Shown: positions 1 to 64,000 of the stretch, piece by piece
Layout of the letters: every line of letters begins with the position of its first letter
How positions within the stretch are numbered: the stretch's first letter is position 1
Program-made: the position numbers and the translations under genes
The notes under the pieces: generated by a model
Told to the model about the DNA's origin: nothing
Seen by the model: the letters and a program-made list of their open reading frames with translations, nothing else
Database searches by the model: none
From: a virus
Lineage: Duplodnaviria; Heunggongvirae; Uroviricota; Caudoviricetes
Direction: 5' to 3' (one strand)
Virus record (IMG/VR): IMGVR_UViG_3300040801_001158
Location: 73,359 to 137,358 of that record
Length of the DNA stretch: 64,000 nucleotides

Positions 1-8248: not shown

Positions 8249-8426
8249 GCCGGTGTGGCGAAAATTGGTAAACGCGCATGGGTTGAACCATGTGGGAAAT
8301 TAACAATTACGTGAAAATAATATTTAAGTAGCGTTACAGTGTTATTGGAATTAAAAATCTTTACGACGGTAAAGTAAACATGTTCTGATAACTCCCTTGT
8401 AGGTTCGACTCCTACCGCCGGCACCA
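8249..8426 (+). ncRNA. 178-nt tRNA-like element, possibly a pseudo-tRNA. The acceptor and T-arm are intact, the 5' half resembles tRNA-Ser (TGA) with a 6-nt loop, and there is an insertion of about 110 nt.
   Basis: gccggtg...cgccggc-a-cca; T-arm gtagg-ttcgact-cctac. Confidence 0.3.
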
Positions 8427-8439
8427 AATATTAAACAAT

Positions 8440-8516
8440 GCGTGGGTATGCTAATTGGCAACGCAATGAGACTTAAAATCTCATGTTTGATGGTTCGACT
8501 CCATCTCCACGTACCA
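8440..8516 (+). tRNA. tRNA with Leu anticodon TAA but a short (class-I) variable loop, CCA encoded
   Basis: anticodon arm tgaga-ctTAAaa-tctca, T-arm gatgg-ttcgact-ccatc, discriminator A. Confidence 0.45.
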
Positions 8517-8529
8517 AAATTTTAAAAAT

Positions 8530-8605
8530 GCAGGTGTCGTATAACTGGCTATTACGGTTGTTTTGTAATCAACTTATCGGGGTTCGAGTCCTCGCGTCTG
8601 CACCA
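8530..8605 (+). tRNA. tRNA-Thr (TGT), CCA encoded
   Basis: acceptor gcaggtg/cgtctgc, loop ttTGTaa, T-arm cgggg-ttcgagt-cctcg. Confidence 0.6.
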
Positions 8606-8607
8606 AA

Positions 8608-8683
8608 GCATCTATGGTGAAACAGGATATCACACAATCCTTCTAAGTTTGTATTCTAGGTTCGAGTCCTGGTAGGTGCGCCA
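8608..8683 (+). tRNA. tRNA-Arg (TCT), CCA encoded
   Basis: acceptor gcatcta/taggtgc, D-arm gtga-aacaggata-tcac, anticodon arm caatc-ctTCTaa-gtttg, T-arm ctagg-ttcgagt-cctgg. Confidence 0.6.
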
Positions 8684-8736
8684 TATTCGTTATATATAAT
8701 AAAATTGTAACAACACTTTATAAGAGAACTGTAAAA

Positions 8737-8997
8737 ATGAAAAGTTTTAAAAAATTTAAAGAACCAGTTAATGAAACTAATATTTCTACTTCAGAAAAAC
8801 AGACTTCTGAGTACAAGGTTGCTAAAGAAGCATTTGGGGCGCTCTTAAATGGCTCTCTAAATTCTAACCAATCACTGAAAAACTTTATTACAATAACAAT
8901 GAAAGAGATGAAAGTTAGTAATTATGATTATGAGAAGGTATTAGGTTTTATTCGTAAACTCGGTTATACAGGTAAAATGAACGAGGATAACTTATAG
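8737..8997 (+). CDS. hypothetical protein (86 aa)
   Basis: ORF with ribosome-binding site. Confidence 0.45.
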   Translation: MKSFKKFKEPVNETNISTSEKQTSEYKVAKEAFGALLNGSLNSNQSLKNFITITMKEMKVSNYDYEKVLGFIRKLGYTGKMNEDNL

Positions 8998-9014
8998 TAA
9001 ATGCGCCAAACAAT

Positions 9015-9088
9015 TGCGGGTTACAGTTCTGTTGAACTGACTGGTCTCATAAGCCAGAATAAGGTAGGTTAGATTCCTGCACCCGCAT
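9015..9088 (+). tRNA. tRNA-Met/fMet/Ile2 (CAT), third CAT tRNA; no CCA encoded
   Basis: acceptor tgcgggt/acccgca, D-arm cagt-tctgttga-actg, anticodon arm ctggt-ctCATaa-gccag. Confidence 0.55.
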
Positions 9089-9144
9089 CTTACGAGTTGA
9101 TGTCAAGACTCGAACTATTATAAACAAGTACATAAGGAGAAATT

Positions 9145-9842
9145 ATGTGCTATACAATTTATAAAGTTACAGACAAGATTAATGGCAAGATCTATATAGG
9201 ATCGCATAAGACCAAAGACCTTGATGACAATTATATGGGTTCCGGTAAGTATTTAAAATACTTGCAAGAGAAGCATGGTTTAGAAAATTTTGTTTGTGTT
9301 TGATAGCCCAGTAGATATGTATGCTAAAGAAGCAGAATTAGTTAATGAAGATTTTATTGCTGAACAGAATACTTATAATTTAAAAGTTGGTGGCTATGGC
9401 GGATGGGATTATGTTAATGCAAATTTAACTGACGAACAAATGTCTAATAGAGCAAAACCTGGAAAGGCAAAAATGGATGAAGTTCTTGCTAAAAAATATG
9501 GTAAAAATTGGAGATCTGAACTAGTCAAGAAAGCTAATAAAGCAGCAATGGCATCTGAAAAAATGCAGAATCATTTAAAAAATGCCGATAGAAGTTTAGA
9601 AAATAATGGGATGTTTGGAAAAATCTCACAGCATTGAGTCGAAGAATAAAATGTCTTTGTCTCAGTCAGGTGAACGTAATCGTCAATTTGGTACAATGTG
9701 GATAACGAATGGCACCGAGAATAAGAAAATAAAAAAGATAACCCTCTTCCAAAAGGTTGGAAAAAAGGTAGAAAAATGAAAAAAAATCGACCACACATGA
9801 GTCATTGTTGTTGCAAACATGATAGGATCCTATATATATATT
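9145..9842 (+). pseudogene. decayed GIY-YIG (Seg-like) homing endonuclease gene, broken into at least three frames
   Basis: N-terminal [18 protein letters not shown] is a GIY-YIG motif. After a +1 shift near 9295 the domain continues with ...YNLKVGGYGG. The C-terminal NRQFGTMWITNG...PLPKGWKKGRK module is split by a further shift in an A-run. Confidence 0.55.
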
Positions 9843-9858
9843 GATTAGAAAGTATTAT

Positions 9859-9930
9859 GCACGTGTGACTGAGTGGCTTAAGTGCAGGATTGCAAATCCT
9901 GAGACGGGGGTTCGAATCCCTCCACGTGCT
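9859..9930 (+). tRNA. tRNA-Cys (GCA)
   Basis: palindromic acceptor gcacgtg/cacgtgc, anticodon arm cagga-ttGCAaa-tcctg, T-arm ggggg-ttcgaat-ccctc. Confidence 0.55.
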
Positions 9931-10089
9931 CAAGGAAATCGGGTATAGATTTTCACTGTAGATGCGATGTCTACCTCGGGCTTTATGCGCGTGCTTGATT
10001 GAACAAATAATGAGAAAGTGGATTAATCTGTATCAAGGGCATTAGAGTTAACTAGTACTTAATTACTCAAAGGCCCGGTACTAATTTTT

Positions 10090-10176
10090 AGAAGAATGCC
10101 AGAGCGGACAATTGGGCTTCCCTGCTAAGGAATGCGTCGCTAACGCGGCACGAGGGTTCGAATCCCTCTTCTTCGA
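10090..10176 (+). tRNA. tRNA-Ser (GCT), class II
   Basis: anticodon arm cttcc-ctGCTaa-ggaat, variable hairpin gcg-tcgctaa-cgc, T-arm gaggg-ttcgaat-ccctc. Confidence 0.5.
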
Positions 10177-10189
10177 AAGTTTAAAAAAT

Positions 10190-10265
10190 AGGGGTATAGC
10201 CAAGCGGTCTACGGCCACGGACTTTGAATCCGTTATCGCTGGTTCGAATCCAGCTACCCCTTCCA
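10190..10265 (+). tRNA. tRNA-Gln (TTG), CCA encoded
   Basis: acceptor aggggta/tacccct, anticodon arm acgga-ctTTGaa-tccgt, T-arm gctgg-ttcgaat-ccagc. Confidence 0.7.
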
Positions 10266-10327
10266 ATTTATAAAAGAGGAATTGAAATGTAGAAGAAAAC
10301 AGCAAAACCAACTTTAAGATTATTTAG

Positions 10328-10654
10328 ATGGGCAATGATAAGTTCAATACGGGCTACAGAATATTTACTTTATTCTATAGTCATAAATTGAAATGGGACA
10401 TATACATATTTCATTATACAGAAGGTTCGTATATACCCAAACATAAAGACCCTAATAAATATGGTAAGCATTATCGTTTTAATATTGAGTTAAAGAAACC
10501 TGATAGAGGCGGTAAATTTATCTGTAAGAATGTAGTTTTTAAATGGTGGAGATTCTGTTTATTTAGAGCAGATGCAAACTACCACAAAGTTACAAAAATT
10601 GAAAAAGGTTCACGTTGGGTTCTGAGTTTTGGATTCACAAAAAGCGTTAAATGA
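10328..10654 (+). CDS. hypothetical protein; start uncertain
   Basis: ORF. The leader has no canonical ribosome-binding site, so a later start is likely. Confidence 0.35.
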   Translation: MGNDKFNTGYRIFTLFYSHKLKWDIYIFHYTEGSYIPKHKDPNKYGKHYRFNIELKKPDRGGKFICKNVVFKWWRFCLFRADANYHKVTKIEKGSRWVLSFGFTKSVK

Positions 10655-10711
10655 TTGGCATAGGCTTCTAAAACCAGATTGTCGGCGGTTTGATTCCGCC
10701 ATAACGCACCA
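10644..10711 (+). tRNA. tRNA-like sequence with acceptor, T-arm and CCA but a truncated or aberrant D/anticodon region; possible pseudo-tRNA
   Basis: gcgttaa...ataacgc-a-cca; T-arm ggcgg-tttgatt-ccgcc. Confidence 0.3.
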
Positions 10712-10732
10712 AATAATGAAGGAAATAGAAAT

Positions 10733-11327
10733 GAGTAAAAAGCCACATACGGTTGTATTATTAGATGAAAGCGGTTCGATGAGCGGTGTAAGAGATAGTG
10801 TTATTAATACATTTAACGAATTTGTAAATTCTGTTAGAGATAGTGCTAAGACAGTCTCTTTATATACTTTTGATAGTTCTGGTATTCGCGAAAGATTGAA
10901 AAAAGTACCAGTTAAGGAAGTTCGACAAATAACAACTGATGACTACAATCCACGGGCAATGACTCCGCTGTATGATTCAATGGCAAATGTAATGAATAGA
11001 TTTGACAATTCAGAAAGACCAGTTCAGTTTGTAGTTCATACAGATGGTGCTGAAAATTATTCAAAAGAATATACGTTTAATACTATTGATGCTAAGATTA
11101 AACAAAAGACTAAGGATGGTTGGTTATTTGTATTCTTAGGAGAAGGCCTTGAAGGTCAAGCTACGTTAAAGAATTTTGAAGGCGTAAAAGTTAATTTTAC
11201 TAATAACGCAATGCGTGGGCAGTCAATGGATTTTGTTGCAGGAGCAACAGCTATGTATAGCGATACGGGTAGTACAGATGCTCGGTCTTATACAAAAAAT
11301 GGAACAGACACAATTAGTGTAGATTAA
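10733..11327 (+). CDS. von Willebrand factor A (vWA) domain protein (198 aa)
   Basis: MIDAS motif VVLLDESGSMSG; ribosome-binding site GAAGGAAATAGAAATG. The ORF track starts earlier at 10629, overlapping the tRNA-like element. Confidence 0.5.
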
Positions 11328-11361
11328 GTTTTATTAGAAACACATTAATAATGGGGATATT

Positions 11362-11547
11362 ATGAGCAATAATAGTGAAAGTAGCGGTGGCATAGGTTTT
11401 TTAGGTTTATTAACTATCGTTTTTATAGTTCTTAAATTGACAGAAGTTATCGCATGGTCGTGGTTGTGGGTATTAGCACCTATGTGGATGCCAATCTCTA
11501 TTGGTACCGTGTTGCTAATAATCTGCCTAGCATTAGGCAATAGATAA
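11362..11547 (+). CDS. small membrane protein (61 aa, two hydrophobic segments)
   Basis: GIGFLGLLTIVFIVL...LLIICLALG. Confidence 0.45.
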   Translation: MSNNSESSGGIGFLGLLTIVFIVLKLTEVIAWSWLWVLAPMWMPISIGTVLLIICLALGNR

Positions 11548-11554
11548 GTTTAAT

Positions 11555-11627
11555 AGGGTTATGGTGAAACAGGAGATCATACAATCTTACGAAGTTTGAG
11601 TTTCGGGTTCGAGTCCTGATAACCCTG
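11555..11627 (+). tRNA. tRNA-Arg (ACG); paralogue of the Arg (TCT) tRNA at 8608
   Basis: acceptor agggtta/taaccct, D-arm gtga-aacaggaga-tcat, anticodon arm caatc-ttACGaa-gtttg, T-arm tcggg-ttcgagt-cctga. Confidence 0.6.
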
Positions 11628-11628
11628 C

Positions 11629-11703
11629 GCAGAGGTAGCTGAGATGGATTAGTCGTGGATTGAAAATCCACAGAGGTCGGATCGTTACCGACCCTCTGCA
11701 CCA
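11629..11703 (+). tRNA. tRNA-Phe (GAA), CCA encoded; abuts the previous tRNA
   Basis: acceptor gcagagg/cctctgc, anticodon arm gtgga-ttGAAaa-tccac, T-arm gtcgg-atcgtta-ccgac. Confidence 0.65.
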
Positions 11704-11725
11704 ATTTTTAAATAAGGAAACAAGA

Positions 11726-11962
11726 ATGATTTTTTGGTTGTTTACAAATATTTTATCAGTAGCTGGAATTTTTTGTACTCTCATCGGAATGCTAACGGTT
11801 TTCCATTGGTTCAAAAGTGCAAAAGCTCCTAATGATTCTAGTAATAGAATCAACAATATTAAATCTTGGTGGATTGGTCTTACTCGACCAGATGTGCTAG
11901 GAAGAAGTTACAAAGCATTTCGTCAAGATGAAATGGATAACATAAAAGATGTAGAAAGATAA
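11726..11962 (+). CDS. small membrane protein (78 aa)
   Basis: aaataaggaaacaagaATG; hydrophobic N-terminus MIFWLFTNILSVAGIFCTLIGML. Confidence 0.4.
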   Translation: MIFWLFTNILSVAGIFCTLIGMLTVFHWFKSAKAPNDSSNRINNIKSWWIGLTRPDVLGRSYKAFRQDEMDNIKDVER

Positions 11963-11975
11963 AGTATACTTAGGT

Positions 11976-12048
11976 GTGGTCGTAGCTTAATTGGCAAAGC
12001 TCCCGGTTGTGATTCGGGCAGATGCGGAATCGTTGTCCGTCGGCCACC
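11976..12048 (+). tRNA. tRNA-His (GTG), flanked by a 10-bp inverted repeat tatacttagg/cctaagtata
   Basis: acceptor gtggtcg/cggccac, D-arm gctt-aattggca-aagc, anticodon arm cccgg-ttGTGat-tcggg, T-arm gcgga-atcgttg-tccgt. Confidence 0.6.
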
Positions 12049-12071
12049 CCTAAGTATATTTAAAAAAGTTG

Positions 12072-12100
12072 TTGACATTGTAGTTAAACCTTGATACAAT
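12072..12100 (+). promoter_or_regulatory. early promoter variant with TACAAT at -10
   Basis: ttgacattgtagttaaaccttgatacaat. Confidence 0.45.
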
Positions 12101-12109
12101 AGCTGCATG

Positions 12110-12345
12110 AATTGATAAACCAGTTACGAAGCAAAAGTAGTTCCTATAAACAACTATTCGGACTAATAATCCGAAGCCAATAATTACTACTCGCTTCATA
12201 CTTTAGAGGCAAAGACAGTTCCTATAAAAAAATTATTGTAAATTAAAATACTGTCCGCCTCAAAACTTTAGAGCCAAAAAGAGTTCCTATAAAAACTCAA
12301 CTTATGAAATTACTCTTCGGCTCAATTATTACTTGTAAGGATGAT
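12110..12345 (+). repeat. three tandem units of about 75 nt, each a hairpin with a conserved loop TCCTATAAA(A), in the 5' leader of the 607-aa gene
   Basis: gaggc-aaagacagt...actgtc-cgcctc versus gagcc-aaaaagagt...actctt-cggctc, compensatory. Loops agttcctataaaaa repeated three times. Confidence 0.5.
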
Positions 12346-12350
12346 ATATT

Positions 12351-14174
12351 ATGAAAACAAAAATGAATCAAGATTTGATTGAACTATTTAACATGTTCGT
12401 TTCCGATAATGCAGGAGATCAGAACATACAAACATGTTCAGAAACTGGAATAGTCGTATCAGGCCGTGCAAGTAAAAAACAATTTACACAAGTTAAAGCA
12501 TATGCTAGTAAAGGTAAGCTTTCGGGTGAGCAACTGAATAAGACTTTTTATGCTTCTTTTGCTGACGTTACAAACAAATCTCGTGATGAGTTATTTCTTG
12601 ACCAAGTGTTACATTATGCGACCACTTATGGCCAATTAATTCCAGGATATGTTTATGTGCCAGCCGAAGCAGTTGATCGTAAACTGCCTAAAGAAAAATT
12701 AACACTATTCGTCTTAGCAGGTGTTGATGAATCTGAAGCAATTAAACGCGCATCTGCTATGCTAACATCTGGTATTGCACTAAATAAAGAAACAATGGAA
12801 ACATTGGTTGAAATCTTAGAATATTTTAACTTTGACTTTAGTAGTGTTGAAATTAAGAATAAAGAAGCAATTGTTTATCTTGCTGCAAATAAAGACATAA
12901 TGCCAACAAAAGCAGAAGACTTTTTAAGATTTGTTATATACAAGGCTACTGGTAGTACTCTATTAATTAAAGATAGAAATAACATACGTGCCATAAAGGC
13001 AATTGATTTTTCAGGTATGCTGCAGTCTTATGTTGCAAAGAATGGTTATCAACCTTTAGCAGAAGTTTTTAATCGCTTTAAGCCATTGTTTATTAAGATG
13101 AAAAATAATAAATCTGCAAAGATAATTAATAAAATCGCAAAGCTTAGTAAAAAGTTACATAAACCATTGCCAGTAAATGCACTATCCGAAGTCACTCAAC
13201 GTGCCTTAACAGACGATGATACACATTGGTTGAAGAACGCAACAACATTTGCTTTATTAAAAGCAACGGATGCATGTTTTAAAGCTCGTGCAGAATTTAA
13301 CTCAGATGCACCAACTGCTCGTCTTTACACTATTAGAAATGGTCGCGTGTTTGCGAAGAAAACGAACAGAACAAAGAAAATTCCTTATGGGAATAACATT
13401 ACGCGTATTGCTGTTGAGCTTGAGTCACGCGTAAACGGTAAAGGCAAAACTGTATATATTCCTGAAGATATTGACTATGCATTACCAACGAGTGAAAAAA
13501 TGTTTATTGGTAACATTCCGGTGTTTACCAAGTTTCAAAACAAAATGCTTAATGTTGGTATGTACTGGGAAAACAATATGGGTGCTAGCGACCTTGACTT
13601 GTCATCAATTAGTATTACTGGTGACAAGATTGGTTGGAATTCAGGCTACTCTAATGAAGGTATAATTTATTCTGGTGACCAAAGGTACGCGGATAATGGG
13701 GCGACTGAGTATTTGAATATATCAACAGGATGTGGAGATAACATTGTATATTTAAACGTGTACTCTGGTGATTCTAATTCTGAGTATGATTTAATTATCG
13801 GTAAAGCAAAGAATAAAAGAGCAATTAAAACATACATGCAAGATCCAAAAAACGTAATGGTTTCGGGTCGTAGAAAAACCCAAGGAGGAAGCTCAATACT
13901 TGGATTGGTGAGTGAGACTGAAAGTGGTGTTCAGTTTATTCCGGTTGATTATAACGTTGGTCAAAACGCAGTATCCGGGTATAAAGATTATACATCTACG
14001 ATGATCACTGCAATGAAGTTTAGCGCTGAAAATCGCTTAAGCTTGCATGATGTTCTATCTTCACTTGGATATAATGTAGTAAGAACAAAGACTAATGAAG
14101 TTGATGTTGATTTATCAATAGAGAATCTTTCTAAAGATACAATCATTAATCTTTTAACGGAAAATAAAAAATAG
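12351..14174 (+). CDS. hypothetical large protein (607 aa), unrecognised
   Basis: Long ORF with ribosome-binding site aaggatgatatattATG. Confidence 0.55.
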   Translation: MKTKMNQDLIELFNMFVSDNAGDQNIQTCSETGIVVSGRASKKQFTQVKAYASKGKLSGEQLNKTFYASFADVTNKSRDELFLDQVLHYATTYGQLIPGYVYVPAEAVDRKLPKEKLTLFVLAGVDESEAIKRASAMLTSGIALNKETMETLVEILEYFNFDFSSVEIKNKEAIVYLAANKDIMPTKAEDFLRFVIYKATGSTLLIKDRNNIRAIKAIDFSGMLQSYVAKNGYQPLAEVFNRFKPLFIKMKNNKSAKIINKIAKLSKKLHKPLPVNALSEVTQRALTDDDTHWLKNATTFALLKATDACFKARAEFNSDAPTARLYTIRNGRVFAKKTNRTKKIPYGNNITRIAVELESRVNGKGKTVYIPEDIDYALPTSEKMFIGNIPVFTKFQNKMLNVGMYWENNMGASDLDLSSISITGDKIGWNSGYSNEGIIYSGDQRYADNGATEYLNISTGCGDNIVYLNVYSGDSNSEYDLIIGKAKNKRAIKTYMQDPKNVMVSGRRKTQGGSSILGLVSETESGVQFIPVDYNVGQNAVSGYKDYTSTMITAMKFSAENRLSLHDVLSSLGYNVVRTKTNEVDVDLSIENLSKDTIINLLTENKK

Positions 14175-14246
14175 ATCTGTAGCTGAGGGGATTAGCACTG
14201 CTTTTACACGGCAGATACGGCGGTTCGATTCCGCCCAGATCTACCA
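14173..14246 (+). tRNA. tRNA-Val (TAC), CCA encoded
   Basis: acceptor agatctg/cagatct, D-arm gct-gaggggatt-agc, anticodon arm ctgct-ttTACac-ggcag, T-arm ggcgg-ttcgatt-ccgcc. Confidence 0.65.
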
Positions 14247-14261
14247 TTTTTTGCAACTATA

Positions 14262-14738
14262 ATGAGAAGAAAAATCATGTTAAATTTAGAAGAGGTAATA
14301 CAATTTGTAAATAGTCAGGGTCCTAAAACTACTGTACACATTGGTTGTGACTCAGAAAGAGTTTCACGTCAGAAAGGTATGGTTGATTACAACTTAGTAG
14401 TCGTAGTTCACTTGGATGGTTCAAAAGGTTGTAAGATCTTTGGTGAAACCATTCGTGAAAGAGACTACGATCATAATAGGAAAAGGCCTTCAATGCGATT
14501 AATGAATGAAGTTATGAAAGCTTCAGAATTATATCTGAAATTGGCTCCTGAAATTATTGAGTACGAAACTTTTGTACACTTGGATATTAATCCAAATCCT
14601 AACGCTGGATCATCATGTGTGGTCACTCAGGCAATAGGATACATCAAAGGTACGTGCCAAATTGAACCTCTTGTAAAACCAAATGCATGGGCTGCAAGTT
14701 CAGCTGCAGATTGCTTTAAAAAAGTTGTGGGATTATAA
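14262..14738 (+). CDS. hypothetical protein (158 aa)
   Basis: ORF. Confidence 0.45.
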   Translation: MRRKIMLNLEEVIQFVNSQGPKTTVHIGCDSERVSRQKGMVDYNLVVVVHLDGSKGCKIFGETIRERDYDHNRKRPSMRLMNEVMKASELYLKLAPEIIEYETFVHLDINPNPNAGSSCVVTQAIGYIKGTCQIEPLVKPNAWAASSAADCFKKVVGL

Positions 14739-14754
14739 ATAACTAAAATAATTA

Positions 14755-14783
14755 TTGACATTTTGTTTTGATTATGTTATAAT
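14755..14783 (+). promoter_or_regulatory. early promoter-leader cassette
   Basis: ttgacattttgttttgattatgttataatagtctcataagttaataaaggaa. Confidence 0.55.
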
Positions 14784-14812
14784 AGTCTCATAAGTTAATA
14801 AAGGAATGCAAA

Positions 14813-15088
14813 TTGAAAACATTACGAGAATTTGTAAACTCAGATAAATTGCCAAAAGCCAAAGATAATAAAGATGGTACTTTTAGTTTTGGCCGAGGTG
14901 AAAAATATATTGTTACTGACTATTATGAAGGTACCAAAAATATAACTAAAGGTGTTGACTTGGTTGCCAAATACGTTAAGAGATATAACACTTACGATTC
15001 TTTTAAACGATATGAAGAACTGCAATATGATATTAAACAAAATAATGTTATGACCGAACGTGATTTTAAAATACAATCAAAGAGATAA
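14813..15088 (+). CDS. hypothetical protein (91 aa), apparent TTG start
   Basis: ORF after the cassette. Confidence 0.4.
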   Translation: MKTLREFVNSDKLPKAKDNKDGTFSFGRGEKYIVTDYYEGTKNITKGVDLVAKYVKRYNTYDSFKRYEELQYDIKQNNVMTERDFKIQSKR

Positions 15089-15133
15089 CTGCAATATCTC
15101 TATATTGTTCGGTGAAAATCTTATTAAACGAAT

Positions 15134-15210
15134 AGGGGTGTAGCTCCAATTGGTAGAGCGGCGCACTCCAAATGCGACGGTTGGGAGTTTGAATCTCTCC
15201 ACCCCTGCCA
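15134..15210 (+). tRNA. tRNA-Trp (CCA anticodon), CCA end encoded
   Basis: acceptor aggggtg/cacccct, D-arm gctc-caattggta-gagc, anticodon loop ctCCAaa, T-arm gggag-tttgaat-ctctc. Confidence 0.7.
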
Positions 15211-15217
15211 ATATAAC

Positions 15218-15294
15218 GCGGATGTGATGGAATTGGTATACGTACTAGTTTTAGAAACTAGGTTTTGTAGGTTCGAGTCCTACCATCCGCACCA
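15218..15294 (+). tRNA. tRNA with Leu anticodon TAG but class-I (short variable loop) architecture, CCA encoded
   Basis: acceptor gcggatg/catccgc, anticodon arm ctagt-ttTAGaa-actag, T-arm gtagg-ttcgagt-cctac. Confidence 0.5.
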
Positions 15295-15532
15295 ATTTTA
15301 AAATGGAATTATAATGAATATAGTATTATTATTAATAATCGTAATTGCGTCAACTGTTGTAATAGTTGGTGGACTTCTTGTTTTTATGAGTTCCTTGTTA
15401 GCTGATGGATTTTTAGGCGACGAAGATGATGATAAGGATATACTTTGAATAATATAAACTTTAAACAACCTCTACGTGAAACCACTCCCTTATCAGATAT
15501 TTTATTTAGCGAAAATTTATATTAGGTGATTT

Positions 15533-15898
15533 ATGTTTAAGAAAGAAGACATCAAAATTGATTGTATGAAAGATCCTATTGGGTTAAATACATCATACAA
15601 AGCGCGAGTTATCTTTTCACAAATAATTGAAATAGATGATAATGCGAATGCACAATATGAATTTCACAATGAATCGAAAGAGGTCATCCAAACAACATTA
15701 TACGTTAACTTATTTAACGCTGTATATGGAGAGCACAATGGAGTGCTTACTGATACTATAGAAAGTTTAACACACTTCAAAACAATCCTATTACAAAATT
15801 GGTATAAACCTACCGATCCTTACGAAGAATGCGAAGACTTAATTAAAGTGCAGGAAACTCTAAATAATATTCAAAAACTCATAAAACCACGGTATTGA
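15533..15898 (+). CDS. hypothetical protein (121 aa)
   Basis: ORF. Confidence 0.45.
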   Translation: MFKKEDIKIDCMKDPIGLNTSYKARVIFSQIIEIDDNANAQYEFHNESKEVIQTTLYVNLFNAVYGEHNGVLTDTIESLTHFKTILLQNWYKPTDPYEECEDLIKVQETLNNIQKLIKPRY

Positions 15899-15945
15899 TT
15901 TTTTTATAAATATTACATAATAATTTTTATAATCAAAGGAATAAG

Positions 15946-16341
15946 ATGAAATCATTTAGAGGATTTATAGCTGAAAACCTTTCACGTACCGAAATAGGTA
16001 TCATAGAAAAGTTCGCTGATAAACTCTTCGCTGCTGTTGGTGTTGATGTAGATTTAACAGGAAAACATTTTAGAGATCGTGTTAACGACGAAAGAAATGG
16101 CATGCCAATCACAGTGATTGAAATGATGGCGATGTTTAAGAAAGTCTTCAAACAACACGGTCAAAAAATAGGCGGGATGAAACCTGGCCTTGAAGCAGTA
16201 ATTACTGACTTTAATTCAAACATCAACCTTCCATTTATATTAAAGTATGATAAAAAAAACGACGAGCTTGATATGATCGCGAAGACCATTATGCGCAAAA
16301 AAGACTTTAAGACCAGTACTCAAAAATTGGGAGTAAGATAG
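15946..16341 (+). CDS. hypothetical protein (131 aa)
   Basis: ORF with ribosome-binding site aaaggaataagATG. Confidence 0.45.
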   Translation: MKSFRGFIAENLSRTEIGIIEKFADKLFAAVGVDVDLTGKHFRDRVNDERNGMPITVIEMMAMFKKVFKQHGQKIGGMKPGLEAVITDFNSNINLPFILKYDKKNDELDMIAKTIMRKKDFKTSTQKLGVR

Positions 16342-16863
16342 ATGAAATCTTTCAAAGAAATACTAAACGAAGTAAAGGGTGTTAAAGTTCCTAAGTTCAA
16401 AACATCCGCCGAGATGCTTAAATTCTTATCATCTTTATCTGGTAGTGATAAAGTTTTGGACACAGTTTATGATCCTGATACTGGCGAAGTCTATATGTCA
16501 AAAGGTCAGAATAAAAAACAGGCTGCAAGACAACATTCTACAATGGAGCCACACAATCTTAACAAAGTAAAAGTTAAAAATACTGGTGGCCGAGATGATT
16601 TTACTAAAGACTTTGATGAAATTTACCAATGGGTAGAGCAACCAATATCTAAGATAACAGGCACAAAGGTTGCAGACTATGATACTAGTCTTAGAATTGC
16701 TTCGATGATATCAAGAAAAGATGGTAAGAAAATTGACCAAGATGATATTGATGAAATAGAAATGTGGTTCGAAGATAAGTATGACTTCTTAGATTCAGAA
16801 GGTTTTGAAGCTAGTATTTCCAAGAAAGGCAATCGAGCTGTAGTGTCGATTTCGTTCATCTAA
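16342..16863 (+). CDS. hypothetical protein (173 aa)
   Basis: ORF abutting the previous one. Confidence 0.45.
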   Translation: MKSFKEILNEVKGVKVPKFKTSAEMLKFLSSLSGSDKVLDTVYDPDTGEVYMSKGQNKKQAARQHSTMEPHNLNKVKVKNTGGRDDFTKDFDEIYQWVEQPISKITGTKVADYDTSLRIASMISRKDGKKIDQDDIDEIEMWFEDKYDFLDSEGFEASISKKGNRAVVSISFI

Positions 16864-16949
16864 TGTTATCATTCAAAACGAGATTCGCTAAAGACATTAC
16901 GAAAGGTAAAATGTTCCTAACATATTAGTCAGATAAGGTAAAATGGTAA

Positions 16950-17285
16950 ATGAATAGTTTTAAACAGTATTTAGAAGAAAACATGAGAGAAAGAGATCGA
17001 ATTATAAGTGTCGTAGCTGATAAGCTTAATATATCTACTGACGCTGCTCATGAATTTATTATTGGTGGTGGAAGTGATAAAGATTACAATATAGCAATGA
17101 AAGCTGCTAAGAAAATGGGATACGATCATGATTTTGGAATGGATTATTACGACAAGTTTTGGAAAAAAGTATTTTCTCAGCAAGATTTTAAATTAGCAAA
17201 ACAAGTTGGTGCCGGTGATTTTGAAACGAGTGGTCAAGCTCGAGACCCAAAAACTGGTAAAAAGTTGCCGTTTAAATTTAAGTAA
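16950..17285 (+). CDS. hypothetical protein (111 aa)
   Basis: ORF. Confidence 0.45.
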   Translation: MNSFKQYLEENMRERDRIISVVADKLNISTDAAHEFIIGGGSDKDYNIAMKAAKKMGYDHDFGMDYYDKFWKKVFSQQDFKLAKQVGAGDFETSGQARDPKTGKKLPFKFK

Positions 17286-17435
17286 GTAAAGGATATATCA
17301 TGTATTATTTTAAGCACGGTGACTATATGACAACTTAGAGTACATGCACGTTGTATCGCATTGGTTATCCAGAAGAAAAGGTTGAGCCTATTAAGAAAGC
17401 TCAACCTGTTGGTTATGAAGATACGTTTCCTTCTC

Positions 17436-17466
17436 AAAAAAAACAAGTCCAGGACTTGTTTTTTTT
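17436..17466 (+). terminator. rho-independent terminator
   Basis: aaacaagtcc-agg-acttgttt followed by tttttttt. Confidence 0.55.
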
Positions 17467-17744
17467 CACTCCAAAATCCCTTCCATATAATAAAGAGTTC
17501 TAAACAAATCTATATACATTATCATTAGTTTTTGATACAATAGTCTTTTAACAAAGGATAATAAATGAAAAAGAAACCTATTAAGAAAAGGTTACAAAAA
17601 CGGTTACAAAAACAAAGAAGACAGTTTATTATGTACACCAATCAACATAAAGTGATTCTAAAGGACTTTTATAAAACTAATACAGTTGACAACTAATAAA
17701 CAATTTAAGAGCTTTAAATGCACTAAAATAAATGAAAATATCTA

Positions 17745-17772
17745 TTGACATTTATTCTGGCTGTGATATAAT
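17745..17772 (+). promoter_or_regulatory. early promoter
   Basis: ttgacatttattctggctgtgatataat. Confidence 0.5.
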
Positions 17773-17806
17773 AGACTTATCGTCAATAATATTAGGAAAC
17801 ATTATT

Positions 17807-18742
17807 ATGAGTAATACGGATAATAAAATCATATTTGATGGAATATTTGGATCCAAATTATACGGGACAGAAAATGAAAATAGCGATACTGATTATAAAG
17901 GCGTATTTATGCCTTCAGTCTATAATACGGTATTAGGTAATTTTAGCGATTCAATTGAAACTCAAGACGTGTATGTTGATAAGTCCATGTATGCGATTAG
18001 TAAATTCATTCGCATGTTGGAAAAGGCAGATACGGTAAGTATCGACATGTTACATACACCAGCTGACTATATCCTTAAAACTTCACCTTTATGGGAAGAA
18101 TTGTACGGAATGAGAAAACTGGTTTATTCTAAAAACATGAGAGGTATTGTCGGTTATATCAAAACGCAATCATCTAAGTATGGTCACAAAGTCCAACGTC
18201 TTCAAGAGATGAAAGAATTTTTAAACCATCTTGATATGTACAAAAGTTATAATACAGTTCAAGATCTGGCATTAACCTTTGATTTTTCTAAATACAAGTT
18301 TATCTCATATACACCAACTAAGGTTGAGAGTGGCAGAAACATTATTGGAAACATTGATGTCTGTGGTTCTCGTTATCAGAATAGTTCGGGAATTGAGTAT
18401 ATGAAATTTGGTATTGAATCTAAAGTGAATAGATACGGTAAACGGTCTGAGAAAGGTAGTGTTGAAGGTGGTGATTGGAAATCTCTATCTCATGCATATC
18501 GAGTTTTATTACAATTAGATGAGATTATCAATACACGTGATCTTCGGTTCCCATTGAAAAGAGCCGATGAAATTAGAAGAATTAAAAATGGTGAACTTGA
18601 GCAAGATGTTGTAATGTTCATGATAGATCAAATGTATAAGTCTGTTATGAATGATTTATACAATAGTGACTTGCCGGATGAATCAGATTTGCAACCAATG
18701 AAAGATGCTGTAGTTAAACATTTTATTAAATTGGTAAATTAA
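17807..18742 (+). CDS. minimal (Pol-beta superfamily) nucleotidyltransferase-domain protein (311 aa)
   Basis: N-terminal GIFGSKLYGTENENSDTDYKGVF matches GS-x(9-13)-D-x-D. The remaining ~280 aa are unrecognised. Confidence 0.5.
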   Translation: MSNTDNKIIFDGIFGSKLYGTENENSDTDYKGVFMPSVYNTVLGNFSDSIETQDVYVDKSMYAISKFIRMLEKADTVSIDMLHTPADYILKTSPLWEELYGMRKLVYSKNMRGIVGYIKTQSSKYGHKVQRLQEMKEFLNHLDMYKSYNTVQDLALTFDFSKYKFISYTPTKVESGRNIIGNIDVCGSRYQNSSGIEYMKFGIESKVNRYGKRSEKGSVEGGDWKSLSHAYRVLLQLDEIINTRDLRFPLKRADEIRRIKNGELEQDVVMFMIDQMYKSVMNDLYNSDLPDESDLQPMKDAVVKHFIKLVN

Positions 18743-18745
18743 CGT

Positions 18746-19081
18746 ATGAAACAATTAGACTTATTTAATGACACTGATTCTAATTTAACTATTGAAGATG
18801 ACGATATACTACATATTTGGTATACATCTCGCCATGATGACGAATACCCTGATCTTATATGTGATATCTATAGTGTTGATGGTTACGGTGAAATTGGTTT
18901 CTATGTACAAAATGGATGTTGGGACGGTACACTTTATATGTACGCACGTAGGATACAGGTACACGCAACCCAGAAAGTTATAAAGGTACATAAGTATGAA
19001 ATTGTTAAAAGTAAACTAAAGGCTGGTCAAAAAGAAAAATCTAAGATAGATGATTTTTTCGATGACGACATTCCATTTTAA
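18746..19081 (+). CDS. hypothetical protein (111 aa)
   Basis: ORF. Confidence 0.45.
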   Translation: MKQLDLFNDTDSNLTIEDDDILHIWYTSRHDDEYPDLICDIYSVDGYGEIGFYVQNGCWDGTLYMYARRIQVHATQKVIKVHKYEIVKSKLKAGQKEKSKIDDFFDDDIPF

Positions 19082-19087
19082 AAACTA

Positions 19088-19116
19088 TTGACATTCCATT
19101 ATGATTGGATTATAAT
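19088..19116 (+). promoter_or_regulatory. early promoter-leader cassette
   Basis: ttgacattccattatgattggattataatagatctataaattgaaaaaggaaatatatcATG. Confidence 0.55.
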
Positions 19117-19146
19117 AGATCTATAAATTGAAAAAGGAAATATATC

Positions 19147-19635
19147 ATGGCTTATATAAGTAAAGAAGATAAAAAGAATTTAACTCCTGCTATTAAAGCG
19201 GTCCTTAAAAAATATAATATGAAAGGAACAATTTCGGTTCGTCATATGTCTTCACTTGTTGTTAAAATATCGAAAGGCGAACTGGATATTATAGGCGCGT
19301 CTAGTCGTCGTGTCTTAAAAGATACACGGTATGACCGTTATGATAAGTATGATGTAAAAAAGATCAACCACTTATTGAGCCGTACATACATTGATGTTAA
19401 CACATATTGGATTGATGAAAGCTATGACGATCCTAAAGTTGTTGCATTTCTTAATGAGCTTAAAGAAGCGATGGAAGGTCCTGAATTTTTCAACCACGAC
19501 GACATTATGACAGATTATGCTCATCGTTCGCACTATGTTGATATTCTTGTTGGAACTTTCAATAAACCTTATGAATGTACTGGTGAAGCTGAAACGTTTG
19601 AGCCAGTTGAAGTTAAAGTTTATGAGGCCGCTTAA
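19147..19635 (+). CDS. hypothetical protein (162 aa)
   Basis: ORF. Confidence 0.45.
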   Translation: MAYISKEDKKNLTPAIKAVLKKYNMKGTISVRHMSSLVVKISKGELDIIGASSRRVLKDTRYDRYDKYDVKKINHLLSRTYIDVNTYWIDESYDDPKVVAFLNELKEAMEGPEFFNHDDIMTDYAHRSHYVDILVGTFNKPYECTGEAETFEPVEVKVYEAA

Positions 19636-19958
19636 TGGAAGATCTTAACGTAGTAATTGATTTTACTATGGTGACATACCAAGAAGTAGAGTCTTGTTCT
19701 GAATGTAATGGCACTGGAATATACATAACTGAAAAAATGACATGCTATCATAACAATGACTGGGAGTCTATTCATGTTCAGTGTAATAAGTGTGACGGGA
19801 CAGGTAGATATATTATCGAAAAGACAGAGAAAAAAACTAAAATTAGATTTAATGATAACTATTCAGGTACATCTGAAAAGATCATACAAATAACTAACGA
19901 TACTGATTTAATGAATTTAAAGTTTGAGCGAGAAACGTTTACTAGAAGTTTCAAATAA
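19635..19958 (+). CDS. zinc-finger protein with a two-fold CxxCxGxG repeat (107 aa)
   Basis: CSECNGTGIYITE...CNKCDGTGRYIIE. Confidence 0.45.
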   Translation: MEDLNVVIDFTMVTYQEVESCSECNGTGIYITEKMTCYHNNDWESIHVQCNKCDGTGRYIIEKTEKKTKIRFNDNYSGTSEKIIQITNDTDLMNLKFERETFTRSFK

Positions 19959-20139
19959 TTAGTGTAATAGCAAGAACACTCCAATGTTCTTATAACGCAT
20001 TGCTATTAATAAAGGACATAACTTTCATTGGTTTTTAATACAGGTTCATTCACAAATAGAGATTTCAGACTAATGATATTACTTCTAAAATGAGTAAAAT
20101 TACGATGAAATTTTACCACATAAAACAAGAGTATATACT

Positions 20140-20472
20140 ATGGGAAAAAAGAAAAAATTGAAAATAGCTTTAGACTTTGATGAAACATACACCGAAGATC
20201 GGTTGCTTTGGGATTACTTTGTAGAATCTTGTCAAAAAAGAAATCATACTGTTACTTTTGTGACTTATAGGGATTCTAGATTCGACAACACCGATATTGA
20301 AGTTGCTGCAGAAAAACTCGGAATACAAATAGTGTTCACAGCAGGAAAACAAAAGAAGCATTGTTTTGATGCTAATATTTGGATTGACGACAGCCCAGAA
20401 ACGATAGTTGATTTTAAAACACTCGGTAATATGTATGATGGTTGTCTTATAAATGGTGATTGTAATGAATGA
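20140..20472 (+). CDS. hypothetical protein (110 aa)
   Basis: ORF. Confidence 0.45.
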   Translation: MGKKKKLKIALDFDETYTEDRLLWDYFVESCQKRNHTVTFVTYRDSRFDNTDIEVAAEKLGIQIVFTAGKQKKHCFDANIWIDDSPETIVDFKTLGNMYDGCLINGDCNE

Positions 20473-20642
20473 GTATGAAATTGATTTAGTTAAACGTAAA
20501 GGTCCAACTACATACAGAGTTGAAGTAAAGGTTAGATCTTACAATGAAGAAGATGCCCAGGAATATGCAAAAGATTGTTTAAATGTAAACGGCTGGAAAG
20601 TTGAATGCGTATGTCGTGTTGATAATTGCTAGGAATTATATT

Positions 20643-20915
20643 ATGAAAACATTTACTGAGCAAGAAATTATTAACAGAGCTCCTCCTATCCCTTGGACTT
20701 ATTATGAGACTGATAGGAATAACTACTGGATATATGTCGATACGAATACTTATGTCAGAATGAATAAAGCTGGTGAGTTGACCGATAAGTTTAGACCTAC
20801 TAAGCGCCTTCGTTTAAGGTCTGATATTGAAAAGATTGCTGAGATGTCGGCAGGTGTTGAAAGCTTACAACGTTCAGTAGAAAATTTATTATATGCAAAC
20901 ACGAAGGTAACGTAA
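20643..20915 (+). CDS. hypothetical protein (90 aa)
   Basis: taggaattatattATG. Confidence 0.4.
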   Translation: MKTFTEQEIINRAPPIPWTYYETDRNNYWIYVDTNTYVRMNKAGELTDKFRPTKRLRLRSDIEKIAEMSAGVESLQRSVENLLYANTKVT

Positions 20916-21063
20916 ATGAATTATAAACGCCAATTACTCCGCCTAAAAGAACGAGCCAAGGCAATGTCTTTTAAACATGCTGGCAGAGAAAGACTTTATA
21001 CTTATCATGGAGGTTTTGACCTTGGTTATCTACAGGGTCAGATATCTATATTAGAAGAAATCG

Positions 21064-21246
21064 TTGATGATATGGATGAAACATATGGATGAAACAACAA
21101 TGACAACTGAACAAATGTATTCAGAACAGTTACATCAAGCGATGAATTTGATAGAAACACAGGCTAATCAGATTGCTGCACTTCAGCAAAAAGTTGCAAG
21201 ATTGGAAGGTGACTTAGCAGACTTCAGAGGTTTTGAATATGAGTAA
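21064..21246 (+). CDS. hypothetical coiled-coil protein
   Basis: ORF; start ambiguous. Confidence 0.35.
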   Translation: MMIWMKHMDETTMTTEQMYSEQLHQAMNLIETQANQIAALQQKVARLEGDLADFRGFEYE

Positions 21247-21589
21247 ATTGTATAGGCAAGTTGAATTGACTGACGAAGAGCATGATGATTTTGTTTTTCC
21301 TCATCAAATGGCAATGACCGGTGAGAAGCTTCATAGTAAAGCTGAAATAGCTACTGAACTCGGCGTGCGCGATAAGCGCATTGCAGAGCTTGAGGATAAA
21401 TGGGTAAGCGGTGATGAAATACCAGATAAGCCCAAACAATATTACTTGGTGGCTATAAGAAGCCCCAATAAGTTTGGGTTAATCTATGAAGTAGCTTATC
21501 TAGGGGCTAAATTTGAATGGTATAAAAATCGTAATGGGGATATAGAATTGTGGATGCCAATACCTAAAGTTAGAAGTGGTGACGTATGA
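21233..21589 (+). CDS. hypothetical protein (118 aa)
   Basis: ORF. Confidence 0.45.
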   Translation: MNMSKLYRQVELTDEEHDDFVFPHQMAMTGEKLHSKAEIATELGVRDKRIAELEDKWVSGDEIPDKPKQYYLVAIRSPNKFGLIYEVAYLGAKFEWYKNRNGDIELWMPIPKVRSGDV

Positions 21590-21620
21590 ACAAAATTTAT
21601 AGAACAGGAGAATACAAACA

Positions 21621-21833
21621 ATGATGATAGAAGATAATCATCTCGCGATTTTAATTTTAGTTGCTGCTTATCTATTTGTTTTGCCTCTATTTGTAATGGA
21701 TAGCAGCGCAAAATTTACAAAAGAATATTTTAGTTGTGTAGCTTGGTTTGGTTTAATTGCTGTAATATTGGCAGGTGTTACAGTAGTAGTGTTTGCAATA
21801 TTCTGGGCAATAGGAATCTTATTAGGAGTATAA
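21621..21833 (+). CDS. small membrane protein (70 aa)
   Basis: Two hydrophobic segments. Confidence 0.4.
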   Translation: MMIEDNHLAILILVAAYLFVLPLFVMDSSAKFTKEYFSCVAWFGLIAVILAGVTVVVFAIFWAIGILLGV

Positions 21834-22505
21834 ATGAAATTTAAGTTTGGAAAATACCGTGACCCTTTATGGTGCACACTACATGATACTTATATGGCTA
21901 AAAAATATGGTAGCCGTTTTTATGCAATAACTGAATCTGATTTTACACCAACCAAGTTTGATAATTTTGTTGAGAAACTTGAAGATATGATTCAGACATA
22001 TGTTTATCAGCCACTTAATTGGCTTTATTTTAATCAGATTGAACAAAAAATCTCAGTTAAGATGGAGCCACATGATACTTATTCTGCGGACACTATGCTT
22101 GCTCATGTTATCCTTCCAACTTTAATCCAGTTAAAATGTAAAAAACAAGGAAGTCCATTTGTTGACGATGAAGATGTTCCTGAAGAAATTCGTAGCACTG
22201 CTGACACGTCTGAAAGAGAAGAATATGATACCGATAAGTTTTTTCATGAAAGATGGGAATATGTTATTAACGAAATGATATTTGCTTTTAATACAAAGGC
22301 TGGTGATAATGTTGATTGGGAAGATGAATTTATATCCGGTGAACATGACATCATCTGGGTAGACACTGAAAATGGTATGAAACAAATGACTCACGGTCCT
22401 AATAACACGTATAAATATGATAAAGAAGCAGCAGATGTTGTTGCAAATAGAATTCAGAATGGATTCCGACTATTCGGAAAATACTACCAGAACTTATGGA
22501 GTTAA
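21834..22505 (+). CDS. hypothetical protein (223 aa)
   Basis: ORF. Confidence 0.5.
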   Translation: MKFKFGKYRDPLWCTLHDTYMAKKYGSRFYAITESDFTPTKFDNFVEKLEDMIQTYVYQPLNWLYFNQIEQKISVKMEPHDTYSADTMLAHVILPTLIQLKCKKQGSPFVDDEDVPEEIRSTADTSEREEYDTDKFFHERWEYVINEMIFAFNTKAGDNVDWEDEFISGEHDIIWVDTENGMKQMTHGPNNTYKYDKEAADVVANRIQNGFRLFGKYYQNLWS

Positions 22506-22704
22506 TGAGTGAGAACTTCTGAAAAGAAAGAAATATTTCTAAGTTTATTCCATACTAATTCATATGGTGCTACAGGCGAATGATATTAGCTTTAATAATC
22601 ATGTTGGCTATATCTGGTATTTTATTAACAGCCACTTTTACAGTTTTGATAACACCATACTATACCGGTATTTTAGAAAAGATTTTTGGAGAGTGGTTGC
22701 ACAA

Positions 22705-22938
22705 ATGAATTTGATTGAAAAAGTCGTAAGGTCTGCAATAAATAACTACGGACTGAATTTTGAAATGGCAGAAAAAGATATGTTACACGCAATATCAAGA
22801 GTGATATATAGTCATTATATCAGAGGCAAATTGTCAATATTTGAAGCAAAGAAATCTACAGAATTGATAATGACTGATAAATTATTCTTGGACAGCGTGA
22901 TGACAGAAATTGAATATCGTAAACAGGGTCTAAGATGA
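22705..22938 (+). CDS. hypothetical protein (77 aa)
   Basis: ggagagtggttgcacaaATG. Confidence 0.4.
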   Translation: MNLIEKVVRSAINNYGLNFEMAEKDMLHAISRVIYSHYIRGKLSIFEAKKSTELIMTDKLFLDSVMTEIEYRKQGLR

Positions 22939-23074
22939 AAGTTAAGAAGCAACTAAAAGCAAGAAATCTTTATATAAATAAGAAAAAACAAAGACAAATG
23001 ATTAAGACTGGTATGGCATTTACGATAATGTTATTGCTTACTATAGTATTGGTAAATATACTTTAAAACAAGTG

Positions 23075-23103
23075 TTGACATATTCTTCAGTTTATATTAT
23101 AAT
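23075..23103 (+). promoter_or_regulatory. early promoter-leader cassette
   Basis: ttgacatattcttcagtttatattataatagtctcataaattaataaggaataaattATG. Confidence 0.55.
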
Positions 23104-23131
23104 AGTCTCATAAATTAATAAGGAATAAATT

Positions 23132-23323
23132 ATGCGATCATATGTTACTCGTGGAAAACCAACATCTGGTGTTAAGAAAAGTCTTCAGGGATGGGAATCT
23201 AAAGTTGGTCCTGATGGTTATATGAGCCTTCAAGACTATAATCGTAATCCAAATGGTCCGACATTGGCCGAGCTTAAGATCTTATATCCCGCGCTGAAGC
23301 GGAGATTTCAATATGTCCTTTAA
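23132..23323 (+). CDS. hypothetical protein (63 aa)
   Basis: ORF. Confidence 0.45.
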   Translation: MRSYVTRGKPTSGVKKSLQGWESKVGPDGYMSLQDYNRNPNGPTLAELKILYPALKRRFQYVL

Positions 23324-23522
23324 TGATAGGAATATTCCAACCGTAATTGATAAACTGTCCGAAGAAATCACTGCGTTATTAGATTATAACGATCACAATA
23401 GTCCAACAAGAGTGGCTCGTGAACATATGTTCGAACACATAAATGCAATGCTTGCCGTAATGGATTATTATGGTGGACCCACTAACGAACTAAAAGAGAG
23501 ATTAAAATATGCAAGAAGATAA
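23313..23522 (+). CDS. hypothetical protein (69 aa)
   Basis: ORF. Confidence 0.45.
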   Translation: MSFNDRNIPTVIDKLSEEITALLDYNDHNSPTRVAREHMFEHINAMLAVMDYYGGPTNELKERLKYARR

Positions 23523-23871
23523 GCGTAAAGTTTTAGATAGCAACGAAGAGTTATCTGAGGATGTCGAAGAGCTGAAAGAAGTTCTGCATGATGAAAAGAA
23601 AAAACCAAACTTGCTAACTGAAGTCAACTAAACATATAAGGAAATTATATGAATAAGTTTGAGTTTCATACATATCTTGATAAAATGACAACTATTTACG
23701 ATATAACTGTTGAGTATGGAGAAGACTTTGCTGAAGCAAGATCTCCATATTTAGAAGGTGTTGTCGAATATGGCACTGATATATCAAGCAATATGTGCAA
23801 TATGTTCAAGTATTGAAGTCACTGAAGAAATTCTTAATCGAAGATTATACGATAAACCGAGAAAATAATTG

Positions 23872-23900
23872 TTGACATTTGGTTCCTAGTATGATATAAT
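23872..23900 (+). promoter_or_regulatory. early promoter-leader cassette
   Basis: ttgacatttggttcctagtatgatataat. Confidence 0.55.
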
Positions 23901-23932
23901 AGATACATAAAATGAGGAAAGGAAATTATATT

Positions 23933-24190
23933 ATGAACAAGTGTACAGACTGCACGTTCCATCACACCAACTCATCATATGACGGAGATAAAAAGTCTCA
24001 TTGTTATATGTTCAAAAACCGCGATTCTAATGATGCCTCTCATTGTTATATGTTCAAAAACCGCGATTCTAATGATGCCGGTGGTCAATTCAAATCAGTT
24101 AAAAATCCAGAATTGAAATGCACAAATGGAACATCTTTTGGTGTTCCGATTGGATTTGTGATGTCTGGTAAAGGTAGGAGTGTATTATGA
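23933..24190 (+). CDS. hypothetical Cys/His-rich protein (85 aa) containing a perfect in-frame 42-bp tandem duplication
   Basis: HCYMFKNRDSNDAS/HCYMFKNRDSNDAG encoded by a duplicated 42-mer. Confidence 0.45.
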   Translation: MNKCTDCTFHHTNSSYDGDKKSHCYMFKNRDSNDASHCYMFKNRDSNDAGGQFKSVKNPELKCTNGTSFGVPIGFVMSGKGRSVL

Positions 24191-24372
24191 AAACGCTTTA
24201 CAGGGCGAATTGGCATTTTAAACCAAAAAAGAATAAGCTTACTAAATCCATAAGTTCGGTTATAATGGCAAATAGTGTTGCCCATGCTAGACTTAAGATG
24301 AAAGAAGAAGTAAGTCTTATTCAAAATTGCAACACTGCAGACGTAGTCGTTACTAAGGTAGCTTACGAATAA
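24187..24372 (+). CDS. hypothetical protein (61 aa)
   Basis: ORF. Confidence 0.4.
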   Translation: MKTLYRANWHFKPKKNKLTKSISSVIMANSVAHARLKMKEEVSLIQNCNTADVVVTKVAYE

Positions 24373-24381
24373 GGATTTATT

Positions 24382-24612
24382 ATGAAAAATAGTTTCGTCT
24401 ATTTTATTGGTGGTTCGTGGGATGGTGTTCGCAAGACGGTTGAAAGACAACCACACAGACAAATGTATGTTCTTAAATTGATTGATTTTGATTTAGTTTC
24501 TTTAAGCGATAAAGATTCAATGGTCCGCGAAGAGTATGAGATAATGGCTAAAGATTATTTTGAACCAAGTGGTGGCGAAATTTTTGTCTATAAGTATATT
24601 AGAGATTGTTAA
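24382..24612 (+). CDS. hypothetical protein (76 aa)
   Basis: ORF. Confidence 0.4.
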   Translation: MKNSFVYFIGGSWDGVRKTVERQPHRQMYVLKLIDFDLVSLSDKDSMVREEYEIMAKDYFEPSGGEIFVYKYIRDC

Positions 24613-24752
24613 TATGAGCAAGCGTGATTACAGAGAAAGAAACTTTTTGATTGCTTATGGATTTTGGCAGGAAGATGTCGATTATTGGAAAAAGATAGAA
24701 CCAGTAATGTACAATCATTACGTAAATTTTTAAAAATAATTTAAAATAAGTG

Positions 24753-24781
24753 TTGACATTTCCTTCTAAGTATGTTATAAT
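24753..24781 (+). promoter_or_regulatory. early promoter-leader cassette
   Basis: ttgacatttccttctaagtatgttataatagactcataaaataaaggaaggaaataaattATG. Confidence 0.55.
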
Positions 24782-24812
24782 AGACTCATAAAATAAAGGA
24801 AGGAAATAAATT

Positions 24813-25109
24813 ATGAATCTTACACCAAACCAAGAAAAAACTTTAAACAAAATTGTTAAAACTTTAGAAACTTGTTCTTTTGCAAAAAGAACTGGTAAAG
24901 TTTTCCTTGGAATGAAATTTAAAAATTCTTGGAATTCAACTTGGTATAAAGAAAGTGATTTTGATTTTAGAGCTACAAATGCTCTTGAGAAAAAAGGTCT
25001 TATCACATTAGTACAAGATTATGATAGAGAAACTGGTGTATTTAATCCGCAAGCTAAAAGCTGGGGTTATTCTTCAATGACAATATCTTATTACGCGATT
25101 TTAAATTAG
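24813..25109 (+). CDS. hypothetical protein (98 aa)
   Basis: ORF. Confidence 0.45.
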   Translation: MNLTPNQEKTLNKIVKTLETCSFAKRTGKVFLGMKFKNSWNSTWYKESDFDFRATNALEKKGLITLVQDYDRETGVFNPQAKSWGYSSMTISYYAILN

Positions 25110-25285
25110 GAACTATATTATGAAATATTTCATCATACAATCTGCTAAAAACCCTCGTGGTATCTGGGTCATCGAAGACGACGTCGATGAGATTATGGAG
25201 CACTACTTCGCTGGTCACAAACGAGTGACTAAAACTGAAATCAGCGAGGAAGAATACTACGCTCGCATCAACGAGGTATTATAAT

Positions 25286-26116
25286 ATGATACAATTAATC
25301 ATCGACAACACAGAAGTAAAAATAAAATGGATTAGTTTTTCTGATGGCGCATTCTCATGTAAGCTAATTGACTTACCCAAAAATCCAAAAGATATGTCAA
25401 TTTCAGTAAGTACAAGAACTCCAGTTTTTGACATTCGAGAAGAAGTTGACATTGTAATGTCTGCATTAAATGAGCATTATCATGGCACAACAGCACATGT
25501 TACTTTAATGCTACCATACTTACCACACGCAAGAGCTGACCGAGTATTCGAAGAAGGCAATCCACATGTACTTGCAGTATTTATGAATTGGTTATCGTTA
25601 TATGACTTTGATAAAATCTATATGGAAGATGTTCATAATCCAGATTTTATTCGCCACAATTATCCTAACTTGCCAATCGAAATGGTTGAACAACATCAAC
25701 TTGCTATCAATTATACAAAGCGAGAAAAGCCAGACTATATCCTTGCTCCTGATAAAGGAGCATTTAAAAAGGCTCAAGCTCTTGCAAGTTTGATTGATGT
25801 CCCACTTATTACAGCAACTAAAGTTCGTGATATTAGTACAGGACAAATCTTAAGTGTTGACCTTGACTATACACCAACAAAAAATTCACGGATATTCATT
25901 GTCGATGATATCCTAGATGGTGGTGGTACATTCATACCACTAGCAAAAACCCTGAAAGAAAAATACAATTGTCATGTGGCCCTATATGTAACTCATTTAA
26001 TTGCAGCTAAAGGATTGGATATTCTGGAAGGTATTGATAAACTTTACTATACTAATATCATAAGACAATATGTAAGTAGAGAAGACGTAATTAATTTTAA
26101 CCAAATAGTTAAATAA
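25286..26116 (+). CDS. prs: ribose-phosphate pyrophosphokinase (PRPP synthetase)-like protein (276 aa)
   Basis: LMLPYLPHARADR resembles the Prs motif PYfgYARQDR. IVDDILDGGGT matches the PRPP-binding loop DDMIDTGGT. Confidence 0.6.
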   Translation: MIQLIIDNTEVKIKWISFSDGAFSCKLIDLPKNPKDMSISVSTRTPVFDIREEVDIVMSALNEHYHGTTAHVTLMLPYLPHARADRVFEEGNPHVLAVFMNWLSLYDFDKIYMEDVHNPDFIRHNYPNLPIEMVEQHQLAINYTKREKPDYILAPDKGAFKKAQALASLIDVPLITATKVRDISTGQILSVDLDYTPTKNSRIFIVDDILDGGGTFIPLAKTLKEKYNCHVALYVTHLIAAKGLDILEGIDKLYYTNIIRQYVSREDVINFNQIVK

Positions 26117-26126
26117 GGACTATATC

Positions 26127-27836
26127 ATGTTTGCAAGTTTAACAACAGATGCATATAAGCTTTTCCACAAAGAAGCATATCGCGATGGAATAACACAAGT
26201 ATATTCAAACTATACAAACCGCAGTGGCCGTCTGAGTAATATCACAAATGGTCAAGATGGTGTTGTATTTGTTGGATTACAATATTTCATTAAAGATTCA
26301 CTAATCAAAGCATGGAATGAAACATTCTTCAACGTACCCGAAGATGTGGCAATTTCATATCTTAGAAAATTCACAAAAGCATTGCTTGGTTTCGATTACA
26401 ATGTTGACCACTTTATTGCTTTACACAAACTTGGTTATTTACCAATTGAAATTAAAGCTTTACCAGAGGGTTCAGTAGTACCTTATGGTGTTCCACCAAT
26501 GACATTCAGGAACACTCACTCAGATTTTAATTGGCTGCCAAATTATTTAGAAACAGTAACTTCTACGGAACTCTGGGGAATCCAAACAAGCGCAACTACA
26601 AGTCGTGCATATTTGAAAAATACCAAGAAAATGTTTAAAGACATTGGTATTCCTGACGACCTATTATTGTTCATGAATCACGACTTTTCAATGCGTGGTA
26701 TGTTTGGTAAACAGGCATCTGCAATGAGTGGTTTTGGTCACCTGTGTGGTAGTGCCGGAACAGACACTTTACCTGCAATCATGTTTGCTGAAGAATATTA
26801 CAATGCTGATATTGAAAATGAATTAGTTGGTGTATCTGTACCAGCAACTGAACACAGTACAGCAACATCATTTATCATGTCATACGCTGAAGAGCATGGT
26901 GTATCTAAGCTTGAAGCTGAAATTGCATATGTTAAATACTTGTTTACAAAAGTTCCAACTGGTATTATGTCGCATGTATCAGATTCATTTGACTTCTGGG
27001 ATTTTGTTGAAAAAGGTCTGCCTCAGTTAAAAGATGCAATCATGGCTCGTGAAGGCAAGTTCGTTATTCGCCCAGATAGTGGTGACCCTGTTGAAGTTTT
27101 ATGTGGCCGTGAATTTAAAGTTGTCGAATCTAAAGAAGACGCAGTAGACACTTTAGACTCATATATTAGAGATAACCATGACCCATATGATTGTGGCATG
27201 GATGCTATTGATTATTTTTATATTGATGGAACAGCGTATAAAGTAACATATTCGCCAGAATTTAATCGACATGATAAAACTTATTATTATATTGATAACT
27301 ATAAAGACGACGTTACATATGCTACATTTGAAGAGATCACATTAACTGCTGAAGATAAAGGTTTAATCCAATGCCTGTATGAGCAATTCCCTGGTGGCGA
27401 AACTGAGAAAGGTTTCAAATTACTTGCTGACCAGATTGGTGCAATCTATGGTGACTCAATTACACTTGAACGTCAAGCAGAAATCTATGCAAGACTTATG
27501 GCAAAAGGTTTCGCTCCATTGGTTGTACTTGGTGTTGGTTCATATTCATATCAGTTCGTTACTCGTGACACTCACGGTTCAGCGGTCAAAGCAACTCATG
27601 TAGTCCGCAATGGCCAAGGTGTTGATGTTTTCAAAGACCCTAAAACTGACTCTAAGAAAAAGTCTGCGAAAGGTCTATTAAGAGTTGAATTTGAACACGG
27701 CCGATTTGTACTGTATGACCAACAAACACCTGAGCAAGAAACTGAAGGTCTGTTGGAAACCGTTTTCATTAACGGTGAACTGACAAGAGAAACTACTCTA
27801 AATGATATTCGTTCAAGAATCATCGAAGGTCTATAA
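26127..27836 (+). CDS. nadV: nicotinamide phosphoribosyltransferase (NAMPT/NadV family), 569 aa
   Basis: N-terminal TDAYKLFH resembles TDSYKVTH. HDFSMRGM and RPDSGDP motifs present. Confidence 0.7.
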   Translation: MFASLTTDAYKLFHKEAYRDGITQVYSNYTNRSGRLSNITNGQDGVVFVGLQYFIKDSLIKAWNETFFNVPEDVAISYLRKFTKALLGFDYNVDHFIALHKLGYLPIEIKALPEGSVVPYGVPPMTFRNTHSDFNWLPNYLETVTSTELWGIQTSATTSRAYLKNTKKMFKDIGIPDDLLLFMNHDFSMRGMFGKQASAMSGFGHLCGSAGTDTLPAIMFAEEYYNADIENELVGVSVPATEHSTATSFIMSYAEEHGVSKLEAEIAYVKYLFTKVPTGIMSHVSDSFDFWDFVEKGLPQLKDAIMAREGKFVIRPDSGDPVEVLCGREFKVVESKEDAVDTLDSYIRDNHDPYDCGMDAIDYFYIDGTAYKVTYSPEFNRHDKTYYYIDNYKDDVTYATFEEITLTAEDKGLIQCLYEQFPGGETEKGFKLLADQIGAIYGDSITLERQAEIYARLMAKGFAPLVVLGVGSYSYQFVTRDTHGSAVKATHVVRNGQGVDVFKDPKTDSKKKSAKGLLRVEFEHGRFVLYDQQTPEQETEGLLETVFINGELTRETTLNDIRSRIIEGL

Positions 27837-27853
27837 ACTCTCCCTCCTCTATG

Positions 27854-27877
27854 GGGTACATTCGTGCCCCTTTTTTT
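27854..27877 (+). terminator. rho-independent terminator after nadV
   Basis: ggggtac-attc-gtgcccc followed by ttttttt. Confidence 0.55.
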
Positions 27878-28490
27878 ATTTCAAAAATTCTTTCACGATT
27901 GCAGGCATATCGCCACGTAGTTTTATTACCATGATAGCGTTATGTGCTGTTTGGTCAACGTAAGTTATTTCTTTATTTGCAGCCTTGAATAACTCGCATT
28001 GGTGGCTATCATCAGCGTCAGTTCCAAAGAAAATCTTAAAATCAGTTTTGCATTCTAACGTCGCAAACGTAGGCCATCTTATTAATTGTATTCTACTCGT
28101 GAGATGTTTCCATCTTGAGTCATTATACGGGTCTGCTTGTGGAACAAACGAGTAAACTCTTTCTATATCTGGTCTGAAGTGGGAAGCAAGCAAAGCACCA
28201 CATCCACCCATACTATTACCAATCGCAAAAATACGCTTACAACCAGAATCTTTTAAGTGCTGAATAGCCATATCTAAAATATCTTCAAATCTTCCATTAT
28301 TCCACCAGCTGCGTTTAGTGTCTTTGATAAAAACTAAAGAGGCTTTTCCTTCAAACGTGTTACTAAATTCGTTGATTAGTTTTCCACCTCTAGGTCCACC
28401 AACACCACAAAAAGATAACACGCCAATTTCACTACCTTCTAGGAGTTTGTCATTTAATTCATAATTCTCATCTACATATATGTCGCTCAT
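27876..28490 (-). CDS. alpha/beta-hydrolase (esterase/lipase-like), 204 aa; the only minus-strand gene in the early block
   Basis: Nucleophile elbow GNSMGG (GxSxG). Confidence 0.55.
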   Translation of the reverse strand: MSDIYVDENYELNDKLLEGSEIGVLSFCGVGGPRGGKLINEFSNTFEGKASLVFIKDTKRSWWNNGRFEDILDMAIQHLKDSGCKRIFAIGNSMGGCGALLASHFRPDIERVYSFVPQADPYNDSRWKHLTSRIQLIRWPTFATLECKTDFKIFFGTDADDSHQCELFKAANKEITYVDQTAHNAIMVIKLRGDMPAIVKEFLK

Positions 28491-28529
28491 TTATATCTCC
28501 TTTTATTTTCAATATTTATTAAATAAGTG

Positions 28530-28558
28530 TTGACATTTTGTTCTTAGTATGTTATAAT
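28530..28558 (+). promoter_or_regulatory. early promoter-leader cassette
   Basis: ttgacattttgttcttagtatgttataat. Confidence 0.55.
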
Positions 28559-28588
28559 AGTCTCATAAGTTAATAGAGGAATTACATT

Positions 28589-28888
28589 ATGAATTTATAT
28601 AAACAGTGTTTTGGTAGTGACTTTGAACTTGGTTTTGATTTAAACGAATTTCCATTTCTTGAAGATGTCAGTTATAAAAATGACGCTTGCCCATCATTCA
28701 TGTTTAAATCTGGTGATTCATACTACAGACTGTGGGTTGACTTTGAAAGTCACTATGACCGTGAAGAAGACATATGTAGATATAGTTTAAATCGTTACGA
28801 AGACGAAGAATTAAACGACCTTATTGAAAACATCAAAGACGCTGAATATTTTTCTGAGATGAAAGAATTTTTAAATAAATTAAAATAA
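28589..28888 (+). CDS. hypothetical acidic protein (99 aa)
   Basis: ORF. Confidence 0.45.
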   Translation: MNLYKQCFGSDFELGFDLNEFPFLEDVSYKNDACPSFMFKSGDSYYRLWVDFESHYDREEDICRYSLNRYEDEELNDLIENIKDAEYFSEMKEFLNKLK

Positions 28889-28891
28889 GTG

Positions 28892-28920
28892 TTGACATAT
28901 TCTTATGAATGTGATATAAT
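28892..28920 (+). promoter_or_regulatory. early promoter-leader cassette
   Basis: ttgacatattcttatgaatgtgatataat. Confidence 0.55.
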
Positions 28921-28951
28921 AGCTACATAAAATAAGGAAAGGAATTAAAAC

Positions 28952-29137
28952 ATGAGTCAAATAGCTGAAGGTTTCAAAGATAAAGGTTTAGTTGGTAGCG
29001 AAGTAACTTGGTCTACTAGTTATGAACCCGATGAAAATCAAAAAGCTGAAATTGAGCGTAAAGAAAAACTTCGTAAAGAATTTCAACCTGCTGCAAAACG
29101 TCTTGCTGCTGAAATGTTCGCGAAAATGGGAAAATAG
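28952..29137 (+). CDS. hypothetical protein (61 aa)
   Basis: ORF. Confidence 0.4.
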   Translation: MSQIAEGFKDKGLVGSEVTWSTSYEPDENQKAEIERKEKLRKEFQPAAKRLAAEMFAKMGK

Positions 29138-29139
29138 TT

Positions 29140-29325
29140 ATGAAAAGACCAACAATGAGCCACGCTTTAAACCAAGAACACCTTGACGAGCTCACGAGAA
29201 ATTATATCATTTATATGGAAGTGCAGGTTGAAAAACTCGTAATAGAAAACGAGAAACTGAAGAAAAAACTAAATGATCCAGTTATAACTATGCGGTCAGC
29301 TGAATCTTTGAAACTTTGGAAATAA
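29140..29325 (+). CDS. hypothetical protein (61 aa)
   Basis: ORF. Confidence 0.4.
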   Translation: MKRPTMSHALNQEHLDELTRNYIIYMEVQVEKLVIENEKLKKKLNDPVITMRSAESLKLWK

Positions 29326-29490
29326 TTATGGATGAAGCCATCGCAAAATATCTTAAAGAAAACTTGACTATTGAAATTCGGCAAAACACTGAGTTTGGCC
29401 CTAATGAAATAATCACAGTAGAACTTCGTTTGAATGGTGAATTAATTAGCGATGATTGGTGTTCTTTACCCAGTAGCGGAGATTAATATC

Positions 29491-29796
29491 ATGAAAATCG
29501 AAAAAACCGAATTTTTTATTGCTAAAGGTAGATTGTTTGAATTGCTTAAGCGTCATTATTCAATTGCTGCTGAAATACAAGTATCGTTTGGTAGAATGTT
29601 TAATACCAAAAAATACCAAAGAAAATTGCGTCATGTGAGAGTTTTGAATTTCCGCTATCACAAAAAAATAGCTAAGATCATTAAAGAAAATAATTTAGAT
29701 TGGTGCGCATGGGAAGTTAAGATGGTTGGCTCAGTGAACCTCTATGATGTCATGGATGGAAACCGCCAAAAATACAGAATACTTAGGAAGCCGTAA
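29491..29796 (+). CDS. hypothetical basic protein (101 aa)
   Basis: ggagattaatatcATG. Confidence 0.4.
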   Translation: MKIEKTEFFIAKGRLFELLKRHYSIAAEIQVSFGRMFNTKKYQRKLRHVRVLNFRYHKKIAKIIKENNLDWCAWEVKMVGSVNLYDVMDGNRQKYRILRKP

Positions 29797-30017
29797 TGAA
29801 AGTTCAGTTTGAAAGGTCTGACTTAGATGTTTTAATTGGTCTGCATACGCAAGAAACCATTAGCGCAATATTAGTATCTGAAAATGATTATGCGTATCTT
29901 TATGATGAGTTCAAAGCAAGAAGTTGTATTCTTAAAGAAGACGATTGGTGGTTCAAAACTACATATGGATTCTCAGTACATCATGACACATTACAAGAAG
30001 ATTATTTTACAAATTAG
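29796..30017 (+). CDS. hypothetical protein (73 aa)
   Basis: ORF. Confidence 0.4.
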   Translation: MKVQFERSDLDVLIGLHTQETISAILVSENDYAYLYDEFKARSCILKEDDWWFKTTYGFSVHHDTLQEDYFTN

Positions 30018-30034
30018 TTAAAGGAAATTATATT

Positions 30035-30523
30035 ATGATAGATTGGTCAAAACAAATACCGGGTGTACATCAGGCGGACGCGGTAACCATGTTAAACGCT
30101 ATGCCTGACTTGGCAGAAGTCATTAAAGACTTTCCTGAAAATCCCGACGACTTTATTTGGGATGTTAAAGTGCATATGCTTATGCCTTCACAGTGGCCTT
30201 GTATACCAAATTGGCATTACGATAACATTCCTAGGGTTAATAACAAACAAGACTTTGATAATTTACAAGTAGATAAACCAATGTACTTATACATTTCTAA
30301 TGAACCTCTAACTGAGTTTAGAAAAACTGGTAAAGTAAAAGCTGGTGAATGGCACAGATTTACTCAAGAAGATGAGCATAGAGGAACTATGTCTGAAAAA
30401 TTCCAATGGAGAGGTTTTATTAGAGCTACACATAAAGATATTGCACCTTCAATTAAAAGAGGTCATAATCCAATAAGAGTTCACTCTCAAGTTTATTTGG
30501 ACGTTAATAATTTTAGTTGGTAA
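30035..30523 (+). CDS. hypothetical protein (162 aa)
   Basis: ORF. Confidence 0.4.
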   Translation: MIDWSKQIPGVHQADAVTMLNAMPDLAEVIKDFPENPDDFIWDVKVHMLMPSQWPCIPNWHYDNIPRVNNKQDFDNLQVDKPMYLYISNEPLTEFRKTGKVKAGEWHRFTQEDEHRGTMSEKFQWRGFIRATHKDIAPSIKRGHNPIRVHSQVYLDVNNFSW

Positions 30524-30538
30524 TTAATGAAAATAATT

Positions 30539-30568
30539 GTTGACATTTTCTTCTGATTAGATTATAAT
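30539..30568 (+). promoter_or_regulatory. early promoter-leader cassette
   Basis: ttgacattttcttctgattagattataatagatacataaattgaggaaaggaattaaattATG. Confidence 0.55.
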
Positions 30569-30599
30569 AGATACATAAATTGAGGAAAGGAATTAAATT

Positions 30600-30881
30600 A
30601 TGAGAAAATCATTTGAAGACGAAGTAATGGAATTTGCAGACGATATCGTAATCACAGGTGTATTTAGAAATAGAATAGCCTCGTGGTCAAGCCCAAGAAA
30701 AAAAATTAATCTTCAAGTTTTCACTGTGACCGCTATGGGAAATGAACCTGGGTCAGTAAACTACGATCCTAGCGTCAGATTCATTAATGGATGTTCGTAT
30801 GAAGTCCATTATAACGGTGAAGTATATACCGCAGATTTTGAATCTCAAGTGAAACAAATTATTAAGCAGGTGATGTTATGA
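30600..30881 (+). CDS. hypothetical protein (93 aa)
   Basis: ORF. Confidence 0.45.
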   Translation: MRKSFEDEVMEFADDIVITGVFRNRIASWSSPRKKINLQVFTVTAMGNEPGSVNYDPSVRFINGCSYEVHYNGEVYTADFESQVKQIIKQVML

Positions 30882-30926
30882 GTCCAATTCATGACTTAGT
30901 TGACATAGAATACGAGGACATTTAAT

Positions 30927-31376
30927 ATGAAACAGAATATGTTAGCAAAGGCAATAGATATTGCATCTAAGGCGCATTTAAAACAAACAGATAAAGCAGG
31001 TAAAGCCTATATACTTCACCCTCTTCGTTTAATGTTTCGGTTAAGAACTGATGACGAAGAACTAATGCAAATTGCCGTGTTACATGATGTTATTGAAGAT
31101 TCGGATTGGACACTAGGCGAACTACTCGACGAAGGTTTTACGTCAAGAGTTATTTCTGCTCTTCAATGCTTAACACATCTACCTCATGAACCATATGAAG
31201 ATTATATTGAACGCATAGGTAATAACATTGATGCAATTTATGTTAAGAAAGAAGACCTTCGAGATAACAGTGATATCACTCGTTTAAAAGGTGTTACTGA
31301 AAAGGACTTGCTAAGAATGCAAAAATATCATAAAGCTTTCGTTCGATTAACTGAACTTGAGAAAGGTTTTAAATAA
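30927..31376 (+). CDS. HD-domain hydrolase resembling the RelA/SpoT (p)ppGpp-hydrolase domain (small alarmone hydrolase-like), 149 aa
   Basis: KAHLKQTDKAGKAYILHPLRL resembles AHxGQxRxSGEPYIxHPL. AVLHDVIEDSDWTLGEL resembles AALLHDVIEDT. Confidence 0.55.
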   Translation: MKQNMLAKAIDIASKAHLKQTDKAGKAYILHPLRLMFRLRTDDEELMQIAVLHDVIEDSDWTLGELLDEGFTSRVISALQCLTHLPHEPYEDYIERIGNNIDAIYVKKEDLRDNSDITRLKGVTEKDLLRMQKYHKAFVRLTELEKGFK

Positions 31377-31571
31377 ATGACGATGCCAACTGAAAGATAT
31401 GACGCAGTTGAAAGAACAAGAAACTTTCTATATCGAATTAGTCTAGACTATGCTAATTCTCCTGATCTTAGGCAAGAAGCGCACCGCTGTCTAAAACACT
31501 TTCCTGAAAAATATCATATGACCGTTGCTAGAGAAGAATGCCCAGAAATATTTGGAGAAAGCAATGATTAA
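31377..31571 (+). CDS. hypothetical protein (64 aa)
   Basis: ORF. Confidence 0.4.
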   Translation: MTMPTERYDAVERTRNFLYRISLDYANSPDLRQEAHRCLKHFPEKYHMTVAREECPEIFGESND

Positions 31572-31887
31572 AGTAAATTTAGAGTTTAACGATGATAGTG
31601 CAGTCGCAGACTGGAACGCAAAACAGCAATATTTAGATGATCTTGCAATTGCTAAAGAATGCGCAAGAAAGGGAATGGTATTCACATTTTCCATATCAAC
31701 ATCAATCCAATTTCAGTTGATACGTGTAGGAATAGTAAAAGGCGATATTGAACCTTTAACATTTAAATGGAAAGGCAAAGAAATTGCCATTAATCACCAA
31801 GGACAAGTATCCGAGTGGCCAGAAGGTTTCTTTGATGAATTGATGAATATAACAAAATTTTTAATTGGTTGGTCAAATAATAGTTGA
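31564..31887 (+). CDS. hypothetical protein (107 aa)
   Basis: ggagaaagcaATG. Confidence 0.4.
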   Translation: MIKVNLEFNDDSAVADWNAKQQYLDDLAIAKECARKGMVFTFSISTSIQFQLIRVGIVKGDIEPLTFKWKGKEIAINHQGQVSEWPEGFFDELMNITKFLIGWSNNS

Positions 31888-31912
31888 CATATTCCTTTGA
31901 TTAGATTATAAT
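31884..31912 (+). promoter_or_regulatory. early promoter-leader cassette
   Basis: ttgacatattcctttgattagattataat. Confidence 0.55.
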
Positions 31913-31942
31913 AGATCTATAAATTGAAAAAGGAAATACATT

Positions 31943-32344
31943 ATGAAGATTAAAACTGAAGCTGTTGTTAATGTTGCTGGAACTGTAAGTCTTTCAGAAA
32001 CCGCTTTTAACGACATACCAGATTTTGAGCCGACTATTGGTTGGTTTTCGAACAAATACAACGCGGCTGGTTGGTTAGTAACTGACCTTGATAATGGTGA
32101 AATTGATTGGTTAGCATCTGAAGGTATTTCCTATAATGAAATTGCAACAATTAAAAGAACTATTACTGACGGTGGAAGAACTTCTTTATGTAAATTTGAT
32201 TTGGTAAAAGGTACTTACGCTTTCCTTGATAATGAAGTTCTTAACGAAACTGGTGAAATAAAGTTTGATAGGAAAACTTATTTCAGACGGTTTAAAGTTG
32301 AGAATTCTCAACTTGCGCTAGAAACATTTGGAATTGAATTATAA
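31943..32344 (+). CDS. hypothetical protein (133 aa)
   Basis: ORF. Confidence 0.45.
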   Translation: MKIKTEAVVNVAGTVSLSETAFNDIPDFEPTIGWFSNKYNAAGWLVTDLDNGEIDWLASEGISYNEIATIKRTITDGGRTSLCKFDLVKGTYAFLDNEVLNETGEIKFDRKTYFRRFKVENSQLALETFGIEL

Positions 32345-32394
32345 TGGCAAAAGTATTTTTTATTAGTGATGTTCATTTTGGACATAAGTTTTAA
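32344..32394 (+). pseudogene. duplicated 5' fragment (16 codons, MAKVFFISDVHFGHKF*) of the metallophosphatase gene. It is left upstream of the inserted HNH gene.
   Basis: Near-identical to the start of the gene at 33280 (MAKVFFISDCHF...). Confidence 0.5.
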
Positions 32395-32425
32395 CACATT
32401 ATAAATAATAGTAAATAATAATAAT

Positions 32426-33280
32426 GTGGAATATACAATTATGCCAAAAGTTAATAAATTGTGCCCAGTATGTGATAAAACATATTTTACGTACAACACA
32501 AATCAAAAAACGTGCTCTGTGAGCTGTATGGGTATATATCAGACAGGAAAAAATAATCCAAATTATGGAAACAATTGGAGCGAAGAACAAAGACAAAAAG
32601 CTTCCAATTATTTTAAGAGTATATCTCATAAAATCTCTGAAAGAGTTAAAGAAGATTGGGCAAATGACGAAGAAAGGAAGCAGCGAGCTTCAGAGTTAAT
32701 GTCTCAAACTATGTCTCAAATGATTGGTGAAAAAAACCATTTTTATAATAAAACGCATACAGAAGAAACTAAAAATGTGATAGGAAACAAATCAAAAAAT
32801 AAATTTACTATTGAATATAACAATTCCTATCGAAAAACTATGGAAGATAGGGGTCATTGGATTCCATTAGATCAAAAACCAGAAAAAGAAATATATTTTA
32901 AAGAGTCCAATTGGATTAATAAAATGTTTGATATAGTCCCTAATGGAATTCAACTCTTGAATGAACATGGAATGTTTCACTGCTCGTTAAATAAAAACGG
33001 AGTTGTTAGGGATCATATTGTTGGTAGAAAACATGGTTTTGAAATTAAAGTGTTTCCTGAGATTATGAGACACCCATGTAATTGCCAGATCATTACACAT
33101 AAAGAAAATATCTCTAAAGGTCAAAAAGGCAAAAACAGACCGGATAGAGATATTGAGATAAAGGAATTATTTGAAAGAATTAAGTCATATAACGGAAAGT
33201 GGCTTGAACAAAAATTAGTATTATCACTTATAAAGGATTATGAAAGTGGTAAACGTTGGAAATTAAGGAGGAGTCCCTAA
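32426..33280 (+). CDS. HNH homing endonuclease with N-terminal zinc finger and NUMOD-like repeats, 284 aa
   Basis: CPVCDK...CSVSC zinc finger; NPNYGNNWSEEQRQKAS; HNH region HIVGRKHG...HPCNCQIITHKEN. Confidence 0.6.
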   Translation: MEYTIMPKVNKLCPVCDKTYFTYNTNQKTCSVSCMGIYQTGKNNPNYGNNWSEEQRQKASNYFKSISHKISERVKEDWANDEERKQRASELMSQTMSQMIGEKNHFYNKTHTEETKNVIGNKSKNKFTIEYNNSYRKTMEDRGHWIPLDQKPEKEIYFKESNWINKMFDIVPNGIQLLNEHGMFHCSLNKNGVVRDHIVGRKHGFEIKVFPEIMRHPCNCQIITHKENISKGQKGKNRPDRDIEIKELFERIKSYNGKWLEQKLVLSLIKDYESGKRWKLRRSP

Positions 33281-33808
33281 TGGCTAAAGTATTTTTTATT
33301 AGCGACTGCCATTTTCGGCCATAGAAATATTTGTTCATACCGACCGAGATTCTCGTCAGTCGACGAACATGACAATTTAATCTATGACAACATATTGTCT
33401 ACAGTCGGCAAACGTGATACATTGTGGATGTTGGGTGATACTTGCTTTGTGCAAGAAAGATTCGCTATGATTCAAACCATTAGTGAAAAGATTGGTCACT
33501 TCCATTACATCCCTGGTAATCATGATACAGACAATGGCAATTGCCAAACAATGTATAAGGAAATGGTCAAACGTGACTTCTTTTCCAAGACTGGGTCTAT
33601 GTTTAAATACAAAGGTTTCTGGTTAACCCATCCTCCAATCCATCCAACTGAACTTCGTGGTTGTCCTAACATACATGGACATACGCACGGTGTTCAGATG
33701 AGACTTGAGAATGGTGACCTAGATAAGCGCTATGTTAACGTCTGTGTTGAACATACAAATTACGCTCCAATAAACTTTGAACTTATCAAGGAAATGCAAT
33801 ATGACTAA
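33280..33808 (+). pseudogene. calcineurin-like metallophosphoesterase (Ser/Thr phosphatase-like) gene disrupted by a +1 frameshift (extra C near 33316) just after codon 12
   Basis: Motifs FFISDCHFGH (GDxHG), IPGNHD and GHTHGV. The N-terminal 12 codons are in one frame and the remainder (ORF 33395..33808) in the next. Confidence 0.5.
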
Positions 33809-34031
33809 AGATAACTTCTTTCAATACAACGAGGGCACAAGACACATTGAGCCGTGCGAAAAAGACGATGCAGACTATGCAAGTATCGAATTGTATAACA
33901 AGCTGCTACATGCACATGAAAAACTACTTACTGAAAATCTTGAATTGATTAACATCATTGAAGATTCAGGTGTAGACGTAGAAGAAATTTTAGAAGCAAA
34001 ACAATCAAACTAAACTAAAGGAAACTATATA

Positions 34032-34892
34032 ATGCAACAACTACCAATCAAAACAATCGTAAGCTCTATCATAGGTTTTATTGGCCTTGTCCTTTTATGG
34101 TTAAGCTGGTATACCGTACAAGAAGGTCATGTTGGAATCGTAAAAACATTCTCAGAAGGAAGCTCTCAAGTTGGACCAGGGCTGAACTTTAAAATTCCTT
34201 TGGCTCAAACTGTTGAAGAAATTGAAGTTCGTACTCGAAAGAATGAAGAAAATATGACATCAAGTACTGCTGAACAGATGCCTGTTACAGTAAGTGTGTC
34301 AGTTAACTGGACCGTAGATAAAGCAGCTGCGTTGGATTTGTTTAAACAATATGGTGGACTATCTCAGTTTGAAAATCGTATTTTAGACCCACGATTCCGT
34401 TCAGCTACTAAGGATGTTATTCCAAAGTTTACAGCTGAACAGTTAATACAAGACCGTAGTAATGCTATCATGCGAATTGAAGCTATGCTTATTGAAGAAA
34501 TGGCTCCATTCCCAGTCAAGGTTGATAATATTCAAATTGAAAATATTACCTTGCCACCAAAGTACTTGCAATCAATTGAAACAAAACAGACTGCTAAAAA
34601 CTTAGCTGATGCTGAACAGTTTAATCTTAATAAACAAGCCCTGGTTGCTCAGCAAGGTGTTAACTTAGCAAGAGCACAAGCTGACGGTATTAACCTAGTT
34701 GCTCAAGCTGAAGCAAATTCAATTCGATTAAAAGGTGAAGCTGAAGCTGACTCAATTCGAGCAAAAGCTGCAGCACTAAAAAGTAACCCACTTATTGTTG
34801 ACTTGACTGAAGCGCAGCAATGGAATGGTCAATTACCAACAACCATCCTTGGTGAAGGTGGTATGCCAATCCTTGACATGCGCAAAAATTAA
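34032..34892 (+). CDS. SPFH/band-7 (prohibitin/HflK/C-like) membrane protein, 286 aa
   Basis: N-terminal TM helix, then VQEGHVGIVKTF...GPGLNFKIPLAQTVEEIEVRT, an SPFH signature. C-terminal coiled coil. Confidence 0.55.
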   Translation: MQQLPIKTIVSSIIGFIGLVLLWLSWYTVQEGHVGIVKTFSEGSSQVGPGLNFKIPLAQTVEEIEVRTRKNEENMTSSTAEQMPVTVSVSVNWTVDKAAALDLFKQYGGLSQFENRILDPRFRSATKDVIPKFTAEQLIQDRSNAIMRIEAMLIEEMAPFPVKVDNIQIENITLPPKYLQSIETKQTAKNLADAEQFNLNKQALVAQQGVNLARAQADGINLVAQAEANSIRLKGEAEADSIRAKAAALKSNPLIVDLTEAQQWNGQLPTTILGEGGMPILDMRKN

Positions 34893-34904
34893 TCTAAACA
34901 ACTG

Positions 34905-34926
34905 CCCTCCTTGTGAGGGTTTTTTC
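34905..34926 (+). terminator. rho-independent terminator
   Basis: ccctcc-ttgt-gaggg followed by ttttttc. Confidence 0.6.
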
Positions 34927-34977
34927 TTAATGAAATTGTATATAATACAAATAAGTGACATTTTTTTGGATAATAAA

Positions 34978-35274
34978 ATGAGAACAGTTTTACATGTTGG
35001 CAATAGTCTTGAAGATGCTGAAAGAATAAGAAGAGATTATGTTAACATATACGATTATCTTAACATTGATTATAATTCATGGCACAACAGAATAGAAATT
35101 CCTTCAGAAAACAAATGCATAAAGTTTATTTCTATGGATAGTCTAGACAGAATACGAGGTTACACTCCAACTGATATTATTATTGATGATTATGTAAATA
35201 TGAATACATATGCAATTTCAATCTTGCATAAACACAATTTAATAGATATTAACGAGGACGGTAGTTTAAAGTAG
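34978..35274 (+). CDS. hypothetical protein (98 aa)
   Basis: ggataataaaATG. Confidence 0.4.
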   Translation: MRTVLHVGNSLEDAERIRRDYVNIYDYLNIDYNSWHNRIEIPSENKCIKFISMDSLDRIRGYTPTDIIIDDYVNMNTYAISILHKHNLIDINEDGSLK

Positions 35275-35423
35275 TGGAAACAAGAAAAAGAAGAAATACG
35301 CATGTTAAGAAACAATCATGATGCTGAGAATATTGATAAGTTAAACGAAGAACTAGACGATATCGAAGACGCTCTTGACGAATTAGAAAAAGATATAATG
35401 GAAAAATAAATTTTAAATAATTG

Positions 35424-35452
35424 TTGACATTTGCCACTTAGTATGATATAAT
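35424..35452 (+). promoter_or_regulatory. early promoter-leader cassette
   Basis: ttgacatttgccacttagtatgatataatagtctcataaattgataaaa. Confidence 0.55.
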
Positions 35453-35504
35453 AGTCTCATAAATTGATAAAAACTTTTAATTAAACTTGATAGGAAACTA
35501 TATT

Positions 35505-35861
35505 ATGAAAACATTTGAAAACACAATCAAAACATCAGGTCAAGGTCTTTGGTCTCGAGTTAAAAAATCTGTCAAGGTTACAAGCCTTGACGTTTCAATA
35601 TACACCGACATGGACACTGGCGAAGAAAACTTCGGTGAACTTCGGGTTTATTTCGATACAAAAACGTGGAATACTCAAATATCAGGTCTTATCTATACAG
35701 ACCGTGGGTTCATTGAAACTTTACAAAAGAAATTAGATGAAGTTGGTCTTGCTGGTTTTAACGTCGATTACAGCGAGCAAGGCATGCAAGGTTATGATTA
35801 TGTTAGTTTAGACATTGGTTCTAAATTTATTAAAAGTTGGAGAGAATATGAAGCCAAGTGA
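35505..35861 (+). CDS. hypothetical protein (118 aa)
   Basis: ggaaactatattATG. Confidence 0.45.
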   Translation: MKTFENTIKTSGQGLWSRVKKSVKVTSLDVSIYTDMDTGEENFGELRVYFDTKTWNTQISGLIYTDRGFIETLQKKLDEVGLAGFNVDYSEQGMQGYDYVSLDIGSKFIKSWREYEAK

Positions 35862-37134
35862 TATTATAAAGTTGTTAGAGTCTGACAATAGTCGACTCTT
35901 TAAAGAAGAAACAATCCGTAATCATATTGATGTTGAAGACTTTCAAAAAGGTCTTCTGCTAGCATTGGATAGTATGATTACGTTTGGCGTTGTGAAGAAC
36001 ATTCCAGTTCAAACTGAAGATGGTCCAGGGCTATCTTTTGAAGAATTTAAAGTCCTCGCTGACAAATTAAGGCTACGACAACTGACGGGCCACGCTGCTC
36101 GCGATGAGATTCAAAGAGTAGCCAATATAGCAACTGCTGACGAATGGAATTACTGGTATTCTCGCATCCTTTTAAAAGACCTTAAATGCGGCACATCTGA
36201 AAAAACAATTGCAAACGCACTCAAGGGAACTGGACATAAATTTAAAGTTCCTGTCTTTACTTGCATGCTTGCGCACGATGGTGCAAAACATGAAAAGAAA
36301 ATCAAAGGCAAATGCTTCTTAGAATACAAATATGATGGCGTTCGTGTCGTTGCTATTGTTCAAAATGGTGTTGCAACACTGCATAGTCGTAACGGTAAAA
36401 TATTCAACAACTTTCCTCATATCAATATGGCACTCTCTAATACTGACCTTGAAGGCATGGTTATTGATGGTGAAGTAATGAGTGAAAACTTCCAAAAACT
36501 TATGACTCAAGTCAATAGAAAATCTGAGGTTGATACAAGTGATTCATATCTTGCCGTGTTTGATATGTTACCACTTGAAGAGTTTAAAAAAGGTAAATCT
36601 TCAAGAAAAGCTATTGACCGTTTTGTTGCTATGAGAGAAACTTTCAATGGATACAGTGATTGTATTAAACCAGTTGACGCGCATTTAACTGACTTGGATA
36701 CTGAAGACGGCCAACAGTTTTTTAAACAATTTAATAAAGAAGCAATTGATAAAGGCTACGAAGGTTTAATGATTAAACCATTTGATGAAGTCTATACATG
36801 CAAACGTTCAACTGCTTGGTTGAAAATGAAACCTTTCATTGAAGTTACACTTGAGATTGTTGCATTGGAAGAAGGAACTGGTAAATATGAAGGTATGCTT
36901 GGTGCAATTGTTGGTCACGGTATTGATGATGGTTTGGAAATTAAAGTTAACGTAGGCTCTGGTTTATCAGATAAACAGCGCGAAGAAATTTGGGCAATGC
37001 AAGACGAGACACTTGGTCAACTCATGGAAGTCCGTGCAGATGCTGTAACTAAATCTCGTGATGGTGATTTTTACAGTTTAAGATTTCCGCGTTTCAAAAC
37101 ATTCCGCGGATTTACAAAAGGCGAGAAAATATAA
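35848..37134 (+). CDS. ATP-dependent DNA ligase (428 aa)
   Basis: Motif I EYKYDGVRV (KxDGxR adenylation lysine); ribosome-binding site ttggagagaatATG. Confidence 0.7.
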   Translation: MKPSDIIKLLESDNSRLFKEETIRNHIDVEDFQKGLLLALDSMITFGVVKNIPVQTEDGPGLSFEEFKVLADKLRLRQLTGHAARDEIQRVANIATADEWNYWYSRILLKDLKCGTSEKTIANALKGTGHKFKVPVFTCMLAHDGAKHEKKIKGKCFLEYKYDGVRVVAIVQNGVATLHSRNGKIFNNFPHINMALSNTDLEGMVIDGEVMSENFQKLMTQVNRKSEVDTSDSYLAVFDMLPLEEFKKGKSSRKAIDRFVAMRETFNGYSDCIKPVDAHLTDLDTEDGQQFFKQFNKEAIDKGYEGLMIKPFDEVYTCKRSTAWLKMKPFIEVTLEIVALEEGTGKYEGMLGAIVGHGIDDGLEIKVNVGSGLSDKQREEIWAMQDETLGQLMEVRADAVTKSRDGDFYSLRFPRFKTFRGFTKGEKI

Positions 37135-38048
37135 TGATTAAGATTCACGACAAACTTTGGTATGTCATTACTACAGACGAAGATAGTAATCTGGCATACA
37201 TGACTCATCTCGGAAAAGATGCAGCATTTGAGAAGAGAAAGGATACTGGTGAAAGATGGGCCAAAGGTGGACGTTACTATTATAATAGAAATCTGCCTAC
37301 TAAAACTCCGCAAAGTTTTGAATGTGATAATGGACCATTAACTGGTTTTATTATATCAGAAAGTGTATCAAGGTGGTCTACTTCAAACAAACTTTTTAGA
37401 GTAATTGATCCACGAGGGTTTGTTGTTGAAGTTCCAACAGGTAATATAAGCACACTTCTTAAATATACTACAGTTATTCATGGTACTGTCCAAGAACCAT
37501 GCGTTTGGGGTAGAGAAGGTAATAATCACATATTATTACCAGAAGGGAGCGAACCATATAACTTATCTTTAAAACAAAGCAAAATGTCTGCAGCTGCTGT
37601 GAATGTTTCTCAGGTTCCTAGAAATAGTATAGTTAAACTTACCGCGGACGGCGATAATTATATTTACTTAGGAAAAGGAAAAATTACGTGGAAGGTGGAT
37701 ATGTTTTTAAAAGAAAGGCACAGTACATATTGGAATCGTCACGATAAAGGACGAGCAGATCCTAAATATATCGACACTAGGATTGTAGAAGATAGTAAAT
37801 ATACACATTTCTTTAAACATGATAATCTTAAACGTAGTGATTGGATTGATACGTACTATACAAAAAAAGTTATACCATCTGGTAAAATATCGATAGAAAA
37901 ACATGATGTAATGGATTCGACATACTACTGTCCGAGCAAAATTACACAGACAGAAGTTGATAATCTATATAACACGACACCAATTAATTCAAACGAATAT
38001 TTTGCTGCAAGTGGCAAATTACATTCAATTAAAATGTGGGGTGGGTAA
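37134..38048 (+). CDS. hypothetical protein (304 aa)
   Basis: ORF. Confidence 0.5.
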   Translation: MIKIHDKLWYVITTDEDSNLAYMTHLGKDAAFEKRKDTGERWAKGGRYYYNRNLPTKTPQSFECDNGPLTGFIISESVSRWSTSNKLFRVIDPRGFVVEVPTGNISTLLKYTTVIHGTVQEPCVWGREGNNHILLPEGSEPYNLSLKQSKMSAAAVNVSQVPRNSIVKLTADGDNYIYLGKGKITWKVDMFLKERHSTYWNRHDKGRADPKYIDTRIVEDSKYTHFFKHDNLKRSDWIDTYYTKKVIPSGKISIEKHDVMDSTYYCPSKITQTEVDNLYNTTPINSNEYFAASGKLHSIKMWGG

Positions 38049-38494
38049 TGAAAAAAGAAGTAACATACATAGATATTAAAAATGCAGTAGAAATAATTAA
38101 CGGTGTAGTCGATAGAATCGGTGATAGATCGCTTAAAGTATTAAAAGAAATTCATGAAATTCAACGCGTACAGTGCGTAGATTCTTTATATCTCGACACA
38201 ATAGAATCTCATGGATCCGAAGAATTACTCGCGAAATTTACTGGTGAAGATAGATATGAAAATTATCAAACGGTTAATTCGTATTTTCCTTTAGAAATAT
38301 TCCTTAGCGAAAAGAAGAAAGAGCAATACTTGACTGATCTCAAAAAGACCATGGAGGACTCACTTAACAGAGAACGTATTCGCGAGAAGCAAAGAGCCGA
38401 TGCTAAGAAAATGAAAGAATACGAAAAGTATATTGAATTAAAGGCAAAATTTGAAAATGATTCAGAAAAAAGTTTACAAGCCAATTCCTTATAG
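38048..38494 (+). CDS. hypothetical protein with coiled-coil C-terminus (148 aa)
   Basis: ggggtgggtaATG. Confidence 0.45.
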   Translation: MKKEVTYIDIKNAVEIINGVVDRIGDRSLKVLKEIHEIQRVQCVDSLYLDTIESHGSEELLAKFTGEDRYENYQTVNSYFPLEIFLSEKKKEQYLTDLKKTMEDSLNRERIREKQRADAKKMKEYEKYIELKAKFENDSEKSLQANSL

Positions 38495-38639
38495 AGATGG
38501 TAATACTATCGTAAATAAGTATGTTGAAAGAGAAGTAATGCGTGGTGGGTTTGTTGCTGATGTAACCTACGTGGATTTTAAAGATAAAAAGAACAGACTA
38601 AACGAAAGATTTGTTATGTTTGTAAAGTGGAGATAGATA

Positions 38640-38846
38640 ATGGTAGTATTTCTTGGTGTCGTATTCTGGTTTCTCATAAACATATGGGCAACCATGGCAG
38701 TATTCTTTATGACTGTGCCGACGTTTGGCGAAGCGTTATTCGCAGGTCTATGGTGGCAAAAAATTATCGGTATAATACTTTGGTCTATTGTATTATTTAG
38801 TTGGTACCATTTAGCAAGTGGTTTTTCTTGGAGCACCCCAGTATGA
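38640..38846 (+). CDS. small membrane protein (68 aa)
   Basis: Hydrophobic throughout. Confidence 0.35.
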   Translation: MVVFLGVVFWFLINIWATMAVFFMTVPTFGEALFAGLWWQKIIGIILWSIVLFSWYHLASGFSWSTPV

Positions 38847-39033
38847 CGTTATTATTTGTTGTGTGTTATTGGTTGTGTGTAATGATAGATTGGAAATACG
38901 ACCAAGATTTTTTTAAAATTCTCAGTTTAATATTATTTGTACCTATGTGTTATTTCATGTTTTTAGATATTCAAGAGAATTGGCCTGCAGCTAAAGCTAG
39001 TTTTTGTGCAGTGGAGTAAGAGTGGAGTAAGTT

Positions 39034-39255
39034 ATGACAGTATATGAATTATTAGTTGAATTAAAGAAATTAGAAGAAGCGGGTTATGGTGACACAACAA
39101 TTTGTGTTGAAGCAGACCACGGTCAGCAAACAACAAACGCATGTTCCGTAACACTTGAAAATTACAGTGAAGATGATGAGTGTTGTGTCCATGAGGACGA
39201 CCTTCCTGAATATGAAGGCTATGACTTGACTAAAATGGTTGTAATTTATGGTTGA
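39034..39255 (+). CDS. hypothetical acidic protein (73 aa)
   Basis: ORF. Confidence 0.4.
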   Translation: MTVYELLVELKKLEEAGYGDTTICVEADHGQQTTNACSVTLENYSEDDECCVHEDDLPEYEGYDLTKMVVIYG

Positions 39256-39280
39256 CATTTGGTTCCAATTGTGTTATAAT
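39252..39280 (+). promoter_or_regulatory. early promoter-leader cassette
   Basis: ttgacatttggttccaattgtgttataatagatacataaaataaggaaagaaattATG. Confidence 0.55.
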
Positions 39281-39306
39281 AGATACATAAAATAAGGAAA
39301 GAAATT

Positions 39307-39636
39307 ATGTCAGAACAAGAAATCGTTAAAGTATATAAGTCACAGTTCAATGTATACACTGTTACTCAAACAGTGGATGATGGTGATACGTTATATATTT
39401 CTTTAAGCAACGAGAACCTTCGCGCCAGAACAACATCATATGACATCTACGACACAATGGAAGAAGTAAACGAGATAATGGCTGCTATTGATAGTAAGCA
39501 ACTGATGCTCAGTCTAATCGAAAGTTGTGAATCTGAAGTTACTGGATATTATGGCGATGCTTTATATTGTATCACTGATGATAGTTACGAAAAATTAGCA
39601 GAAGTTTTATTGGCTAATCTAAATAAATTTAAATAG
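39307..39636 (+). CDS. hypothetical protein (109 aa)
   Basis: ORF. Confidence 0.45.
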   Translation: MSEQEIVKVYKSQFNVYTVTQTVDDGDTLYISLSNENLRARTTSYDIYDTMEEVNEIMAAIDSKQLMLSLIESCESEVTGYYGDALYCITDDSYEKLAEVLLANLNKFK

Positions 39637-39657
39637 CGGCTGTATAAGGAAAAGATT

Positions 39658-40569
39658 ATGAATAAACCAAAAATTATCCTGACTGTCGGTGCGGCAGGTT
39701 CAGGTAAAACGACTTGGGCAGAAAACTATGTTATCGACCGCATGGTAGAAAACAAAGACGCGAAATGGTCGAATCTAAACCGAGATGAAGTTCGTTTTGA
39801 ATTGTTCTGTGATGGAAAAAGAGATTGGACTAAGTACAAATTCAAAAAGGCAAACGAAAATAAAGTCACTGAGATTATCGGTCTTAAAACGCACTTTGCA
39901 CTAAAACATAAAGTGAATATTATTGTTTCTGACACGAATCTAAATACTGCTTTCCGAGATAATTGGAGACAAGTGGCGTTAGATAATGGTTATGATTATG
40001 AAGAAGTTTCATTCGAAGTTCCATGGACTGAATTAGTCAAACGTAACATCCAACGTGAAGGTGGTATTGATACTAAAGTGCTTCGTCAACAATTCCTACG
40101 AATGGAAGAATATCTTGGTCGTAAAACTTATACACCAGATACTTCTAAACCAAAAGCAGTTATTGTCGATGTTGATGGTACAGTCGCTGACATGGAAGGT
40201 ATTCGTAAACCATATGAATGGCATAAAGTTAAGAATGACCGTCCACGTGAAATGGTACTCGCAATGGTAAATGGGTTGGCAAATAATGGTCATAAGATTA
40301 TCTTTTTAAGTGGTCGAGACGGGGCATGTCACGATGATACTTTCGATTGGTTGCGTTCTCGTTTTGGCAACTTTGAAAAACTTCTTATGCGTGAAGCAGA
40401 TGATATGCGTAAAGATTTTATCATCAAGGAAGAATTATTCTGGCTTGTTGCTGACGAATATAACATTGTCGGTGCAATCGATGATCGCCATCAGGTACTT
40501 CGCTTGTGGGAAGAACTTGGTATTGAGAATGTTATCAATGTGAACCGTGGAGTTTATAACGAATTTTAA
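39658..40569 (+). CDS. pseT: polynucleotide 5'-kinase / 3'-phosphatase (T4 Pnk/PseT-like), 303 aa
   Basis: N-terminal P-loop ILTVGAAGSGKTTWA. HAD phosphatase motif AVIVDVDGTVADM (DxDGT). Size matches T4 Pnk (301 aa). Confidence 0.8.
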   Translation: MNKPKIILTVGAAGSGKTTWAENYVIDRMVENKDAKWSNLNRDEVRFELFCDGKRDWTKYKFKKANENKVTEIIGLKTHFALKHKVNIIVSDTNLNTAFRDNWRQVALDNGYDYEEVSFEVPWTELVKRNIQREGGIDTKVLRQQFLRMEEYLGRKTYTPDTSKPKAVIVDVDGTVADMEGIRKPYEWHKVKNDRPREMVLAMVNGLANNGHKIIFLSGRDGACHDDTFDWLRSRFGNFEKLLMREADDMRKDFIIKEELFWLVADEYNIVGAIDDRHQVLRLWEELGIENVINVNRGVYNEF

Positions 40570-40586
40570 ATAAATGAAAATAATTG

Positions 40587-40615
40587 TTGACTTTACCTTA
40601 TGATTAGATTATAAT
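40587..40615 (+). promoter_or_regulatory. early promoter-leader cassette
   Basis: ttgactttaccttatgattagattataat. Confidence 0.5.
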
Positions 40616-40646
40616 AGATCTATAAATTGAAATAAGGAATTAAATT

Positions 40647-41126
40647 ATGTATACTAAAGAAAACACTTATTGGAACAGCAAAGGTCAATATCAATCTGAA
40701 TTTGACCGTCTTATAAAACTAATGCCTATGTCAGGCAATTCAAATGTGGTGGCAGGCGAAATGATTCGTGCTGCCAACCGTCTCGTTTACGATTACTACA
40801 ATAACGGTATGTATAACAACACATCTGGAGCGTTAGAATATCTCTATCATAAAGGTGTAATTAATCAAGATACATATTACGAGCTTCTCCCAGAATGCGT
40901 GAGAGAAGGTTACACCGAATCTAACCTTGATGAAACTCTTGATGGGCTTGTAGATTCTGTTATCGAACATATCCACAAATATCCACACCTTGAAACAAAA
41001 GAAAACACTGAAGATATTTTTGATTTTCAGGAAGATTCAGTATATGAAGGAGAAGAATGCTACAACTGTGGAGAAACTATAGATTGTTATTCTGGTTGTA
41101 CGTGTGAAGAAGATGAGGAGTATTAA
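40647..41126 (+). CDS. hypothetical protein with Cys-rich acidic tail (159 aa)
   Basis: ORF. Confidence 0.45.
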   Translation: MYTKENTYWNSKGQYQSEFDRLIKLMPMSGNSNVVAGEMIRAANRLVYDYYNNGMYNNTSGALEYLYHKGVINQDTYYELLPECVREGYTESNLDETLDGLVDSVIEHIHKYPHLETKENTEDIFDFQEDSVYEGEECYNCGETIDCYSGCTCEEDEEY

Positions 41127-41129
41127 ATA

Positions 41130-41312
41130 ATGCCTATTTGTGAAATATGCGGATCTCTTGGAGCCATCGAACGAATTTATAAAAACACAATCAACTTAAA
41201 TGATGATACAGTCGAAGTTGATTGTCATTATACAGAATGTTTAATATGCGGGTGCGACTATGTAACACCAGAACAACTAACACTAAATAAAGAAATTGTG
41301 GAAAAATATTAA
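41130..41312 (+). CDS. zinc-ribbon small protein (60 aa)
   Basis: CEICGS...CHYTECLICGC. Confidence 0.4.
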   Translation: MPICEICGSLGAIERIYKNTINLNDDTVEVDCHYTECLICGCDYVTPEQLTLNKEIVEKY

Positions 41313-41321
41313 AAATAAGTG

Positions 41322-41350
41322 TTGACTTTTCGTTTTGATTATGATATAAT
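41322..41350 (+). promoter_or_regulatory. early promoter-leader cassette
   Basis: ttgacttttcgttttgattatgatataat. Confidence 0.5.
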
Positions 41351-41380
41351 AGTCTTATCAAACGAGGAAAGGAATTAAAA

Positions 41381-41671
41381 ATGAATATTGAAGTAGAATT
41401 AGAAATCATTCGCAATCAGCCTGTAGGTATCTTCACAGAAAAGTTTCCAGGGATTGAAATTACGCCTACACATTTTTCATTCACTTACCTCATATTAACC
41501 ACGGAAGAATGGTTTTGGTGGTCTTATGATACCGAGACGTGGAGACCACTAACTCAAAATTCAATCACGAGACACTTGAAGGATTTTAGGAGTATGCAAG
41601 ATATTGCTCGAATAATAAGTGATGTTAATAATGCAGTCTATGTACCAAATAAGGGATGGTTGCCTGCATAA
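41381..41671 (+). CDS. hypothetical protein (96 aa)
   Basis: ORF. Confidence 0.45.
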   Translation: MNIEVELEIIRNQPVGIFTEKFPGIEITPTHFSFTYLILTTEEWFWWSYDTETWRPLTQNSITRHLKDFRSMQDIARIISDVNNAVYVPNKGWLPA

Positions 41672-41676
41672 AGTTG

Positions 41677-41705
41677 TTGACATTTCCCTTTGATTATGAT
41701 ATAAT
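41677..41705 (+). promoter_or_regulatory. early promoter-leader cassette
   Basis: ttgacatttccctttgattatgatataat. Confidence 0.55.
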
Positions 41706-41735
41706 AGTCTCATAAAATGAATTAAGGAATATATT

Positions 41736-42176
41736 ATGAATACAACTACCCTTGCTCAAGAAATTGAATTAGCTAACCAAGAAATGGAGGCAATTGCTGT
41801 TGAAGCAAACACAGTAACTGTTATCCTAACCCAAGTCCGTGAAAACTACGGTACTCACGCCTGGGATGGTGAAGGCGAAGTTCCTCAGTACTGGAAAAAC
41901 AAGGGTGGTTCAGTTTATATCTTTGAAGGTGTACTAACGTCTGCTCAAAAAACTCAGATTGAAAAAGCAATCAATTCAGCTGACGACCACTATGAGGAAT
42001 GTGTTGTAATGCTTAAAGAAACTAACAACCCAACACAATTCTACGACGAGTGGGAAGAGCCTTTAATCCTTTCATTTGAAGGTGAACAACTAATCATGAC
42101 TGAAGAAGTAAAGTTCAATGACTTAGGTTTTATCAAATTTGAAATGTACCCAGGCGGGCTAAGAAACAAAGTTTAA
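41736..42176 (+). CDS. hypothetical protein (146 aa)
   Basis: ORF. Confidence 0.45.
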   Translation: MNTTTLAQEIELANQEMEAIAVEANTVTVILTQVRENYGTHAWDGEGEVPQYWKNKGGSVYIFEGVLTSAQKTQIEKAINSADDHYEECVVMLKETNNPTQFYDEWEEPLILSFEGEQLIMTEEVKFNDLGFIKFEMYPGGLRNKV

Positions 42177-42198
42177 ACAACTAAAAGGAAAAACTAAA

Positions 42199-42414
42199 AT
42201 GATTAAAAGAGACCCAGCAATGAACAAGTATAATGATCGTCGTCATGATAAGCTTAAAGGAAACCAAAAATTCGTTGTAACTAAGCCTTGTGGTTCAAAA
42301 ATCAATGTTTATACTAACGAAGGATTAGAGGCCATGCTTGAAAGCGGTTCAATACCAGAAGATTCTCTGATTCAATTATCATCATCAACAAATAATTCCA
42401 GCGTATTCAAATAA
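42199..42414 (+). CDS. hypothetical protein (71 aa)
   Basis: aaaggaaaaactaaaATG. Confidence 0.4.
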   Translation: MIKRDPAMNKYNDRRHDKLKGNQKFVVTKPCGSKINVYTNEGLEAMLESGSIPEDSLIQLSSSTNNSSVFK

Positions 42415-42423
42415 GAGGAGATT

Positions 42424-42708
42424 ATGGAATACTATAATTCAAATGAGTTTATAGCATTAAGTTGGGCATGGGGAATTGCAATCATATGGGTTGTTGGATT
42501 CATAACAGTTTATTTTACAGTAGAACAGAAGGATTATGTCTCAGGAATGACGACAGTATTCTTTTTAGGGATATTCTGGCAATTTGCTCTAATCATAGCA
42601 TTGTTTCTTGGATTCACATTAGCAATGGTCGGAGCAGGTAAAGTCGCACTGTGGATATTCACATGCACAATGAATAGTATATTTGGTGGAACAAGAGGAA
42701 CGAGATAA
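42424..42708 (+). CDS. small membrane protein (94 aa)
   Basis: Three hydrophobic segments. Confidence 0.4.
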   Translation: MEYYNSNEFIALSWAWGIAIIWVVGFITVYFTVEQKDYVSGMTTVFFLGIFWQFALIIALFLGFTLAMVGAGKVALWIFTCTMNSIFGGTRGTR

Positions 42709-43634
42709 TGATTCCATTTAGCAAAATTGGACAATTTAGAAATATTGTAAAAGACATGAGTTACATCAACGTGAATCATGGAGTGCAACAATTGACATTC
42801 CAGGGCACGGTGAAACTTCATGGTACCAATGCCGCGGTTGGATACAAAGATGGGAAAATCTGGTATCAAAGTCGTAGTCAAGTAATCACTTCTGAGAATG
42901 ATAACTATGGTTTCGTTGCTGCTCAATCTGAGTATCAACGAGATTGGATTAAATTCCTATGTAGTATCGACAGAGATGATGTGATTGTCCATGGCGAATG
43001 GTGTGGTAAAGGAATCCAAAAAGGTGTCGCTATTGCTGAACTACCTAAGATGTTTGTGATATTCAAAGTAACAGTTAAGGGTGTTGATATGCCTGTTGAT
43101 TGTGTTAACAAAATGGCAATACCACCAAACGTGCATTTTATCATAGACTTCCCAACATACACAGTTCAAATTGATACTGAGTTTCCAGGAAAATCTTCAA
43201 ACGAACTCGCTACTATTACAGACGAAGTTGAAAATGAATGTCCAGTTGGTAAACACTTCGGTGTGAGTTCAGTTGGTGAAGGTGTCGTATGGAAATGCAC
43301 AAACCCTGATTATTCTAACTTGATATTCAAAGTGAAAGGTCAGAAACACTCAGTTTCTAAAGTCAAAAAGATTGCTTCAGTCGACACTGAGTTGCTTGCA
43401 AGTATTGAAGAATTTGTTAACTATGCTGCAACTGATGAAAGGTTGGAGCAAGGTGTTAAGGAAGTTGGACTTGACCAAAAACTATTTGGCAACTATATGA
43501 AGTGGGTTATGACTGATATTCACACTGAAGAATCAGACGTACTCGAAAAGAATGGACTTGTAATGAAGCAAGTTTCTAAAGCGTTATCAAATAGAGCGCG
43601 GAAGTTTTATTTGAATAAATTGGATATGGTATAA
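42708..43634 (+). CDS. RNA ligase, Rnl2-like (T4 RnlB family), 308 aa
   Basis: Motif I GTVKLHGTN resembles EKIHGTN, with the active-site lysine. Size and layout fit the nucleotidyltransferase plus C-terminal domain arrangement. Confidence 0.65.
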   Translation: MIPFSKIGQFRNIVKDMSYINVNHGVQQLTFQGTVKLHGTNAAVGYKDGKIWYQSRSQVITSENDNYGFVAAQSEYQRDWIKFLCSIDRDDVIVHGEWCGKGIQKGVAIAELPKMFVIFKVTVKGVDMPVDCVNKMAIPPNVHFIIDFPTYTVQIDTEFPGKSSNELATITDEVENECPVGKHFGVSSVGEGVVWKCTNPDYSNLIFKVKGQKHSVSKVKKIASVDTELLASIEEFVNYAATDERLEQGVKEVGLDQKLFGNYMKWVMTDIHTEESDVLEKNGLVMKQVSKALSNRARKFYLNKLDMV

Positions 43635-44044
43635 TGAATATTAAACATAAATCAATATGCAAAGACACAGATGCAATTGCTAAACTGTATTCTGAAAAGG
43701 AGGGCGTGCCAATTAAGTATGTGCTAACGAGCGACCTGCTTCGTTCTGATGATCCTGTTGACATATTTTACAGGGATACTCCGCACCCCAAATTTGGCAA
43801 CCATTATTTTGGTATCTGTTTTAAAGGAGATGTAGGATATATTTGTGATGCAGACATAATTGAAGGGCAGGTGATATGTTGTGTTAATGACGATGAAGGT
43901 ATGTTACAATATAGCGAATCTCACCATACTTATAAAAGGTTTAAAAACGGAAACATGATTGATGGCGGTCGGCTGTACTATCGTTATTCAGGAATTCCTG
44001 TATTTTTTGAAATAAAAAATGGCAGCATCACTATCAGCATTTAG
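43634..44044 (+). CDS. hypothetical protein (136 aa)
   Basis: ORF. Confidence 0.45.
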   Translation: MNIKHKSICKDTDAIAKLYSEKEGVPIKYVLTSDLLRSDDPVDIFYRDTPHPKFGNHYFGICFKGDVGYICDADIIEGQVICCVNDDEGMLQYSESHHTYKRFKNGNMIDGGRLYYRYSGIPVFFEIKNGSITISI

Positions 44045-44224
44045 TTTGGAGTTTTAAATGGCAAAGTTATTATTTTTATTTATAAGCATACCGTTATTTT
44101 TGGTTATAACGATTGCTGAGATAATTTACAAAGAATCAAAAAGAATAATTAGTGAAACTAAAGCCAGCGAAATATTTTTAGAAAATTTTCAAGACTTAAA
44201 AATATTATTTAGTAGGATTAATAG

Positions 44225-44253
44225 TTGACATTAACAAGTGTCTTTGTTATAAT
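44225..44253 (+). promoter_or_regulatory. early promoter
   Basis: ttgacattaacaagtgtctttgttataat. Confidence 0.5.
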
Positions 44254-44288
44254 AATAAACATACAAAATTGAATAAAAGAATTAAATT

Positions 44289-44909
44289 ATGAATATATTT
44301 GTACTCAATTTAGACCCAGTGATTGCTGCACAAGAACAGTGTAACGCACACGTAGTAAAAATGATTGTTGAGAGTGCCCAAATGCTTTCTACAGCCCACA
44401 GAGTACTTGATGGTAAGTTGGTATACGATCTATCAGCTAAAGGCAGAAAGATTACTAGATATGTACTAGAAGAACATGGAGATCTATTCTATAAATCTGT
44501 GCACGTGAATCATCCTTCGACTGTATGGACACGTGAATCTATCGAAAATTATAATTGGCACTATAAACACTTTGTTGCTCTGTGTAAAGAGTACACATAT
44601 CGTTATGGTAAAATCCATGCAACTGAGGCTAGACTCTTAGAACTACTTGCAACTCCTCCAAAAAATATTCCTAACGGACAACTAACACCTTTCAAATTAG
44701 CAATGAAAGCTAATCCTGAGTGCATTAAAGAATGTCCTGTTGAATCTTATCAGCGATATTATGCAACTAAAGTTGATCGTTTTAAAATGATTTGGTCTAA
44801 TCGGCAAGTTCCTGCGTGGTTTATAAAATATGTGGGTGAAAATGAAATAAGTAGAATAGAAAATTCTTTTGGTGTTCCGAGAGAACTACTTGGAACAAAT
44901 GTGCATTAG
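44289..44909 (+). CDS. hypothetical protein (206 aa)
   Basis: ORF. Confidence 0.45.
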   Translation: MNIFVLNLDPVIAAQEQCNAHVVKMIVESAQMLSTAHRVLDGKLVYDLSAKGRKITRYVLEEHGDLFYKSVHVNHPSTVWTRESIENYNWHYKHFVALCKEYTYRYGKIHATEARLLELLATPPKNIPNGQLTPFKLAMKANPECIKECPVESYQRYYATKVDRFKMIWSNRQVPAWFIKYVGENEISRIENSFGVPRELLGTNVH

Positions 44910-45160
44910 CCATTTGTGTTATAAAAAGGAGGAACAATAATGGAGATATCAGTAATAGTATTCATTACTGCCGTCATTTTTACAATATTAGGATATATTA
45001 TGTGTGCTAGTATAATTACTCCTAGACTCACGGCTGTTATCATTAGAAATCTGATAAATTCTGGGTATTTGAAAACGAAAGGTGAAGGTAAACATAAAGT
45101 AATATTGAAATATGATCAAGAGTAAATTAGTTAAACTTAAAAACAATGGAGAAACAAAAT

Positions 45161-45412
45161 ATGACAGATAATAATACATCTTATAAAGTAGCGGCAGACG
45201 AACTTCGAGAATTTGTTGATCGTATGGAAAGGCTTGAAGAAAACAAGCAAGTTGTTATGTCAGATCAAAAAGAAGTACTAAATGAAGCAAAAGATAAAGG
45301 TTACGATGCAAAAACTATTCGTAAAATTATCGCTATTCGTAAGCGCGATAAAATGGATTTGGATACAGAAGAAGCATTACTTACAATGTATCGTGAAGCA
45401 TTAGGAATGTAA
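45161..45412 (+). CDS. hypothetical protein (83 aa)
   Basis: ggagaaacaaaatATG. Confidence 0.4.
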   Translation: MTDNNTSYKVAADELREFVDRMERLEENKQVVMSDQKEVLNEAKDKGYDAKTIRKIIAIRKRDKMDLDTEEALLTMYREALGM

Positions 45413-45529
45413 CTAATGGACAGTTTGTTACCGGTTTAATATACAAACTGTCTATTTAAAAAGGATGGCTTAATTGCTGTCCTTTTTAGTATCTAGCAAC
45501 TGAAAATGAATTTTTTCTAAAATCAACTA

Positions 45530-45558
45530 TTGACATATCCCAGTGATTAGATTATAAT
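45530..45558 (+). promoter_or_regulatory. early promoter-leader cassette
   Basis: ttgacatatcccagtgattagattataat. Confidence 0.55.
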
Positions 45559-45591
45559 AGATTTATAAATTAATAAAGGAAACACAATATT

Positions 45592-45807
45592 ATGGTTAAC
45601 GTAGAACATACAACTATGATTTCCATCACTAAGAAACGATTATTTGTTACACACAACCAATTTAATTCACATTACATGAATGAAAATTTGTTTAGTCAGG
45701 CATGGCGCGAAGCTTACCCGGACGAAAGAATCACGCTTGTATGTAAAGGACAATGTGATTCTGGTTTTGAAGTACGCACTATTAGAGAGGAGGCGCTTGT
45801 ATCATGA
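45592..45807 (+). CDS. hypothetical protein (71 aa)
   Basis: ORF. Confidence 0.4.
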   Translation: MVNVEHTTMISITKKRLFVTHNQFNSHYMNENLFSQAWREAYPDERITLVCKGQCDSGFEVRTIREEALVS

Positions 45808-46037
45808 AAGCATTTGTAATGTATGATATTAGTAAAAGGGGTAAGATTAAAAATGTAATGGTAGTTAATGATGGTAGTGACCGCCCTGAAAAAATTTACG
45901 AGGATCGTGTGGATGAGTACGGTGATATTCGAGACAAGTGGATGCCTTACCAAAATTTTATTGCAAAGTATGGTGAAGACTTAATTCCAGTTCTCAAGAG
46001 GTTGAATGCAAACAAATATGTTTGTATATATGAATAG
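45804..46037 (+). CDS. hypothetical protein (77 aa)
   Basis: ORF. Confidence 0.4.
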   Translation: MKAFVMYDISKRGKIKNVMVVNDGSDRPEKIYEDRVDEYGDIRDKWMPYQNFIAKYGEDLIPVLKRLNANKYVCIYE

Positions 46038-46070
46038 CAAACAAATATGTTTGCTCGTAAAAAATCAAGA

Positions 46071-46125
46071 GAAAAAAAGGAATCCTTTTGGATTCCTCAA
46101 ATATTACAACTTAAAAGGGCAGCTT
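46071..46125 (-). terminator. two tandem hairpin terminators for the minus-strand late operon, placed between the convergent early and late units
   Basis: aggaatcc-tttt-ggattcct with the A-run 46071-46077 on the plus strand (T-run on the minus strand). gggcag-cttaata-ctgcct preceded by aaaa. Confidence 0.5.
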
Positions 46126-46139
46126 AATACTGCCTCTTA

Positions 46140-47447
46140 TTAGAATAAGTTTGCAACTATAACCTTACGGTAGTATACGTTGGTATTCGCAGTAAGTGCA
46201 CCATTATCGAATGCAGCACCACCTTTAGCGAATGGGTTAGCAACCATACCATAACGGGTCTTGAAACCGATTTTAGGTTGGAAACTATTCTCGCCAACTG
46301 CGCGAACCATTTGTAATGGAACGTATGGGCAATAGAATAAACCAGCATCGAATGAACTTGAACCTTTATAACCTACAACTAAGTAGTTAGATCCAGCGAA
46401 CGGGTCGATGTAAACTCTATAACGTCCGTTAAGAACACCGGCAAATGTATTACCTGTATCATCAACATCTAGTGCATTTGAGTTTAAAGCAGGAGTATAA
46501 TCTAATACACCAGCCATTTGCAATGCCGAAGCAACATCAGAAGAACAAATAACTAGGTTACCTTTTCCACGTCTTGTTTCTTTAGCAATTTGGTTTGCTT
46601 CTTGCTCGATTTGGAACATCAAGCCTTTGAACTTCTCTACAGACCAACGACCATTTGCGTCAACATCCAAGTCGAATGTACCAGCAACTGCAGTATTTGT
46701 AGCACCTACTTTAGAAGTAGAGTAAATTGTACGAACAACTTCACGGTTGATTTCATTTAAGATTTCACCTTGAAGAATGTTTGCTAACTCAGTTTCTGCA
46801 TCAAGACCATGAACAGCTTTAAGATCTTGAGCAAGCTCAGTTGTATATTCTGCTTTCAATGCGCGTGATTTCGCAGCAACGGTAACTTTCTCGATAGAGA
46901 ACGCCATTTCTGCGTAGTTAGTACCAGCGCCATCACCTAGTGCTTCAGCAGCAGCAGTTTCCATACCTGTACCAAAGTTAGATGAAGTTGGTAAAGTACC
47001 TGTTTGAGTACCTGTACCAGAGAATGCAGTATTTGCTTCGTTATAGAAAACTTCAGCGCCAGTCTGCGAAGTAGCACGTGAACGCATTGCGAAGATAAGT
47101 CCTGTAGGACCAGTCATCGGTTGAACACCACATATATCATATGCGATCATATTCGGCATTGCACGGCGTACTAACGAGATCAATACTGGGTCGTAACCAG
47201 CAGTAGGACCACCTGCAGCTGAAGCAGCACCAAAGCCACCTGTGCCGGCGTCGTTAGCATGAGTTTCTGATAACAATGATGTCATGTTAGCAGATCTGTC
47301 ACCAGTCTCAGCGAGAGCACGTTCAGTGTTCTCAAGAATGGTTGCAGTTACAGATTTTCTGTGTGCGTCTTTGATTGGTGAAAAAGATTCGTGCTCAAGA
47401 ATTGGGCCCCATTTTTCCACAAGTTTTTGACTGTTTGACTCAGACAT
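46140..47447 (-). CDS. major capsid protein (gp23-like), 435 aa
   Basis: Last gene of the T4-order morphogenesis block (protease-scaffold-MCP). Gly/Ala-rich. Preceded by a TATAAATA late promoter. Confidence 0.55.
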   Translation of the reverse strand: MSESNSQKLVEKWGPILEHESFSPIKDAHRKSVTATILENTERALAETGDRSANMTSLLSETHANDAGTGGFGAASAAGGPTAGYDPVLISLVRRAMPNMIAYDICGVQPMTGPTGLIFAMRSRATSQTGAEVFYNEANTAFSGTGTQTGTLPTSSNFGTGMETAAAEALGDGAGTNYAEMAFSIEKVTVAAKSRALKAEYTTELAQDLKAVHGLDAETELANILQGEILNEINREVVRTIYSTSKVGATNTAVAGTFDLDVDANGRWSVEKFKGLMFQIEQEANQIAKETRRGKGNLVICSSDVASALQMAGVLDYTPALNSNALDVDDTGNTFAGVLNGRYRVYIDPFAGSNYLVVGYKGSSSFDAGLFYCPYVPLQMVRAVGENSFQPKIGFKTRYGMVANPFAKGGAAFDNGALTANTNVYYRKVIVANLF

Positions 47448-47500
47448 TTAGTCTTCTCCTTGTTGAGTAAATTTTACTTTATTGTTATTATTACTTAATT

Positions 47501-47508
47501 ATTTATAA
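47501..47508 (-). promoter_or_regulatory. T4-type late promoter (TATAAATA on the minus strand) upstream of the capsid gene
   Basis: Plus-strand tatttata, about 55 nt upstream of the start at 47447. Confidence 0.5.
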
Positions 47509-47525
47509 AAATCAGTTTCCTGACT

Positions 47526-48440
47526 TTATTGCTTTTTCTTGCGATTGAGCGCTTCTACGAGAGCATTGATTGAACCATGATCTGAGGCAGGGCGTTTAAA
47601 CTCCGTGTCTTCAGTTATGATTGCAGCTTCTTCATCAACAACTTTCTTAACAGAATTTTTTTCTGAAAAGAATGATTCTTTAAGTGTAGTTAAATTACTA
47701 GAATATTCTTCAATATCACTATAGTTTAGGTTTTCAGAAAGTATCTTTAGACGTTCACGTTGTGACACGGTTAAGCTTTCAGTTAATTCGTCAAAAACTT
47801 TTTCAGCTTTAAGAGAAGCAATTTCTTCAGAAAGTCTAATGTTTTCACCAATTACTTTATTAGATTTTTGAGATAAAGAATTAACTTCTTCTTCTAAATC
47901 AGTAACAACGTCTAATGTGCTTTCGTCAATGTCGATATTATGTTCAGAGAACAAATTCTTTAAACCGCCCATAAGAGATTCAGCCATGTCAACTTTAATA
48001 CCAGATTCTATAGCAATTTCATTTTCTTTCATCCATTCATCAACTACATATCCCAAATATGAATCGAGATCTTCTACTATAGTATCAATCTTTATATCAA
48101 TTTGTTCTTGTAAATCTGTTTGGAGTTCTTCTCTCAAAGACTCTTCAATTTTTTGTGTTTCGATTGAAACTTGTTCGTGCAATGCAGCTTCAAAAACAAC
48201 ACTTACTTTTTTCTTAAAATCTTCAGAAAGATCCATACCTTCAAACATGTTTTGAATTGATTCTTCAACTACATATTCTCCATCACCATCGATTTCTTCA
48301 GATTCTTTCTTAGTAACTTTTTTAAGTTTTTCATCATTATTCTTTTTATCTACCACTTTATCTGTTCCACCTTCTGGTGTTACAGGACCAGCAACTGTAG
48401 ATTGTTCGTCGTCAGAGACAAACTTCTTACCTTCAGCCAT
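47526..48440 (-). CDS. prohead scaffolding protein (gp22-like), 304 aa
   Basis: Highly acidic, coiled-coil-rich; position between protease and MCP. Confidence 0.5.
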   Translation of the reverse strand: MAEGKKFVSDDEQSTVAGPVTPEGGTDKVVDKKNNDEKLKKVTKKESEEIDGDGEYVVEESIQNMFEGMDLSEDFKKKVSVVFEAALHEQVSIETQKIEESLREELQTDLQEQIDIKIDTIVEDLDSYLGYVVDEWMKENEIAIESGIKVDMAESLMGGLKNLFSEHNIDIDESTLDVVTDLEEEVNSLSQKSNKVIGENIRLSEEIASLKAEKVFDELTESLTVSQRERLKILSENLNYSDIEEYSSNLTTLKESFFSEKNSVKKVVDEEAAIITEDTEFKRPASDHGSINALVEALNRKKKQ

Positions 48441-48469
48441 ATTAATTCTCCTTTCTTGGTTAGTATGAA

Positions 48470-48477
48470 TATTTATA
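48470..48477 (-). promoter_or_regulatory. late promoter TATAAATA
   Basis: Plus-strand tatttata upstream of the scaffold gene. Confidence 0.45.
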
Positions 48478-48483
48478 TAAATG

Positions 48484-49161
48484 TTAATTTCTTAAAGAGC
48501 GAATAAAACTTTCGAACATTTTAGCAGCCTGAACTTCGTCAATCTTTCTAACTGTTCTCTTATACTGTTTTTTCGCTTCCTTTTCAATTGATTCTACAAC
48601 TCGTTGAGCAACCCAATTACCTGATGTAATATCATAATAATATTCAACATTTTCCATGATGCCATTTACAAAGGCATTAGGAGCTGATGGATCAGTTACA
48701 ATGTCAACCGTAGATAAATGGAAATCGTTTTGTACTTCCATGATGCCATCTTTAGACTGTTTTACAGAACCAAGACCGCGAGTAGAAACACCTATTTTAA
48801 CACCTTCATCAATAAATGTTTTTACAATTTCTCCCATTGGTGTACCGAGTATTTTTGCTTTACCATAGAAATCATTTCCATCTCTACGCATTTCTGTGAT
48901 TAAATGTGAAACACGATCGGCATTAATTGACGGCCCTTCAGGGTGATTAAGTTCACCTAGAGCTCTTGCTTTATTAATGTATTCGTCGGTATACCTAACC
49001 ATTTCTTTTTCGAGAATTGTACTAGGATATATTCTGCCATTACGATTTTTAAGGTCGCCTTGCATGAAGATACCTTCAATATAATATGATTTTTTGCCAG
49101 ATTCGTTGGCTTCAGTGATAACCTCACAAGATTCTGTAAGTACCTCTGTTATAAGTCTCAT
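48484..49161 (-). CDS. prohead protease (gp21-like), 225 aa
   Basis: Position and size (T4 gp21 is 212 aa). Confidence 0.45.
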   Translation of the reverse strand: MRLITEVLTESCEVITEANESGKKSYYIEGIFMQGDLKNRNGRIYPSTILEKEMVRYTDEYINKARALGELNHPEGPSINADRVSHLITEMRRDGNDFYGKAKILGTPMGEIVKTFIDEGVKIGVSTRGLGSVKQSKDGIMEVQNDFHLSTVDIVTDPSAPNAFVNGIMENVEYYYDITSGNWVAQRVVESIEKEAKKQYKRTVRKIDEVQAAKMFESFIRSLRN

Positions 49162-49184
49162 ATTCTTTCCTTTTTGTATTTATT

Positions 49185-49192
49185 TATTTATA
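49185..49192 (-). promoter_or_regulatory. late promoter TATAAATA
   Basis: Plus-strand tatttata upstream of the protease gene. Confidence 0.45.
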
Positions 49193-49227
49193 CTATATAT
49201 AAAATACTTAGTATCTATAACTTTTTG

Positions 49228-49884
49228 TTATAATGCTTCTCTGGCAAATCCCACAATTTCGTCAAATCCTGATTTATCAGTCATTAGTATTTGTTCAAAA
49301 TTCTTACGGTTTTTATCATCTAAATCTTTCATTAAATCGTTTAAAAGTTTTGCATCTTGTGCACTAATTTTAACAGTGTCGTTATTATCAAGTTTTAAGT
49401 TACCCGCTTTAAAACTTTCTTCTAAGCTTTCATAATATGGGTTAAAATCCATTTCATCTTCACCTGACTTATACATTTCGCCTTCAGCATAAGCGTGAAG
49501 TCCTTGCATCTTATCAAATACGACAGCAAGTTTATTTTGATACCAGGCTTCAACTTCATTTCCTTCTTCAAGAAAATCAACTATTTCTTCAGCTGCGTAT
49601 TGAATAAAATGTAATTGTCTTATTAGCATTTCATTTGTTTCGTAACTTTCTTTCATTGGATTTGTTTTATTTTTTACCGTGTAAGCTTTATCATACGATG
49701 TAGAATCTTGCCCTTTTTCATAATCTGCAAGCCGCTTCTTTTTATCAATAGTACCTTTAAATTGGCTTTCTGGCGCTACTGGGTGAGGAGTAACTTCAAC
49801 TTCATGCTGATCTACAAATCTTTGTTCTTCAGGAGATCTCGCTTTAGCAGATACTTCTGAAATTAGACTTTTAAAATTTTTCAT
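49228..49884 (-). CDS. prohead core protein (gp67/gp68-position), 218 aa, acidic
   Basis: Position between portal and protease. Confidence 0.3.
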   Translation of the reverse strand: MKNFKSLISEVSAKARSPEEQRFVDQHEVEVTPHPVAPESQFKGTIDKKKRLADYEKGQDSTSYDKAYTVKNKTNPMKESYETNEMLIRQLHFIQYAAEEIVDFLEEGNEVEAWYQNKLAVVFDKMQGLHAYAEGEMYKSGEDEMDFNPYYESLEESFKAGNLKLDNNDTVKISAQDAKLLNDLMKDLDDKNRKNFEQILMTDKSGFDEIVGFAREAL

Positions 49885-49915
49885 TTGTATTCCTTGATTA
49901 ATATATCATTTTAAC

Positions 49916-49923
49916 TATTTATA
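49916..49923 (-). promoter_or_regulatory. late promoter TATAAATA
   Basis: Plus-strand tatttata. Confidence 0.4.
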
Positions 49924-50031
49924 ATTAAAATATTTTTTTATAGTCGTACTATATATTCGTTTTTCTCAAGTAATCTTTACGAGATTGTTTAGTAAACATG
50001 ACATCATAGTTTGTCTTGCCACCCTGTACCA

Positions 50032-51600
50032 CTAAAAATCTGTCTTCTCATTGTTACCTTCATTTTCATCACCTTGGTCGTCCATTGCTTCTTTAGCTGC
50101 TTCGTCTCTGATTTCTTTCTGAATTTCTCTATAATCATCTTCAGACATCTGTAGAATATTACGAACAACCCAATATTTAGAATAATATACGCCAACATAC
50201 TCGTCAATATCTCGAAGTGTGTTTAATCTTTCACGTGTGATTTCTGTTTCTTTTAATTCTTCAAAGTAATTATCTTTAATAAAATTATATTTTATGGCTT
50301 TACGTATTTCTTCAAACTCTTCAGGATCAACTATACCTTTAAGAATAAGTTGTTTTTCTAATATGTGACTAAATATTTCAGAAAATCTTGAGCGCAACCT
50401 ACGAATAAATTTACTAAACTTCAACTCGTCGCGTGTAATTTCAGATACACGACCAAACGAATGCATTGTTTCAGGTTCTAATCTTGAAATAGGAACCTTT
50501 AATGATTTATATAATTTGCGTTGGAAGTATTGTAAGTTTTCATCTGTGCTTAGTGATTGGGCTGATCCACCAGCCAACGTGTCAACTTCAGTTGACCTTT
50601 CTCCACCTCTACGTGGAAACCAAAAATCTTCAGTCATAGTCATCATTTTACGAGCATCGGTAATTTCACCAGTACCCGAATTATATTGTAGTTTGTTTTT
50701 ATGGCGAGTCATCATATCACGAAGATATTGTTCGGCTTTTGACTTTGGTAAGTTACCAACGTCAATATAAAAAATTCTTCTTTCAGGAGCACGGGTTAAC
50801 GTATAGATAACAGTTGCGTCTTCAAGCATTCTTAATTGGTTTAGTGGTTTGATTGCTGGGTGAAGATTCGAAAGAACTAATGAATTATTTTCATTCATAA
50901 TTCCAGATGTAACTCTTGCAATTGAATCTTTTGATATTCTGTAACCAATAGAATTTACACTCATACTTCCACTGCTTGCAGATCCTGCTTGTTGTGCGGT
51001 ACCAAACCCGTTGTCAGAATATAAGTAATATTCGTTTTTTATTTTCTTTGCTGCTATAGCAGACGAGTCTTGAATATTCTTTTTGTCCATTTCTCGTACC
51101 AATTTAATCTTACGAGGATCAACATATCTTAATTCAGTAATACCCCTTTTAAGATCATTTTCATCAATTATAATATGATAATTAAGTCTTCCATCAACAT
51201 AAAATTTATTGAATATATCATATGATTTATGAGTAAATTCCATTAAGCCTAGAATTTCATCAAACTCTTCAATTATTCTTTCTTTAACTTTATCTGGTAA
51301 TTCAACATCGTCTAATACAATTTCGATGACTTTATCATCAGTGTTAACATTAATTGCTTCGTTTACTACTTCATCAATCGCTTGAGATATTTCGGGCTGC
51401 ATTGCCATGCCACGATACTTCGTGATAAGTTCAGATTCAGTTTTTGCTGCACCTTCCATATCCAAGGACATACCATAGAAACCACCTACGGCATTACCAA
51501 TGGAAATAGCACCATCATCATTATCTGGTTCCGCGAAGGATACTGGTGCAGAACCAGTATCCTTCTCGTCTCGTCTAATCTCAAATCCAAAAATACGCAT
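50032..51600 (-). CDS. portal protein (gp20-like), 522 aa
   Basis: Size (T4 gp20 is 524 aa) and position between the tail tube and prohead genes. Confidence 0.55.
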   Translation of the reverse strand: MRIFGFEIRRDEKDTGSAPVSFAEPDNDDGAISIGNAVGGFYGMSLDMEGAAKTESELITKYRGMAMQPEISQAIDEVVNEAINVNTDDKVIEIVLDDVELPDKVKERIIEEFDEILGLMEFTHKSYDIFNKFYVDGRLNYHIIIDENDLKRGITELRYVDPRKIKLVREMDKKNIQDSSAIAAKKIKNEYYLYSDNGFGTAQQAGSASSGSMSVNSIGYRISKDSIARVTSGIMNENNSLVLSNLHPAIKPLNQLRMLEDATVIYTLTRAPERRIFYIDVGNLPKSKAEQYLRDMMTRHKNKLQYNSGTGEITDARKMMTMTEDFWFPRRGGERSTEVDTLAGGSAQSLSTDENLQYFQRKLYKSLKVPISRLEPETMHSFGRVSEITRDELKFSKFIRRLRSRFSEIFSHILEKQLILKGIVDPEEFEEIRKAIKYNFIKDNYFEELKETEITRERLNTLRDIDEYVGVYYSKYWVVRNILQMSEDDYREIQKEIRDEAAKEAMDDQGDENEGNNEKTDF

Positions 51601-51642
51601 TTATTGATTCACCTTATTCATTGTTTTATTTATTTATCAAGA

Positions 51643-52176
51643 TTAGGTAGTAGGAATTCCAGTGTTACCTTCTACACGCCATAAGTCGTATTGGAAAGTT
51701 ACAGTGAATTCTTCAATTGCGTCAACCTGACTCCAGTCCATTGCAATATCTGAAATCGTTATTGGAAACAAACCTTCAAATACGTACGAACGTAATGGCG
51801 AGCCATCTTTACTAAACTGAGTGATTATAGCATTTGATTTATAATCTCTAGGTAACGCACGCACATTGCTATCATGTGTATTAATTGCATTCGACCAAGC
51901 TTCCATTGCGTTCCGAATAGCAAAATCTTCATCGTTAATTACAGTTACAGTCCAATCATCAAATGTTCTATCGCCTGCGTATTTTATTTGCCGACCGAAA
52001 TAAGGGACAGTAAACTGACCTACGTTTGATGCTGGAATACCAGCAACTTTAACCATAAATGGCACTTTAAAATCAGCCTCAGGACTTACTGGATTCAGAA
52101 TTTGAACTTGGAATAGAGTTGGGCGAGCGCCACCTCCAGAAAGTTCAGATTTAAATTGATTTATATTAAAACTCAT
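51643..52176 (-). CDS. tail tube protein (gp19-like), 177 aa
   Basis: Position and size (T4 gp19 is 163 aa). Confidence 0.5.
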   Translation of the reverse strand: MSFNINQFKSELSGGGARPTLFQVQILNPVSPEADFKVPFMVKVAGIPASNVGQFTVPYFGRQIKYAGDRTFDDWTVTVINDEDFAIRNAMEAWSNAINTHDSNVRALPRDYKSNAIITQFSKDGSPLRSYVFEGLFPITISDIAMDWSQVDAIEEFTVTFQYDLWRVEGNTGIPTT

Positions 52177-52204
52177 GTTATTGTGTCCTTAATTTATATT
52201 CTTA

Positions 52205-54103
52205 TTAAGAAATTGAACCGACGATTTCGTCAAATTCTATTCCGCTACGCGTTGCAACAAATGTTAGTTCTATTACATTGATTGAACGCGCAGGCTTAAT
52301 AAAGATATTAGCTCTAAACTTATTCTGATCTACGATAACAGGTGTGTTAACTGTTGCGTCCGATACAACACGGAAATCAATTATTCCACGGCGTCCTTGA
52401 ATATCTCTTAAGAACGGGTCAACTATATTTTTAAACTGAGTTTGTGTAAAATCATCATTGAGATCAAATAATAGGTTTTGCGCGGCGTTTGCAATTGATT
52501 TTTCTACAGCAATAAATAGTCTACGAACATTTATACGATCAAACGCGCTTTGTACACCCAATCCTGTTTTATCGCCGAATAATATAATACCTTGACCAAT
52601 TTGTGAAACTACTGGATTGATATCTGAACTGTATAATTGGTCTCTTTGTGCTTTATTCGGGTTAAACGCAAGTTTAACTACGTTTTTAATAACACCTTTT
52701 CTAAAACCTGCTGGTGATTCGTAAGGTTCAACTCTAGATGCAAGTCCAGCCATGTCACCATTCAGTGGTACGAAACGATAAACATCATTATACTTGTCGT
52801 ATCTGTATTTATAACCGCTATCCATAAACCAATACGACGATGATTGAATTTTATTACGATATGCAATTACATTTTTAAGTTTTGAGTTGGTTCTCAACTC
52901 GTCAACAACCGATTCTTTTGATGGGGATAAAAACGCGACTACATCCTTTCTCTTTTCAGCAATGTTTGATACTATATAGTTTGCAAGATTACCATTATCA
53001 TCGCCTTTACCTTGAAGGATAAAAGAAATGTCAATTTCATTTGCGTTTTCAAAAGTATCATACGCTAGCGCCAATGGGCCGAGTGTTGTTGTTGCTTCAC
53101 TTGTGCCATCTGTACCTAATGTTAAAGTTTCATATCCAGATGAAGTTGCTTCAAAATTAATTGTATTTGCAACATTAACCCAACTTGAACCGTTGTTAAT
53201 AACATCAACGTAATAGTTATTTCTACCATTAGTTAATGTTGAACCTTGAGTAGTTGATAAATTTTCGTATAATTCAACAATACTGCCAGCTTGACCAGAA
53301 AGTTTACCATTATTGTCAATTACAGCAATATGATAAGTTCCTTCAACAGGTGCAGTACCAAACGATGAGGCATAAATCCATTTTGTTGTGAACTTAAGAG
53401 CATTTAAATTTGTCTCTGATAGCGTATATCTTGTGGCGAGTGTAATCTCGTATTTATACGCAACAATATCCAATTCAAGCGCGGCTGGGTTACCTTCAAA
53501 ATCAATAGCAGTTTCTACTGCGCTATTCATTTTTAATGACTGGTACCCAACAGAATCGTTGCCGATTTCTAAAATATCACCTGCGTTTATATTATTAATT
53601 TTGTTCAATGCATCAACTTCAAATTCTATGTTAAATGAGTTAAAATCAATTGTCTGTGTGTTTGCTGTTATTATCGAATTCGCTGGTATGTCACCAACTT
53701 CTACGACAGTATGTTCAAAATTAATGTTATTTGAATACGCAACGTCAATTGAGTTGCCCAATTCACCTGGGTATTTACCTTCAAATGATCCTGCTTCTAC
53801 TATAACGTTATTTGCTACAATATCACCTGATGCTTTTCTTGCGCCATTATCGGCGCGTGCTACATATAATGCATTTGAATATGAAAGATAATCGGCAGCA
53901 ACAAAGAATGTTTCATACGTATTATCTGTTGGCGCGCCAAAACGGCCAACTAGTTCATTTTCTGAAGAGATTAGAATAGGTTCTTCGGTAGGACCCCATC
54001 TAAAAACTCCTGCAATGGCCGCTGGTGGTGTAGCTATAGCAGGTACGCCTGCTGTGGCATCCACTTCACGAACAATTACTGAAGGACTTACGGAAAAAGC
54101 CAT
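52205..54103 (-). CDS. tail sheath protein (gp18-like), 632 aa
   Basis: Position and size (T4 gp18 is 659 aa). Confidence 0.55.
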   Translation of the reverse strand: MAFSVSPSVIVREVDATAGVPAIATPPAAIAGVFRWGPTEEPILISSENELVGRFGAPTDNTYETFFVAADYLSYSNALYVARADNGARKASGDIVANNVIVEAGSFEGKYPGELGNSIDVAYSNNINFEHTVVEVGDIPANSIITANTQTIDFNSFNIEFEVDALNKINNINAGDILEIGNDSVGYQSLKMNSAVETAIDFEGNPAALELDIVAYKYEITLATRYTLSETNLNALKFTTKWIYASSFGTAPVEGTYHIAVIDNNGKLSGQAGSIVELYENLSTTQGSTLTNGRNNYYVDVINNGSSWVNVANTINFEATSSGYETLTLGTDGTSEATTTLGPLALAYDTFENANEIDISFILQGKGDDNGNLANYIVSNIAEKRKDVVAFLSPSKESVVDELRTNSKLKNVIAYRNKIQSSSYWFMDSGYKYRYDKYNDVYRFVPLNGDMAGLASRVEPYESPAGFRKGVIKNVVKLAFNPNKAQRDQLYSSDINPVVSQIGQGIILFGDKTGLGVQSAFDRINVRRLFIAVEKSIANAAQNLLFDLNDDFTQTQFKNIVDPFLRDIQGRRGIIDFRVVSDATVNTPVIVDQNKFRANIFIKPARSINVIELTFVATRSGIEFDEIVGSIS

Positions 54104-54152
54104 GTTTGTTCTCCTTTAACTTTTGTCATTTTTTTGTTTTTGTATCATTTGT

Positions 54153-54160
54153 TATTTATA
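54153..54160 (-). promoter_or_regulatory. late promoter TATAAATA upstream of the sheath gene
   Basis: Plus-strand tatttata. Confidence 0.45.
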
Positions 54161-54172
54161 ATATTATGACAC

Positions 54173-55345
54173 TTAGAAAATCCATTCACTCTTGTCGTTT
54201 GCGACTGTTGTAAATCCTTCAGAGTCAATATCATCGCCATCACCAATATCTATAAACCCAAATGGCAATAAATCTTCTTCTATTTGTTCTTCTGTTTTTT
54301 CTCTTAACATCATCATCGTATTTATATCAGTTAAATCTTTAAAATATCCTTGGTCTGTAAACCAAGCAAATAATACTAAATTCATTACCAAGTCGTCATG
54401 CGCACCAGATTCAGCCTCATAAGAATTTCCTTTTTTAGAAAATCTAGTTAATTCTTGTATTGTATGGAAGTCATCTAATAGTAGCTGGTCTTGCTCTATT
54501 AACATTTTTAATATTGAACACCCAATCGACTTTACACTTTTTGTTGTTCTTATGCCATTATCAACTCTTTTACCGAACCCACTCGATATTCGTTTACCTG
54601 ACCTGCCAGCATTTTCGGTGTATAACATATTCTCATAACCAAAATCCATTGTAAGTACATCAGATACTTGTTCACCAATGTCGTTTATTTCAACCAAGCA
54701 ATATGCCTCAGCGTACATCGTAGCAACCCTAAATATAACAGATGCAAAATCTACTGGCCCAATATAATTATCTCTAAATGTACATACTTGCTTATATGGC
54801 ATTTGTGTTATATCAATTACAGTAAAGGTTGAATAATCAAGTCCTTTACCACGAGACACATCAACTACCATTACATATGTTCTTGAAAGATCAGGTCTTT
54901 CGTATTGACACAACCCATCAACTTCATGCAATGGTCTTGAATATGTTAACTCTTTTAATTTAGATCCATTAATAAGTGTACCAGAACTGCCAATAAATTG
55001 ACAGTTGTGCGAAACCATTCCATTTGTTAAATATTTATTTCCATTACTAACTTCTAGTGCATCGTATACATAATCAGTTTCATTTTTATTAATATACAAG
55101 TATGAAACTTCGCTAAAGCCATTTTCAGTTTTAATTCTATCGCCTACCTGCAATTTTTGTGCATGTGCAAATCCGTAATCAGTTTCTAGTTCGTGATCTA
55201 AAGAACATTCCAAAGTTTGTTTATTTTCTAGCGATAGAGTGACTATCCCAGTTGTTAGTGTCTTTCTCACGCCATGAAAATCTGACCAACCCTCGGGTGT
55301 TAATATTTCATATTTACTCTGCATTTGCAAGTTCTGATACTCCAT
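54173..55345 (-). CDS. terminase large subunit, C-terminal part. An intein C-fragment (about 114 aa ending ...GMVSHN) is followed at 55003 by the Cys+1 extein (nuclease domain).
   Basis: HN/C splice junction; block-B-like LECSLDHELET. The extein VVDVSRGKGLDYSTF and AHDD motifs are terminase-nuclease-like. Confidence 0.55.
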   Translation of the reverse strand: MEYQNLQMQSKYEILTPEGWSDFHGVRKTLTTGIVTLSLENKQTLECSLDHELETDYGFAHAQKLQVGDRIKTENGFSEVSYLYINKNETDYVYDALEVSNGNKYLTNGMVSHNCQFIGSSGTLINGSKLKELTYSRPLHEVDGLCQYERPDLSRTYVMVVDVSRGKGLDYSTFTVIDITQMPYKQVCTFRDNYIGPVDFASVIFRVATMYAEAYCLVEINDIGEQVSDVLTMDFGYENMLYTENAGRSGKRISSGFGKRVDNGIRTTKSVKSIGCSILKMLIEQDQLLLDDFHTIQELTRFSKKGNSYEAESGAHDDLVMNLVLFAWFTDQGYFKDLTDINTMMMLREKTEEQIEEDLLPFGFIDIGDGDDIDSEGFTTVANDKSEWIF

Positions 55346-56018
55346 TTTCTAAAATTCTTCTAATTGCGACTGTAGTAACATTATATTTTTTCGAGAAAAA
55401 TTCAGAATATAATTTCTTTTTATTAATATATTTGCCATTAGGTGATTTCAATTCTTCAATTTTAACTTTACCAACTTTATGCTTATCCATTTTTTTAACA
55501 AACTGTGAGATGAATTCATTATCGAATATTAATGAGTCTTCCTCAAATTTCTTTATAATATCTTTAGCTTCATCTAAAGGTATTTTCCTTCCACCCCAAC
55601 TTTTACCTTTACGCAATTTTGACCATTTTTTTCTTGTTTCTTCAGAAAAATTTGCATTCTTAGACCACGTGTTTTTCATTTTTTTTGACCAATGATTATC
55701 TCTCATTTTTTGTTTTGATTCTTCAGAGTACTTAAATCCTTTAGTGTTGAAGTTAGGAGCTAAATGATTACCTTTTCCATTTATACTTTCATTGAGGCCG
55801 TTGTAAAACGTATCATATTTGGCTATAAATATTTCTTCTAAATCTTCTGCTTCTGAATAAGTATCGCAATATTTTAGTATTTCAATTTTTTCTATACCAA
55901 TTTCAAATCTTTTAGATTTTTTATGTACGCGCATTCTTTTGTTATATTCACAAGTAATGCCAATATATTGTTGTCCGTCCAGTCTAGTGATCATGTATAT
56001 TACATTTTTACTCATCAC
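55314..56018 (-). CDS. GIY-YIG homing endonuclease (234 aa), free-standing between the two terminase fragments
   Basis: N-terminal YMITRLDGQQYIGIT...RMRVHK (GIY...YIG...R). Confidence 0.65.
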   Translation of the reverse strand: MMSKNVIYMITRLDGQQYIGITCEYNKRMRVHKKSKRFEIGIEKIEILKYCDTYSEAEDLEEIFIAKYDTFYNGLNESINGKGNHLAPNFNTKGFKYSEESKQKMRDNHWSKKMKNTWSKNANFSEETRKKWSKLRKGKSWGGRKIPLDEAKDIIKKFEEDSLIFDNEFISQFVKKMDKHKVGKVKIEELKSPNGKYINKKKLYSEFFSKKYNVTTVAIRRILENGVSELANAE

Positions 56019-56068
56019 AATCTCCTTAGTTTATTTTATTTATAAAACCAAAGAATTCACACTCATGC

Positions 56069-56959
56069 TTAAAATTCGTTGTATAGACTTTCCATTGTGA
56101 TTTGTTTTATTTCACCTGTATCTTTATCTCTTACGGTAACTATTGCATTTCCTTTTACGCATGCGTACTCTTGTGCAAATTTTTCTTCGTCGAAATCAAG
56201 AGCTTCAAGTGTTTCATTCTTCCATGCTTCTCCACGCCCAGGAACATCATCCCATCGAACTTCTACAAACTCATAACCGTTTGTCTTTTCTTTTGCGCCT
56301 TTACAAGTCTTATGAAAATGATTTAAACCGTTGGGTGTAGAAGTCATGAGAAGTTTTGTAGATTCGCCTGATGATATCGTTGGATATACAGATGCAAAAA
56401 ATTCATCGTAGCCTTCGATAAATGCAACCTCGTCTAGATATAGGAATGAGATTGACTTACCACGAATAGCAGATGAAGAAGTTGTACCAGCATATATTTT
56501 ACAACCGTTCTCTAAAGCAATACTACCTTTGTTCCATTCTTCAATACCTTGCTGCATCCATTTTGGCAATGCTTCATATGCAAGTTGAATACGGCCTAAA
56601 ACTTCTCGAGCTGCATCACCCTTATTTGCAAGAATAGCGGCCGTTTTATGCTCGTTGAATAAAACGTAGTGTAATATGATTGCGACAGCGGTTGTCGTTT
56701 TACCTGCCTGTCTTGCCGTTAATACTGCAACACGTCGACTATTAAATATTTTCTCTGATATTTCTTCTTGGTAAGGGTACATATTAAAAGGAATTAATCC
56801 TTTATCAACATGCACTATTTTAATATAATTCCTGGCAAAATAAACAGGATCTTTCATACATTTCATATACTCTTTTAATTGCTCTGGAGTAAATTCAATT
56901 TCTTCGTTTATTTTCTTTAGATTATTATTACCAAGATACCCACTAATCACTAGTTTCAC
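56069..56959 (-). CDS. terminase large subunit, N-terminal part (ATPase domain, Walker A LTARQAGKTT). It ends in a 30-aa intein N-fragment starting at Cys267 (56161..56072).
   Basis: Walker A resembles T4 gp17 SRQLGKT. The C-terminal CVKGNAIVTVRDKDTGEIKQI is like intein block A. Confidence 0.6.
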   Translation of the reverse strand: MKLVISGYLGNNNLKKINEEIEFTPEQLKEYMKCMKDPVYFARNYIKIVHVDKGLIPFNMYPYQEEISEKIFNSRRVAVLTARQAGKTTTAVAIILHYVLFNEHKTAAILANKGDAAREVLGRIQLAYEALPKWMQQGIEEWNKGSIALENGCKIYAGTTSSSAIRGKSISFLYLDEVAFIEGYDEFFASVYPTISSGESTKLLMTSTPNGLNHFHKTCKGAKEKTNGYEFVEVRWDDVPGRGEAWKNETLEALDFDEEKFAQEYACVKGNAIVTVRDKDTGEIKQITMESLYNEF

Positions 56960-57401
56960 CTTTAATCATTTTCAATAAATCAGATGTTGATACTATTAAA
57001 TTATTATTTGTAACATTGGATTCTTTCTTAGGGCCCTTTACATCATCAATGGCGTATTTCTTTTTACTTGACATTTCGACAAAATCTTTATTTGCATCTA
57101 ATAGAGTTTTCATAAGTGTAGAGGCAACCTCAAAAGCTCGTGGGGATTCTGACTGTTTTGCAAGTTCCATCATTTCTTCTAATGCGTTATCGCCATGAGT
57201 AATAATATTTTTTATGTTATTTCTCGCCTGTTCGATGTCGTCAATCATTTCTTGACTTTCGGGATTTATTATAGCTAAATCAGTTGATGTATTTGCGACT
57301 TCCTCTGTTTCTTGAACTGTAGGAAGTTGCACATTATCTTCAACTTCTGCCAAAGGCCTTAATCCAAGTGTTGATGCTATTATGTCATCTTTTTTCTTCA
57401 T
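56943..57401 (-). CDS. terminase small subunit (gp16-like), 152 aa
   Basis: Position immediately upstream of the large terminase; size (T4 gp16 is 164 aa). Confidence 0.45.
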   Translation of the reverse strand: MKKKDDIIASTLGLRPLAEVEDNVQLPTVQETEEVANTSTDLAIINPESQEMIDDIEQARNNIKNIITHGDNALEEMMELAKQSESPRAFEVASTLMKTLLDANKDFVEMSSKKKYAIDDVKGPKKESNVTNNNLIVSTSDLLKMIKGETSD

Positions 57402-57412
57402 TGTGTTATCTC

Positions 57413-58219
57413 CTAAGGATTATCAGTTTGTATAATATAATCCCAATCATCATCAAAGTTAATTAGACTATAATCAACAGTTTCTTCTATATTAGTTGTT
57501 GGCTCGTTATTCGCGGTTAACCCTGGCTGAATAGTTAAAGTTTTTTCAATTGCAGAATCAGCAGCATCTGTAGTTGCAAATCTTAAATCGACAAACTTGA
57601 TTGATTTACCTTGTTTCTGAGGCCCATAAAACCAAGCTTTCATTGTAAAGTTTAGAGTCCACATTATGCTTCTACGAGTTATAAACGCATCCTCATAAAT
57701 GTCTTCACTCGATACACTATTTAATATTAAAGGAATATCGACCGGGTCCATGTCATCAATTAATCTAACTGTGCTTGTAAATTCAGGAGTAAAAAATGGT
57801 AATATTTGTTCTAATAATTTTGTACCATCTTCATTGTACTTTGTCATAATATACAGCGAGAATTCTAAATTATATGGTGTACCAGCATGAATAAAACCAT
57901 GATTACCTGTATCTTCATTCACGGATCTTTTTCTCATTTTTTGCACCGACGATACTTTTCTTGCACTATCATATGACATAGATGTCATTTCAAATGACAT
58001 TCTTGGTAGTGTAACTGAAGATTTTTGATTTAATTTAGGATCTTGTTTAACCCTAGCCAATATCTTTTGGTATGGTGCATACGTTATCGGAACTATCATC
58101 GCCTGAACTTCATCACCTTGATTATCAAGTCTTTTTATTTGAAGCTGATTGAAATATGTACCAAAAAGCGCAACATATTTCCTTATGCTTTCATTATAAA
58201 AATAATTTGCAATTGCCAT
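57413..58219 (-). CDS. tail sheath stabiliser / completion protein (gp15-like), 268 aa
   Basis: Position and size (T4 gp15 is 272 aa). Confidence 0.4.
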   Translation of the reverse strand: MAIANYFYNESIRKYVALFGTYFNQLQIKRLDNQGDEVQAMIVPITYAPYQKILARVKQDPKLNQKSSVTLPRMSFEMTSMSYDSARKVSSVQKMRKRSVNEDTGNHGFIHAGTPYNLEFSLYIMTKYNEDGTKLLEQILPFFTPEFTSTVRLIDDMDPVDIPLILNSVSSEDIYEDAFITRRSIMWTLNFTMKAWFYGPQKQGKSIKFVDLRFATTDAADSAIEKTLTIQPGLTANNEPTTNIEETVDYSLINFDDDWDYIIQTDNP

Positions 58220-58228
58220 GATATATCC

Positions 58229-58906
58229 TTATTTTAAATCTGCTATGTCGAGAGTTTCACTAAATGGATCAATTTCTGTAAAGTCGATAATTGAGTCACC
58301 TTCGTTTTCAAAATTCAAGTTATTTGCTAATACGTCGACATTTGATAAACTTTCCAGTGAATTTGTATTTGAAGTATCAATGTCTTTAAAGAAGTTATCA
58401 AGTATAGGCCGGCCTGTTTTAATTCTTTCTCCTGAATACTCTATTAATTCGCATTTCATATCATAAACTTGTAGTGCGCCTGTTTGATAAAACACACTTT
58501 CATGCTCAACGAAATTCACTCTATACATTTTATTTGTTAACTGGAAGTAAATGATGTCACCTTCCAATGGTCTATTTTTTTCTTGCTGTTCTTTTGTCAC
58601 AAATCTCTCAAACGTTCTATAAGCAACAGTGAATGTTACCTCATCTTGTATTTGTAAACCGAACTTAGATAAAAAATCACCTTGACCTTCAAATCCATCT
58701 ACATTTTTAACATAAACTTCAAACTCGAACGCTTGGTCAAATATTGATACGTCGTCTTCATTTAGTATGGGATCAACAGCTTGAAACGAACGAGTTAAAT
58801 ACGTAATGTCAACACCATACATTCTAATTGATTCTATTACTAAGTCGTCAATTAATTGCTGTTCGTTAAAATTGTTATAGTTATTGAAGTATGTATTAGT
58901 TGCCAT
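58229..58906 (-). CDS. neck protein (gp14-like), 225 aa
   Basis: Position. Confidence 0.35.
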   Translation of the reverse strand: MATNTYFNNYNNFNEQQLIDDLVIESIRMYGVDITYLTRSFQAVDPILNEDDVSIFDQAFEFEVYVKNVDGFEGQGDFLSKFGLQIQDEVTFTVAYRTFERFVTKEQQEKNRPLEGDIIYFQLTNKMYRVNFVEHESVFYQTGALQVYDMKCELIEYSGERIKTGRPILDNFFKDIDTSNTNSLESLSNVDVLANNLNFENEGDSIIDFTEIDPFSETLDIADLK

Positions 58907-58908
58907 AA

Positions 58909-59652
58909 TTATCCAATAAAGTTATATGTAAGTGGCTGAAGACTTCTTATTGCATCTTCTTCTACTCTTTCACGATCTGCTCTTGCTTCTGACAATATAG
59001 ATTCACCATTGAAAGATACACCACCGACTAGCTGCATTCCAGTAAACTTAGTTAGGTTTAAACCCCATTGCTCGCGGACCAAGATAGCTGCATAGTTTTG
59101 CAGCCAACGATCTGACCACACGTCTGAATATGTTTCTGGATCAATTAGGTCATATGCTTCAATTACAATAAACTGACCTTCGACTAATGATGAACTATTG
59201 GTGTCGATATAAAGTCTATTCACATGTTTATTAAAGCGTATAAGCGGCTTACCTACAAGAACTTCTTGCATGAATTCTAGATGCTGCATTGTCATATAAT
59301 AGTTTTGCATGCCGTAACCATTGATGTCGGTCACGTTATTTAGAACGAATTGGTATTGGACATTGAACATCCCAGTACCTGAAGATACTGAAGAACTTAA
59401 ATCGAATACTTTAGAAATGCCTAATAGTTTATCAGGCAGTATCACGTATTTGTTTGCTACGTCATCAGCGGTTAGTTCATGCTTGATGTACACTAGTTGA
59501 CTGCCGTTATAATGATAGTCGTTCCAAAAAGAAAGAGCTTCTTCTACCCTATCGTCGATTTGTTCATCAGATACGTTAACTTCAATTACAGGGGCGCCAA
59601 TTTTACGTAACACGTAATCTTTAAACTCTTCCCTTGTTGTTGGTTGAGGCAT
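58909..59652 (-). CDS. neck protein (gp13-like), 247 aa
   Basis: Position. Confidence 0.35.
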   Translation of the reverse strand: MPQPTTREEFKDYVLRKIGAPVIEVNVSDEQIDDRVEEALSFWNDYHYNGSQLVYIKHELTADDVANKYVILPDKLLGISKVFDLSSSVSSGTGMFNVQYQFVLNNVTDINGYGMQNYYMTMQHLEFMQEVLVGKPLIRFNKHVNRLYIDTNSSSLVEGQFIVIEAYDLIDPETYSDVWSDRWLQNYAAILVREQWGLNLTKFTGMQLVGGVSFNGESILSEARADRERVEEDAIRSLQPLTYNFIG

Positions 59653-59681
59653 TGTGTCCTACCTTTAGTTACTTATTTATT

Positions 59682-59689
59682 CTATTTAT
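59682..59689 (-). promoter_or_regulatory. late promoter TATAAATA
   Basis: Plus-strand tatttata upstream of the gp13-like gene. Confidence 0.45.
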
Positions 59690-59709
59690 AAAAAGACAGG
59701 ATATTATTT

Positions 59710-60141
59710 TTATTGTTCAATAGATACTGAGAAGTTTGCACTTGCTACAAGACCAGTCGTTGATTGTGTAGTGGAAATTTCCACTAAAGTTGTTTTATTC
59801 GCAAACCCACCAGAATTAACACTTTCATATAATTGAGCTCCTGAATCCAAATTACGCCATACATTATAAGTGTTTGCGTTATCAAATGCAGTGCCTACCA
59901 CTGCAGTATATCTTATATAATAAGGACCGCCGGTTGGGGGTGCAGGATTTGCCCAGTTGGGATAAGAGTTTGATACACCATCTGCGCGAACAACTGTTAC
60001 CGAACCACCTGCATTAAAAAACCAACCCCAATTTCCAGCATTATTAGTGGAAATTCCAGTAATATCGGCTTGTGATAGTGTAATTGTTTGTACAGGAGTA
60101 ATTGCAATTGCAGCTCTTGCCATTAAATTTGTTAAAGCCAT
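59710..60141 (-). CDS. fibre/whisker-like paralogue C (143 aa)
   Basis: Shares the C-terminal VEISTTQSTTGLVASANFSV module with the 260-aa neighbour. Confidence 0.4.
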   Translation of the reverse strand: MALTNLMARAAIAITPVQTITLSQADITGISTNNAGNWGWFFNAGGSVTVVRADGVSNSYPNWANPAPPTGGPYYIRYTAVVGTAFDNANTYNVWRNLDSGAQLYESVNSGGFANKTTLVEISTTQSTTGLVASANFSVSIEQ

Positions 60142-60153
60142 TTAATTCTCCTA

Positions 60154-60936
60154 TTATGCTCGATTTATGATAACAAGATTTGCGTCAAGGTTGCCACTCG
60201 CAACTATACCGGTTGGAGAAGCAGTTGTTGATATTTCTACAAAAATCCTACCTTGATTGCTAAAACCATCGTTCCACGACCATATTCTTGTTGAAGTAAG
60301 ACTAAGCCAAGTATCAAGTGTACCAATTAATACTGGATTTGAGCCAATATCAGTTGCTCTAACAAAATAACTTCCTATAGGGGGTGCTGGCGTTATCCAG
60401 TCAAATTGTTGTACAATTTCGCCGCCGCTATTTTCTACAATTCTAGTACCGATAACTTCCCCTGCACTAGTTATTTGCCAATTAGCTGACAATGGCCCGT
60501 TCTGTGATGCAGCGTTTATAGCAGATGATGCCGGAAGTGTCACAGTTTCTACTGGAGGTATATCATGCCCTGAAGCACAAGCACATACGCGCAAATTATC
60601 AAAACAAACAAAGGATATTAACCAATATCTATGGTTGGACCAAGTAGGTTCTATACCAGTTGCCCAATATATATTATTTCCAAATGATGGTATATACCCA
60701 GCAGTAGATCGGTCAAGCTTAAGAATTGATGTAGCACCAGTGAACACATTAGTAATTGTAAAAAGTTGATCCACAGCCATAAGTTTCGTCATCATGGAAT
60801 TCTGTGCAGATAATGTACCAGCATTTATAGTAACCGGATTCGCGTTAAAATTAGAAAATACACCATTTGCGCCAGTTATATTCAATAATCCCCTAGAATT
60901 ACTAATTACTTCAGTGCCGCCTATTTTAATACTCAT
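60154..60936 (-). CDS. fibre-like paralogue B (260 aa), a chimera. Its N-half resembles the 128-aa gene and its C-half the 143-aa gene.
   Basis: MSIKIGGTEVISN...EPTWSNHRYWLISFVCFDN resembles the 128-aa protein. ...RIFVEISTTASPTGIVASGNL resembles the 143-aa protein. Confidence 0.4.
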   Translation of the reverse strand: MSIKIGGTEVISNSRGLLNITGANGVFSNFNANPVTINAGTLSAQNSMMTKLMAVDQLFTITNVFTGATSILKLDRSTAGYIPSFGNNIYWATGIEPTWSNHRYWLISFVCFDNLRVCACASGHDIPPVETVTLPASSAINAASQNGPLSANWQITSAGEVIGTRIVENSGGEIVQQFDWITPAPPIGSYFVRATDIGSNPVLIGTLDTWLSLTSTRIWSWNDGFSNQGRIFVEISTTASPTGIVASGNLDANLVIINRA

Positions 60937-60948
60937 AATTAATCTCCA

Positions 60949-61335
60949 TTACCAAGTGTAACCAGCTGCGTTAGCCATTATAAAATCGGAACTATAACAC
61001 ACAAATGTTATTACCCAATATCGATGACCTGTCCAAACCGGTTCAACTGCATTAGCAAAATATATAGGTGCATTAAATAACGGTGTAAACCCGCCTGTAC
61101 CTCTATCTAAAAGTAGTACTGAGCTTCTGCCTGTTGCGGTTGTGCCGGCAGATATAGTGAATGTGGTGTTGGCAGTTAAAGCAGATCTTGTCATTACAGG
61201 CAATGTGAAATTAAGAGCCGTTGTAATTGCGTTAACGTTAGGTTGGAAATTATCATAATTTCCAAAAGTACTCTCTATATTTTGTAGCACTCGACCATTA
61301 TCTATCACAGTCGTATTATTAATTTTTATAGCCAT
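60949..61335 (-). CDS. fibre-like paralogue A (128 aa)
   Basis: MAIKINNTTVIDN...EPVWTGHRYWVITFVCYS. Confidence 0.4.
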   Translation of the reverse strand: MAIKINNTTVIDNGRVLQNIESTFGNYDNFQPNVNAITTALNFTLPVMTRSALTANTTFTISAGTTATGRSSVLLLDRGTGGFTPLFNAPIYFANAVEPVWTGHRYWVITFVCYSSDFIMANAAGYTW

Positions 61336-61513
61336 CGTCGTTTTCCTTTTGTTAAACTATTAGCTTGTATTCTATTTATTCAATCTCATCTTTCGATATA
61401 TTCTTCTGATAAGTGGAACCAACCCAAACTCCAATGACTTTTTGGCGCATTAATGTATAAAATATGCCCTTAGGGCAAAGGATCAAATCCGCCACTTATG
61501 ACACCAACTCTCA

Positions 61514-62743
61514 TTATCTTTTCTCCATCATATAGTCCCATACAAAGTTAACTTTGTCTTCACATTCCATTTTAGGGTCAATCTGAATAATATCAGGATG
61601 AACGTACCAATCTTCATACTCGTTGGTTAAATTGTACGCAATATTCTTACCAACTAATTTGTAACCTTTTTCTTCTAAGTATTTACGAGATACTCTTCTT
61701 AGTTCGTCGCCAGAATAAGCATCATGCTCAAACGTAATAACACCAAACTTATATTCATCGAATGGTATTTTCTGTAATACTTCATATGATAGGTCGTCAA
61801 TATCAACTTGAAGATAGTCAATCACATTATCAAAACAATGTTTTTCTAATAACTCTGCATAATTAACTTCTAGTGCACTCATGCATATAACTGTGTTACG
61901 ACGAGTAGCACCAAATTGGAAAGATAAACTATCGTTTAAATCAATAGATATTCCTTTCCAATTGAATTTGGTTTCCAATAAAGCAGTGTTATTATGTGTA
62001 AAAGGATGTCCTGAACCTATTTCAAGATAAGTACCATTTCGTTTACCTTTATGACATGATAATACAAACATATCTTGGAAATGTTTAGAATAGTTTTCTT
62101 CGATAGAATCCAATCCATAAAAAGGAAACTTATATTTAGCCATATCGCTTTTTCTATATGGAATATAATCAGGATAACCGGTGTGCTGATTCAGCATTGT
62201 AGTAACTTTTTCTTCGTATTCGTCGTTAAGTTCTGTGTTATATTTAAGATCAAAAAATTCTAATTTCGCTTTGACTGAACCACTGATTTTCCAATTGGCA
62301 TATGCCACTAAATATTGTAATGTAAAACTTCCTGTGTAATCAAGATCAGGAAGAATTTCGTCATCAGATATTGAAGCAGAATATTTTAAACCATGTCTTG
62401 CATATATTAAAGTGTTGTGCCAATCTTCTTTTTTGGCATACTCCTGTGATATTAGGAAATATGCTTCAGGTCTATCTAACATTAAACTAACTGCATGTTG
62501 ATAAAAACCAAATACAGTATGTGTACGATGGCCTTGTCTTTCATAACATTTACCAGCATAAAGCATACACTGATATTGTAAGAATTCGTCGTTCTCTTCG
62601 ATATCAGCAGTTCTAATATAGAAAGAAATTGCTGCAGCACCTTGTTTCATTTTATCATATTGTCTTGCCAAAGCAAACATCTTTTCTGGATTTTTTGGAT
62701 ATAAGACATGTTCATTCGTTAATTGTTGTAATAATTTCTGCAT
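61514..62743 (-). CDS. hypothetical enzyme-like protein (409 aa). Helical repeat N-terminus and a C-terminal region with a weak FkbM-type methyltransferase-like glycine motif.
   Basis: YLEIGSGHP...; not confidently assignable. Confidence 0.3.
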   Translation of the reverse strand: MQKLLQQLTNEHVLYPKNPEKMFALARQYDKMKQGAAAISFYIRTADIEENDEFLQYQCMLYAGKCYERQGHRTHTVFGFYQHAVSLMLDRPEAYFLISQEYAKKEDWHNTLIYARHGLKYSASISDDEILPDLDYTGSFTLQYLVAYANWKISGSVKAKLEFFDLKYNTELNDEYEEKVTTMLNQHTGYPDYIPYRKSDMAKYKFPFYGLDSIEENYSKHFQDMFVLSCHKGKRNGTYLEIGSGHPFTHNNTALLETKFNWKGISIDLNDSLSFQFGATRRNTVICMSALEVNYAELLEKHCFDNVIDYLQVDIDDLSYEVLQKIPFDEYKFGVITFEHDAYSGDELRRVSRKYLEEKGYKLVGKNIAYNLTNEYEDWYVHPDIIQIDPKMECEDKVNFVWDYMMEKR

Positions 62744-62746
62744 TAT

Positions 62747-63781
62747 TTATCCCTTACTCAAAAATTCAAGAAATACTTTTTCTGGTATTTTCATAACAAA
62801 ACAAGCATTATCTTGGAAACCATACGATATTAAAACAAATCCATTTATAAAAGCTAGTCCTGTTGCAAATTCAATTCCATATTTAAGATCATATGTAACG
62901 TCATGTCGACATCCCATAAATGTAAATTCTCTTGTGCTATGTTGAATATTCCAATCATTGTCCCATATTACAGCTCTGTGCATATAGTGACCATCTTTTC
63001 TGCCATGTATATCTCTGAACAAATCAACTTCATGAGTAATCGCCAATCTTTGCTGTTCATTTATTCTAACGACCTGTGTGCCGCCACGAATATCACGAGG
63101 GAAATTATATATCTTAGATTCATCCAATACAGCAGTTACCGTAGTTCCAGTTTTGATGTCAAACCTAGCAACTTCGGTTGGATTGGTCCATTTAACAAAG
63201 TGCCATGGCATATCGACAATAGGCATCCAATTCTTTTCACAGAATGAATCGTTCTTGCCTGGAGCTGGTATTGGGAATCTACCAACCTCGGTCCATTCAC
63301 CGTCGATTTGTTCAATCTCACAGAGTTCCATACGACCAGTGCCTTTATCGTCATAACAATCTCGTCTTACACCACAAAGGAATAGGCGGTCATCCCACGA
63401 GAATAATCGACCATCTTCCAGACCGATAAAGTTCCAAGTAGGTTTACCTGTATCTAATTTCATATTGATGCGACCAGAAGAGATAATATTCATATCTTCA
63501 TCCAACTCACACATAATATTATGAGTCGTTAAAGTAACGTCGTTTTCTGGATGGACATAAACAAGAGGGCCCCATTGGTGAACAAATTTCTTGCCTTCAC
63601 TGTGGTATAGGGTATAGTTGACGTGACGAATGTTCATTAGAATTCTACCTTTATGAACAAAGATAGATGGATTCATTACACCTGTTTCACCTGTCAATTC
63701 TGGTGGTAAAGTTATCGGAACAACACTACCACCTCTTTTTAATACATAAGTTGCTAACCCATATGTGTGTAAATCATGCAC
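62747..63781 (-). CDS. hypothetical protein (344 aa), Trp/Asp-rich, possibly a beta-propeller glycoside-hydrolase-like fold
   Basis: Long ORF abutting the 409-aa gene; no firm motif. Confidence 0.3.
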   Translation of the reverse strand: MHDLHTYGLATYVLKRGGSVVPITLPPELTGETGVMNPSIFVHKGRILMNIRHVNYTLYHSEGKKFVHQWGPLVYVHPENDVTLTTHNIMCELDEDMNIISSGRINMKLDTGKPTWNFIGLEDGRLFSWDDRLFLCGVRRDCYDDKGTGRMELCEIEQIDGEWTEVGRFPIPAPGKNDSFCEKNWMPIVDMPWHFVKWTNPTEVARFDIKTGTTVTAVLDESKIYNFPRDIRGGTQVVRINEQQRLAITHEVDLFRDIHGRKDGHYMHRAVIWDNDWNIQHSTREFTFMGCRHDVTYDLKYGIEFATGLAFINGFVLISYGFQDNACFVMKIPEKVFLEFLSKG

Positions 63782-63830
63782 TATTCTTACTCCATGATAA
63801 AAATTATTTAAGTATTTGTGAAATTAACTA

Positions 63831-63859
63831 TTGACACAGACTTAAGATTATGTTATAAT
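63831..63859 (+). promoter_or_regulatory. plus-strand early-type promoter diverging from the late operon
   Basis: ttgacacagacttaagattatgttataat. Confidence 0.45.
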
Positions 63860-63950
63860 TAGGTTATCCGCAATAATAATAATAATCTTTATTAGATATC
63901 TAGATAACAATTTAAAGTATTATTTATAATACTATAGAGTATTTGATACA

Positions 63951-64000
63951 TCAGTATTTGATACATCAGTATTTGATACATCAGTATTTGATACATCAGT
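63951..64000. repeat. tandem 15-nt direct repeat (cagtatttgatacat), at least 3.5 copies, running off the window end
   Basis: Perfect tandem copies seen directly. Confidence 0.7.

Follow-up and report, generated by a model that had tools for sequence, protein, structure and literature searches.

The closest described counterpart of the locus analysed here is the mobile MobA/gene 60 cassette of phage T4, which was reportedly described by Bonocora et al. in 2011. To our knowledge, the gene 60 bypass has stood for 35 years as an isolated curiosity, with no relatives known beyond the MobA cassettes of topoisomerase genes. Synthetic 'stop-hops' in E. coli are said to go back to Weiss et al. in 1987, and we know of no element of the MobE, Seg or Mob type reported to bring along a gene start that is both duplicated and frameshifted. 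In T4, the MobA element comes with a replacement copy of the target segment and with a bypass that blocks nicking by MobA, and a 2022 survey calls this bypass cassette 'unique' (bioRxiv 10.1101/2022.08.31.505936). UUU_Ynn is prone to +1 frameshifting in bacteria, influenza PA-X uses UCC_UUU_CGU, and no natural in-frame stop-hops are known (PMC5009743).

We analysed a 64,000-nt stretch of phage DNA (hereafter, the window) in which a phosphoesterase gene is interrupted by a ~937-bp element with an HNH/NUMOD3 endonuclease gene, inserted directly 3' of the motif I Gly-His codons. An earlier note on this DNA had claimed an HNH gene within a metallophosphatase gene whose 5' flank is duplicated and altered, and these features are present as follows.

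31884..31912, + strand: operon promoter TTGACA-17-TATAAT (12/12 consensus matches; context only)
32344..32394, + strand: stranded 5' end of the resident phosphoesterase gene, a 16-codon mini-ORF from ATG to TAA encoding MAKVFFISDVHFGHKF and a stop
32387..33323, + strand: inserted mobile element, ~937 nt (repeat spacing of 936 plus 1; absent in the relative L001)
32391..32419, + strand: promoter-like site TTAACA-17-AATAAT at the element's 5' end (10/12; consensus match only)
32441..33280, + strand: endonuclease gene, ATG to TAA, 279 aa plus stop
33265..33273, + strand: Shine-Dalgarno sequence AAGGAGGAG, within the 3' end of the endonuclease ORF and 8 nt before the downstream ATG
33272..33307, + strand: predicted 5' stem-loop AGUC.CUAAUGG ... 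UUAUUAG.GACU
33280..33315, + strand: element-borne replacement N-terminus, codons 1-12 in frame 0, MAKVFFISDCHF, including the Asp and His of motif I
33313..33319, + strand: proposed +1 frameshift site UUU C GGC (extra C at 33316; 0-frame A-site codon CGG)
33317..33808, + strand: phosphoesterase body in the +1 frame, GHRNICSYRPRF ... to TAA, with GD, GNHD and GHTH intact
33322..33324, + strand: frame-0 stop TAG, two codons past the shift site

The architecture of the element is established. Its junctions are ambiguous within a CATA common to both ends (32383-32386 and 33320-33323), and only ~45 nt of non-coding sequence is found at each end. Besides the promoter-like site and the HNH gene, it holds a ribosome-binding site and a start codon, followed by replacement codons 1-14, which include the extra C. 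The pair of repeats was found independently by a repeat search (32342-32379 versus 33278-33315, 84% identity, spacing 936; family D9). A gene start of 16 codons had been described as present twice; the duplication is real, but the copies share 14 codons, through Gly-His. Over the 45 nt common to both copies there are seven substitutions plus the extra C; one substitution falls within the first 24 nt, the other six within the last 21. The stranded mini-ORF has an intact motif I (D-x-H-x-G-H), terminates two codons past the insertion point, and is matched by a phosphoesterase profile (E=7e-5). The operon promoter belongs to a promoter/leader family recurring across the window; under its control are the upstream gene (31943-32344) and the stranded start of the phosphatase gene. 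At the position of the element's own promoter-like site, the distant phage L014 has TTGACT-17/18-TATAAT.

Comparison with a genome lacking the HNH gene is afforded by the close relative L001, where the absence of the element is established. Here, the same upstream gene is followed directly by an uninterrupted phosphatase gene, MTRLFFISDVHFGHKNICSYRPRF, 82% identical to that of the window, whose own uninterrupted allele would read ATTAGTGATGTTCATTTTGGACATAAGAATATTTGTTCATAC.

The 279-aa endonuclease contains two stretches of NUMOD3 motifs (Pfam, E=2.3e-10), an N-terminal Cys pair, and the C-terminal residues D191-H192...N214...N223 (a putative HNH-type motif), and it matches the homing endonuclease family phrog_314 (E=7e-5). 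Searches gave nothing significant in the PDB (by sequence) or with Foldseek, and nothing in NCBIfam. Homologous genes directly precede a phosphoesterase gene at 57 distinct loci (60 with three later additions) and are absent from L001; presence of the gene at this fixed site is sporadic among related genomes. The only GenBank homologues are 26-39% identical and belong to jumbo Eneladusvirus phages, where they sit in tRNA clusters with no adjoining phosphatase. A megablast of the region against GenBank phages gave no match, no cultured or GenBank phage with the cassette was found, and tblastn of the endonuclease against 50,697 phage records returned no T-even matches.

Read from ATG 33280 in frame 0, the downstream copy encodes MAKVFFISDCHFRP and then a stop; the +1 frame is open from 33281 to the TAA at 33806-33808. 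The phosphoesterase body lies in the +1 frame because the replacement N-terminus holds one extra C, which puts codons 1-12 out of frame, as the earlier note had it. Deletion of C 33316 (CATTTT[C]GGCCAT) yields a 175-aa protein that aligns from end to end with phrog_547, a family of phage phosphoesterases (E=7e-50), and presents the D-x-H, GD, GNH[DE] and GH-x-H motifs, all in order. The GNHD and GHTH motifs previously ascribed to the downstream gene are likewise present once the C is removed. The C-deleted protein scores just under the Pfam gathering thresholds (23.7 versus 27 for PF12850 and 21.4 versus 21.5 for PF00149), and its best GenBank homologues are at most 45% identical. Internal initiation in the body frame was rejected, as this frame has no start codon before 33395. 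Readthrough from the endonuclease ORF into the phosphatase body, which share a frame with just the TAA between them, was also set aside: such a fusion would have no D-x-H, and L014 does not keep the arrangement.

The extra C is a genuine base rather than an error. A one-base indel in a metagenome assembly might suggest an error, and a plain tandem duplication unrelated to the endonuclease is a further possibility of this kind; we regard the probability of either as negligible. Three assemblies have the same sequence: the window sequence, C included, recurs with 100% identity across 7.9 kb of a JGI contig (L012) and 2.8 kb of the Logan assembly of SRR7428126 (L013), although both may derive from related samples. 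The C had been placed in a C-run, which is incorrect: it stands alone, with TTTT before it and GG after it, which makes a homopolymer error unlikely. Two other genomes have the same C, 50 loci are interrupted at the same motif, and the endonuclease gene lies between the two copies in at least 22 loci, which argues against a duplication arising without it.

Recurrence of the C and its conservation at the nucleotide level are established. The 21 nt ATTAGCGACTGCCATTTTCGG, including the C, are invariant in the window, L014 and L117. The latter two are distant phages (endonuclease ~57% identical) in which the block sits amid unrelated flanking sequence; at the nucleotide level, identity is 64-70% for the endonuclease genes and 61-66% for the phosphatase bodies. 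The block common to the three stops at CATA, the repeat at the junctions. TTT C GGT is likewise present in L052 and L084, and an exact scan of IMG/VR for AGCGACTGCCATTTTCGGCCAT gave no matches. The comparison indicates that the altered flank and the extra C belong to the mobile element and were not made by mutation after homing, because the identical 21 nt recur in two other genomes with diverged endonuclease genes. The earlier note had reasoned in the opposite order, with homing followed by recoding of the target in place; the insertion holds, but the altered flank and the C travel with the element.

Ordinary homing followed by local immunity mutations in this genome, the C among them, is therefore very unlikely. 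It draws on the near-identity of the window's two copies in their first 24 nt, with the differences near the junction. Such clustering of substitutions is real in the window (six of seven in the last 21 nt), but it does not extend to the family: across 22 loci, the two copies differ throughout (158/396 positions in the 5' part and 98/396 in the motif part), mostly at third codon positions, and the element-borne copies are 60-75% identical to the resident copy along their whole length, like the MobA replacement segment. The nearly identical first codons of the window's element-borne copy would be better explained by re-copying between the repeats than by mutation in place. Near-identity through such re-copying is reported for MobA (bioRxiv 10.1101/2022.08.31.505936).

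We propose that the element quite probably brings its own +1 frameshift site (UUU CGG) as a guard against its own endonuclease. The HNH/NUMOD3 element sits in the calcineurin-like phosphoesterase gene after the motif I Gly-His, strands the first 14 resident codons as a dead-end mini-ORF, and compensates by supplying, at its 3' end, a ribosome-binding site, a start codon and a substitute N-terminus. Such an N-terminus would re-create the endonuclease target at the right-hand junction; the replacement copy may carry the extra C between the Phe12 and Gly13 codons for this reason, because the added base would break the DNA target and make the element immune to its own enzyme. During translation, with the rare CGG waiting in the A site, peptidyl-tRNA-Phe would move from UUU onto UUC, possibly aided by re-folding of the upstream stem-loop, and the product of the shift would be the full 175-aa enzyme, MAKVFFISDCHF followed by GHRNICSY....

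The shift site has a P-site UUU able to re-pair with UUC (33313-33316). Its A-site codon, CGG, ranks as second-rarest among the sense codons of the window (1.8 per 1000). The phage encodes 25 tRNAs, and no anticodon among them, including those of tRNA-Arg(ACG) and tRNA-Arg(UCU), reads CGG. A prfB-like Shine-Dalgarno stimulator 3 nt upstream of the shift site is absent in the window. Known UUU-Y sites shift at only a few percent without stimulators, so full-length output could be low.

The predicted stem-loop pairs the stop/start overlap with the Ile-Ser-Asp codons, its 3' arm ending at the Asp codon, and two differences from the upstream copy (GCA>GCT and AGT>AGC) improve the pairing. The fold is alike in the window and L014. 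Tested against shuffles in the window alone it is not significant (z about 0.2); family-wide, a paired folding test gave -10.1 kcal/mol for the downstream copy versus -3.7 kcal/mol for the upstream, resident copy, which lacks the stem-loop (p=1e-4).

Frame or function might instead be restored by transcriptional slippage or editing, by splicing of the element, or by trans-complementation from the 16-aa upstream peptide. The upstream mini-ORF does keep motif I together with its native translation signals, and slippage on the T-run preceding the C is conceivable in principle. Four T, however, are far shorter than known slippage sites, no Rfam intron (group I/II) or other RNA family is found in 31800-34100 at E up to 1, and the element has only ~45 nt of non-coding sequence at each end. 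The body frame offers no early start codon, as noted above, and coding constraint on the replacement N-terminus would have no role under splicing or complementation. We consider restoration by any of these routes highly improbable.

The earlier note had left two outcomes for the phosphatase, inactivation or recoding, and comparative evidence favours the second. Under the first, invasion or sloppy repair would have killed a dispensable gene, and the C would be a lesion that also blocks re-cleavage. Frame 0 does end after 14 codons, gene callers annotate only a truncated 126-aa product, and homing may have been recent, with little time for decay. Yet each gene has a single lesion, always in motif I, in 39/39 complete interrupted genes; all are otherwise intact single ORFs of 151-205 aa, in which GD (39/39), GNHD (38/39) and GHxH (39/39) are kept. 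The intact remainder of the gene is thus established, also beside frameshifted or truncated endonuclease genes (L077, L028, L038, L043, L063 and L110). Body intactness appears to be strong but not conclusive evidence for function, because the bodies may have been selected as uninterrupted genes until a recent homing event. dS is saturated in most cassette-bearing pairs, and the only usable one, L030-L049, has a dN/dS of 0.11 in the body.

The element has also retained its ribosome-binding site and start codon, together with an N-terminus under coding constraint. The Shine-Dalgarno AAGGAGGAG is retained in L014, L117 and L015. Differences between the copies number 42/34/113 at codon positions 1/2/3 (p=9e-14), and 81 of the codon changes are synonymous against 41 that are not, which indicates that the replacement N-terminus evolved under coding constraint. 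The lesions have the anatomy of slip or hop sites, and the 21-nt block is invariant across diverged cassettes. Together these make a pseudogene unlikely.

The locus shares several features with T4 MobA/gene 60. In both, an element with an HNH endonuclease sits within an ORF at a metal-binding catalytic motif and brings a replacement segment, diverged from the resident one yet nearer to it than to those of other cassettes. A translation-blocking insertion that ribosomes must skip adjoins the insertion site (in T4 it blocks self-nicking), and the downstream ORF begins within the 3' end of the endonuclease ORF. In contrast, the window's endonuclease has no detectable similarity to MobA or the T4 mobA region, and the target encodes a phosphoesterase rather than a topoisomerase II. 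Nor is the gene split into two functional halves here; the whole N-terminus is duplicated and replaced. The insertion measures 1 nt (+1) in the window and 50 nt in T4 (1 to 28 nt in the family versus about 50 nt for MobA), no nascent-peptide signal is readily evident, and the window lacks a ~50-nt gap with matched GGA codons. An unrelated endonuclease lineage and target gene thus appear to parallel the T4 case, with ~50 natural variants of 1 to 28 nt.

The proposed site also resembles known +1 sites (UUU_Ynn, prfB CUU_UGA_C, Ty1 CUU_AGG_C, PA-X UCC_UUU_CGU; PMC5009743) in its re-pairing P-site codon, slow A-site CGG, and a stop soon after. L017 has CUU AGG G, near the Ty1 heptamer, and in L055 and L057 (UUU UAA) the A site holds a stop, like that of prfB, whose stimulator the window lacks. 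The purpose would differ, being corrective (the rescue of a selfish element's indel) rather than regulatory or the making of two products. MobE in nrdA of phage Aeh1 and the T4 Seg/Mob endonucleases (PMC2988022) are similarly sporadic in related phages, lie beside or inside a conserved gene, and supply new translation signals, but rely on split-protein assembly or intergenic insertion.

The window appears to belong to a family whose members hold, at the same position, +1 sites, 4-11-nt hops over a stop, or 19-28-nt gaps like that of gene 60. We consider it fairly likely that this is a large, previously undescribed family of homing-endonuclease cassettes whose replacement gene starts hold programmed recoding signals (+1 slips, stop-hops and 19-28-nt bypasses). 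In a survey covering about 100 loci, the stranded upstream copy is kept in at least 22 loci, and the downstream motif I is interrupted in 50 distinct genomes, by 1, 4-11 or 19-28 nt. All 18 one-nt cases have UUU-C/U or CUU-N, with CGG in the A site in six, UGG in six, UAA in two and AGG in one. Where the gap is at least 4 nt, a stop codon follows the take-off codon directly in 31/32; take-off and landing triplets agree at positions 1-2 in 19/32 (binomial p about 5e-10) and do not match in 13/32. Interruption is not obligatory, because an intact endonuclease gene stands beside an uninterrupted phosphatase gene in five loci, and endonuclease integrity shows no association with the presence of an interruption (Fisher p=0.39).

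Matched codons flank a stop across short gaps in the family (CUU UGA CUU in L016, CUA UAG CUA, and ACU UGACU in L031), as in synthetic stop-hops and the Magnusiomyces mitochondrial bypass; L015 has GCC AGGCG. The family cases would differ in being natural, phage-borne and tied to a homing endonuclease, and the window itself is of the +1 type. If recoding is confirmed, they would provide natural stop-hops, so far only synthetic, and a comparative series for what makes ribosomes slip, hop or bypass. Selfish endonucleases would then repeatedly exploit ribosome flexibility for protection without killing the host gene, and recoding as self-immunity, if true, would be a general homing-endonuclease strategy rather than a T4 oddity. 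Such a class is invisible in databases because annotation pipelines call the interrupted genes as truncated fragments (126 aa here).

Among the longer gaps, L019, L024 and L022 (19-25 nt) combine a tetraloop hairpin with a stop and with Gly as the take-off codon; the site in L024 reads GGU-UAGCCUUCGGGCUAA-19 nt-GGU. After the Gly codon, L019, L024 and L067 have the 14-nt take-off hairpin of T4 gene 60, UAGCCUUCGGGCUA. A scan of IMG/VR for this hairpin gave more than 120 matches, making it too common there to inform alone. Its identity with gene 60 could be convergent, because the stop codon and the cUUCGg tetraloop leave one free base pair.

The start of the phosphoesterase gene is present twice in the window, in copies 936 nt apart that were found by sequence inspection and a repeat search.

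Segments of the phosphoesterase gene
32344–32394, plus strand: upstream gene start, reading MAKVFFISDVHFGHKF and then a stop
from 33280, plus strand: downstream gene start, reading MAKVFFISDCHFRP, with a stop (TAG) at 33322–33324
to TAA at 33806–33808, plus strand: gene body, beginning GHRNICSYRPRF and open in the +1 frame

Removal of a single C at 33316 yields a 175-aa protein that is a full-length match to phrog_547, a phage phosphoesterase family (E = 7e-50), and contains the GD, GNHD, and GHTH motifs; its Pfam metallophosphatase scores lie slightly below the cut-offs. The earlier note had placed this base in a C-run and allowed for a sequencing error. The extra C is a lone base between TTTT and GG, outside any homopolymer, and is no artefact: it is present in a 58-kb JGI contig and in a separately built Logan assembly of SRR7428126, which match the window at 100% identity over 7.9 kb and 2.8 kb, respectively, the two samples being possibly related. 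The phosphatase body, in its +1 frame, shares a reading frame with the endonuclease ORF, with TAA alone between the two (33278–33281); this is probably chance, because L014, a contig of a distant phage, lacks this arrangement.

In one relative, the IMG/VR contig L001, the phosphatase is 82% identical to that of the window, and the gene at the same position is a homologue (52% identical) of the upstream gene in the window. The L001 phosphatase reads MTRLFFISDVHFGHKNICSYRPRF without interruption, no endonuclease gene is present at this locus, and five more relatives (74–80% identity) start MARLFFISD[VI]H[FL]GH. The uninterrupted phosphatase without an endonuclease gene in L001 indicates that an element of ~937 nt (~32387–33323) is inserted directly 3′ of the second His codon of motif I, D-x-H-x-G-H, and that the upstream copy (32344) is the resident gene start. 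The comparison with a relative lacking the HNH gene, which the earlier note had proposed, and the duplication in the window bear out the essence of its reading: an HNH insertion with a duplicated, altered gene start and a frameshift.

The endonuclease and phosphatase of L014 are 57% and 52% identical to those of the window, and the layout is the same. Specifically, a stranded start (MSCVWLISDTHFGHKS and a stop) comes first, followed by a promoter-like TTGACT-N17/18-TATAAT, the endonuclease gene, and, 3′ of it, GGAGG and then ATG; the downstream copy reads MSCVYLISDCHF, then the identical extra C, with the body in the +1 frame. L117 is a third cassette of this layout. Among the three, endonuclease genes share 64–70% and phosphatase bodies 61–66% nucleotide identity, 21 nt (ATTAGCGACTGCCATTTTCGG) are invariant, and the segment from ribosome-binding site through start codon is nearly so. 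Codons 2–6, between the two conserved blocks, are variable and in each genome look like those of its upstream copy. An invariant 21-nt block amid diverged genes marks the frameshifted flank as part of the travelling element, conserved at the nucleotide level; it did not originate by mutation in the window genome. The suggested recoding of the target in place after homing thus does not hold, the same 21 nt and C being found in L014 and L117.

On the basis of 42 aligned endonuclease homologues, we fetched 66 metagenome and 32 IMG/VR loci and scanned them with purpose-built endonuclease and phosphatase profiles. A phosphoesterase gene lies directly 3′ of the endonuclease gene in 57 distinct loci (60 with three loci fetched later), and in most the phosphatase profile match begins only at position 10–13, right after D-x-H. 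The stranded resident start, M...[ST]D-x-H-x-G-H, is kept in at least 22 loci with sufficient upstream sequence, with a stop codon 0–10 codons past it. Motif I is interrupted in 50 genes, D-x-H-x-x-H being reconstructed across the break, and the downstream phosphatase is uninterrupted in nine loci; one locus whose endonuclease gene is heavily degraded, L042 (shared with L051), was left out of both counts.

Nucleotides skipped to restore motif I
1 nt: 18 loci
4 nt: 3 loci
5 nt: 10 loci
6 nt: 6 loci
7 nt: 3 loci
8 nt: 2 loci
9 nt: 1 locus
10 nt: 2 loci
11 nt: 1 locus
22 nt: 2 loci
26 nt: 1 locus
28 nt: 1 locus

All 18 single-nucleotide cases are UUU-C/U or CUU-N: UUU C GGN (five loci), UUU U GGN (six), UUU U AAU (two, with UAA in the A site), CUU C GGC (one), CUU A GGG (one, near the Ty1 heptamer), and other sites (three). 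In the longer gaps, a stop codon follows the take-off codon immediately in 31 of 32 and AGG in one. Take-off and landing triplets match at positions 1–2 in 19 of these 32 and in 16 of 25 distinct inserts (binomial p = 5e-10 and 2e-9, respectively, against a generously set null of 0.125).

Examples of take-off, gap and landing
CUU UGA CUU
CUA UAG CUA
ACU UG ACU
GCC AG GCG
AUC UAGCGAGG AUC
GGU + UAGCCUUCGGGCUAACUAA + GGU (L024)

Every in-frame insertion (6 or 9 nt) holds a stop codon, so translation can never pass without skipping the insert, and the skip restores the exact motif I spacing in every case. In their sequence, the interruptions resemble recoding signals and not random damage. Three loci carry, 3′ of a Gly codon, a 14-nt hairpin, UAGCCUUCGGGCUA, identical to the take-off hairpin that begins the coding gap of T4 gene 60; their gaps measure 19–23 nt versus 50 in T4.

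Regions containing the hairpin
L019: ~3400–3450
L024: ~3340–3390
L067: ~1110–1165
T4 (L114): 2803–2852

L022 has an analogous hairpin, UGACC-GAGA-GGUCA. Because the 14-mer is common across IMG/VR and design constraints permit convergence, we claim no common descent with the T4 hairpin. In L027 (also L089 and L090; ~3300–3390), a run of seven T where six fit puts the start codon 3′ of the ribosome-binding site in a different frame from the Thr-Ser-Asp codons (ATG TCC GAA GTA TTT TTT T ACT TCG GAC); translation of this cassette may depend on two recoding events or on a start further upstream that overlaps the endonuclease ORF.

That the phosphatase gene is simply dead is unlikely in light of the interrupted genes complete on their contigs. 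All 39 are single ORFs of 151–205 aa, with GD in 39, GNHD in 38, and GHxH in 39, and the phosphatase is intact even beside endonuclease genes decayed by at least two frameshifts (L077), one frameshift each (L028, L038), or 5′ truncations (L043, L063, L110). Element-borne and resident N-termini differ at codon positions 1/2/3 by 42/34/113 (p = 9e-14); of the codon changes, 81 are synonymous and 41 non-synonymous, and the residue is unchanged at 175 of 216 positions. This third-position bias and synonymous excess imply that the element-borne N-terminus evolved as coding sequence, in a frame ending at the interruption. These patterns argue that the interrupted genes are under selection, part of the constraint being older than the insertion if most insertions are recent, as is inferred for MobA (bioRxiv 10.1101/2022.08.31.505936).

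In the window, ribosomes would start at 33280, read MAKVFFISDCHF, and, with UUU in the P site, encounter CGG in the A site. Only one sense codon of the window is rarer than CGG (1.8 per 1000), and the anticodons of the phage's 25 tRNAs (2441–15294, plus strand; including Phe-GAA, Arg-ACG, and Arg-TCT) do not include one that reads CGG. After re-pairing of tRNA-Phe with UUC, reading would resume at GGC CAU AGA..., and non-shifted ribosomes would terminate two codons downstream. In bacteria, UUU_Ynn is documented to be prone to +1 shifts, and the influenza PA-X site is UCC_UUU_CGU (PMC5009743). The extra C sits 6 nt from the right junction of the element, which joins the replacement N-terminus to the resident body and at which the endonuclease target would otherwise be rebuilt; by analogy with the T4 MobA cassette, in which the bypass insertion blocks self-nicking, the C may be the immunity determinant. 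We infer both the +1 shift and the immunity, and consider this element-borne combination probable. An ORF within the tRNA cluster (2899–3555) matches the endonuclease profile weakly (E = 0.002).

We compared predicted folds of the 48 nt ending at the Asp codon between the downstream and resident upstream copies of the same locus in 22 loci. Mean folding energy is −10.1 kcal/mol downstream versus −3.7 upstream (Wilcoxon p = 1e-4), and z after correction for composition is −1.7 versus +0.3 (p = 8e-4). In the predicted stem-loop, the Asp codon marks the end of the 3′ arm. The predicted fold, in which the stop/start overlap pairs with the Ile-Ser-Asp codons, is common to the window and L014, and two of the seven window substitutions (GCA>GCT and AGT>AGC) strengthen the pairing; the window fold alone has no significance. 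By analogy, the stem-loop could act like the gene 60 5′ stem-loop, proposed to drive forward movement (bioRxiv 10.1101/2024.12.09.627546); alternatively, it could control initiation via translational coupling.

Not all loci have a recoding insert. In L026, L033, and L053 (also L021 and L058), the endonuclease gene is apparently intact and the downstream phosphatase uninterrupted; the two gene-start copies of L026 differ by substitutions only, so immunity may sometimes be reached with no such insert. L030 and L049 have near-identical replacement N-termini and +1 sites, with phosphatase bodies 80% and endonucleases only 42% identical, which suggests that the endonuclease gene was replaced, or evolves very fast, within a conserved cassette.

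The nearest known system is the T4 MobA/gene 60 cassette, an HNH element within an ORF at a metal-binding motif that carries a replacement target segment, followed by a bypass (bioRxiv 10.1101/2022.08.31.505936). The phosphoesterase cassette family works like this system but is no member of it: the window endonuclease has no detectable similarity to MobA, the target gene is different, the gene start is duplicated with no separate functional half split off, and recoding spans +1 slips to short bypasses. The cassette is undescribed in the full-text literature searched, of which coverage was partial, and a prior description elsewhere is possible; the window locus is one case of a wider class apparently new to the literature.

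GenBank holds no close relative of the window phage. Its promoter-plus-leader family, strongly conserved, precedes many plus-strand genes, including the phosphatase operon.

Other features of the phage
688–41735: promoter-plus-leader family, 14–16 copies (TTGACA-17-TATAAT, then ATAGATACATAAATTGAGGAAAGGAATTAAAT, ATG), e.g., 23048–23118, 28874–28970, and 31857–31942
26127–27836: nicotinamide phosphoribosyltransferase gene
35815–37134: DNA ligase gene
46140–55345, minus strand: myovirus structural genes (major head, portal, tail sheath, terminase-like protein)
23996–24079: perfect 42-nt tandem duplication
63938–63997, end of the window: four copies of the 15-nt unit AGTATTTGATACATC

Follow-up and report, generated by a model that had tools for sequence, protein, structure and literature searches.

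A probable atypical split intein, interrupted by a GIY-YIG homing endonuclease gene, in the large terminase gene of an uncultured T4-like phage

The large terminase subunit (TerL) of an uncultured T4-like phage is encoded by three co-oriented ORFs on the minus strand of the 64-kb stretch of DNA analyzed here (the window); all features described below lie on that strand. ORF1 (56069-56959, 296 aa) encodes the TerL ATPase domain followed by a 30-aa N-terminal intein fragment (IntN) and terminates with the tail ...FAQEYA|CVKGNAIVTVRDKDTGEIKQITMESLYNEF*, its stop codon (56069-56071) being located directly after IntN. The start codon of ORF1 is uncertain and may be the GTG at 56959 or, according to the JGI call, the GTG at 56950. 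The N-extein (56162..56959, residues 1-266 of ORF1) ends with ...EKFAQEYA, and IntN (56072..56161) carries the Cys1 nucleophile in block A. A spacer of 53 nt (56016..56068), as read from the sequence, contains putative control elements and separates IntN from ORF2, a free-standing GIY-YIG homing endonuclease gene (HEG, 55314..56015). The latter codes for 233 aa when counted from the ATG at 56015, while the mechanically called ORF2 begins at the GTG at 56018. The 3' end of the HEG overlaps the 5' end of ORF3 by 32 nt (55314..55345). ORF3 (54173-55345, 390 aa) encodes a 114-aa C-terminal intein fragment (IntC, 55004..55345, residues 1-114) comprising blocks B, F and G, which is followed at the junction GMVSHN|CQF by the TerL nuclease domain, i.e. 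the C-extein (54173..55003 including the stop codon, residues 115-390). A previous reading of the sequence only had described a GIY-YIG gene between two TerL halves, with fragments of 30 and 114 aa and the Walker A motif LTARQAGKTT in the ATPase-domain ORF; the ORF map and Pfam searches recovered the layout at exactly these positions and lengths, and the motif is present in ORF1.

Assignment of ORF2 as an endonuclease gene was confirmed by a match of residues 5-73 to the GIY-YIG domain (PF01541, 32.2 bits at a cut-off of 22.6) and by a match to phrog_314, annotated as 'homing endonuclease' (E 8e-9). The C-terminal half of the protein is rich in lysine and presumably binds DNA. A search for a separate DNA-binding module beyond residue 73 gave no Pfam match; by eye, two S-E-E-[ST]-[KR]-x-K-[MW] repeats resembling NUMOD3 can be recognized (FKYSEESKQKMRD and NFSEETRKKWSKLRKG). 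Relatives of the HEG are scarce. Among cultured phages, one was found only in Vibrio phage VP-1, at the same intein position. In IMG/VR, matches over the full length of 233 aa were restricted to two related loci, L009 and L010, and fragments of 15-34 aa were matched in five further loci.

The spacer upstream of the HEG harbors a T4-type late promoter motif, TATAAATA (56037..56044), located 21 nt upstream of the ATG. Seven of the 12 minus-strand copies of this motif in the window are intergenic and precede a gene start by 19-53 nt, and the copy upstream of the HEG is kept in the related loci L009, L011 and L055. The motif is placed in the loop of a predicted RNA hairpin (56023..56054) with a 10-bp stem, whose 3' arm pairs with AAGGA of the HEG Shine-Dalgarno sequence (AAGGAG, 56022-56027). 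In a local fold of 53 nt the hairpin reached a z-score of -2.26, and equal stability was observed in 3 of 200 shuffled sequences; this significance was lost in a 91-nt fold around the HEG start (z -0.67). L009 has an equivalent predicted hairpin (z -3.0), and L055 has one that differs in sequence (z -2.7); where the HEG has decayed, the hairpin is absent. At the start of ORF3 a 101-nt fold revealed no significant structure (z +1.3) and a convincing Shine-Dalgarno sequence was not found. The overlap of the HEG with ORF3 suggests translational coupling or restart and is identical in length in L009.

Both exteins are readily recognized as terminase. The N-extein matched Pfam Terminase_6N (E 3.7e-26) and aligned to residues 85-353 of T4 gp17; the C-extein, which opens with the +1 Cys (CQFIGSSGTL...), matched Terminase_6C (E 9e-8) and aligned to gp17 residues 354-572 as well as to the RB49 nuclease domain (3c6a). 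Joined together, the exteins comprise 542 aa and aligned with gp17 (E 3.5e-102) free of gaps at T353|A354, the hinge between ATPase and nuclease domains, with no residue missing or extra at the junction. Comparison with 120 uninterrupted TerLs (528-544 aa, 75-87% identical) likewise yielded 0 gap columns at this position, and 102 of these intein-less homologues possess a native Cys at the +1 position. As judged against gp17 and these 120 proteins, the intein is inserted in frame, and a colinear TerL is restored once it is removed. Related phages that lack the endonuclease or the intein possess a contiguous TerL with the length of the predicted spliced product. The 30-aa tail of ORF1 is absent from these empty-site relatives and is therefore not ordinary terminase sequence. 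The sequence-only reading, which had anticipated these outcomes, had also stated that the ATPase-domain ORF does not end at a domain boundary. This applies to ORF1 as a whole, which overruns the boundary, but not to its extein part, which stops there, 7 residues short of the end of the crystallized gp17 ATPase domain; ORF1 appears overrun because of the intein tail alone. No second TerL and no other intein were found within the window.

To assess the intein halves, we took 18 contiguous mini-inteins found in other phages, built a profile from these alone and ran it against the 572 ORFs of the window. Only two ORFs matched, namely ORF1, whose tail corresponds to profile positions 1-28 (E 1.5e-5), and ORF3, whose head corresponds to positions 28-142 (E 9.8e-37). 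The two ORFs thus carry complementary halves of one mini-intein, far beyond what is expected by chance. IntN and IntC are colinear with the 18 contiguous mini-inteins (133-149 aa), which occupy the same site in TerL, and the break between them falls into a loop of variable length in the alignment. Within this family of 19 members, C1, H81, D125 and N144 (numbering of the fused intein) are invariant, and H143 and the +1 Cys are nearly so (at least 90% of the members). Block A is represented by Cys267 of ORF1, which directly follows ...QEYA and is found in 19/19 members. Block B reads CSLDH (S78-L-D-H81) and aligns with the T-x-x-H of relatives and of the Mtu RecA intein, with Ser where most relatives have Thr and with the invariant His. 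Block F is VYD125 and block G is SH143-N144|C145. The S/TxxH motif and the GMVSHN|Cys junction that had been noticed by eye in the downstream ORF correspond to blocks B and G.

Database comparisons support the intein homology proposed for both ORFs. IntC matched CatC of PDB entry 6dsl (chain B, E 9e-9), and the best PDB match of IntN was CatN of the same entry (6dsl_A), in register and with the CatN extein EFE aligned to EYA; with E 0.3 this match is weak on its own because the fragment is short. The family profile retrieved CatC (4e-26), gp41-1 (1e-14) and VidaL (2e-14) from PDB, and all other significant matches were inteins or intein-like HINT domains. Curated HMMs performed less well. TIGR01443 (intein_Cterm) scored 16.1 bits with the fused IntN+IntC at a cut-off of 15.6 and 14.5 bits with ORF3 alone; Pfam Intein_splicing (PF14890) remained below threshold with 16.6-22.1 bits versus 35.8, the lowest score being obtained with the separate ORFs, and so did TIGR01445 even with the fused sequence (18.4 versus 24.5 bits). 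These low PF14890 and TIGR01445 scores result from the divergence and the split. Intein_splicing was matched by 17 of the 19 family members, and given the profile and structural results we do not count the sub-threshold scores against an intein. Search sensitivity mattered here: an exhaustive phmmer search detected 1077 matches to IntC, while a word-indexed search retrieved 2 proteins only.

An AlphaFold2 model of the artificially fused IntN+IntC, computed with the 19-sequence family alignment, predicts a HINT fold (pLDDT 94.7, pTM 0.87) that is uncertain only at residues 31-40, i.e. at the break; from the single sequence the pLDDT was only 40.7. In the model, the IntN region forms strands at residues 7-12 and 18-22 and a helix at residues 23-33, which places the split (residues 30/31) at helix alpha1, known as the atypical 'S2' position. 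When the model was used as query in Foldseek, the best 50 PDB matches were all inteins or intein-like HINT domains, led by VidaL (TM 0.82, rmsd 1.9 Å). Judging from motifs and model, IntN and IntC appear to constitute a class-1 mini-intein with a HINT splicing domain.

The insertion is polymorphic among relatives. In IMG/VR we found 80 related loci, of which 3 carry the full cassette, 2 a split intein with the HEG deleted and about 70 an empty site; on a truncated contig (L056) only IntC and the C-extein are visible. The HEG is accordingly sporadic among syntenic relatives (3/80) and decayed in L008, where it is fragmented and the C-extein is frameshifted. All three ORFs are intact in L009 and L010, which derive from other samples. 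Comparison with L009, which has the same layout and a HEG that is 85% identical, revealed purifying selection on all parts of the locus, with dN/dS values of 0.06-0.07 for the exteins, 0.11 for IntN, 0.10 for IntC and 0.16 for the HEG. The dS values were 0.54 for IntN and HEG and 1.6-1.8 for the exteins. The reduced synonymous divergence of the IntN-HEG core may be a sign that homing is still going on; for the HEG, it could also reflect constraint rather than recent transfer. The clade consists of marine T4-like phages, in which an empty site, a contiguous mini-intein, a split intein with HEG and a split intein with deleted HEG are all present. Megablast of the locus against 50,697 phage records gave no match, and the phage therefore has no close cultured relative. 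The layout itself, which had been thought to be known mainly from metagenomes, is also present in cultured, viable phages, e.g. Serratia phage 92A1 and Vibrio phage VP-1.

Taken together, we consider it very probable that the locus is a fractured TerL gene, in which a trans-spliced class-1 mini-intein at the ATPase/nuclease hinge has been invaded by a GIY-YIG HEG. The HEG would have entered the variable loop after the first helix of the intein, giving rise to two polypeptides, the ATPase domain with the 30-aa IntN and the 114-aa IntC with the nuclease domain. The short IntN would then dock into the nearly complete IntC to complete the HINT fold, and by analogy with related inteins we infer trans-splicing of the ORF1/ORF3 pair, presumably catalyzed by Cys1, the S-x-x-H of block B, Asp125, His143-Asn144 and the +1 Cys. 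The expected product is a scarless TerL of 542 aa with the junction ...QEYA-CQFIGSSGTL..., corresponding to the junction peptide ...FAQEYACQFIGSSGTLINGSK. A T4-type late promoter of its own may drive the HEG, while on read-through transcripts the hairpin, with the promoter in its loop, would mask the HEG ribosome-binding site. The late promoter and the 32-nt overlap could also feed expression of the downstream terminase half. Homing at the TerL locus would presumably occur in co-infection, when terminase alleles lacking the intein or the HEG are cleaved by the endonuclease and acquire the cassette through repair.

Joining of the halves need not involve a peptide bond. Quite unlikely in our view, the TerL halves could act as separate subunits like the HEG-split NrdA of phage Aeh1, held together by the intein fragments or by the natural ATPase/nuclease interface. 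The break indeed coincides with the flexible hinge between the two domains of gp17, which were crystallized separately (2o0h, 3c6a), intein-less HEG-split genes are known to function (Dassa et al. 2009), and AceL-TerL has been described as a slow, low-affinity intein (PMC11766414). However, all of the catalytic residues (C1, S/T-x-x-H, D125, H143-N144 and the +1 Cys) are kept and invariant or nearly invariant, dN/dS is ~0.1 in both intein halves, and close homologues splice (PMC11766414; PMC13014065). If docking alone mattered, the splicing chemistry would not be expected to persist. Much less probable still is a decaying or mis-assembled locus, i.e. a pseudogenized terminase of a defective phage or an assembly or frameshift artefact. 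The metagenomic origin of the contig and the fragmented HEG and frameshifted C-extein of L008 could be taken in its favor, but an identical ORF3 is present on two contigs, the three ORFs of L009 and L010 are intact and under strong purifying selection with the same 32-nt overlap, and the same layout exists in the viable phages 92A1 and VP-1.

Finally, phage group I introns often harbor GIY-YIG endonucleases and terminase transcripts of ICP1 phages undergo RNA splicing (PMC10448857), so that the HEG might reside in a self-splicing group I or II intron, with the ORF1 stop and the ORF3 start codons being intronic and RNA splicing restoring a contiguous terminase mRNA that includes the mini-intein. 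This is barely conceivable at the present locus. A group I or II intron was rejected in a permissive Rfam scan of positions 53800-57400 (E up to 10), which returned no intron family and only three chance-level matches to unrelated families. Moreover, with only 53 nt before the HEG and a 32-nt overlap after it an intron core would not fit in, the ORF of IntC starts at a separate ATG that is conserved in L009, L011 and other loci, and at least 51 among the best 150 cluster representatives are separate proteins that start with IntC.

A role of the fracture beyond that of a parasite's scar that is tolerated appears doubtful. The split TerL might provide a timing or conditional packaging checkpoint: the ATPase half would share a transcript with the upstream operon of neck and small-terminase genes and the nuclease half would be driven additionally by the HEG late promoter. 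Formation of holo-terminase would then have to await the accumulation of both halves and the encounter and splicing of the atypical, low-affinity intein fragments, possibly in a redox- or temperature-dependent manner.

The fractured TerL gene, as we interpret it, is confirmatory: it provides an atypical TerL split intein in its complete native context, with both halves, HEG, a putative promoter within a predicted hairpin and ~60 kb of genome, for a family hitherto known mainly from partial metagenomic loci and engineered constructs. As this family is already in use as a protein-engineering tool, the pair of 30-aa IntN and 114-aa IntC, for which splicing is predicted, may add a divergent natural member to protein-labelling toolkits. 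The empty, contiguous, split+HEG and HEG-deleted split alleles in one clade are suited for a direct test of the gene-breaking model of 2009. There is also a warning for annotation. Homologous split terminases of cultured phages, e.g. of Serratia phage 92A1, E. coli phage kaaroe and Campylobacter phage NCTC12673, are labelled 'hypothetical protein' or are unannotated, and they will be mis-handled by TerL-based phylogenies and genome-completeness checks.

The closest solved relatives of the fused intein are Cat and VidaL. Cat and the inteins AceL-TerL and GOS-TerL reportedly feature in work by Thiel et al. in 2014, Bachmann and Mootz in 2015 and Stevens et al. in 2018. Cat (PDB 6DSL) is a consensus of the atypical split inteins AceL-TerL and GOS-TerL; all three trans-splice experimentally in vitro, and the atypical split is their defining feature (PMC11766414; PMC13014065). 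Their host protein is a T4-type TerL and they use Cys1 and Cys+1, as the locus does here. The S2 class is defined by a short IntN of 15-37 aa ending after helix alpha1 (PMC13014065), and the 30-aa IntN and the long IntC with blocks B, F and G conform to it, as does the Cat group, with IntN of 25-37 aa and, in the Cat construct, an IntC of 104 aa compared with 114 aa here. The insertion motifs are also alike (EFE in CatN and SH(N>A)|CE in CatC; QEYA| and SHN|CQF here). With ~32% identity to Cat in the structural alignment, the present intein is a divergent allele and, unlike the Cat group, it is available in the full context of its native locus, together with the intact HEG and putative control elements, its splicing being predicted. 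VidaL (6VGV) and gp41-1 (6QAZ), the closest solved folds with family-profile E-values of about 1e-14 each, likewise stem from phage-derived metagenomic data. However, VidaL is split earlier, after strand beta2 (S1 site), with an IntN of 16 aa (PMC13014065), and gp41-1 is canonically split and hosted by a helicase rather than TerL.

In Aeh1 nrdA/mobE and Aeromonas phage 25 gp43, a free-standing HEG also splits an essential gene of a T4-like phage, with the ribosome-binding site of the HEG hidden in a hairpin and the HEG itself running into the gene downstream. These products assemble non-covalently and lack an intein, whereas at the TerL locus the intein would offer covalent repair. The fractured genes described by Dassa et al. 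2009 (NAR 37:2560) match most closely in design: N-extein-IntN, a free-standing GIY-YIG or Vsr-like HEG and IntC-C-extein are encoded on the same strand, the HEG is preceded by a short spacer (27-51 nt, compared with 53 nt here) that contains a hairpin and a T4 late promoter, and the HEG 3' end extends over the IntC start by 6-69 bp. The putative late promoter, the hairpin and the overlap found here agree with this description. The split point had been noted as atypical; it is of the atypical S2 type but not new, as Dassa et al. 2009 already reported a gp17-like 'Terminase' from Lake Gatun 'fractured at an unusual point', with an IntC of 122 aa containing all motifs but N1. The Lake Gatun locus is a partial metagenomic assembly, whereas here both halves, the HEG and ~60 kb of context are complete. 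Since the design was described in 2009 and relatives trans-splice, the locus belongs to a known kind and is a further example of the fractured-gene design of Dassa et al. 2009.

The large terminase (TerL) gene in the window is divided among three ORFs, which follow each other head-to-tail on the minus strand. ORF1 (56959..56069; 296 aa) carries the Walker A motif LTARQAGKTT, matches Pfam Terminase_6N (E 3.7e-26) and PHROG terminase families and terminates with ...EKFAQEYA|CVKGNAIVTVRDKDTGEIKQITMESLYNEF*. ORF2, ending at 55314, encodes a GIY-YIG domain (PF01541, 32.2 bits versus a cut-off of 22.6) and matches phrog_314 'homing endonuclease'; its start is more likely ATG 56015, located 6 nt past AAGGAG, rather than the mechanically assigned GTG 56018. 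ORF3 (55345..54173; 390 aa) contains Terminase_6C at residues 161-321 according to Pfam, while its first 114 residues include CSLDH and finish with GMVSHN|CQFIGSSGTL. These coordinates and domain matches bear out the layout proposed in the sequence-only reading, i.e. an ATPase ORF, a free-standing GIY-YIG homing endonuclease gene (HEG) and an ORF joining the C-terminal intein fragment (IntC) to the nuclease domain. The split gene resides in a T4 gene order, preceded by gp13-, gp14- and gp15-like genes and the small terminase gene and followed by the genes for tail sheath, tail tube and portal. No second copy of TerL, intein or GIY-YIG gene was found elsewhere within the 64-kb window, which matches a metagenome contig of JGI sample 3300040781. 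Among cultured phages, no close DNA-level relative of the locus was detectable, and the best TerL relatives, from Sinorhizobium phages of the phiM12 group (61% identity), are uninterrupted at the intein position. In the Sinorhizobium phages phiN3 and phiM12 (L001 and L002; 3399-5632), the annotation assigns the first ~195 aa of TerL to a separate upstream ORF, 'gp17.2', which overlaps the main TerL ORF; the TerL of the window begins at about the equivalent of T4 gp17 residue 85 and comes without an extra gp17.2-like ORF.

Searches with the individual fragments pointed to a split intein. In the PDB, IntC retrieved 6dsl_B, 'Consensus engineered intein CatC' (E 9e-9 as single sequence), followed by weaker matches to RecA, DnaX and PolB16 inteins, with whose T-x-x-H its block B was aligned. 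The top PDB match of the N-terminal fragment (IntN; 36-aa query) was the cognate CatN (6dsl_A, E 0.3), with an alignment that is in register beginning with the extein (EYACVKGNAIVTVRDKDTGEIKQITMESLYN versus EFEALSGDTMIEILDD-DGIIQKISMEDLYQ). Searching 1.84 billion cluster representatives with IntC by phmmer yielded 1077 matches at E<=1e-3, 285 of them at E<=1e-10. Among the best 150 of these 1077, at least 51 start with IntC followed by the nuclease domain, sharing both the split and its site with the window, and 45 start with IntC followed by the remaining ATPase domain, reflecting a split at the P-loop or Walker B; others are contiguous mini-inteins. IntN plus IntC proved colinear with 18 contiguous mini-inteins (133-149 aa) from the hinge site, the break falling in a loop of variable length. 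Residues C1, H81, D125 and N144 are invariant and T46, H143 and the +1 Cys nearly invariant in this alignment, and Pfam Intein_splicing is detected in 17 of its 19 sequences (best E 1.4e-8). When a profile was made solely from the 18 foreign sequences, it matched just two of the window's 572 ORFs, namely the ORF1 tail with positions 1-28 (E 1.5e-5) and the ORF3 head with positions 28-142 (E 9.8e-37). The family profile detected CatC (4.3e-26), gp41-1 (1.1e-14) and VidaL (2.3e-14) in the PDB, and all other significant matches were likewise inteins or intein-like (BIL) HINT domains.

The predicted fold pointed in the same direction. AlphaFold2 modelled the intein on the family alignment with pLDDT 94.7 and pTM 0.87, and only residues 31-40 spanning the break dropped to ~69. 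Foldseek comparison of this model with the PDB returned exclusively inteins or intein-like HINT domains among the top 50, including VidaL (TM 0.82, rmsd 1.9 A) and Cat 6dsl_B (32% identical). Hence, the CatC and CatN matches, the complementary profile halves and the HINT-fold model support the proposal that the ORF1 tail and the ORF3 head constitute a split intein. Intein profiles run on both ORFs gave matches at the level of the family profile and the PDB, whereas the window intein stayed below the curated single-sequence HMM thresholds because the sequence is divergent and split. In the model, the end of IntN falls within the first helix (residues 23-33) or directly behind it, corresponding to the 'S2' atypical split position that has been assigned to AceL-TerL and GOS-TerL (PMC13014065). 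The split point is thus atypical as initially noticed, but nothing unusual for TerL split inteins, for which it is already textbook knowledge.

When residues 1-266 of ORF1 are joined to residues 115-390 of ORF3, the exteins total 542 aa (about 62 kDa), with FAQEYACQFIGSSGTLINGSK as predicted tryptic junction peptide of the spliced TerL. As anticipated for a colinear protein without missing residues, the alignment with T4 gp17 (PDB 3ezk; E 3.5e-102) runs continuously through the junction, FAQEYA-CQFIGSSGTLINGSKL, which according to the alignment register corresponds to gp17 T353|A354. The crystallised gp17 ATPase-domain construct 2o0h stops ~7 residues past this position and the RB49 nuclease-domain construct 3c6a starts shortly thereafter, placing the insertion at the interdomain hinge. 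The spliced sequence retrieved thousands of TerLs, the best 120 of which are single proteins of 528-544 aa with 75-87% identity. No gap column occurs at residues 266/267 in the alignment of all 120, and these contiguous relatives lack both the ORF1 tail (30 aa) and the ORF3 head (114 aa), confirming that the tail is not ordinary terminase sequence. Of the 120 intein-less proteins, 102 natively possess the +1 Cys (consensus QEY[CE]C[QET]FLGSSGTL); an intein-less allele of the type of protein P0151 reads ...QEYECQFVGSSGTL at the insertion site.

Two other explanations for the interruption were considered, an intron and an artefact. Permissive scanning of 53800-57400 with Rfam returned no intron model, and the 53-nt spacer before the HEG and the 32-nt overlap with ORF3 behind it leave no space for a ribozyme core; the intron was rejected on both grounds. 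Against an artefact, all three ORFs are intact with the same 32-nt overlap in two IMG/VR loci from other samples (L009 and L010), and an identical ORF3 is present on two contigs. Moreover, Nei-Gojobori dN/dS values between the window and L009 (N-extein 0.064, IntN 0.107, HEG 0.161, IntC 0.101, C-extein 0.070) show that every segment of the split TerL cassette is under purifying selection, and an artefact was therefore rejected as well.

The surroundings of the HEG contain candidate expression signals. The T4 late-promoter consensus TATAAATA is present at 56044..56037, within the 53-nt spacer. In the window it occurs 19 times versus 11 expected, in 18 cases on the same strand as the surrounding block of genes. 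Of the 12 minus-strand copies, seven (47500, 48470, 49185, 49916, 54153, 56037 and 59683) fall between genes, at a distance of 19-53 nt from the next gene start, which in one case is that of the sheath gene; the plus-strand copies at 15905 and 32400 are likewise intergenic and 19-53 nt upstream of a gene start. This distribution fits with T4-type late promoters across the structural module, as far as can be judged from sequence; none of these copies immediately precedes the small terminase gene or ORF1. The copy before the HEG is kept in L009 and the distant locus L055, and also in L011, which lacks the HEG. In a 10-bp hairpin at 56054..56023, AAGGA of the HEG Shine-Dalgarno sequence is base-paired and the putative promoter sits in the loop. 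Compared to shuffled sequences, local hairpin stability reached z -2.26 in the window, -3.0 in L009 and -2.7 in L055, the latter with a different sequence; in L008 and L011, with their decayed or lost HEG, the local fold was no more stable than shuffles. Folding of a longer stretch diluted the signal (z -0.67). By analogy to the model cited by Dassa et al. for Aeh1 mobE, the hairpin would mask the ribosome-binding site of the HEG in read-through transcripts, while transcripts from the internal late promoter would lack the 5' arm and permit HEG translation. The latter transcripts might also provide the message for the IntC-nuclease protein, and the 32-nt overlap of HEG and ORF3 suggests translational coupling.

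Several observations hint at a mobile element. Among the 80 most similar IMG/VR loci, ~70 carry empty-site alleles. The full cassette is present in three (L009, L010 and L055), two (L011 and L019) contain the split intein with the HEG shrunk to ~240 nt, and L056, a truncated contig, comprises IntC and the C-extein only. The ~240 nt between IntN and IntC in L011 and L019 (3681-4315) encode only a 17-aa remnant ORF and retain GAATTC...TATAAATA. In L008, a further metagenomic relative (985-2854), the GIY-YIG gene is present as fragments of 52 and 106 aa, and a frameshift divides the IntC/C-extein ORF into pieces of 153 and 228 aa; either the cassette is decaying or the assembly is error-prone. 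For the window versus L009, dS is 0.54 in IntN (56072-56161) and HEG, 1.10 in IntC and 1.6-1.8 in the exteins, the latter near saturation; IntN and HEG thus reach about one third of the flanking-extein value. DNA identity is 88-95% over 55981..55622 versus ~75-80% in the flanks, with the 95% peak in the catalytic half of the GIY-YIG protein. The low dS and the identity peak may suggest later lateral transfer of the cassette core or, alternatively, sequence constraint.

According to the sequence-only reading, such arrangements are known mainly from metagenomic fractured genes, a view that does not hold: tblastn detected IntC-like sequences in 231 cultured-phage records, and split forms were verified in four. 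Serratia phage 92A1 (OR088902; 1654-4616) has the same three-ORF hinge layout with the insertion one residue upstream. Vibrio phage VP-1 (MH363700; 822-4164) encodes a 738-aa 'terminase large subunit' with a contiguous P-loop mini-intein; at its hinge site, IntN continues in frame, without stop codon, into a GIY-YIG domain, and IntC plus nuclease domain form a separate ORF. This domain is the sole cultured-phage homologue of the window HEG (27% identity) and occupies the same TerL-intein position; the arrangement looks like an intermediate between free-standing and intein-embedded HEGs. In Escherichia coli phage kaaroe (MN850574; 1769-4880), the split is located at Walker-B, and there is a fused TnsA/EndoI-like nuclease. 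In Campylobacter phage NCTC12673 (GU296433; 3472-4855), also split at Walker-B in an unannotated region, the half with IntC comes after a neck gene, with no N-terminal half next to it. The split terminases of 92A1, kaaroe and NCTC12673 are labelled 'hypothetical protein' or lack annotation. Matches in Ackermannviridae are contiguous inteins with ~25% identity, some of which are already annotated as such. The family of the window intein is found at three positions in TerL, at the P-loop (GK|TT or |SGKS), at Walker-B (DE|CAFI) and at the hinge (QEYx|CxFLGS), as exemplified by the proteins P0003, P0005, P0009 and P0024. Some metagenomic TerLs carry two or three intein copies, split and contiguous mixed; P0003 (939 aa) has an IntC at its start and, in addition, two inteins that are contiguous.

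Dassa et al. (2009; PMC2677866) defined 'fractured genes' and described as their control features spacers of 27-51 nt, putative T4 late promoters, hairpins and overlaps of 6-69 bp. The window displays exactly this layout and the same features, its spacer measuring 53 nt and its overlap 32 nt. The TerL split family later gave AceL-TerL (25-aa IntN), GOS-TerL (37 aa) and the consensus Cat (30-aa IntN, 104-aa IntC), for all of which trans-splicing was demonstrated experimentally (PMC11766414; PMC13014065). Apart from the curated single-sequence HMM thresholds, the window intein exhibits all testable defining features of this family. Taken together, the initial observation of a TerL gene fractured by a HEG and a split intein is confirmed, and from homology we infer that the terminase is very probably restored by trans-splicing of the window pair. 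Judged by its sequence, the window intein is a new, divergent addition to the already known AceL-TerL/GOS-TerL/Cat family.
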